DNA of 32,000 nucleotides, from positions 222,919 to 254,918 of the forward strand of contig NC_010632.1 of the NCBI RefSeq assembly GCF_000020025.1, given 5' to 3'. The notes under the pieces were generated by a model. The model was given only the letters and a program-made list of their open reading frames with translations. It did not search any database and was not told the origin of the DNA. This stretch comes from Nostoc punctiforme PCC 73102. GTDB lineage: Bacteria > Cyanobacteriota > Cyanobacteriia > Cyanobacteriales > Nostocaceae. Of this stretch, positions 1 through 32,000 are shown piece after piece (position 1 is the stretch's first letter; each line of letters begins with the position of its first letter). A program made the position numbers and the translations under genes.

Positions 1-1028
1 TCGTAGGATTTTTTCGCTAGTTTTGGCATATTTATACTTGTGAAATCATGCCCTGTTGCTTTTACTTGCTGTTCAATTGCTTTTATTTCTTTTGAATTAT
101 CATAAAAAGCAAATTGTTCCGCCTCTCCGTAAAACGAATTTTTTACTATTATATAATCCACTCGATCACCGCAGAAACTATATAGTTCTAGTAGTTGAGT
201 TATACAATCAATTATTGTGCTAATAACTACTACTATCGTCACCCGCATTTTACATTTATTATTTACTACATCTAAAAACCCCATCTCGGTTATTAAAATT
301 TTTAAAGTTGGCAGAAATTGTGATGGTGTTTCTAGTAGTATCAAAGATTTTTCCTCTTGATTTTTCCCAGATTCTTTTGATTTGGGATACACTAATTCTT
401 TTAAATTATCTACAAATTCGTCTAATTTATCTGAGTTAGATATATCTAAACGATGAATATTTGCAGCTTTTTCATAAAATCTGATCAAGTGTGGATTAGA
501 ATTATCCGCGTCTAACCCGACAAAGTTTACTGCGTTATCTATGTAAGTTTGCGCTAAACCTCTGGCAAAGGTTGACTTACCAACACCTCCTTTATCTCCT
601 GTCACCATTACTAATCTTCTTAGTTGTTCTGGATTATCTTTATTCTTGTTATTCTTATTATTACTTTCGGATACTGGATTATTAGACTGTGTATTAATAG
701 TCTTTTCTTCTATCGTATTGTTAAGTGCTATATTGTCGGTCACTGGGCTGTATAACTCTGTATTACTAGTCTTTTCTTCTATCGTATTGTTAAGTGCTAT
801 ATTGTCGGGTGTTAGGCTGTCTAGCTCTGTATTACTAGTCTTTTCTTCTGTCACATTGTTGGGTGGTACATTGTCGGGTGCTGTGCTATCGGGATCTGTA
901 TTACTAGTGTTTTCTTCTATCGCATTGTTGGGTGCTATATTGTTAAACTGTGTATTAGTAAAGGGTTGATCTGCCAAATTGTTGCCAGTATTTCGGTTAT
1001 TATCGTTGGCTATCTTAATAGTCATCAT
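1..1028 (-). CDS. ParA/MinD-type P-loop ATPase (deviant Walker A) with an N-terminal 23-aa tandem-repeat extension. The 3' end runs off the left edge of the window.
   Basis: Missing from the ORF track because no stop lies inside the window. The reverse complement from the ATG at 1028-1026 reads stop-free to position 1: MMTIKIANDNN...(4 x DNIALNNTIEEKTSNTEL-like units)...RRLVMVTGDKGGVGKSTFARGLAQTYIDNAVNFVGLDADNSNPHL... KGGVGKST (570-593) is the deviant Walker A of ParA/MinD/VirC1-type ATPases. Confidence 0.75.
   Translation of the reverse strand, partial: MMTIKIANDNNRNTGNNLADQPFTNTQFNNIAPNNAIEENTSNTDPDSTAPDNVPPNNVTEEKTSNTELDSLTPDNIALNNTIEEKTSNTELYSPVTDNIALNNTIEEKTINTQSNNPVSESNNKNNKNKDNPEQLRRLVMVTGDKGGVGKSTFARGLAQTYIDNAVNFVGLDADNSNPHLIRFYEKAANIHRLDISNSDKLDEFVDNLKELVYPKSKESGKNQEEKSLILLETPSQFLPTLKILITEMGFLDVVNNKCKMRVTIVVVISTIIDCITQLLELYSFCGDRVDYIIVKNSFYGEAEQFAFYDNSKEIKAIEQQVKATGHDFTSINMPKLAKKSY
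690..965. repeat. Tandem repeat with a 69-bp period, 4 full units plus a partial fifth, lying inside the ParA-like CDS
   Basis: The anchor tgtatta(a/c)tag recurs at 690, 759, 828 and 897 (exactly 69 bp apart), with a partial copy at 951. Units 1 and 2 share long identical runs (tcttttcttctatcgtattgttaagtgctatattgtcgg). The period of 23 codons keeps the minus-strand frame. Confidence 0.9.
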
Positions 1029-1058
1029 TCTTCTTCCTTTTGATATTGACTAATTGTT

Positions 1059-1385
1059 TTACAGATACTGTCTTTGAAATATCGGTCGGATTTTAATTCG
1101 TACCCAATGCACAAATTTATTAATCAAGTCTGCTTTTACAATCGTCTTCAAGCTATTGATGGCTGTAAAATTTAAAGTTTTTATTTTTACTACCTCTTCT
1201 TCAATAACTACATAACGTTCTTGACTGTGAATGTTCATCAGTATTACCTTTTCGTTATTTAGTTCTGCTGCAACGACGTTGAACACATCTTCGGCAAATA
1301 TCTCTAGCCCTAATGGGGTAGAGATTACTCGCACCGTGCTACCCAAAGGGTGATCAAATTCCCAATATGTCCATACTCTTCCCAT
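1059..1385 (-). CDS. Hypothetical 108-aa protein between the DUF192 and ParA-like genes
   Basis: ORF co-directional with its neighbours, ending 30 bp upstream of the ParA-like start. No recognisable motif. Confidence 0.45.
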   Translation of the reverse strand: MGRVWTYWEFDHPLGSTVRVISTPLGLEIFAEDVFNVVAAELNNEKVILMNIHSQERYVVIEEEVVKIKTLNFTAINSLKTIVKADLINKFVHWVRIKIRPIFQRQYL

Positions 1386-1962
1386 AAATAGATTGCCATA
1401 TTTGATTCAACACACGAAGCTATTTAGGTACTGTTTTTTTCAGTACTATGGTTTCTTGATTTTTCAAAAATACGTTATACAATTACTAGCGATTCTTTTT
1501 GGTTTTCAAAGGATTGCTGCTATCAACACCAATATTATTCTTTGGCTGATGATAACGGTTGAATGTTAAGCCGATCACCAACCTTGATATTGGCAGTGCC
1601 TGTTGCTAGCTCTAGCACTTGATTGGCAACTTTCCCCTTGTAGATGGGGCAAGGGTTTTTGTAGCACGGTTTGGCATTGTAAACCGCAGTTGTCACCACA
1701 TTGTCCTTAAGATAAAAGATGTCTAATGGAAAATTTACCTTGTACATCCAAAAAGGCACGTTGTAAATTTCTCCTCCCAGGTTGAATAACATCCCGCTAT
1801 CACCGTTTAAGGATGAGCGAAATTTCAGCCCTTTCTCTAATTGCTCTGGTGTAGAGGCGATTGAGAGCTTAAATGTGCGATTGCCTTTCGTGAGAATGTG
1901 CGTAACTGGTAAATCCTGGGGACGAGTTTGGGCGTAACCCAGCGCCACAGTGCCAATGATAA

Positions 1963-2967
1963 TAGACTTGTCGGGAAATAAGAGAGAATAGACAGCAGTG
2001 GTAGGGAAGAATGATGCTGAATATTGAAGGTGCGCTGAAGCAAGACCGACTGTTGAGGGCATTAACTGGGTTGAACCGGAAAGCATTTGATGCCCTTTTG
2101 CCCACGTTTACCACGATGTACCTAGATACTCAACAGGCCAAGCCTCGTCAACGTGGCCTGGGTGGAGGACGCAAAGCCCGCTTACTTACAGCCCAAGACA
2201 AATTGTTTTTCATCCTTTTCTATTTCAAATGTTATCCGACCTTTGATGTGGCGGGACTGCTCTTTGATATGCATCGCTCCCAGGCACATGAGTGGATGCA
2301 TCGATTGCAGCCAATATTAGAAGCGGCTTTGGGACAGAAGATGGCGCTGCCGGAACGCCATCTCGAAAGCATTGAAGCATTTTTGTCACGCTTTCCAGGA
2401 GTGCAACGAGTGATGATTGATGGGACAGAACGCCCAATTGCGCGACCTCAAGAAAGAGAACAACAACAACAGAATTACTCCGGTAAAAAGAAACGTCATA
2501 CGCGTAAACACTTGGCGGCAGTTGATGAAACCAAACGGGTCTTGATCTTAAGCAAAGCACGAGAAGGCAAACTGCATGACAAACGTTTTCATGACGAAGA
2601 TGACATTGCAGGTAGTGTGCCTGATGAAATTCCGATTGAAGTAGACTCGGGCTTTCAGGGATTACAGAAGCAGTATGACAATCTCCATCTTCCTCACAAA
2701 AAGCCCAAAGGGGGCAAGTTAAGTGACCTTCAAAAAACGGAGAATCGTCAATTGAGTCAATCCCGTGTAGTTTGCGAAAATGCCTTTGCTGGTGTGAAGC
2801 GCTACAACGCCGCCAGTGTCATTTATCGTAATCGGATTGAAAACTTTGATGACCATTTGATGCTGACCGCAGCAGGATTATGGAACTTCTACTTGATGGC
2901 TGCTTAAGAGAATCCCAATTACAAGACCAGCATTGCCTCACTTATCTTTTATTTCCCGACAACTCTA
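1963..2967 (+). mobile_element. IS5 / PIF-Harbinger-like insertion sequence (~1.0 kb)
   Basis: Terminal inverted repeats are gaCttgtcgggaaataaGagaGaa (left, from 1965) and the reverse complement of ttAtcTtttatttcccgacaaCtc (right, to 2965). Flanking TA (1963-64 / 2966-67) or TAA (1960-62 / 2966-68) is a possible target duplication, so the exact ends are uncertain by 2-3 bp. It carries one DDE_Tnp_4-type transposase ORF. Confidence 0.8.
2011..2907 (+). CDS. DDE transposase, HTH_Tnp_4 + DDE_Tnp_4 type (IS5 family / Harbinger-like)
   Basis: 298 aa. Motifs: LTGLNRKAFDALLPTF (HTH), MIDGTERPIARP (first D), EVDSGFQGL (second D), VCENAFAGVKRY (E). Confidence 0.85.
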   Translation: MMLNIEGALKQDRLLRALTGLNRKAFDALLPTFTTMYLDTQQAKPRQRGLGGGRKARLLTAQDKLFFILFYFKCYPTFDVAGLLFDMHRSQAHEWMHRLQPILEAALGQKMALPERHLESIEAFLSRFPGVQRVMIDGTERPIARPQEREQQQQNYSGKKKRHTRKHLAAVDETKRVLILSKAREGKLHDKRFHDEDDIAGSVPDEIPIEVDSGFQGLQKQYDNLHLPHKKPKGGKLSDLQKTENRQLSQSRVVCENAFAGVKRYNAASVIYRNRIENFDDHLMLTAAGLWNFYLMAA

Positions 2968-3061
2968 ATTAATACTCCAGCAACAGGGCCTAGTATGTTC
3001 AATAACTTGAAAGCAGCAAGGTATAAATCTTTCTCGTTAGGAATTTTAAGAATTTGCATAA

Positions 3062-4684
3062 TTATCCAAAAATATCAACGTTGCCGAGACTATATATAGA
3101 TGAATCAATCGGGCTAGATGGAAGGCCATGCAAAGCCGCAATGTTACGCATACTTTCAACTCGGTCAGCTTCACGGATGGCCAGAGGATTCATACTCTGC
3201 CTTGCAGCCAGCAATGCCGACAATGTAATCTCAAGTGATGGCAGTTGTTGCAGGGGAGAAACATCGTCGCCAAACATTTCACAGAAAGTAGAGACGGCCG
3301 CACGTTCTACAATGGCTTGAATTTCCGCACCCACACATCGCTGCGTGGCTTTGAGTAACCTTTTCCATTCTTCTTCGGTGTACCCATCGCCCCCGTTACG
3401 AAAACGAGGATCGAATTTAGCGAGATGGATCTTGAAAATTGAGTGGCGTTCGCCGTAATTTGGGAGATCCACCTTGAAAATCTCGTCGAAGCGTCCGCTT
3501 CTGGTTAGCTCTGGTGGTAGCCATTGAATATTGTTAGCCGAAGCGATAATTAAAACCTCACTAGTACGCTCCTGCATCCAAGTTAAAAGCATTCCCGCTA
3601 GTCGTTTTGACAAATCATCATCCCCAGCAAATCCTTTGTCGAAGTCGTCCAAATACAGGATTACACGGTTAATTCGGTCTACGAGTGCGAGTAAATTCTT
3701 TAGCTTGTACTCAGCCAAATTACCGTAACTGCGGAAACTACCCCACTCCAAAATAATCAGAGGTAGCCCCAATTGTGCAGAACTTGCTTTAGCCGAGTAC
3801 GATTTTCCTGTCCCCGGTGGGCCGATTAGTAAAATCCCCTTGGGTAAACGAAGATTGTAAGCTTTAGCCAATGAGGATAGAAGGCGCTTATAAGTTTTAA
3901 ACGCTTGCTGGATAAGTTCTAAACCACCAATGGGTGTGCTTGGAGGTTGGAGAAATTGAATATTATAAATTCGCTTAAACAGTTCGATTTTGTAAGCGGA
4001 CAGTTTTTCTACTAACTCGTCCGGTGTAATTTCATGATTTGCGATTGCTTGTCTGATTCCATAGCCAATGTCTGCCAAGTACATACCTATTGAGGCGTTC
4101 GCTGTCGCATGAATATCGCTGCGGCTGTAATCAGGTAATACTTGGGCTAAGTAACTGCTTATTTCCTCTATAGCTGGCAGTTGTTGCACAATGGTAGGAA
4201 CTTCGGGGGCAATGTCAGATGACACGGTGGCGTTTGACCCTAAGAGAATCGCTGTCTTGTTAGCATTGCAATTGTACAGCTTTAGGTTAATGAGCGCTGA
4301 CTTAATCCACTCGGAAGTCAGAAAGAAATCGGGGTCAGTGGTAGACTCTCCCAGCCAGGGGAATATACCTTCTAGTATCAGGATTCCTGATAAATCAGTA
4401 GTTTTCCAGAATCGGAGAATTTCAAAGTAATGTTCGCGCCTGCTTTTGGCGATTGCTTGATACTGGTCAACTCTTTGTAAACTTAATCCCTCCTCATTAG
4501 TAGATAACTGCTGTAGTGCATCATCCTCCAGCGTCCACAGGTAACAGTTAATGTCCAGGCGCTGGCATTCACTGGCGAGATTTGTCAAAAGTTTGACCCT
4601 TTCTTGCAATGGAGACTCGACAGCAATCAGCTTATTGTTAAGCTTAATTAATCCAAATATTTGTTTAATTAACTCATTACTCAT
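3062..4684 (-). CDS. AAA+ ATPase of the classical AAA clade, with Ycf46-like architecture (unassigned N-terminal half plus one AAA module)
   Basis: Walker A is LLIGPPGTGKSY, Walker B is VILYLDDFDK, and the second region of homology / arginine finger area is ASANNIQWLPPELTRSGRFDEIF. The N-terminus (KLIAVESPLQERVKLLTNLA...CYLWTL) resembles cyanobacterial Ycf46-type proteins from memory. The stop TAA at 3064-3062 lies 2 nt before the DUF192 ATG. Confidence 0.85.
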   Translation of the reverse strand: MSNELIKQIFGLIKLNNKLIAVESPLQERVKLLTNLASECQRLDINCYLWTLEDDALQQLSTNEEGLSLQRVDQYQAIAKSRREHYFEILRFWKTTDLSGILILEGIFPWLGESTTDPDFFLTSEWIKSALINLKLYNCNANKTAILLGSNATVSSDIAPEVPTIVQQLPAIEEISSYLAQVLPDYSRSDIHATANASIGMYLADIGYGIRQAIANHEITPDELVEKLSAYKIELFKRIYNIQFLQPPSTPIGGLELIQQAFKTYKRLLSSLAKAYNLRLPKGILLIGPPGTGKSYSAKASSAQLGLPLIILEWGSFRSYGNLAEYKLKNLLALVDRINRVILYLDDFDKGFAGDDDLSKRLAGMLLTWMQERTSEVLIIASANNIQWLPPELTRSGRFDEIFKVDLPNYGERHSIFKIHLAKFDPRFRNGGDGYTEEEWKRLLKATQRCVGAEIQAIVERAAVSTFCEMFGDDVSPLQQLPSLEITLSALLAARQSMNPLAIREADRVESMRNIAALHGLPSSPIDSSIYSLGNVDIFG

Positions 4685-4791
4685 CAGGATTTTAACTAAT
4701 TTTCACCCCAATATTATTGATAGCTAAAACTCTTTACTAGCTACTTTGGTACTGAAAAAATCGGTACTAGAGTAGCTTGACTTTTTTGCAA

Positions 4792-6498
4792 CTATAGCTC
4801 TAATTCCTCGTGGTTTTGTTGTGAATAACGTTGTTGCAATTGATGGGAAAAAGTGATTAACTGCGTATTCCAATCCCGACTTTCGCATTTGAGTTGAGTC
4901 GAGTGTGGCAGCAGTTCTTTAACAGCCCGTGCCACTGTTGGTTGACTAAAAGCTACCTGTACATAAGGAACATTACGTAATCTTTCAACAGGTAAATTTG
5001 AAGTGTCATCTACTGCCATGTAAACTGTTCTGTTTTCTGGTATTCCTTTAACCTGATATTCCAGCATGGCTACTGAAATGGTGTCAATGGGAGAGTCAGA
5101 CAGTACGACAGTACTAGTTTGTTCGCTAGGCTTTTTCCCCAAAGTAAAGTAAAACCAGCTATCACGGCGAACTGTACCTAACTCATAACCAGAGAAATTA
5201 TTAGCTGCCCCTTCTAAAAATGCTCCTTTGGTTTTTCCGTTGAGATCCCGCATCACAAAAACTACATTTGCTTTTGAGTCGGCATAAACTAGCCCCTGGT
5301 TATGTAACATTTGTACGCAATCAGAAGGTATGCCTCGTTTCTGTTTGAGGTAATGTTCAACGACTGACCAGTTAGCTTTATCCTCAACGGGTAGCGTAAA
5401 TTGGGGTGCTGGTTGAGTTTGGATAATGTCCGCCGCAACTTTTTGAGCATGAGCGATCGCTGCACGTTGGCCCCCAGCTTCACCAAATCTTTCCCCGATC
5501 CATGCGATTGCAGTTGTTTGGTTGCATTGATTAACGTGCTTGACTAAATCAATAGCACTGTTACCCGTTAACGAAGAACCATTGCCAAAGTCAGTAAATT
5601 GAGAGGCATCTATATTAATGATGTGGTTTCCTCCTACCCATTCATTCCCTTTACGCCACAGTCCCAACTCCCAAGCAACATCATCTAAAGCTAAATCAGT
5701 TGACCATTCGGTAAGTTTTTTTATTGATTGATTATCTTGCTCCAATTGCTCTATCCGCCGCCGTAACTGTTCATTGTCAAGTGCAAGAGCTTTGGCTGTA
5801 GCTTCCATCTCTTCCTTACGCTGATTCGCCCTGTCTCGGTCGGCAGCTTTGGCCTTCAATTGCGCTGCACTTAGCTCATCAACTTCTAAATCGCGCCCCT
5901 CCTCCACAATCCGGTAAAAGTCTTTGATGTCCTGGTGCTTTGCTCTGCTTCCCTTGATACCGCGCTCTAGTTCAATTAGCCGCATTGTCTGGTAGTACGA
6001 ATTCTGAAATTCATGAATTTTCTGCCGCCCGTCAAAGAAATGATTGCACCGTAGCTGTCCCTCATCATCCAAAGGCACAAAATAAGCGTGAATATGGGGT
6101 GTGGCTTCATCCAGGTGTAACTCGGCGCGGACAATGCGATTGCCATATTCATCCGCTAACCATTGGTGAGTCGCTTCTAGCCAATCATCCAACTTTTGTG
6201 GTTCATAGTAACCGGCTTGGGTGGGGCAGTCGGGACGGAAATAACTGGGCGATGCACTCAACAGTAACTCCACGCAGTACACCGCATCAGTGCGAATCTT
6301 CCGCTTCTGCTCCGAGTCCCCTATCTTGGCTAAGACTAAATCCTCTAGTCGTTCCTCTGGGTTGAGGCTACCGATGAACCGAATATTTTTTTGAGTGGGA
6401 TCTGCATTAGGGGTTTCTCTTTCTCGTGCAGTGTGAGATGCACTCCCTGATATGTTACCCCGCTTTAATTTTTTTAATCGCGCGATCGCGTATGCCAT
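4792..6498 (-). CDS. MobV (Mob_Pre) family relaxase fused to a C-terminal DUF3991/Toprim primase-like region
   Basis: The N-terminus MAYAIARLKKLKRGNISGSASHTARE has the HxxR motif. HLDEATPHIH (6088-6117) is the MobV HxDE..PHxH metal motif. A coiled-coil linker covers aa ~200-260. It is followed by GNSAIDLVKHVNQCNQTTAIAWIGERFG, WSVVEHYLKQKRGIPSDCVQMLHNQGLVYADSKANVVFVMRD (DUF3991-like) and TVVLSDSPIDTISV...VYMAVDDT (Toprim-like). Confidence 0.85.
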   Translation of the reverse strand: MAYAIARLKKLKRGNISGSASHTARERETPNADPTQKNIRFIGSLNPEERLEDLVLAKIGDSEQKRKIRTDAVYCVELLLSASPSYFRPDCPTQAGYYEPQKLDDWLEATHQWLADEYGNRIVRAELHLDEATPHIHAYFVPLDDEGQLRCNHFFDGRQKIHEFQNSYYQTMRLIELERGIKGSRAKHQDIKDFYRIVEEGRDLEVDELSAAQLKAKAADRDRANQRKEEMEATAKALALDNEQLRRRIEQLEQDNQSIKKLTEWSTDLALDDVAWELGLWRKGNEWVGGNHIINIDASQFTDFGNGSSLTGNSAIDLVKHVNQCNQTTAIAWIGERFGEAGGQRAAIAHAQKVAADIIQTQPAPQFTLPVEDKANWSVVEHYLKQKRGIPSDCVQMLHNQGLVYADSKANVVFVMRDLNGKTKGAFLEGAANNFSGYELGTVRRDSWFYFTLGKKPSEQTSTVVLSDSPIDTISVAMLEYQVKGIPENRTVYMAVDDTSNLPVERLRNVPYVQVAFSQPTVARAVKELLPHSTQLKCESRDWNTQLITFSHQLQQRYSQQNHEELEL

Positions 6499-7041
6499 TT
6501 TTTATCTAAACTAAAATTTGGAAATACAAGTTTTTGGGCTGACTGACTGAGAAACAAATATCACTCAAATTATTGCTGTTTTTTCTCGGTTTCACGCCTA
6601 TTTTAAAGCCAAATCGCTCAAATACGAAAATGGGGAAATAACCGTAGTAAGTACGACTATCTTAAGCCACCTACAGCAGTTCTGAGGCATTCCACAGGCA
6701 ATTCTCCCGCTATCCCCAAGATTCCCTTAGTAGCATAGTCACTCTTGACACAATTTCAGCCTAAGTAGGCAACATCCGGCTTTCTGTGATTTGGACTAAA
6801 AAACTACGCAATAGCAAGGCTTTCGGGCTGTTTAACTGTCAATAAGGCTTGATTAATGAGAATTAATGGACTGCTCACAGAATTTTTCGAGAATTACTCA
6901 AGAATAAAATGGTTGACAACGGAATTTTTTAGCAGTCCCTCGAAGTTAATCAGCGCTAAATTGTAATTTTTAGTAGTGTTTCGTAGCACAAACAGAAAAA
7001 AAACTGTTTTTTGAAGTACAAAAACAATACTTTTGTAGTAG

Positions 7042-7075
7042 GTATTCTCAATAATTTCAAGCCTATTGAGAATAC
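7042..7075. repeat. Perfect 12-bp inverted repeat (hairpin with a 10-nt loop) in the non-coding region
   Basis: gtattctcaata (7042-7053) / tattgagaatac (7064-7075). Confidence 0.8.
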
Positions 7076-7145
7076 AAGAAACTGGACAAATCGCCTCAAA
7101 GCTTTTTGGAGTAAGTTATAGAGGGCAATTTTTCAAAAAAGCGAT

Positions 7146-7288
7146 GTGCAAAATAGCAGACATTTTGTACCTGATTATGAACATTTGATGACAGATATAG
7201 CAGTTAAAGGCGTGTATAAGCGGTGCAAAATAGCAGACATTTTGTATATAAATAGGGGTTTTATGTGCAAAATGTCTGCTATTTGTAA
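7146..7288. repeat. Three copies of a ~24-bp element (two direct and identical, one inverted). Candidate protein-binding iterons, centromere or operator.
   Basis: gtgcaaaatagcagacattttgta occurs at 7146-7169 and 7223-7246 (24/24 identical). gtgcaaaatgtctgctatttgtaa at 7265-7288 carries the 11-bp core atagcagacat inverted. Half-site-like pieces (acatttg, atagcag, acattttg) lie at ~7181-7204 and 7302-7309. Confidence 0.8.
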
Positions 7289-7585
7289 CTGTGATTAGTA
7301 ATACATTTTGACCACGTAAAAGCAAATAAAACCCCGGTAAATTAGTAGGGATTTAAAAAATGAGGGACTAAGTGAAGGATTAGAAGAAAAAATGCGGTGT
7401 TGTATGTGCATTCATTATTAAGTAAATACTTTATTTAGGCAGACAATATAAATTTCAGAAGCCAAAATATTAAATTTAGTTAAGTTAGGCAGTATCAAAG
7501 TAAAAATAAAAAAACTGGGCGATAAAAATTAGTGTAATAATTTTAAGAAAGCGCGTTACGCTAATCAGAATTTTAGTCAAAAAAA

Positions 7586-8086
7586 ATGAATGATTCTAGA
7601 TATAGAGTAGTGTCATTTAGAAGACCGAGTGACAGTGCAGATGCAGAAGTAATTGATTACTTGAGGTCAAAGCCTTTAAATTTGAAGGAAGATTATTCGG
7701 AAACAATTACATCGACACTAAAAAAACACTGGCTACCTCTAGCCTTGTTTTCTTCGGGGCTGAGGGGAGAAGAATTAAGACAGATTGGCATTTGGGCAAT
7801 TAGTCAACTAGAAGCACAAATTAGTATGATTCGGAGAACTTGCGGGATAGCACCAGATCCACTAGTGGTGACATCAAATATATCAATGCAAGCATCAAAC
7901 ATAGTGGCATCAGATAGTCTATCTGTCTTAGGGATTACTTCAGGAGATGGGCAAATAAGTTCTACTGATGAGGAAGATGAAGACCATGAAGATGACGATG
8001 ACGATGAATTTCTTTCCTCGCAAAACTTTCAAGAGATGACCGACATTAAGCGGATGTTTGGCTGGAACAACCAGAACGGGGGCTGA
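7586..8086 (+). CDS. Hypothetical 166-aa protein with a poly-acidic C-terminal tail, possibly a DNA-binding adaptor for the downstream actin-like ATPase
   Basis: The ORF ends 2 nt before the next start (8089). The N-terminus YRVVSFRRPSDSADAEVIDYL could be a ribbon-helix-helix strand plus helix (weak). The tail is DEEDEDHEDDDDDEF. Confidence 0.55.
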   Translation: MNDSRYRVVSFRRPSDSADAEVIDYLRSKPLNLKEDYSETITSTLKKHWLPLALFSSGLRGEELRQIGIWAISQLEAQISMIRRTCGIAPDPLVVTSNISMQASNIVASDSLSVLGITSGDGQISSTDEEDEDHEDDDDDEFLSSQNFQEMTDIKRMFGWNNQNGG

Positions 8087-9146
8087 AGATGAATAAAAAA
8101 AATAATTCTAAAGACTACACAAAAGTTGCGATAACGATTGATTTAGGGACAAGTTTTCAGAAGGGGATAGCACAGATTTATCCAGATGGGGTTCCAATAG
8201 TTTTAGCAATGGAACCAGAAATAGCGGATTTAGGGGTAGAGTCAATAGAATATTTGTCAAATCAACTTGTACAAGATACGACGGTATGGATAGGGATTGG
8301 CGAAGAATACTATGTCCTGGGAGCATTAGCCAAAAGTATGTTCGCGGGGACATCAGCTATTAGAGATTTGAAGTATCAATATGCCTTACCGAAAGTAGCA
8401 GCTATGTTATGGTTGGCAATTCGGCGGCTGGGAGTGAAAAATCCAGATATAGAGCTATATGTACATTTGTTGTTGCCAGTGGGAGAAGCGTCGGATGGGC
8501 AAACGCTCAGAGCAAAACTAGCACAGAACTTAAAAACAGGAATAATCACGCCAACAGGGAGGTTAAAAGCAAAATTGCGTAGCTTTGATGTCAGTCCAGA
8601 AGGGGCGGGTATCATGGCATATCGCAGTCGCAACGTCAACATAAACTATTTCCAAAAGAGTATAGGAATGCTGATGTTAGGCTATCGTAATGCCAGTTTT
8701 ATTCTGTCGCACAAGGGGAATGCAATAAAAGCTGAATCTACAGATTTAGGGATGAATTGGGTGGTGCATCAGTTTGTAGAACGTACTGCCGTAGGTTTAT
8801 CAAAAGATGACTTACGCCTAATTTCAGCTTTAGCCGAAACCACGAATAACAATTTTGATGCACTGCGGTTTCTATCACGCAAAACCAAAATCGAAGAAAT
8901 CAATGCTGATGTAGAGTTGTTTTGTCGGATTTTACCGATAGTTCGCAAAGAGTACTGCCGTGCTTTATGGCGCTGGTTGAGAAATATTGCCCAAATGGAT
9001 GAAATCTTAGTTTGTGGTGGGACAGCATCTTTTATACGCCAAGAGCTAACCGAACATTTTGATGGTGAAGGCATCCCCATTTGTTGGAATGGCGGAATGG
9101 AACTACCTAAATATTTAGACACAATGGGATTAGGTGATAGGATAGC

Positions 9147-10785
9147 AGCAATTCTCATTATGAGAATGGTTATCAATATGTTAAGAGCGAAACTAACCGA
9201 TGAAGCCTGGGAGACGTTGAGAATTCTGCTGAATGATAAATTTGAACTAGGAGTGGCTACTTCAAACAGATTTTTAGACACAATGAACTACCAAGTAATA
9301 CATGGCAATTCAAGCTAATTCCATGTATTACACGGAGTTGTAAGTATTCTCAAAAAGTAAGATGAATTTTCAGCTTGTGTTGGGATGAAATTCTAATTCC
9401 AGTCCGTGGATCATAAAGTTAAGCAGACTTTCCCAACTATCAAAATAAAGATAACGAGTTAAGGCGCGTAAATCATCAAAGAAGGTCTTGCGTGTTGGTA
9501 AATGCTGGCGGATAAATTGGTATTTCTCATCTATAATGTCAAGTAGAGTATGAAACAGAAATGCAAGGATATTAAAGGTTGCTAATAGGGAGGATAAATG
9601 CGTTTTCCCATGTCCGAAATTATGTTCTAAGTTGTAACCTTTGGTTTTAAGAGTGTTATTATTTTCGTTTTCTATTTTCCATCTGCTGCGACCATCTGAC
9701 ACAATCGCCTCAACATTAATATCTGTGATTCGATGATTTGTCGCAAAGGTATTTTTGTAGATTATAGTCCCATCAGAGCGAGTAATGGCCAATTCACACC
9801 AGTTTACTAATAAAGCATCCTCGCTATTCCGTAAAGGAATTTGGTTGACATAACGGTAGGTATAAATCTCATAGACTTTGCCCTTCCAATGTTTGACACT
9901 AAATGTATCAAGGGGCATTCCTTCTAACCATTCATAAAGTGTTTTATGGGATTTAGACCGACACACTAGAATGAAATTTAGTTTTTCTTGTAGTAATAAT
10001 TCACATAAAGGTTGATGGCAATAAAGATCATCTCCTAAAATGGTAATACCAAGAGATGCGTACTGTTTGGCATATTTCTGAATCCAACGTTTTGCTGCCG
10101 CATTCTCACAATCCTGCTTTTGATATCCGTCTTGAGGGACAACAAACTCTGGTATTAACGGGATTACTTGAGAATTACTAGGACAAACAATTACTGGTGT
10201 CACCACAGTATGAAAATACTGAGTTGTTCCGTTTTTAAAAGTTCTGCTCGAACAGTGTTCACAGTGAATTTCATTGGAGCAAAAATATTCTGTTCCATCT
10301 AGAGCTATCAGCAAATTATTTTTAAAAGAACGAAATTTTGATAAGTGTTTACCATTCTCTAATGCTTTGAAAATCTTGGTAAACACCGGAAACACAACGG
10401 TTGGTTCTATCTCATCAAGTAAATCTCGGATATGGTTATCGCTTGGAATTTGGTGTACCCCAAACAAGCTTTGAGCATTATTATGTCCCTTACTATGTGC
10501 CATTGACCTTTGATGGGCAAGAAAAGAAGGACTCTGAGTAAAAAATATGGAGAATGCGCTTAATGCTGCATCACTCATTTGATAGCGTTTGTTTTTGCCT
10601 GTTCGCTTATCAGGTAAATCTTTCAGGATTGACTGAAAGTATTGTACTATTTCGTCAAAAATTCCTGGCTGATTCAAAAAAGCTCCTGCGTTCGCGAGTA
10701 TTGAGATACAAAAACCATACCTTTAACTGAAAATTTTGCATAGATGCTAATGATAGTTATAATCATTCTCATGATGAGAATTGCT
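9147..10785 (-). mobile_element. IS4-superfamily-like insertion sequence, 1639 bp, with an 11-bp direct target duplication
   Basis: The TSD gataggatagc occurs at 9136-9146 and 10786-10796 (11/11). The ~33-bp terminal IRs are agcaattctcatTatgagaatgGttatCaAtat and the reverse complement of the right end, agcaattctcatCatgagaatgAttatAaCtat. It carries a single intact transposase ORF. Confidence 0.88.
9370..10677 (-). CDS. DDE transposase (IS4-like / ISNCY-like; exact family not assignable by eye)
   Basis: 435 aa. Motifs: LIALDGTEYF, ILGDDLYC, GRSRWKIENENNNTLK (an RxxxE-type signature). It lies between the IRs described above. Confidence 0.85.
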   Translation of the reverse strand: MNQPGIFDEIVQYFQSILKDLPDKRTGKNKRYQMSDAALSAFSIFFTQSPSFLAHQRSMAHSKGHNNAQSLFGVHQIPSDNHIRDLLDEIEPTVVFPVFTKIFKALENGKHLSKFRSFKNNLLIALDGTEYFCSNEIHCEHCSSRTFKNGTTQYFHTVVTPVIVCPSNSQVIPLIPEFVVPQDGYQKQDCENAAAKRWIQKYAKQYASLGITILGDDLYCHQPLCELLLQEKLNFILVCRSKSHKTLYEWLEGMPLDTFSVKHWKGKVYEIYTYRYVNQIPLRNSEDALLVNWCELAITRSDGTIIYKNTFATNHRITDINVEAIVSDGRSRWKIENENNNTLKTKGYNLEHNFGHGKTHLSSLLATFNILAFLFHTLLDIIDEKYQFIRQHLPTRKTFFDDLRALTRYLYFDSWESLLNFMIHGLELEFHPNTS

Positions 10786-11245
10786 GATAGGATAGCTGAT
10801 GCTTGGGCATCCCATATTAGCCATATCAAGTTTTTGGATCATGAATTGAGCTATGACCGCCAAGACAAACCCCTAGTTCCTGATTATTATGTTCAACCAT
10901 TCAAGAGTTCTAAACCAGACATGGAGATTTGGCAAAGGAACGGTTATATCACTACAAGCTAAAAATAGGGTGTTGGGGGTAGGGTGTTGGGTGTAGTGAA
11001 GACGGTATTGGACTGAGCTTGGAACTCCGACCAATGCAAACCAGAGTGAAAAGACAGGGCTTGTAACGAATCTATGTTGTTGTACAAATGCTGTCTGATG
11101 TTAGACAGATATTCTGTCTAACATCGCCAAAGCTAACAAATGCAAGGGTTTAGCTTTGAATGGTGTTTCCCTCCGCTTAATCAACAATTGCTCAAGATGG
11201 TTGAGTCAAACAATAAACGCGAACAATTAACATTAGCAAATTGAT

Positions 11246-11656
11246 ATGGCTGAAACGACACATTTGCAGGTACAAGAATTATCACGATTTGCCCAAGAGC
11301 AAGACTTCAATCAGCAATATAGACAGTATTTCGGGGATGTCTGGGACGAAGTTGGAGTTAGAGATATCTCCAAAATGACCATCCAAGATGCCGAGCAAAC
11401 TTTGAAGGTACTAGCTGATAGTGAAGCATCTCCCCAATTCATTAAATCCCTACTAGCACAAGCAGCAATTGATGGTGCTTCACCGCAGGTTTTAGAGTAT
11501 TTTCTCGCAAGCGACATTGACTCAGATGGGCGGACTCTGGCACAAGAATTATTTCAAGATGGGACGAACCCATTGCAGCCAGATATACCCCAAGCACCAC
11601 CCAAGGCACAGGTTTTATCTCCATCTCCAACTGAAGATTTGGACTGGGAAATATAG
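11246..11656 (+). CDS. Hypothetical, strongly acidic 136-aa protein
   Basis: The ORF is followed by a hairpin plus T-run. About 24 D/E versus 8 K/R. No recognisable motif. Confidence 0.5.
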   Translation: MAETTHLQVQELSRFAQEQDFNQQYRQYFGDVWDEVGVRDISKMTIQDAEQTLKVLADSEASPQFIKSLLAQAAIDGASPQVLEYFLASDIDSDGRTLAQELFQDGTNPLQPDIPQAPPKAQVLSPSPTEDLDWEI

Positions 11657-11674
11657 CATATATTCTCAAACTTT

Positions 11675-11727
11675 ACTAGCAACCTGAGCTTTGATTTTTT
11701 CAGTACTCAAGTTGCTAGTTCTTTTTT
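11675..11727 (+). terminator. Rho-independent terminator candidate
   Basis: Stem actagcaacCtgag (11675-11688) / ctcaAgttgctagt (11706-11719), 14 bp with 1 mismatch, followed by tctttttt. Confidence 0.55.
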
Positions 11728-11853
11728 GAAAGCATATTTAAACTTCTTAAGTTAGATACGAGTTCCATTTTTCAAAAAGCACACTAGGGTGTAATTGAAT
11801 TATCGATTACACCTGTTCCCTCAGTTAACTCAACAACTAAAGAAGGCCATAGT

Positions 11854-12228
11854 ATGACTATATTAGGTATTAATAGACCTTTAGATACAACCCAGGCAAA
11901 ACTGTGGGATGAGCGCGATTTATCTACAAGCGATCGCCGCCGGGAGCATCTAGAAATTCTCCTGTGCCAGAAAGTACAAATAGGTGAAGACCCCGCCTTA
12001 TGTAAACAAGTGTTGAATTATTTGTATTTCTCGGCATTTCAACAGAATCTGAATCGTATTACTGTCCAAAAAGAGAAAGAAAAGTCGGTTTTTGCATCTG
12101 TACAGCAAGTGATTATTACGTCCTTTGCTATTTTAGGAATGTTTGCGTTCCTTGCCGCCGCTTCCAACAAGTCAGTTGTGCGATCGTCTGGGGTAATCCC
12201 TCCAGCTATAGAACGGCAAGCCAATTAA
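11854..12228 (+). CDS. Hypothetical 124-aa protein with a C-terminal hydrophobic segment
   Basis: ORF only. IITSFAILGMFAFLAAA looks like a TM helix. Confidence 0.45.
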   Translation: MTILGINRPLDTTQAKLWDERDLSTSDRRREHLEILLCQKVQIGEDPALCKQVLNYLYFSAFQQNLNRITVQKEKEKSVFASVQQVIITSFAILGMFAFLAAASNKSVVRSSGVIPPAIERQAN

Positions 12229-12458
12229 CCAAATATTCACTTTTTCGCGCAGGCAGACAACGGAAGACTAACTGCAAGTAATGTGGGCTGAAGTAGCTAG
12301 AGAACGCTCGGCATTCAATTCACTGCACATATTAATCATTACACCCTTTGCCATCTTACGAAGGATTGCCTTTTTTAACGGGGCGTTTCGCTCTATTAAA
12401 CCATCGGCTGCTGCTAACCTGCCTGCTGTTCAAGCTCATTAAAAGGATGTCACTAAAA

Positions 12459-12491
12459 AGCTGAAAGCGCTGTTTTATAATGCTTTCAGCT
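12459..12491. terminator. Hairpin between convergent genes (possible bidirectional terminator)
   Basis: agctgaaagc (12459-12468) / gctttcagct (12482-12491), a perfect 10-bp stem with a 13-nt loop. A-run upstream, T/A-rich downstream. Confidence 0.5.
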
Positions 12492-12522
12492 TATATTACC
12501 ACTCGCTCTGCTTAGGGTGAGC

Positions 12523-13053
12523 TTAATATGCTGTGTCCTTGTCGAAAGGCAAACTGTCTTCCGGCTCAAAGTTACGCAGGTCTTGCTCCATCTGCTGCCG
12601 ACGTTGGACGTATGTTCTGCTAGCGCCAATCCTTTCTTGCATTTCCTGTTGACCGAAATTGATACCCATTTCAGCGTGTTTGGCTGATACTCGATTGTAG
12701 TTATCGACATCAATTTTCTTACGCCGTTCCATTTCCTCTAACCATCCAAGGCTTTTACCTTTTTTAAGCTCAGATTCAAAGTATTCCTGTTTAAGAGAAC
12801 CGTCAGGGTTAAACTGTGTTTTCTCTGTTGGGGTGAAGAAGTCGTATGCCGTGTAGACAGGCCAAGGTTCTGGGTCGGTTTCGTCTAGATGTTTCCACTC
12901 GTCATATTCTTCTTTCAATCTACGAGCATAGTCATCGACTGCTGCTGGATTTGAGCCAGTAGATATTTTTTGTTGCCTTACTTCATCTTTTAAGGTTCCA
13001 TCTGAATTGAATTCTTTACGGTTCATATTTATCCAGCGTTTTATTCTTGACAT
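12523..13053 (-). CDS. Hypothetical 176-aa charged protein, divergent from the giant ORF
   Basis: ORF only. There is an internal duplication of a short motif (EFNSDGTLKDE / QFNPDGSLKQE). Confidence 0.5.
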   Translation of the reverse strand: MSRIKRWINMNRKEFNSDGTLKDEVRQQKISTGSNPAAVDDYARRLKEEYDEWKHLDETDPEPWPVYTAYDFFTPTEKTQFNPDGSLKQEYFESELKKGKSLGWLEEMERRKKIDVDNYNRVSAKHAEMGINFGQQEMQERIGASRTYVQRRQQMEQDLRNFEPEDSLPFDKDTAY

Positions 13054-13101
13054 GATTAATTCCTCACAAGATTGATAAAAACTTAACTAACTCCAAGTCT
13101 T

Positions 13102-16100
13102 ATGACTCTTGAATTTAAACACTTTGACACGAGAATAAATCAATGGATTCATGATGACGGAGACAAAAATAATCCTGATTCAATTTTAACTGAGAAAATA
13201 GATAATACCCTATTAGAATCATATTTTCCAGATCAAGAGTTTTCTTTCGGACATATTGATGAATATAGTAAAGCAGAAGATTTACAAAATCATCCAGAAG
13301 GACATATTCTTTTATTATCTTCTAAAACCAGACTCCTCTATGGCTCTCCAGAATGTTTAGAAGTAATTGATAAATTATGTCCCGATAGAAAAGATAGAGG
13401 TGCTTATGGGTCGATTTTCCTAGGTGGTTGTAAAAATTCCATTAATGAAAAATTAAATATTCTAATTGTGAATGATATTACAGGAGAGAATGGAGGATTT
13501 ATTAAAGATGAGGATGCTTTCAAGTTAGTGGGCGATTGTTATGGACAGATATCAACTAAACTTTATGACCGTTTGACCCAAACAGAGCAACAACAAAATA
13601 AAGATTATCATGTTATTCAGCATCGCTTTGGTTGGACAGAAACTGATGGAGAAGATAACCAATATCGTTTTGGCAAAGGGACTTTACGACCATATAAGTT
13701 AGATAAAGTAGAATATTTAGACCCAAAGATTAAATCCAAAATTGACTTAATCATTCCCATATCCAGTTTTAAAGGTACAGACAAGGATAATCCTAATGGT
13801 GCTAGTAAACCCCAAATTAAACCAGGACTATATCAGCAAAAAATCTGGTTAGGTGAAAAATCGCAGTCAGAGCGAGGTCAGACAGCCATATCACAACTGT
13901 TGGCATCATTTCCTCAAGGGATCAAAGATTTCGCTGAGGAGCTAGAGGCACAGGCTCAAAAGCTAGCCGAAAATCAGGATGACCCAAGGATTGTTGCACA
14001 ACTTTATTGTGAAAAATACGAAAAGCGTAAGGCTTTGACTGAATCACAGAAAGCATCTTTATCAAAGCAAATTACTAAGCAAGCTGGTGATGGCTCATTA
14101 GCTAAACAATTAGAACTAGTGACATCGAATGATGCTGATGGAGAATATGAGATAATCGATGAAAATAATGAATCACCGAAAGATAATTTGTTGATGTATA
14201 AACTCATAAAGGCTGATTTAGTTGGGGGGCATAATCAGCTTTTAGAAACTGAAAAAATTAAACAAGAACTGAGTAGATTTGTCCAAAGCGAGTGGAGAGA
14301 TATAGCATCTGGGAGAACTTTAATATTTGACCGAGGAATGATTATCCCATCCAAAGAACTGAAAAATGGTGAAATCTGTGTTCCTTGGATGGATGATGGA
14401 GAAAAGGTTCTTAATTTTCGTTCTCCATTCCTCAACTCTAATGGTTTATGTATATCCACTAATAAACTTGTTGATGATAGATTAGCCCCAGATGGGGTAA
14501 ATCTTAAAGGCATTATAGTAGTCAATGATGAAGATCATAAACGCATTTTAGCAAGGCTTAAGACCAATGAAATTGCGCCAATTGAAACCGAATCAGAACG
14601 GCAAGCGCGAGATTTTGACGGTGACTGTATTGGCGTGGCGCTGGCTAGTAAATACCCTAACCTGACAGCAGAGGCAGAGCAAAGAAATCTTCCCAAAAAC
14701 GCCTATTCGCCCACGGTTAAGCTCAAAAAACAATCATTTTATTTGGAAAATGGAACCCAGCCCCCATTTGAAAAAATCGCTATTCACATGAGCGATAGCA
14801 TCAGCGTGGGCATAATCAACAATCAAGTGACGGCACTGGAGGCATTAGAATCAGAAATTGAAGTACTAAAGACTTACGGTACTTTTGAGCAGAAATCAAA
14901 TTATCTAGACCAAGTTTCTAACCATTACGAAACCCTGTTTGAGCAAGAACGCCAGAAAGATCCAAAGTTAATTCGAGAAGAATACAAGCCTTATATGCAA
15001 GGAGTTGTTGAAATTGCTCATTCTCAAAGAACTCCCGAAATTATCCAGCAAGCGATGGACATTAACCGTCAAATGTACCGGAGCATGATTGAAGAAGGAT
15101 GTTATCAAAACCAAATAGCGGTTGATTTATTCAAAAGTGCTAAAAAACCTGAGATGGATAAAATCCGGGAAAACAGCCGCTACTTGTATCGTGATGTTAA
15201 TTATATTAAAGATAAAAAGTCGCCTTCAGTTTATCTAAACACGGGGATAACACCAAAGGGCTACTCACCAGTAGAATTATTAATTAGCCAAACCAATAAA
15301 TATTTCCAAGAATCACAGTTAGAATCGCGTCCCATAGTTCAGTTTAAAGACTTGTTCAAAGGGGTAGAATTTACACCACAGCAAAAATTTGCAGCGATCG
15401 CCGCGAAGTACGAGTTCGATCTGAAATTCAACGCTGCGGTTCGTGCCTCAAGGCGGCGAGAAACAGAGTCTGGCCCTAGCGCAGTTGTTCAAACGGATTC
15501 AGGAACGCAACTCGAAATTACCAATCTCACCCGTTACGGGCATCCCTTAATCTGGAAAGCCCAGACACTTAATATTCGCCTAGATGAGATTAAATTCACA
15601 AACAGTGAACGCCCCCATAAATTATTAGCAGTTGCACAGATAGATGGTGAGATTGGGGAAAATGGAAAACCCGCCTACCGCAACCTGGGGACAGTTAGCC
15701 AACAATCTGTGACTGACCACAACCTCAAATCGGGGATGACCATGCAGGGAGCTAAACTCCTAGAACTAAAACCAGAACTTACTAGAAGCCAAACTAAATT
15801 ACTTTTCGACAAGGCACAAGAGGCGGCTCTCGCATTTTACGCTTCTATCCCAGAGTCAGAAAAACTTGCATCCGCCGCCGCCGCTTGGAATATCTGTGCA
15901 TCCCGCCAGGATGAACTCGAAGTTGCACGTAAAGAAAACGCAAACCCCCAGGCGATCGCTAAAAAAGTCTCCAATTTTGCTTTCGCTGCTTTCCCCAATG
16001 AGATTATCTCCCGCTTGGAGAAACTGCAATTTAGCGAACCGAAGTTAGTCACACTTAATAATGAAGCAAATCAATTTTTGGGCAGAAAGTGGAACCCAGA

Positions 16101-18282
16101 GGAAAAACACCCCATAGAAATCAGAGCTAGCCACCACCCACCGGGACATGAACGCCACGTTTCCAGACTAATGTTTGTCCAGGATGCTGACGGCGAATAT
16201 AAGGAATTCGCCATGCTCGAAACCAGGGGCGGAATGTTACCAATTGGCTCAAAGGCGCAAGCTAATTTCATTGGGGTAGAACCTGCTACTGCCAAATCTT
16301 CTATTGGACTGCCAGGAAACGAGTCGGTTGAAATTACTATCCGTGAACTCAAGAACTTCTCTTATGCAGGACTTGTTTTTAACGCCGAACCCGTAAACTT
16401 AGAATTTGGCACTGTGCCGATTCCTGATAAAACAGTAAAAATCAAAATTGATGCTTTGACTCTGGGGGAGTTAGACAGTGATTCTGTCCAACAGTTAAAA
16501 CAAATTGATTACCTGAAAAATGGTAATCCTCTAAAGTTAAAACTTACTTCTATCTCCGAAACTGGAGATCAAGCTTTTGTCCTGGGTGAATCTCCTAATG
16601 GGAATCTCCTCAAAATTAATAAAATTAACTTTTATGATTTTTCTGGTCAGACATTCGATGATTTGGATTACCGAAAACTGACTATCCAAACCTCAGCTTC
16701 TAAAACCAGAGATGCCGTATTTTTAAATGGTGAACCCTTGGGGGTATTACACTTCAAAAAAGACAAAGACGCGCTCAGACAGCTTGGGCTACTCAAACCC
16801 AAACAAGTTACACCCGCGCCTGCAATCATTGAAAGTAATTTTTCTGTTATTTGCGCTCAAATTGACCCTAATACCGTCGAATATCCCCAGAAATGGACGA
16901 AGGAATTTCAGGCTTTTGGGACTCAATCAGTTAATTTTGAACAACAAGAGATGATTGAGAGTAGTGCGAATATTCTACATCATATTAAAGAGCGCCCTAC
17001 TTTCTTATTTTCGACAGAATCAAACAAAAAACTTGGAGTCATGGGCTTGGCTGTTGACAACCAGAAAGTTGATACTGTAACTAAATGGTTAACTGCTCAA
17101 AATGTTAAATTCTCGCTTGCCCCAACAGAAGATGTTATAAGGGAAACTAAAAAAGGTCTAGCGGTATTTAACTTGGTTGATAGCTCCATTCCTGCCAAAA
17201 CTTTAGAGAGCATGGCCAAGAAATTTGGGGCTGTGATTGAAACGGATAGTGAGTATCAACAAAGAGTTAATTCCCTCGCCACACGACCGCAGTTTTTGAA
17301 ACCTCCATCTCAATCAGCATTGTTCCCACCTCAACAAAGCGCTCAATTCCACCCAAACCAAGAGGTTCAAAATATCGCCCCTCCTGTCATCAAAGGCAAA
17401 CCGATTCCGATGAACTACCCTTTAATGATGCATGGCGACACTAATCCAATACTAGTAGATACTTGCATTGATGCGATGAGAGGATATGGTCGAACTCATA
17501 CCACCAGAGCTTATCAACCATACAAACAGTATGGGTTTAAGGAAGGTGATATTGCTCTGGCGACAGGCATTGATAAGCAAGTTGCCTTTCGAGTCGGTAA
17601 GCAGTATCAAATCACACCCTCTATGATTGCTGACCCCGTTTATCAACAGCAGTGGGCTGATATGGAAAAGCACTCACCCAAAGCATTACCAGAACTGTTT
17701 ACCGAAAAACAGCAGGTGTGGGGACTACATATTGAACCCTTGGGGGATTATGTGGAGGGTTTTATAGTCCCGTTTCCTGAACCACAAAATAGAGCCGCAC
17801 TTGAAGCAACAGTCCAAACTCAATCAGTTACTATTGATGACTTGAGAAATTGGTACAATGCCGCAGATAAGTTAGGGAAGTCGGAGAATTACAAAAAACG
17901 CATTGTAGAAGTGGCCAATCAGTTTAAAGCTGGTGAGCAATTGTCAGCCGAAGCGTTGACAGTAATGAATAAAGATAAATTTGAACTTGAAGCCATCAGT
18001 CGGTTGACTCAAATTGCTCAAAGGATTGGCATGGTTTGGGGTAAGTCTGATGAAAATGGTACTAAAGTCCAAGGGAAAATTTATGACTTGGCTTTCAATA
18101 CCCAGCAGAGGGATTTAACTATTTTGCAGAAAAATGGGGAAGTAGTTTTAAACTTACAATCTGGCAAGGTGCAGACTAATAAAGTAACTCCACAGATATT
18201 GCAAACTTTTGAGGATGCTAATACTCAAATTGATCAAATATTAGCTAAATCTCAAACACAAAAAACAGACTTACAAAGATAG
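13102..18282 (+). CDS. Giant 1726-aa multidomain protein. The N-terminal ~700 aa carries RdRP-like / two-barrel (double-psi beta-barrel) RNA polymerase motifs. The C-terminal ~1000 aa is unassigned.
   Basis: An uninterrupted 5.2-kb ORF. Colinear motifs: VGDCYGQIS (13528-13554), QYRFGKGTL (13660-13686), RGMIIPSKELKNGEICV (14332-14382), VLNFRSPFLNSNG (14407-14445), RDFDGDCIGV (14608-14637), QIAVDLFKSAKKP (15112-15150). The CDS call is very safe. The polymerase-family call is about 0.6. Confidence 0.9.
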   Translation: MTLEFKHFDTRINQWIHDDGDKNNPDSILTEKIDNTLLESYFPDQEFSFGHIDEYSKAEDLQNHPEGHILLLSSKTRLLYGSPECLEVIDKLCPDRKDRGAYGSIFLGGCKNSINEKLNILIVNDITGENGGFIKDEDAFKLVGDCYGQISTKLYDRLTQTEQQQNKDYHVIQHRFGWTETDGEDNQYRFGKGTLRPYKLDKVEYLDPKIKSKIDLIIPISSFKGTDKDNPNGASKPQIKPGLYQQKIWLGEKSQSERGQTAISQLLASFPQGIKDFAEELEAQAQKLAENQDDPRIVAQLYCEKYEKRKALTESQKASLSKQITKQAGDGSLAKQLELVTSNDADGEYEIIDENNESPKDNLLMYKLIKADLVGGHNQLLETEKIKQELSRFVQSEWRDIASGRTLIFDRGMIIPSKELKNGEICVPWMDDGEKVLNFRSPFLNSNGLCISTNKLVDDRLAPDGVNLKGIIVVNDEDHKRILARLKTNEIAPIETESERQARDFDGDCIGVALASKYPNLTAEAEQRNLPKNAYSPTVKLKKQSFYLENGTQPPFEKIAIHMSDSISVGIINNQVTALEALESEIEVLKTYGTFEQKSNYLDQVSNHYETLFEQERQKDPKLIREEYKPYMQGVVEIAHSQRTPEIIQQAMDINRQMYRSMIEEGCYQNQIAVDLFKSAKKPEMDKIRENSRYLYRDVNYIKDKKSPSVYLNTGITPKGYSPVELLISQTNKYFQESQLESRPIVQFKDLFKGVEFTPQQKFAAIAAKYEFDLKFNAAVRASRRRETESGPSAVVQTDSGTQLEITNLTRYGHPLIWKAQTLNIRLDEIKFTNSERPHKLLAVAQIDGEIGENGKPAYRNLGTVSQQSVTDHNLKSGMTMQGAKLLELKPELTRSQTKLLFDKAQEAALAFYASIPESEKLASAAAAWNICASRQDELEVARKENANPQAIAKKVSNFAFAAFPNEIISRLEKLQFSEPKLVTLNNEANQFLGRKWNPEEKHPIEIRASHHPPGHERHVSRLMFVQDADGEYKEFAMLETRGGMLPIGSKAQANFIGVEPATAKSSIGLPGNESVEITIRELKNFSYAGLVFNAEPVNLEFGTVPIPDKTVKIKIDALTLGELDSDSVQQLKQIDYLKNGNPLKLKLTSISETGDQAFVLGESPNGNLLKINKINFYDFSGQTFDDLDYRKLTIQTSASKTRDAVFLNGEPLGVLHFKKDKDALRQLGLLKPKQVTPAPAIIESNFSVICAQIDPNTVEYPQKWTKEFQAFGTQSVNFEQQEMIESSANILHHIKERPTFLFSTESNKKLGVMGLAVDNQKVDTVTKWLTAQNVKFSLAPTEDVIRETKKGLAVFNLVDSSIPAKTLESMAKKFGAVIETDSEYQQRVNSLATRPQFLKPPSQSALFPPQQSAQFHPNQEVQNIAPPVIKGKPIPMNYPLMMHGDTNPILVDTCIDAMRGYGRTHTTRAYQPYKQYGFKEGDIALATGIDKQVAFRVGKQYQITPSMIADPVYQQQWADMEKHSPKALPELFTEKQQVWGLHIEPLGDYVEGFIVPFPEPQNRAALEATVQTQSVTIDDLRNWYNAADKLGKSENYKKRIVEVANQFKAGEQLSAEALTVMNKDKFELEAISRLTQIAQRIGMVWGKSDENGTKVQGKIYDLAFNTQQRDLTILQKNGEVVLNLQSGKVQTNKVTPQILQTFEDANTQIDQILAKSQTQKTDLQR

Positions 18283-18331
18283 ATTTATCCTAGAATAGCC
18301 TTTTTCAGCAATAAAAAAGGAGAAGAACGCT

Positions 18332-19096
18332 ATGGAGACAGCTAATCTAGAGCAAGCACAGGTTTCTTATAATCAAGGTTTGGCACATCTAAAGTCAGGT
18401 AATTTAGATGCAGTTATCGAGTGTTTTAGAGAGGCATTACTACTTAATCCTAATTTTGCTGAAGTTCACAATACTATAGGGATGATTCAGTTTCAAATCG
18501 AAAAGTATGAAGGTGCAATTCAGCTTTTTGATAACGCATTGTCAATGAATCCGAATTTTGCCGAAGCTTATAATAATCGAGGACTAGCTCGGTCAAAAAT
18601 CTGTCATAAATCAGAATTCCCCAAGGTGATTGAAGATTACACTAAAGCCATTGCCCTGAATCCAAATTTAGTCCAAGCTTATATAAATCGCGCTGATACA
18701 TACAAAAATCTAACTGGGGACAACCCAGCAGCTATCTTAGATTACAGTCAAGTAATTTCACTTGACCCAAACTGTTTATCAGCTTATATAAATAGGGCGA
18801 ATATTTATTTCTTGTCTGGGGAATTAGAAAAATCACTCTCTGATTTAGAAAAGGTATTATCTCTGGATACTGATTGTGCAGAAGCATACTGTGGACGAGG
18901 AACAGTCAGATTTTATCTGGGCGATGTTGAAGGTGCTAAAAAAGATTTGTTTAAAGCTTTTGACTTGTATAAGGCGCGAGGAAATATGGTTTACTGTGCT
19001 TTTACTCGAAGTCTCATTATGGAGCTTTTTCGAGATTTTGAAGTTTATAAGGATTTGTTTGGAGTTGAAAGTGAGATAGCCAAATCGAAAAAGTAG
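18332..19096 (+). CDS. Tetratricopeptide-repeat (TPR) protein
   Basis: At least 5 tandem ~34-aa units with the A..Y/F..AL.L.PN..A.YNRG pattern (e.g. ALLLNPNFAEVHNTIG, ALSMNPNFAEAYNNRG, AIALNPNLVQAYINRA, VISLDPNCLSAYINRA). An AGGAG Shine-Dalgarno lies 8 nt upstream. Confidence 0.88.
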   Translation: METANLEQAQVSYNQGLAHLKSGNLDAVIECFREALLLNPNFAEVHNTIGMIQFQIEKYEGAIQLFDNALSMNPNFAEAYNNRGLARSKICHKSEFPKVIEDYTKAIALNPNLVQAYINRADTYKNLTGDNPAAILDYSQVISLDPNCLSAYINRANIYFLSGELEKSLSDLEKVLSLDTDCAEAYCGRGTVRFYLGDVEGAKKDLFKAFDLYKARGNMVYCAFTRSLIMELFRDFEVYKDLFGVESEIAKSKK

Positions 19097-19117
19097 CCAC
19101 TTGACAAAAGTGGCTAC
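19093..19117. terminator. Hairpin shared by the convergent TPR and MTase-helicase genes
   Basis: gtagccactt (19093-19102) / aagtggctac (19108-19117), a perfect 10-bp stem with a 5-nt loop. Flanked by aaaaa upstream and aaattt downstream. Confidence 0.55.
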
Positions 19118-19122
19118 AAATT

Positions 19123-22100
19123 TCATCCGAGAATCTGAATTACAGCCGCCAGAATTGACGCTGCTTTATTGCCAGTTGGGACGAATACTCGCTTTTTCCA
19201 TTGAATGATCTCGGTGAAACATCCAACAGCCACCAGAGAGTCAGCCAACGAGATGGCATTCACTAGCTCTAGGCGTGCTTCACCAGCAACGAAAGACCGC
19301 CGCAGTGTGATTCCTCCCGGCAACTGCTGTGTATATCTCTCGTTCAGTACCAGCTTCACAAGTTCTTCTGGAGAAAGCACCTGGTTCCTTAGTCCGAGTT
19401 GTTCTCTGACAGTTTGAATGTCGTGAGCCGAAATCACCCGACCAAGAACTTTCTCGCCATCGCTGGTTTGCAATCGAAATACTCGACTGTTCTGCTGTGG
19501 CAGAGTTTTCCAAATCGGTAGAAGTATTCCAGTAATAAGGTGAATGTAATCAGTAGTGAACTGAGGCAGTTGGGAGATTTCCTTTGACCACGCTGCAACA
19601 AACGTATCAGCCGAAACCTGTTGCCAAGTGGAAGATTCCAACTTATCGACAGGTACGCGAGTCTCTTTCTGTGGTCGCACAAGTAAAACCCGTGGCACTA
19701 CCCCACCTTCAGAGTCGAATACACTGTGAGTAAGAATAAATACTGCGGCTTGACCAGATTTCCCATTAAGCATGAGTTTTCCCTGGTATTTGTCAGCAAA
19801 ATCCAACATCTCGTCAGATGTTTTGATGTTGTTCCTTTGGAGTCGCTCTACCTTGAGGTAATTAGTTACGCTGCCAGTCGTCGGATGAGTATACACCGAT
19901 TCACAACTTTCAACAGTGAACTTTTCAGCCCTCAGCGTTTCTACTCCCACTTCAAAAATACCATTGGCGATCGCAGTTTCAATTTGCTGAGAAAGCAACA
20001 ACTCGAACCGTTCGAAAATCACATTTTGCATCCTGATAGTCAAAGCCAGCAAGCGATTGAGGAATTGTCGCAACGGTGGGAGGTCTATCCGCATACCGCC
20101 TTCGTGAGATGTCAGAGACAACCCAGTCATCTGCTCAAAAGTCCCTAGAGGAACCTCATAAAATCGACCCTGGAATATTTGCTTGAATAACTCATACAAA
20201 GCGTACTCTGCGTACTGAGATTCTAGGTTATCCTTAGCCTCGAATATCCCGTTGCCCCCCGTTTGTCTCTGCCCCCGTGTGAGTGCGCCAAGACTGTCCA
20301 GCCGTCGAGCAATGGTGCTAATGAATCGACGTTCACCACGCACGTTGGTCGTCACTGGTCGGAATATTGGTGCAGACGCTTGGTTCGTGCGATGAGATCG
20401 CCCCAAACCCTGGATAGCGCTGTCAGCCTTCCATCCGGCTTCGAGTAAGTAGTGCGATCGCCTGCGACGATTGATCACATTCAAATCTGCGTGGTAGCTA
20501 CGACCTGTCCCACCAGCGTCACTGAAGATGAGGATTTGCTTGTCTCCCTGCATAAATGCGTTAGTTTCCGCAATATTCGCACCACTACCCCGTGAATCAA
20601 CAAACAAACGCCCCGAATCATCCTTGAGGACTCGCTTACTCCGTCCGGTAACTTCAGCCACTTGCTTGTTACCGAAATGCCAGAGCAGTTGTTCCAAAGC
20701 GCCTGGGATTGGGTCAAGGCTAGCTAGCCGCTCGACTAACGCCGAACGTAAAGCTACAGCTTCTTGAGAAATGATGGGCGAGCCATCAGCATTAAACAAT
20801 GGTTCAGAACGCTCTGAGCCATCGTCCCCTGAATGGATTTCATGCAAGTGAATTGGGAACGCACTCATCAAATACTCCATAAGATATTCTCGTGGGGTAA
20901 GGTCAAGATTTAAATCTTTCCACTCCTCGGACGAAACCTCATTAAGTCGCCGTTTCAAAAGTTCTTCGTTAGTGGACACAACCTGAACGACAACTGCAAG
21001 ACCTTGGGCAATGTCATGCTCAATTGCCTTAATTAACTGTGGACACTTCACCCCCGTCAACAAATGGTTAAAGAACCTTTGTTTGTGGCTTTCAAACTGA
21101 GACATTGCGCTCATCTTTGCAGCACGGTTAAAAGTCTTATCACCTGAGATATTGCAAGCTTCTAGTGCTTTTTGAAGGTTATTATGGATAATTTTGAAAG
21201 CGTCTGCGTAACTGTCGTAAATTCGTTCTTGAGTCGGTGTTAACTCAATTTCTAAGGTGTCATATTCCACACCATCAAAGCTGAGACTCCGCGCCAGATA
21301 CAGTCCTAAAGCCTTTAAATCCCGTGCCACAACTTCCATCGCCGCAATGCCACCGTCAGAGATGGATTCCACAAAATCTTCACGTGAAGTAAATGGGAAA
21401 TCCCCAGTCTGCCAAAGCCCCACGCGATTGGCATAAGACAGGTTAGAAACCTTTGTCGCTCCGGTGGCAGAGACGTATACAATCCGTGCCTTGGGTAATG
21501 CATTTTGTAGCCGTAACCCAACAATGCCTTGCTGGGATGCTGCAACCATACCGAGTTTACCCTCTTGAGCCATTGCGTTACCCATTGCGTGACACTCGTC
21601 ATAAGCGATCGCTCCCTCAAAATCAACACCAGCCCAATCAACGATTTGCTTGAGCCGACTTTTTCCACCCTTTTGAGATCGCAGAGTGGAATATGTACAG
21701 AACAAGATGCCTTGGGAGAATGGGATTGGATCGCCCAGCTTGATGTTCGAGAGGTCGATGATGTCTCGCTCAGTACCACCTAAAGCACACCAATCTCTAC
21801 GTGCGTCTTCGACTAGAGCAGAACTCTTCGATACCCAAATAGCTTTTCTTCGCCCTTGACACCAATTGTCCAAAACGATTCCTGCGACTTGTCTGCCTTT
21901 GCCACAGCCTGTACCATCGCCTAAGAACCAGCCACGGCGAAATCTTACGGGATTTTCTTCAGTATTTGCCGCCACAGTCACATTATCCCATGAATCATCA
22001 ACAATGTACGACCCAGACAAGAATTCTGAGTGTGCAAAACCAGCGTAAATCACGCTTTCAAGTTGTGCCTCTGATAACAAGCCTTGTGTGATAATATTGC

Positions 22101-23373
22101 ATGGAAGATGTGGTTTGTAACTAGGCGCTGGTGGCGAAACAAGTGCTAGGGCTGCGCTCTCGCAAAGTAATGAGGGATGTGGTAGGGCATCCTTGATCCT
22201 AATACGTTGTGGGCGATAGGTTTCGTACAAGGCATCTTTCAAACCGTCTGAGCCACTCCACTCGACCAATTCATACTCCAGAACAACCACATCTGGAATC
22301 TCTACGGAGGGTTCTGGTTGTGCGACTGTTTGACGCAAGGGTTGTTTAACAACTTTTGACGCAGTAACAGGAAGCGTTTTAACAGTAGAATGTTGCCATA
22401 AAGAGCGCTCTGGTAACTGCTTAATCAACGCCAGTATTTCGGGTAAATCCAAGGTTTCAGAGATGCAAGGAATGTTGCGAGGGTCAGCCGCCGGAATTTT
22501 TTCAATCACGGTAATCCTGGTTTCCATCGTCGTCCCGTGTAAAGCGTAGGCTTTTCCACTAACCCCAACCGAAAGCAGAACTCGCGCTTCCGAGTGCCAC
22601 TTAACGAAAGTCTCTTGCCAAGTTGGATTATTGGGAGAAAACCAATTAGCACTGATTGTCACCAGTCGTCCACCATCGCATAATCTTTGTAATGCTGAAT
22701 TAATATGACGAGGAGTTGCGTCGGGATTGCGATCGCTAATCTTGGGAGATGATGAGAATGGCGGATTCATCAACACAACTGAAGGCTGAGTCTTACCAGC
22801 TAAGTAATCGTTAATCTGCTCGGCATTCACAGAGAATAATGGAGTGCCAGGAAACAACCGACGCAGAATCTTCGCCCTATCGGGTGCAAGCTCGTTGAGC
22901 ATCAAACTTGCACCTTGAAGTTTGGCGAACTGTGCCAAAATTCCCGTCCCAGCAGATGGTTCTAGCACCAAATCATCAGTTTGTATTTGTCCTGCCAATG
23001 CTACCAAGTAAGCCAATGATAACGGAGTAGAGAACTGCTGAAGTTTGATTTGCTCCTCGCTGCGACGGGTATGTGTGGGGCAGAGCAACTCAAGCCGTCG
23101 CATTTCTTCTAAGGGATTATCAGAAAATCCCTTTTGCCGCAGATAGAGAATTAGTGCAACTTCTACAGCTTCGTAAGCATCTTTCCACTGCCACGCCCCT
23201 GATGCCGCAGTTCCGTTAAAATAGCGGTTCATCTGCGACTGAATTGCTCTGTTTGCCAAAGGTTGATTCTTGATCAATAATTTGACTAGTTCATGTCCGG
23301 CGCTGACAATGGATTGCCCGTAGTCTAAAACTGTTTGCACATTAAACAGTGAGCCTTGGATTGCATTAACCAT
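19123..23373 (-). CDS. Fusion of an N6-adenine-type DNA methyltransferase with a strawberry-notch (Sbno)-type DExH helicase
   Basis: LVLEPSAGTGILAQ (SAM motif I), VVLMNPPFSS (motif IV, NPPF), FLGDGTGCGKGRQ (helicase motif I), AIAYDECHAMG (DExH), VYVSATGA (motif III), IFSDAGGTGRSYHAD and QGLGRSHRTNQ (motifs V/VI). Confidence 0.9.
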   Translation of the reverse strand: MVNAIQGSLFNVQTVLDYGQSIVSAGHELVKLLIKNQPLANRAIQSQMNRYFNGTAASGAWQWKDAYEAVEVALILYLRQKGFSDNPLEEMRRLELLCPTHTRRSEEQIKLQQFSTPLSLAYLVALAGQIQTDDLVLEPSAGTGILAQFAKLQGASLMLNELAPDRAKILRRLFPGTPLFSVNAEQINDYLAGKTQPSVVLMNPPFSSSPKISDRNPDATPRHINSALQRLCDGGRLVTISANWFSPNNPTWQETFVKWHSEARVLLSVGVSGKAYALHGTTMETRITVIEKIPAADPRNIPCISETLDLPEILALIKQLPERSLWQHSTVKTLPVTASKVVKQPLRQTVAQPEPSVEIPDVVVLEYELVEWSGSDGLKDALYETYRPQRIRIKDALPHPSLLCESAALALVSPPAPSYKPHLPCNIITQGLLSEAQLESVIYAGFAHSEFLSGSYIVDDSWDNVTVAANTEENPVRFRRGWFLGDGTGCGKGRQVAGIVLDNWCQGRRKAIWVSKSSALVEDARRDWCALGGTERDIIDLSNIKLGDPIPFSQGILFCTYSTLRSQKGGKSRLKQIVDWAGVDFEGAIAYDECHAMGNAMAQEGKLGMVAASQQGIVGLRLQNALPKARIVYVSATGATKVSNLSYANRVGLWQTGDFPFTSREDFVESISDGGIAAMEVVARDLKALGLYLARSLSFDGVEYDTLEIELTPTQERIYDSYADAFKIIHNNLQKALEACNISGDKTFNRAAKMSAMSQFESHKQRFFNHLLTGVKCPQLIKAIEHDIAQGLAVVVQVVSTNEELLKRRLNEVSSEEWKDLNLDLTPREYLMEYLMSAFPIHLHEIHSGDDGSERSEPLFNADGSPIISQEAVALRSALVERLASLDPIPGALEQLLWHFGNKQVAEVTGRSKRVLKDDSGRLFVDSRGSGANIAETNAFMQGDKQILIFSDAGGTGRSYHADLNVINRRRRSHYLLEAGWKADSAIQGLGRSHRTNQASAPIFRPVTTNVRGERRFISTIARRLDSLGALTRGQRQTGGNGIFEAKDNLESQYAEYALYELFKQIFQGRFYEVPLGTFEQMTGLSLTSHEGGMRIDLPPLRQFLNRLLALTIRMQNVIFERFELLLSQQIETAIANGIFEVGVETLRAEKFTVESCESVYTHPTTGSVTNYLKVERLQRNNIKTSDEMLDFADKYQGKLMLNGKSGQAAVFILTHSVFDSEGGVVPRVLLVRPQKETRVPVDKLESSTWQQVSADTFVAAWSKEISQLPQFTTDYIHLITGILLPIWKTLPQQNSRVFRLQTSDGEKVLGRVISAHDIQTVREQLGLRNQVLSPEELVKLVLNERYTQQLPGGITLRRSFVAGEARLELVNAISLADSLVAVGCFTEIIQWKKRVFVPTGNKAASILAAVIQILG

Positions 23374-23577
23374 GACTGTATATACTATTGATTTTCACAA
23401 AAACTTGGCGTAGCCGATACTGCACAGTCAGATTCGTACAGTGATCGGCAATCAAAGTAGACTTAGTAGCAAGTTGACGAGCGTGAGCAAACTCCTCAAG
23501 ATCATCTGGGGCGTACCGGAGAGCGACTACTAAGGCACAGTGCGCTTTGCATTGTTTTGAATTTTTGAAGTGACTTT

Positions 23578-23614
23578 AAAGCGATCGCGTTTCAAGAATA
23601 GCGATCGCTTTTTT
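23578..23614. other. Hairpin built from two HIP1 octamers, followed by a T-run
   Basis: aaagcgatcgc (23578-23588) / gcgatcgcttt (23601-23611) with a 12-nt loop, then ttt. It lies between two minus-strand genes, so a terminator role is uncertain. Confidence 0.4.
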
Positions 23615-23659
23615 AAATAACTGTCTATGTCGAAGCAACAGGACACCCGGTAAAGTTAC

Positions 23660-24139
23660 TTAAGCGGACTGCTTGCGTGGTCTTGCGGGTTTGCGTGGAG
23701 CTTTGGTAGATGTAGCCTTTGCAGCAATCTTAGAAGTTTTGGTGGTTTTGGGCTTGGCGGTTTTAGCCTTCTTAGATTTCGGTTGTACTCCTGTTGCTGG
23801 TGGTAGCAGTCTTAGTGAGGGGAATTGGAGTACAACTGGTTGAGTTTTGGTATAGCTGTTGTGATGCTCTAATTCTAATGTCCAGGGGTCGGAAATTTCC
23901 TCAAACTGTGATGCAACGAAGGGAATTTGTTGAGGTTCGATTCCTGGTTGTTCAGTGTTAGATAGTGCTTTAAATTGAGGCGCTGTTAGTGTGGATTCTC
24001 TATTGGTACTCGATTGTGCAATTGCAATAGCTGGTAATGGTACAACATAAAGTCCATCGATAAAATCAAAAATCATCAGAGCAACAAAGCTCATAACAAT
24101 AACTTCAATAGCTTGGGTGAGTGTAGATTGAATATCCAT
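23660..24139 (-). CDS. Hypothetical 159-aa protein with an N-terminal TM helix and a lysine/alanine/proline-rich basic C-terminal tail
   Basis: VIVMSFVALMIFDFIDGLYVV is a TM segment. The tail is KSKKAKTAKPKTTKTSKIAAKATSTKAPRKPARPRKQSA. Confidence 0.6.
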   Translation of the reverse strand: MDIQSTLTQAIEVIVMSFVALMIFDFIDGLYVVPLPAIAIAQSSTNRESTLTAPQFKALSNTEQPGIEPQQIPFVASQFEEISDPWTLELEHHNSYTKTQPVVLQFPSLRLLPPATGVQPKSKKAKTAKPKTTKTSKIAAKATSTKAPRKPARPRKQSA

Positions 24140-24397
24140 TGTATTTCTCCGAAATTTTTGTAATGTTCACAAAAGTTACGCGAAGCGCTATTCGTCTGAA
24201 AATTAAGTACAAGCCGAATACAAGAGGTTTTAAAAAGGAATATCTTCAAAGAAATTCATGGGTTGACTGAAGCTCGAAGGGGCGCTTAAGTCTCGGATTA
24301 TTTTATGGTTGTCTGGATGTAGAAAATCTAAATTAATTTAGCTATTAGTTGACATACTCCCCCGAATTTAACGAAGTGGATTCGGGGGATTTTAGGA

Positions 24398-24541
24398 TCA
24401 AACAGCAACCGCAGTCTCAGACCGTCTTGCGTCGCCTAACCTAACCATTGATGCCCCAACGGATTGAATATTCTTAGATGCATTGTCATCACACCCATTC
24501 ACCGACTGACATGATGGACAACGCCAAACTCTTACCAACAT
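24398..24541 (-). pseudogene. tnpB: C-terminal remnant (~47 codons) of a TnpB-type (IS200/IS605-family) RNA-guided nuclease gene
   Basis: The minus strand reads (F V Y I C) MLVRVWRCPSCQSVNGCDDNASKNIQSVGASMVRLGDARRSETAVAV*. This matches the TnpB zinc-ribbon/RuvC-III tail pattern R.W.CP.CG..HDRD.NAA.NI...G, with decayed catalytic residues. It starts directly after the stop of the upstream methyltransferase gene. Confidence 0.6.
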
Positions 24542-24559
24542 ACAAATGTAAACGAATTA

Positions 24560-25396
24560 TTATCTCGGCTTGCGTCCGAAGACGTAAAAAATAGTGAGAT
24601 CGTTCCAAATTCCTTGTTCAGTTTGCAGTGCCGACAAGGAAGCATCAAATTCTACTTTAGCCTGTGCCAATTGTTCAGGTGTGAGTTGCAATAAGGGATT
24701 AGGATACTGTCCGGGTACAGGAGATGAGGCATTACCTATCCACATTCCCTTTGCTTTCTCTAAACTGATGTAACTGCCATCAAGCTCTGATTTAATTTCG
24801 ATTTCTGAAAAACCTGCAAGTTGGAGCATTTTCTGGCATTTTTCAACTGTTCCAGTTGGCTTGCTAAACAACAAGGAAACGCCATACTTTTCAAGTACCC
24901 TCTGTGCTACGACCCCTTCGATAAAAGCGGTGTCTGCAAAAGCATGAAAGCCAAGTAAACCTTTTGGTTTAAGAAGCCCATACCATAGTCGCAACGCGCC
25001 CACTAGATCAGACATCCAAATCAACGCAGATGAACAGAAGATGTAATCAAAACTGTTCAATGGAAAATCCAAGGCTTCAGCGTCTGCAAGTTGGAACTCA
25101 ACGTTACTCAACCCTAATGCGGCAACTTTTCGTCTAGCCTGTTCGAGCATCCCAGTCGAAATATCGACTCCAATTACTCGACCCTCAGCCCCCACAATTT
25201 GAGCTGCTTCAAGTGCCACCATGCCTGTTCCAGTTGCAATATCTAAAACCTGCTGTCCAGGACGAATATGTGCATATTCAACTAAACGGTGAGCAATGCG
25301 AGGATGCCAGTCACCGTTATCGTAAGTAGAACTCCGGCGGCTATATAAATCTGCTATCTGCTGCTTGTATTCACTTAGTTCTACTTGGTGGCTCAC
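24560..25396 (-). CDS. Class I SAM-dependent methyltransferase (Methyltransf_11/25-like, small-molecule type)
   Basis: VLDIATGTGMVALEAA (motif I), VIGVDIS (motif II), FDYIFCSSAL, LKPKGLLGF. Confidence 0.85.
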   Translation of the reverse strand: MSHQVELSEYKQQIADLYSRRSSTYDNGDWHPRIAHRLVEYAHIRPGQQVLDIATGTGMVALEAAQIVGAEGRVIGVDISTGMLEQARRKVAALGLSNVEFQLADAEALDFPLNSFDYIFCSSALIWMSDLVGALRLWYGLLKPKGLLGFHAFADTAFIEGVVAQRVLEKYGVSLLFSKPTGTVEKCQKMLQLAGFSEIEIKSELDGSYISLEKAKGMWIGNASSPVPGQYPNPLLQLTPEQLAQAKVEFDASLSALQTEQGIWNDLTIFYVFGRKPR

Positions 25397-25453
25397 TGCG
25401 TTTTCCTGACTCCTTAGTGACCAACTTTGACAAGTTTAAATATAGTATACAAT

Positions 25454-25821
25454 CTAAAACCCAATCCCCGAAACCGCTTTGCGCTTGAGCGCTTGAGCGT
25501 GACCTTGCTTATAACGCTGCAACATCTTAGGGTCGCTCTTACCAGAGATTTCTTGAATGGTTCTCAAAGGTATCCCCGCGCTCGACATCTGTGCTCTCGC
25601 AGTTCGCCTAAACAAATGAGTGCTGACTCCTTCTACCCCAATTCGCTTGCAGGCATCTCGTGAAATCTTGTCTACCATGAATCGGATCAAGCGTTCAGTC
25701 GCACCGCGCATACCTGGAAACATTGCAGAATTTTGGGTTGGTACTCGGTAAGTATTGCGGCTAGCCCTGGTGGGATGTCCACAATCCGGGTTTTATGCTT
25801 GCTTTTGGTGGTAGACTTTCT
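25454..25821 (-). pseudogene. Tyrosine recombinase (phage-integrase family) 3' remnant, N-terminally truncated and frameshifted
   Basis: The 25454-25723 ORF has STHLFRRTARAQMSSAGIPLRTIQEISGKSDPKMLQRY (HxxR ... Y). Upstream, in another frame after a TAG (25822-25824), it reads RKSTTKSKHKTRIVDIPPGLAAILTEYQPKILQ. The two parts need a 1-nt shift near 25723-25730. No N-terminal domain is present. Confidence 0.7.
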
Positions 25822-26074
25822 CTAATTAATAGCGCCAGATTTGATATCAATCGTCTGGAGTGCTAGTGCTTCTGATACGTGATAACCAGTGAAAAGGCGA
25901 ATCCTTGTACAGAGTAGGATGTTATAACTCCCCATGCCCAGGCGAGGCGATCGCGGGGAGTAAGAAACCTTTCAGTAATAATCACTTCAATTCGTCTTAG
26001 ATTATTAATATCTTGCCTTGTCCGTTTTGGCACGGTGATGCTAAATACGCTAAATATACAGTTAACTTAGCCCA

Positions 26075-26807
26075 ATGCTCGATTACGTCAGTGCAGCAAT
26101 GGCATTCTATATCACAATGCTTCCAGTACAGGAGTGGATATTGGAATTCCGCCTTGGTTATCTGGGTCGCTACTGGAGCCTGATAAACACTGCTGGCTTA
26201 CTCATTGGCTTCTTTCTGTGTGCGCTGATATTTGTGCCATTAATTATCAGCATGAGGCTAGATCCGTTCAGATACCCAGATCATATTGTGATGAGTGCGA
26301 TCGCGTCTGTCATTTTTGGCGCGATACTTTGGCTGGGACAGTGGCTGATACTGCGACAGACTGAGATAACCCCCAGAATTTTCGCTCTGATCAATACAGT
26401 AGTTGGAATTTCTGTCTATTCTTTGCTGGTGTGGTTCAATCAGAAAAGTTTGGAGTGGTGGCCCTATCCAAGGCTGGAAAACTGGACTGATTTTTCTAGT
26501 CGGTGGTACAGTCACTGGAGCTGCGACGGGCAAGGCTTTGGATTTCTACTGTTGGCGAATCGAGCAGCGATTAATCAGAATTGAGAAAGAGAGGGTAGAC
26601 CAAGAAACCCAAGAAAGAGAAAGGCTGGCACGAGAAAGGGTGGAGAAGGAAAAGTTAGAGCAAGAAGCAATAGAAGCAGAAATCGCCGAAAGGAAAAGAA
26701 TACAGAGGGAAGAGGCTCAAGAAGAAGAACGCCTGTGGTATGAGCAGCATGGGAAGGATTATGCTGATTATGCGGATTATGAGGATGAGGAGGAAGAGGA
26801 TGAATAA
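26075..26807 (+). pseudogene. Multi-TM protein with a coiled-coil, acidic C-terminus, apparently frameshifted (two overlapping ORFs, 26075-26584 and 26403-26807)
   Basis: Frame A gives 4 TM-like segments up to ...SLLVWFNQKSLEWW. Frame B continues plausibly from GPIQGWKTGLIFLVGGTVTGAATGKAL (TM) into EKERVDQETQERERLARERVEKEKLEQEA...YEDEEEEDE. After ~26470 frame A reads as non-protein-like sequence. Two overlapping genes or a sequencing error cannot be excluded. Confidence 0.45.
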
Positions 26808-26986
26808 CTTTGTGCTGACATGAATGACCGTAACCGTTCGCTGATAAATTAGCTCTCACATCGCCTTGCACAGTGTAGCTCAGTAGTGCCTTTTCAGCTT
26901 TGCTTTCACATGTGATTAAAATGGGTTGTAAATATAGATAAAATATTATTAATCACTTCAAATTAATTTCAAATAAACTAAATTGA

Positions 26987-27874
26987 ATGACTCGATTTGT
27001 ACATGACGAATTTGCCAAAGATTATTTAGAAGAACTGTTAAAACCTTATGGAGAAGTAAAGTCATCATCAAAAATATCAGGAGAGATCAAAGAAATTGAT
27101 GTGCTATTTACTCCATCAGTACAGCAAACCTCTAATTTAGAGGTGCTAGGGCTGCTGGGAAGATTTGCCGAATTTCCGGCAATATTAGAACCATTTCGCA
27201 ATGCCGCTTCTGGTGATGAAATTTGTGATTGTATTCAAAAATTATTAGAAGTAAAAGCTCTCTTACGACGAGATGCTAAAGCCAATAAAACCAGACTCCA
27301 GGAGTTAGATATTCCGAAACTATGGGTTCTTAGTCCAACTGCATCCCCAGCAATACTATCGAGCTTTAATGTTAATCAGAAATCGGGGTGGTTGCCAGGA
27401 GTATACTTTTTAGGTGATGCTCTACGGACAGCAATTGTAGCTATACATCAACTACCGCAAACACCAGAAACGTTGTGGCTAAGAATTCTTGGCAGAGGGA
27501 GCGTGCAGTCACAGGCGATTGTGGTGGAATTATCAAGGCTACCATTGAATCACCCATACAAGCAAGCAGCGCTAGAATTAGTTTACAACCTGCGCCAGAA
27601 TTTAAGAATCAATCAAAATTTAGAATCAGATGACAGAGAGTTAATTATGCGATTAGAACCACTTTATCAGCAAGACCGCGAAAGAGCAAAACTTGAAGGA
27701 CAACAAGATTTAATTATACGTCTAATAAATCGCCGTTTTGGTGAAATTGATGCAGCGTTGATTGAACGAATTCGAGAATTATCTATTGAGCAATTGGAGG
27801 GGTTAGTAGAGGCGTTATTAGATTTTTCTGTAGTGGCGGATTTAGAAGTTTGGTTAAACCAGCAAGCAGGATAA
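26987..27874 (+). CDS. DUF4351-type protein (Rpn/YhgA-like PD-(D/E)xK putative nuclease/transposase family, common in cyanobacteria)
   Basis: The N-terminus FVHDEFAKDYLEELLKPYGEVKSSSKISGEIKEIDVLFTP and the C-terminus LINRRFGEIDAALIERIRELSIEQLEGLVEALLDFSVVADLEVWL match my memory of this family. Confidence 0.65.
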   Translation: MTRFVHDEFAKDYLEELLKPYGEVKSSSKISGEIKEIDVLFTPSVQQTSNLEVLGLLGRFAEFPAILEPFRNAASGDEICDCIQKLLEVKALLRRDAKANKTRLQELDIPKLWVLSPTASPAILSSFNVNQKSGWLPGVYFLGDALRTAIVAIHQLPQTPETLWLRILGRGSVQSQAIVVELSRLPLNHPYKQAALELVYNLRQNLRINQNLESDDRELIMRLEPLYQQDRERAKLEGQQDLIIRLINRRFGEIDAALIERIRELSIEQLEGLVEALLDFSVVADLEVWLNQQAG

Positions 27875-27954
27875 CAACATGAACCAGGTATCCATTCCAT
27901 AGAGCATGGTAGTATTTGGGAGTGTAAATCGAGGCATTTAAGATAGCAATAAAA

Positions 27955-28164
27955 GTGTTTCCATCATCATTTTATTGCGACTGTGGACATGAATTGTATT
28001 TCTTTGAGAATACCGTTAGGGAGATGGAAAAAATGAGCATCCATAAACGAGTAATTTTAGGAGATGGAGGAGATAACAAACACACAATTGTTTTTTTCAA
28101 TGGCTTGGCGACAGAAATTATTTGCCCCATACTTAGAACTTGCACAATAACAGACGAAAAGTAA
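27955..28164 (+). CDS. Small hypothetical ORF (GTG start)
   Basis: ORF only, with no motif beyond a CDCGHE cysteine/histidine cluster. Confidence 0.25.
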   Translation: MFPSSFYCDCGHELYFFENTVREMEKMSIHKRVILGDGGDNKHTIVFFNGLATEIICPILRTCTITDEK

Positions 28165-28247
28165 CAGTTTTGATGGGATAGCCTACCACTCTGACCTACA
28201 CAGCGAATAGCCAATCGCACACCACAGAGGTACAACTGCCCTAAAAG

Positions 28248-28742
28248 TTAACCCAGAGAATAGCCACTGCCCCAGGTATCCGTTTCAGGTTTGCCCAAAG
28301 TCTGCAATGGCTCCGGCTGAAAGTTCTGATCAACGTAGCTCAAATCCGCATTATCCGCCATCGGCAGCAGCGCAATGTTAGCTTATGTGGCGACGTGTTG
28401 ACTTCTGAGAAATCCTCCAAGAATTGTGGAGCCATTGACATCCCCCACTCTCTGACCCAAATGTGACGGTCAATAGTTTCCCGGAGGCGTGCCAACATCT
28501 GACGCACGGAGTTAACCGGCTGCACACCCTGAAAAATCCCCTAAACACCATCAAAATGTCCTCGAATGTTGATAGATACCCCAGTTTCAAGACTTGGGGA
28601 GGCAATAACCAAATCATACTGGGTAAGAATTTCGTTCAAGTGAGCGATACAACCAAAAGCCGTATGAGATGGATCAGCAACAGATTCGCTGTCAATCCGC
28701 AGGATTCGCAGGTGAGGGAACTTGCGACAAAAGCTACTATTG
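28248..28742 (-). pseudogene. Degenerate gene remnant of unassigned family (in-frame stop plus frameshift)
   Basis: One minus-strand frame reads ...HLRILRIDSESVADPSHTAFGCIAHLNEILTQYDLVIASPSLETGVSINIRGHFDGV, then TAG (28541-28543), then GIFQGVQPVNSVRQMLARLRETIDRHIWVREWGMSMAPQFLEDFSEVN.... A shift near 28370 continues it as LLPMADNADLSYVDQNFQPEPLQTLGKPETDTWGSGYSLG* (stop 28250-28248). The 5' end is overlapped by the neighbouring gene. Confidence 0.35.
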
Positions 28743-29246
28743 CTATTTATTCGGTAACTTGATATGCAATAATTCTCTAAATTCATTGGCTTCTTCTTCA
28801 CTAATAAAAGCCCGTTTAGGAAACATATTTAAGCAGTTGCGAGATTGGTAAACAGTAAATAAATTTGGAGTTTCTCGCCAGGACGTATAACCAGACCATT
28901 GCATTTTTAATTCGGATAAAGGGGTAGTAATTTTTAATCCTTCGTCAGTTGTCTCCACACTGATTTCATTTCTCAAATTAGGTTGACTATCCCAAGTATG
29001 CTTAATCAAAAAATGCCGAATGATATGAGTAGCAAAATATGCAATAGCTACTCCGAACAAATTAGGTAAAATCGCACTTAATAAGATTTCTTGAAAAGAA
29101 ACATTCCCTTGTAATAATAAGGGAACTAGAGATATTAATACTAAAACTCCAGCCAAAATTAAGTAATATTTCAGTATTCTTGTTTTTGCATGAACTTGAT
29201 TCGCTTCTTTGAAGTCGTTTAGATTGAGACGGTATTCAAATTTCAT
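28743..29246 (-). CDS. YcxB-like membrane protein (two TM helices plus a C-terminal bPH-like domain)
   Basis: YYLILAGVLVLISLVPLLL and LLSAILPNLFGVAIAYFATHII are TM segments. The tail W..Y..W.ETPNLFTVYQSRNCLNMFPKRAFISEEEANEFRELL fits the YcxB pattern from memory. Confidence 0.6.
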   Translation of the reverse strand: MKFEYRLNLNDFKEANQVHAKTRILKYYLILAGVLVLISLVPLLLQGNVSFQEILLSAILPNLFGVAIAYFATHIIRHFLIKHTWDSQPNLRNEISVETTDEGLKITTPLSELKMQWSGYTSWRETPNLFTVYQSRNCLNMFPKRAFISEEEANEFRELLHIKLPNK

Positions 29247-29514
29247 AGTCTACTCCTCACTTTTTTTTGACTAAGGTAAAGTTGTAGCACTGTTATATGT
29301 AAGATTATAAACCGTTTTTTATACAAGCTTCTGAGAAATTCAAGTATTAATTATTACCGTTAGTCTAATTTTAATTACAGTGCAAAAGTCTTGTTATCTT
29401 CTAATGCTTTGATTGACCCATTGGCTAAACGATATAGCAAGAAATAGGTTAATTTTGTTTGGTTACTTATGCAGCTAGGATTAGAGAAAGATTAATGAAT
29501 GCAGGAGCAATTAG

Positions 29515-29815
29515 ATGGGATTTACCAGAAGCCGGAGGTCAGTACTGCTCCTACTGCTTGGGGGGTTTATTCCCTTCCTGATATTGGGAGACTTAGCAGA
29601 GGATGTCTGGAAACAAGGTGGATTTCCCTTCGATGTTCCCCTATTATTAACTATTCACAGCACTGCCCAACCGAAACTAGATGTATTTGTCTCATACTTG
29701 ACAAAGCTTGGAGTGTTTTGGGGGGTATTCCCAGCAGTAGTAATGATTTCACTGCTGTTGCTGATTCGACAAAAGTGGCGTGCTTTAGAATTCTTACTCA
29801 CAGCCTCGGTTGGCA
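29515..29815 (+). pseudogene. 5' fragment of a PAP2-family (phosphatidic acid phosphatase type 2) membrane phosphatase gene
   Basis: LLLLLGGFIPFLILGDLAEDVWKQGGFPFDVPLLLTIHS...LGVFWGVFPAVVMISLLLLIRQKWRALEFLLTASVG is the typical N-terminal half. The catalytic KxxxxxxRP/PSGH/SRxxxxxHxxxD motifs are absent. From ~29815 the frame turns non-protein-like, and the next gene starts at 29810. Confidence 0.55.
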
Positions 29816-30253
29816 ATGAACAATCAACTCAAATCTCGTCAATTGAGCATAGTGCTGACATTATTCACGGTATTCATGTTAGGCAGTTGTGGAAAGAAAC
29901 TGGAAGAATCTACTAGCACTACGCCTCAAACACCAACTGCGATTGCTCCGGCTAGTCCTGCATTTATTCCTAGCTCTAGTCCTATCCCTGGTGGAAATAC
30001 AACTTCTAGCTCTAATAAGCCAGCATCTGCGAATAAAGCAACAGTTTTAGCCGCAGCACAAAATCTTGGAGTAAAGCCGCAAAGTGAAACAACTTGCCCA
30101 AGTGATGCAGTAGTAAAAGGCAAGATTACAAGGAAGAGAGGCAACATTTATCACATTCCTAAATCCCTTGATTACGAAAAAGTCAAGCCAGATATTTGTT
30201 TTAAAGACCCAGCAACAGCACAACAGGCAGGTTTCCGTGCGCCTAAGTCATAA
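29810..30253 (+). CDS. Lipoprotein with an S/T/P-rich linker and a C-terminal sunset-like domain
   Basis: A signal peptide with the lipobox FMLGSC, a low-complexity linker, and a C-terminus CPSDAVVKGKITRKRGNIYHIPKSLDYEKVKPDICFKDPATAQQAGFRAPK. Confidence 0.7.
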   Translation: MAMNNQLKSRQLSIVLTLFTVFMLGSCGKKLEESTSTTPQTPTAIAPASPAFIPSSSPIPGGNTTSSSNKPASANKATVLAAAQNLGVKPQSETTCPSDAVVKGKITRKRGNIYHIPKSLDYEKVKPDICFKDPATAQQAGFRAPKS

Positions 30254-30584
30254 AGCAGGACTTGAACTTTCAATTATTTAGAGTTATCACTTAGTGTCAA
30301 ACCAATTCGCTGCTTTTTCCAATTAAACCCCATGCATTGTAACTAAATACCGAATAGCATTCTTCAGGCAAGCGATATCAGGGTAATGGTTTTGGTTAAC
30401 ATAGAAATTACTATATATAGACACACAAAATTGAATTCCGTGCTATTTATCTAAAGTCCTATTCTCAAATGAAAAAAATCCTTTCAAAGTTAGGTGAGCA
30501 AATTTTGGAACTACGTTATTCTCAATACTGGTAGCGAATGGGCTTTTGTTGCTCACGCTACTATCTTGGTGAATTATTACATTA

Positions 30585-31595
30585 ATGCTTGAACATAATA
30601 TTATCGTCATTGGAACATCAGCAGGTGGAGTTGAAGCACTGACCTATTTAGTCAAGCATTTGCCGCCCGATCTCAAAGCTGCTGTAATTATCGTTCTTCA
30701 TGTATCTAATCATGGCACAAGTGTTCTACCAAAAATATTAAGTCGCGCTGGCAACTTGCCAGCGTCTCACGCTCAGGACGGCGAAGCTATTATTCATGGT
30801 CGGATTTATATCGCTCCACCTGACTACCACTTACTGGTAGAATCGGTATATTTGCGTTTGACGCGGGGGCCAAAAGAGAATCGTCATCGTCCTGCCATTG
30901 ATACATTGTTTCGCAGTGCAGCGCGAAGTTATGGGCAGCGAGCGATCGCTGTGCTACTAACAGGTATGCTTGACGACGGCACGGCGGGATTAGTGGCTAT
31001 AAAAATGCGTGGAGGTGTGGCGATTGTCCAAAACCCTGATGATGCTTTGCATCCTGATATGCCACGTAATGCGATCGAAAATGTTTTGGATATTGACTAT
31101 ATTCAACCACTTTCAGATATTCCTTCTACTTTAGTAGCTTTAGTTAACACGCCAATGAAAGTAGAACCAGAAAATCCGATACCTGACAAGATGGAGTTTG
31201 AATCTTCAATAGTGCAATTGGATTTGGAAGCAGTAAAAAACGAAGCCGACCGACCCGGTAAACCATCAATCTTTGGGTGCCCTGACTGTGGTGGTATCCT
31301 TTGGGAACTTGAGGAGGGGAATTTGTTGCGCTTCCGATGTCGCACGGGTCATGCTTTTTCAGCAGAAACTTTACTGGCTACCCAGTCCGATAAGGTGGAG
31401 GATGCATTATGGATTGCTTTCAGGGCATTGGAAGAGAAAGCTTCTTTATCACATCGTATGGCTTTGAGAATGGAGGAACACAACCAAGCCTTGGCAGCAA
31501 AAAGATTCAAGGAACAGGCAGAGTCTGCTTGGCAGCACTCCGCCATCATTCGAGAAATACTTTTGAAGGCTGATACAAGCACAGGTGTTGATTGA
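30585..31595 (+). CDS. Stand-alone CheB-type protein-glutamate methylesterase domain protein with a C-terminal zinc-ribbon region (no receiver domain)
   Basis: IVIGTSAGGVEAL (catalytic Ser), IIVLHVS (His), VLLTGMLDDGTAG (Asp), then CPDCGGILWE...FRCRTGHAF. Confidence 0.85.
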   Translation: MLEHNIIVIGTSAGGVEALTYLVKHLPPDLKAAVIIVLHVSNHGTSVLPKILSRAGNLPASHAQDGEAIIHGRIYIAPPDYHLLVESVYLRLTRGPKENRHRPAIDTLFRSAARSYGQRAIAVLLTGMLDDGTAGLVAIKMRGGVAIVQNPDDALHPDMPRNAIENVLDIDYIQPLSDIPSTLVALVNTPMKVEPENPIPDKMEFESSIVQLDLEAVKNEADRPGKPSIFGCPDCGGILWELEEGNLLRFRCRTGHAFSAETLLATQSDKVEDALWIAFRALEEKASLSHRMALRMEEHNQALAAKRFKEQAESAWQHSAIIREILLKADTSTGVD

Positions 31596-32000
31596 AGGAG
31601 GTATCTGCGTAATTTTATCGGGTTAAATATCTGATTCAAAGCCATCGACTAAAAGTTTCAGGTTTCCGTAACCGTTATCGAAACCCGCAGTGAAAGTTTT
31701 TTGCAATTTGTGAATGTTGGACATAGGGGGTGAGTCAGTACGCTTTGATTTGTGAAAGTTATCTGTTGAGGTGAACTGTAGGGAGCAAAGAAGCAGAGGG
31801 GCAGGAGAGTAAGGGAGCAGAAGGGAAAGAGCTAAGAAATTGTATAAAATTGTCCTTTACTTCTTTCTTCTTTATTTTTTTATTTTCTTACTCCCCTGCT
31901 CTCCATCTCCTCCACCCCTTTGCCTCTTTGCTTCTCCAGTTTCAAGAGCTTATCATAACCCTTTGGGGGCTAGATGGGGTATAAAATGTCAATAGTCAAA

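Follow-up and report, generated by a model that had tools for sequence, protein, structure and literature searches.

A giant plasmid protein of Nostoc punctiforme with a predicted single-chain two-barrel polymerase module

Single-chain two-barrel polymerases are thought to stand near the ancestor of all cellular RNA polymerases (RNAPs). Eight residues are invariant in all two-barrel RNAPs, and D709, R738, K743, R962 and P964 of Qde1 are among them (PMC2919709). The RdRP/YonO-like branch is without the SBHM 'flap' domain that is inserted in the beta-like barrel (PMC7824862). QDE-1 displays DNA-dependent as well as RNA-dependent activity (PMC9508822). The bacterial and phage examples found with experimental data are YonO (PMC5467207), the crAss-like gp66 and the P23-45 fusion, all of them phage enzymes; the gp66 and P23-45 RNAPs are reported to be delivered with the phage DNA and to act first in the new cell.

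In silico work of 2010-2012 (PMC2919709, PMC3417536) described a cyanobacterial YonO/RdRP-like branch in which some members carry large C-terminal extensions that include RNase H. The combination of cyanobacterial RdRP-like proteins with RNase H goes back to Iyer and Aravind (2011), who also proposed a primase role for RdRP-like enzymes of selfish elements (both as cited in PMC3417536). In the literature searched, no enzymatic or genetic test of the cyanobacterial family was found.

The locus described here lies in a 32,000-nucleotide stretch of Nostoc punctiforme PCC 73102 (NC_010632.1, positions 222,919 to 254,918), which is termed the window. A giant open reading frame on the forward strand (13102..18282, +) encodes 1726 amino acids, and homologues align with it from residue 1. 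A preliminary description of this DNA had claimed six colinear polymerase motifs, and the translation contains all of them at the positions reported: VGDCYGQIS (aa 143-151, nt 13528-13554), QYRFGKGTL (aa 187-195, nt 13660-13686), RGMIIPSKELKNGEICV (aa 411-427, nt 14332-14382), VLNFRSPFLNSNG (aa 436-448, nt 14407-14445), RDFDGDCIGV (aa 503-512, nt 14608-14637) and QIAVDLFKSAKKP (aa 671-683, nt 15112-15150), all on the + strand. That these motifs exceed chance, as had also been argued, agrees with the alignments, where the motif residues are the most conserved positions of the family. The second motif is correctly located, but the arginine that is conserved there is R175, which lies with Q173 in QHRFG; R189 is variable. 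A family-specific hairpin of ∼13 residues interrupts the RdRP-type Q-x-R...K-G motif between R175 and K192-G193.

All eight residues of the two-barrel RNAPs are present in the open reading frame. The first barrel contains D145 (nt 13534-13536), R175 (nt 13624-13626) and K192 (nt 13675-13677), together with Q173 and G193. The second contains R440 and P442 in R440-S-P442 (nt 14419-14427), and D504, D506 and D508 are in the DFDGD metal-binding loop (aa 504-508, nt 14611-14625, +). By order and barrel assignment, which for R440 and P442 too are those of the published list (PMC2919709), D145, R175 and K192 correspond to Qde1 D709, R738 and K743. Among 137 representatives drawn from 50%-identity clusters, the eight residues are 88-100% conserved: D145 in 93/94, R175 in 103/103, K192 in 106/106, R440 in 111/111 and P442 in 109/111. 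The DFDGD aspartates, whose invariance among homologues had been put forward as a check, are near-invariant (D504 94/107, D506 97/106, D508 96/103); some of the exceptions may arise because the aspartate column comes after a variable-length insert. Counts are similarly high in the helical domain that follows the barrels (Q671 100/107, D675 99/107, K678 107/107). In the family alignments A2/A3, R440, P442, N445, N447, G448, D504, D506, G507 and D508 are invariant, as are Q671, D675, K678 and S679; conservation is 90% or more at D145, Q173, R175, K192 and G193.

The AF2 model of aa 1-833 (pLDDT 85, pTM 0.78) displays two six-stranded beta units. When this model was compared with the PDB by Foldseek, RDR2 and QDE-1 were the only full-length matches, with probability 1.0; the RDR2 match is 7eu1_M (E 3.6e-8), the QDE-1 matches are 7y7t, 7y7p and 7y7s (E 1.6e-7 to 2e-6, TM score ∼0.4), and the alignments span ∼860-910 columns. 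Matches to NRPD1, Rpb1 and beta-prime are local, covering 130-250 columns at E >= 1e-3. The best viral models in BFVD are phage proteins named 'RNA dependent RNA polymerase' (E 5.7e-11 to 1e-5), and crAss-like proteins are among the weaker matches below them. Comparison by AlphaFold and Foldseek, which had been suggested as a check, thus supports the earlier claim of a single-chain double-psi-beta-barrel polymerase akin to eukaryotic-type RdRPs and beta-prime. As modelled, the module resembles single-chain RdRPs more closely in structure than it does multisubunit RNAPs.

The polymerase module (∼aa 1-740; 13102..15321, +) is delimited by the Foldseek matches in PDB and BFVD and by an AF2 pLDDT that is mostly >85 to ∼aa 740. 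Its first, beta-like barrel (aa 112-262; 13435..13887, +), placed by AF2 secondary structure and conservation, has strands at 112-123, 147-151, 172-178, 189-198, 216-219, 242-255 and 259-262. With ∼150 residues and short inserts only, as judged from the AF2 secondary structure and not from domain-level inspection, this barrel leaves little room for an SBHM domain. An interbarrel linker (aa 318-361; 14053..14184, +) is disordered (pLDDT <50), poorly conserved and without consensus in A1-A3. The second, beta-prime-like barrel (aa 408-514; 14323..14643, +), recognised by its AF2 strands and by invariance in the alignments, has strands at 408-417, 424-426, 435-441, 450-454, 471-475 and 509-514, the last immediately preceded by the DFDGD loop. 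Secondary structure and global alignments suggest that D504, D506 and D508 sit at the predicted barrel interface. The helical domain (aa 556-738; 14767..15315, +) contains long helices at 567-592, 595-616 and 645-678 in the AF2 model and carries the invariant motif Q671-x-x-x-D675-x-x-K678-S679 (QIAVDLFKS).

Searches with sequence profiles give a different picture. The proposed hmmscan against PF05183 and RNAP models was negative, PF05183 showing no match even at E <= 10 with the whole protein or segments, and Pfam, NCBIfam and PHROGs yielded no polymerase match to the whole open reading frame or to six segments of it. Phmmer and profile searches of PDB sequences with the open reading frame, alignment A1 and the second-barrel sub-profile A5 returned noise only (FliS, SsdA). 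A profile comparison with YonO had been suggested as well, and it is not significant: hhalign scores family alignment A3 and the YonO family alignment A7 at a probability of 0.5%, and YonO alone is likewise not significant. The sole hhalign segment against the YonO profile is aa 415-446, a homologous GE..RSP stretch in the second barrel. The predicted relationship to two-barrel polymerases is therefore visible by fold comparison only.

That every sequence-profile search is negative would suit a protein that is not a polymerase, with chance motifs, a Toprim-type DxD in FDGD, or an inactive scaffold. FDGDxxG is similar to the Toprim DxD motif of DnaG. The confident model shows no Toprim match, however, and its full-length matches are two-barrel polymerases only; with no Toprim match in Pfam and a two-barrel fold by Foldseek, the DnaG-like reading of FDGD is largely refuted. 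An inactive scaffold is disfavoured because the eight catalytic residues are near-invariant in the 137 diverse representatives. We consider this group of explanations highly improbable. The model and alignments show aa 1 to ∼740 as a predicted single-chain two-barrel nucleotide polymerase of the RdRP/YonO-like branch with the full catalytic set, and the modelled enzyme is very probably catalytically competent. PolD is an example of a two-barrel DNA polymerase, and the product could be RNA or DNA.

YonO of the Bacillus prophage SPbeta is likewise a single-chain two-barrel enzyme of a bacterial mobile element. Its analogous motifs are TDGCG, LRSPHL (FRSPFL in the Nostoc protein), FDNDGD (DFDGD) and IDFAKT within TIDFAKT (VDLFKS). 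YonO is phage-borne and has 839 amino acids, and YonO relatives match PF05183, whereas the Nostoc family does not. A YonO-type DNA-dependent RNA polymerase, which would transcribe a plasmid gene set from double-stranded DNA without the host polymerase, is consistent with the fold and catalytic residues to an equal degree. YonO, a characterised bacterial relative, is itself a transcribing DNA-dependent RNAP (PMC5467207), and phage two-barrel RNAPs situated N-terminally in giant proteins (gp66, P23-45) are reported to transcribe early genes. This reading is nevertheless rather unlikely: neither a promoter-recognition module nor a partner was identified, sequence similarity to YonO cannot be detected by hhalign, and the fusions and neighbours of the relatives (PrimPol, RNase H, helicase, ssb) are of replication and not of transcription type.

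With QDE-1 (Neurospora) and RDR2 (Arabidopsis) the Nostoc protein shares the single-chain two-barrel architecture, the same eight catalytic residues and the DxDGD loop. It differs in sequence (∼11% identity), in the hairpin-split QxR...KG motif, in a ∼990-residue extension after the module and in its location on a bacterial plasmid without RNAi partners. These RNA-silencing RdRPs are the closest solved structures, which would favour an RNA-templated RNA polymerase that serves RNA-based regulation or conflict, for instance by amplifying antisense RNA; RNA-mediated regulation was raised as a possibility by Ruprich-Robert and Thuriaux (PMC2919709). An RNA template is nonetheless distinctly improbable, as Argonaute, Dicer-like or other RNA-silencing partners were found neither in the window nor in the related loci, and the associated domains work on DNA or RNA:DNA hybrids.

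In the full protein, the N-terminal polymerase module is followed by a central region and a C-terminal tail, both conserved, with a variable insert between them. The central region (aa 834-1400; 15601..17301, +) consists mostly of beta-rich domains plus one alpha/beta domain, has many invariant columns and is found in 76/80 related loci; AF2 pLDDT is ∼70-89 for aa 1003-1393, and the region has no significant PDB fold match (Foldseek) and no Pfam or PHROG match. The variable insert (aa 1401-1553; 17302..17760, +), a low-complexity linker with a small beta-rich domain, occurs in only 23/80 related loci and matches nothing in Pfam or PDB sequences. An ASCH/PUA-like domain was suspected at aa 1430-1540 and is unsupported by Pfam, PDB sequence search and fold search. 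The tail (aa 1554-1726; 17761..18279, +), modelled as helices and a small beta domain, is present in 67/80 loci, and its sole Pfam-type match, PLU-1, is sub-threshold. The AF2 model of the C-terminal half (pLDDT 70, pTM 0.32) is usable per domain, and comparison with the PDB (Foldseek) gave nothing below E 0.017. The ∼990 C-terminal residues are a family-specific conserved region with a swappable tail.

The family comprises 434 clusters at 50% identity and is exclusively cyanobacterial among all members bearing an organism name; tblastn against 50,697 phage genomes detected no relative. At DNA level the open reading frame shares 90.7% identity with a gene that is annotated 'hypothetical protein' on Nostoc plasmid pNLP1, and it is homologous to proteins on plasmids alpha and beta of Nostoc PCC 7120. 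In PLSDB the polymerase gene is present at 96 places in 84 plasmid records, pCC7120alpha and beta included. It is usually single-copy per plasmid, and several plasmids of one strain can carry it. Fifty-six of the 84 carriers are typed conjugative or mobilizable, and 28 are typed non-mobilizable, with no recognised relaxase.

Relatives noted earlier include the plasmid proteins of Gloeothece (Cyanothece) PCC 7424 and 7822 that are fused to RNase H. Their 'ribonuclease H' genes match at 32% identity with 97-99% coverage (tblastn, E 1e-105 to 6e-110), and homology extends over the whole polymerase module (32% identity, 99% coverage). In the PCC 7424 protein, which has 2805 aa, RNase_H covers aa 2188-2316, whereas the Nostoc open reading frame has no RNase_H match in Pfam and carries a different set of C-terminal domains. 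A scan of 19 long relatives detected RNase_H in only one, which makes it a variable addition and not a defining feature of the family. Tails of the relatives carry RNase H, a RecD-like helicase (AAA_30/UvrD-type), SLOG, NADAR or DUF4326, and one relative has an N-terminal PrimPol + PriCT-2 fusion. Host phylum and the proposed primase-like role are also those of the described cyanobacterial RdRP-like proteins, and the novelty hoped for in the preliminary description was too strong: the branch was already known in silico (PMC2919709, PMC3417536), and because such proteins were described in the 2010 and 2011 papers, the Nostoc open reading frame represents a further member of an already noticed family. 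Placement beside MobV relaxase and ParM-like genes is not described in PMC2919709, PMC3417536 or PMC5467207.

A MobV relaxase gene (4792..6498, -), with Mob_Pre and DUF3991 domains (Pfam Mob_Pre 8.7e-36; NCBIfam MobV 168 bits, cut-off 100), is transcribed away from the polymerase block. Between it and the ParM-like gene, a repeat-rich intergenic part (7042..7284) is a candidate oriT or operator. It contains a perfect 12-nt repeat (7042-7053/7064-7075), an inverted repeat with 25-nt arms (7228-7252/7260-7284) and three exact copies of ATAGCAGACATTTTG at 7153, 7230 and 7268; the three-copy layout is also found in two related loci (L013 and L044). Across this region from MobV, and transcribed away from it, is the block with the polymerase gene. 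Its co-oriented upstream part (7586..12228, +) consists of orf166, a ParM/StbA-like open reading frame (8089-9318, +; 46/80 loci, 32/40 full-flank loci), orf136 (11246-11656, +; 29/80 related loci) and orf124 (11854-12228, +; 57/80 related loci), and is interrupted by an insertion sequence (9370-10677, -). The ParM/StbA name is taken from the RefSeq annotation of homologous plasmids and is unconfirmed by Pfam and NCBIfam. The order relaxase, intergenic region, ParM and polymerase is also seen in pCC7120alpha and in the 32%-identical Tolypothrix PCC 7712 locus, and the Gloeothece homologues come after a run of small co-oriented open reading frames that includes ssb. As the oriT location is a candidate only, 'leading region' has a positional sense here.

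In the predicted enzyme the first barrel supplies D145, R175 and K192, and the second R440-x-P442 and the Mg-binding D504-F-D506-G-D508 loop. It is proposed that the enzyme would synthesise RNA on plasmid DNA, most likely single-stranded DNA, and would serve as a primase or early transcriptase during plasmid establishment after conjugative transfer, in keeping with the primase function suggested by Iyer and Aravind for RdRP-like enzymes of selfish elements (PMC3417536). This role is suggested by the PrimPol, RNase H and helicase fusions of the relatives, which are DNA-replication or RNA:DNA-hybrid functions, by the position of the gene block opposite MobV across the repeats, with a layout kept in pCC7120alpha and Tolypothrix, and by the 56 conjugative or mobilizable carriers, the Gloeothece ssb and the DNA-dependent activity of QDE-1. 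Non-mobilizable carriers (28/84) speak against the role, and the ParM-like neighbour would equally suit a maintenance or replication module. A specific function in conjugative establishment or priming is accordingly put forward as tentative, at somewhat less than even chances, and the explanation as a whole, polymerase and role together, as reasonably probable.

The same carriers without recognised relaxase are compatible with a vegetative replication primase or initiator of the plasmid, with an origin beside the ParM-like partition genes and no special part in conjugation. The usual single copy per plasmid and the presence on several plasmids of one strain fit such a function, as do linkage to the ParM/StbA-like gene in 32/40 full-flank loci and the PrimPol + PriCT-2 fusion. 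On the other hand, alpha and beta are the only PCC 7120 plasmids with the gene among the matches listed (60 of 84), so that universality is not established; MOB-suite gives two carrier plasmids separate replicon clusters; and it is the relaxase-side layout or ssb that stays with the gene down to 32% identity. A purely vegetative primase appears fairly unlikely.

If the enzyme acts in establishment, it would be the two-barrel equivalent, in function, of the conjugative primases Sog (R64) and TraC (RP4), the working analogy being a large plasmid protein near the transfer origin that primes incoming single-stranded DNA. The resemblance would be functional only, as the predicted catalytic fold is a double-psi-beta-barrel and not Toprim or AEP, and priming or transcription of incoming plasmid DNA by this enzyme would represent a third, unrelated catalytic fold for conjugative priming and would tie the origin of eukaryotic RNAi polymerases to plasmid biology. 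In phi14:2 gp66 and the P23-45 tape-measure fusion, a two-barrel polymerase likewise forms part of a giant multidomain protein encoded by a mobile element. Both are structural proteins of phages; the Nostoc gene belongs to a conjugative plasmid, and delivery of its product to a recipient is hypothetical. A more speculative and rather doubtful extension is a plasmid-encoded two-barrel, single-stranded-DNA-templated RNA polymerase/primase in the leading region, possibly delivered by type IV secretion, that would prime the complementary strand and/or transcribe the first recipient genes, with swappable C-terminal domains as establishment or anti-defence effectors. It would then correspond, on a plasmid, to the two-barrel virion RNAPs that crAss-like and P23-45 phages inject. 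The variable effector-type C-terminal domains of the relatives (SLOG, NADAR, DUF4326, helicase) also recall the polyvalent proteins of conjugative elements. Polyvalent proteins are scarce in cyanobacteria (PMC5512222), and the terms 'RdRP' and 'double-psi' are absent from the text of that paper.

According to PMC8600333, in vivo transmissibility has been reported for no cyanobacterial plasmid other than pCC7120alpha. This plasmid of the genetic model Nostoc PCC 7120 is one of the cyanobacterial plasmids that have a member of the large family in their backbone, with all catalytic positions of the family intact; what bacterial RdRP-like enzymes do, a long-standing question, is therefore directly testable by genetics and biochemistry.

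The most constant neighbour of the polymerase gene among the 80 related loci is a divergent open reading frame of 176 amino acids (12523..13053, -), located 48 bp from it and detected by tblastn in 78/80 loci. It has no family match in Pfam or NCBIfam. At the corresponding position, the loci of the 32%-identical Tolypothrix and Gloeothece homologues also have a small divergent open reading frame.

The open reading frame of 5181 nt at window positions 13102-18282 (plus strand) encodes a protein of 1726 amino acids, with a polymerase module at approximately aa 1-740. Each of the six RdRP-like motifs named in the preliminary description is found in the translation, exactly where it had been placed. 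Motif 2, QYRFGKGTL (aa 187-195), calls for a minor amendment: its R189 varies, and the arginine that the family conserves is R175, within Q173-H-R175. A hairpin insert in this family splits the RdRP "QxR..KG" motif ahead of K192-G193. The DNA of the open reading frame is 90.7% identical to a "hypothetical protein" gene on the Nostoc plasmid pNLP1, and the surrounding 18 kb are collinear with several Nostoc plasmids. The source of the window is a Nostoc-type plasmid.

Eight residues are invariant across two-barrel RNA polymerases, represented in Neurospora Qde1 (QDE-1) by D709, R738, K743, R962, P964, D1007, D1009 and D1011 (Ruprich-Robert & Thuriaux, PMC2919709). The open reading frame has a counterpart of each, with order and barrel unchanged: D145, R175, K192, R440, P442, D504, D506 and D508. 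Among 1.84 billion cluster representatives searched, 434 clusters passed E <= 1e-3 and 343 passed <= 1e-10, and conservation was counted in 137 newly retrieved proteins (P0197-P0333) among the best 150 of the 434 representatives. In the first barrel, D145 is present in 93/94, R175 in 103/103 and K192 in 106/106; in the second, R440 is found in 111/111 and P442 in 109/111. The aspartates of the DFDGD loop are likewise conserved in homologues (D504 in 94/107, D506 in 97/106, D508 in 96/103), and a variable-length insert before these columns may be the source of some exceptions there. The most divergent subfamily displays VTRSPLVNSNG and QADFDGDRLAF, which are even nearer to the canonical motifs. 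The catalytic set is complete and conserved.

AlphaFold2, given a 33-sequence alignment, modeled aa 1-833 with a mean pLDDT of 85 and a pTM of 0.78, and disorder is confined to a 44-residue linker (aa 318-361). Long helices come after two beta units, of which the first consists of strands 112-123, 147-151, 172-178, 189-198, 216-219, 242-255 and 259-262, and the second of strands 408-417, 424-426, 435-441, 450-454, 471-475 and 509-514. Foldseek comparison with 350,542 PDB chains gave six full-length matches at E < 0.001, all to cellular RdRPs; these include Arabidopsis RDR2 (7eu1_M, E 3.6e-8; 7eu0_M, E 8.9e-8) and Neurospora QDE-1 (7y7t, 7y7p and 7y7s, E 1.6e-7 to 2.1e-6; 858-910 columns, query TM 0.38-0.43). 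A seventh match under this threshold, to NRPD1 (7eu0_A, E 9.7e-4), is local (150 columns), as are weaker ones, over 130-250 columns, with Rpb1, NRPD1 and the beta-prime/A subunits of bacteria, plastids and archaea. The model shows the N-terminal module to have a two-barrel RdRP-like fold. Genuine RNA-templated synthesis is considered improbable. The enzyme may be specific for either sugar, since PolD is a two-barrel DNA polymerase.

Sequence profiles gave no such match. The whole protein and six segments had no relevant match in Pfam-A, NCBIfam or PHROGs, and the Pfam RdRP (PF05183) and RNAP models, proposed in the preliminary description as a test, do not recognize the protein. Searches of all PDB sequences with phmmer and profile HMMs gave nothing or noise, and tblastn against 50,697 phage genomes detected no relative. 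A two-barrel polymerase related to RdRPs, as first suggested, is supported by the full-length matches to RDR2 and QDE-1 together with the conservation of the catalytic residues; that the product is not a polymerase at all is very improbable.

YonO, the single-chain RNA polymerase of Bacillus prophage SPbeta, displays analogous motifs (TDGCG, LRSPHL, FDNDGD and IDFAKT). When the family profile was aligned by hhalign with YonO alone or with an 18-sequence YonO alignment, the probability was 0.5%, which is not significant; the sole segment reported was the expected one, in which IPSKxLKNGEICVPW..GEKVLNFRSPFLNS of the family is paired with YonO. YonO-like transcription of double-stranded DNA is weighed as a possible but rather unlikely function. 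YonO-like proteins, one of five families, have been described in cyanobacteria (PMC2919709; restated in PMC5467207), and therefore the kind was already known in silico. No experimental work on the cyanobacterial RdRP/YonO-like family was found in the literature. The open reading frame is a further member of this known, biochemically uncharacterized branch.

Every homologue with a name is cyanobacterial. Most are from Nostocales, and some are from Chroococcidiopsis, Gloeothece, Pseudanabaena, Leptolyngbya and Crocosphaera. A copy is carried by 84 PLSDB plasmids, typically one per plasmid, and one strain often has several such plasmids; two of the carriers are pCC7120alpha and pCC7120beta, both from Nostoc PCC 7120. 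The pCC7120alpha homologue occupies NC_003276 193773-198563; its locus tag, probably all7191, was inferred from the gene count between it and the relaxase alr7199, and the sole literature mention of this probable tag is as a member of the co-regulated plasmid cluster all7191-all7223. Members in Gloeothece PCC 7424 and 7822 are annotated "ribonuclease H"; in the 2805-aa PCC 7424 protein, the polymerase module is followed by RNase_H at aa 2188-2316. Two family fragments, P0052 (881 aa) and P0078 (504 aa), are found on the 8.36 Mb chromosome of Nostoc flagelliforme CCNUN1. Both bear the submitter name 'Ribonuclease HI', although Pfam detects no RNase H domain in either; their probable origin is an integrated copy that was disrupted and whose name was taken over from the Gloeothece proteins.

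Behind the module, 76/80 related loci retain aa 834-1400, and 67/80 retain the last 174 aa. A variable insert, aa 1401-1553 (17302-17760), is found in only 23/80; it consists of a Pro/Gln-rich linker and a small beta-rich domain containing GYGRTHTTR. An ASCH/PUA-like domain was suspected in this insert and was supported by no tool. The model of aa 834-1726 (pLDDT 70, pTM 0.32) contains a number of beta-rich domains together with one alpha/beta domain and a tail of mixed helical and beta structure, with no significant match in the PDB.

Relatives are up to 3686 aa long. Their C-terminal accessory domains comprise RNase H, a RecD/UvrD-like helicase, cpYpsA or YAcAr SLOG, DUF4326 and NADAR; among 19 long relatives, Pfam detected AAA_30/AAA_19 in four (one also with UvrD_C_2), cpYpsA SLOG in four, DUF4326 in three, YAcAr in two, and RNase H and NADAR in one each. 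A Prochloraceae relative, P0104, has PrimPol and PriCT-2 N-terminal to the module. Accessory domains differ greatly among P0104, P0293, P0199, other long relatives and the related locus L084 (7001-15415). The architecture is thus one in which the polymerase and the central region stay constant and the accessory domains can be exchanged.

The polymerase gene is a plasmid backbone resident, beside relaxase and partition genes. An AAA ATPase (3062-4684, minus strand) is followed by a MobV relaxase (4792-6498, minus; NCBIfam 168 bits vs cut-off 100), which has a C-terminal DUF3991 domain (aa 381-454). A 1.1-kb intergenic region (6499-7585) separates the relaxase gene from orf166 (7586-8086, plus) and a ParM/StbA-like open reading frame (8089-9318, plus). 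This region contains a perfect 12-nt inverted repeat (7042-7053/7064-7075), an inverted repeat with 25-nt arms (7228-7252/7260-7284) and three exact copies of the 15-mer ATAGCAGACATTTTG, at 7153 (+), 7230 (+) and 7268 (-). The three-copy spacing is identical in two other loci, L013 and L044. The repeats at 7042-7284 are a candidate oriT, operator or centromere.

A transposase gene at 9370-10677 (minus; weak DDE_Tnp_1 and its associated domain) is absent from 80/80 related loci and has the look of an IS that inserted recently, splitting the ParM-like block from orf136 (11246-11656, plus), which orf124 (11854-12228, plus) follows. A second transposase gene is at 2011-2907 (plus; DDE_Tnp_4). The hydrophilic 176-aa orf176 (12523-13053, minus) is divergent, 48 bp from the polymerase gene, and accompanies it in 78/80 related loci; loci only 32% identical have a small divergent open reading frame at the same position. 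It has no family match and may be a partner or regulator.

pCC7120alpha repeats the order relaxase/intergenic region/ParM, then small divergent open reading frame/polymerase, and so does a Tolypothrix plasmid with a polymerase module of only 32% identity. In Gloeothece plasmids of MOBP type, a series of small co-oriented open reading frames, ssb among them, precedes the polymerase gene. In well-studied F-like and IncP plasmids, leading regions lie across oriT from the relaxase. The enzyme would synthesize RNA on plasmid DNA, and the tentatively favored role, given somewhat less than an even chance, would be to make primers or early transcripts on the single-stranded DNA that is transferred. 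It is favored because the polymerase gene is opposite the relaxase across the candidate oriT, where leading regions lie, because of the ssb linkage and the PrimPol, RNase H and helicase fusions in relatives, and because QDE-1, the closest solved enzyme, has DNA-templated activity as well (PMC9508822). A possible primase role for RdRP-like enzymes of selfish elements is mentioned in PMC3417536, citing Iyer & Aravind (2011). Priming of vegetative replication is about as doubtful as YonO-like transcription. According to PMC8600333, pCC7120alpha is the only cyanobacterial plasmid reported transmissible in vivo. The family is abundant, intact and present in a genetic model organism, which gives it practical value, and its context suggests that it takes part in plasmid transfer, a role open to testing.

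Directly downstream of the polymerase gene is a 254-aa TPR-repeat protein (18332-19096, plus), which just 16/80 related loci share. A 1416-aa Strawberry-notch-type helicase (19123-23373, minus; AAA_34 and Helicase_C_4) is encoded convergently with it, and the N terminus of this helicase weakly resembles methyltransferases. Several related Nostoc plasmids also have genes of this type annotated inside their matched regions or close by. Accessory cargo consists of a class I SAM methyltransferase (24560-25396, minus), an 89-aa tyrosine recombinase fragment that is probably a pseudogene remnant (25454-25723, minus) and a CheB-type methylesterase (30585-31595, plus).
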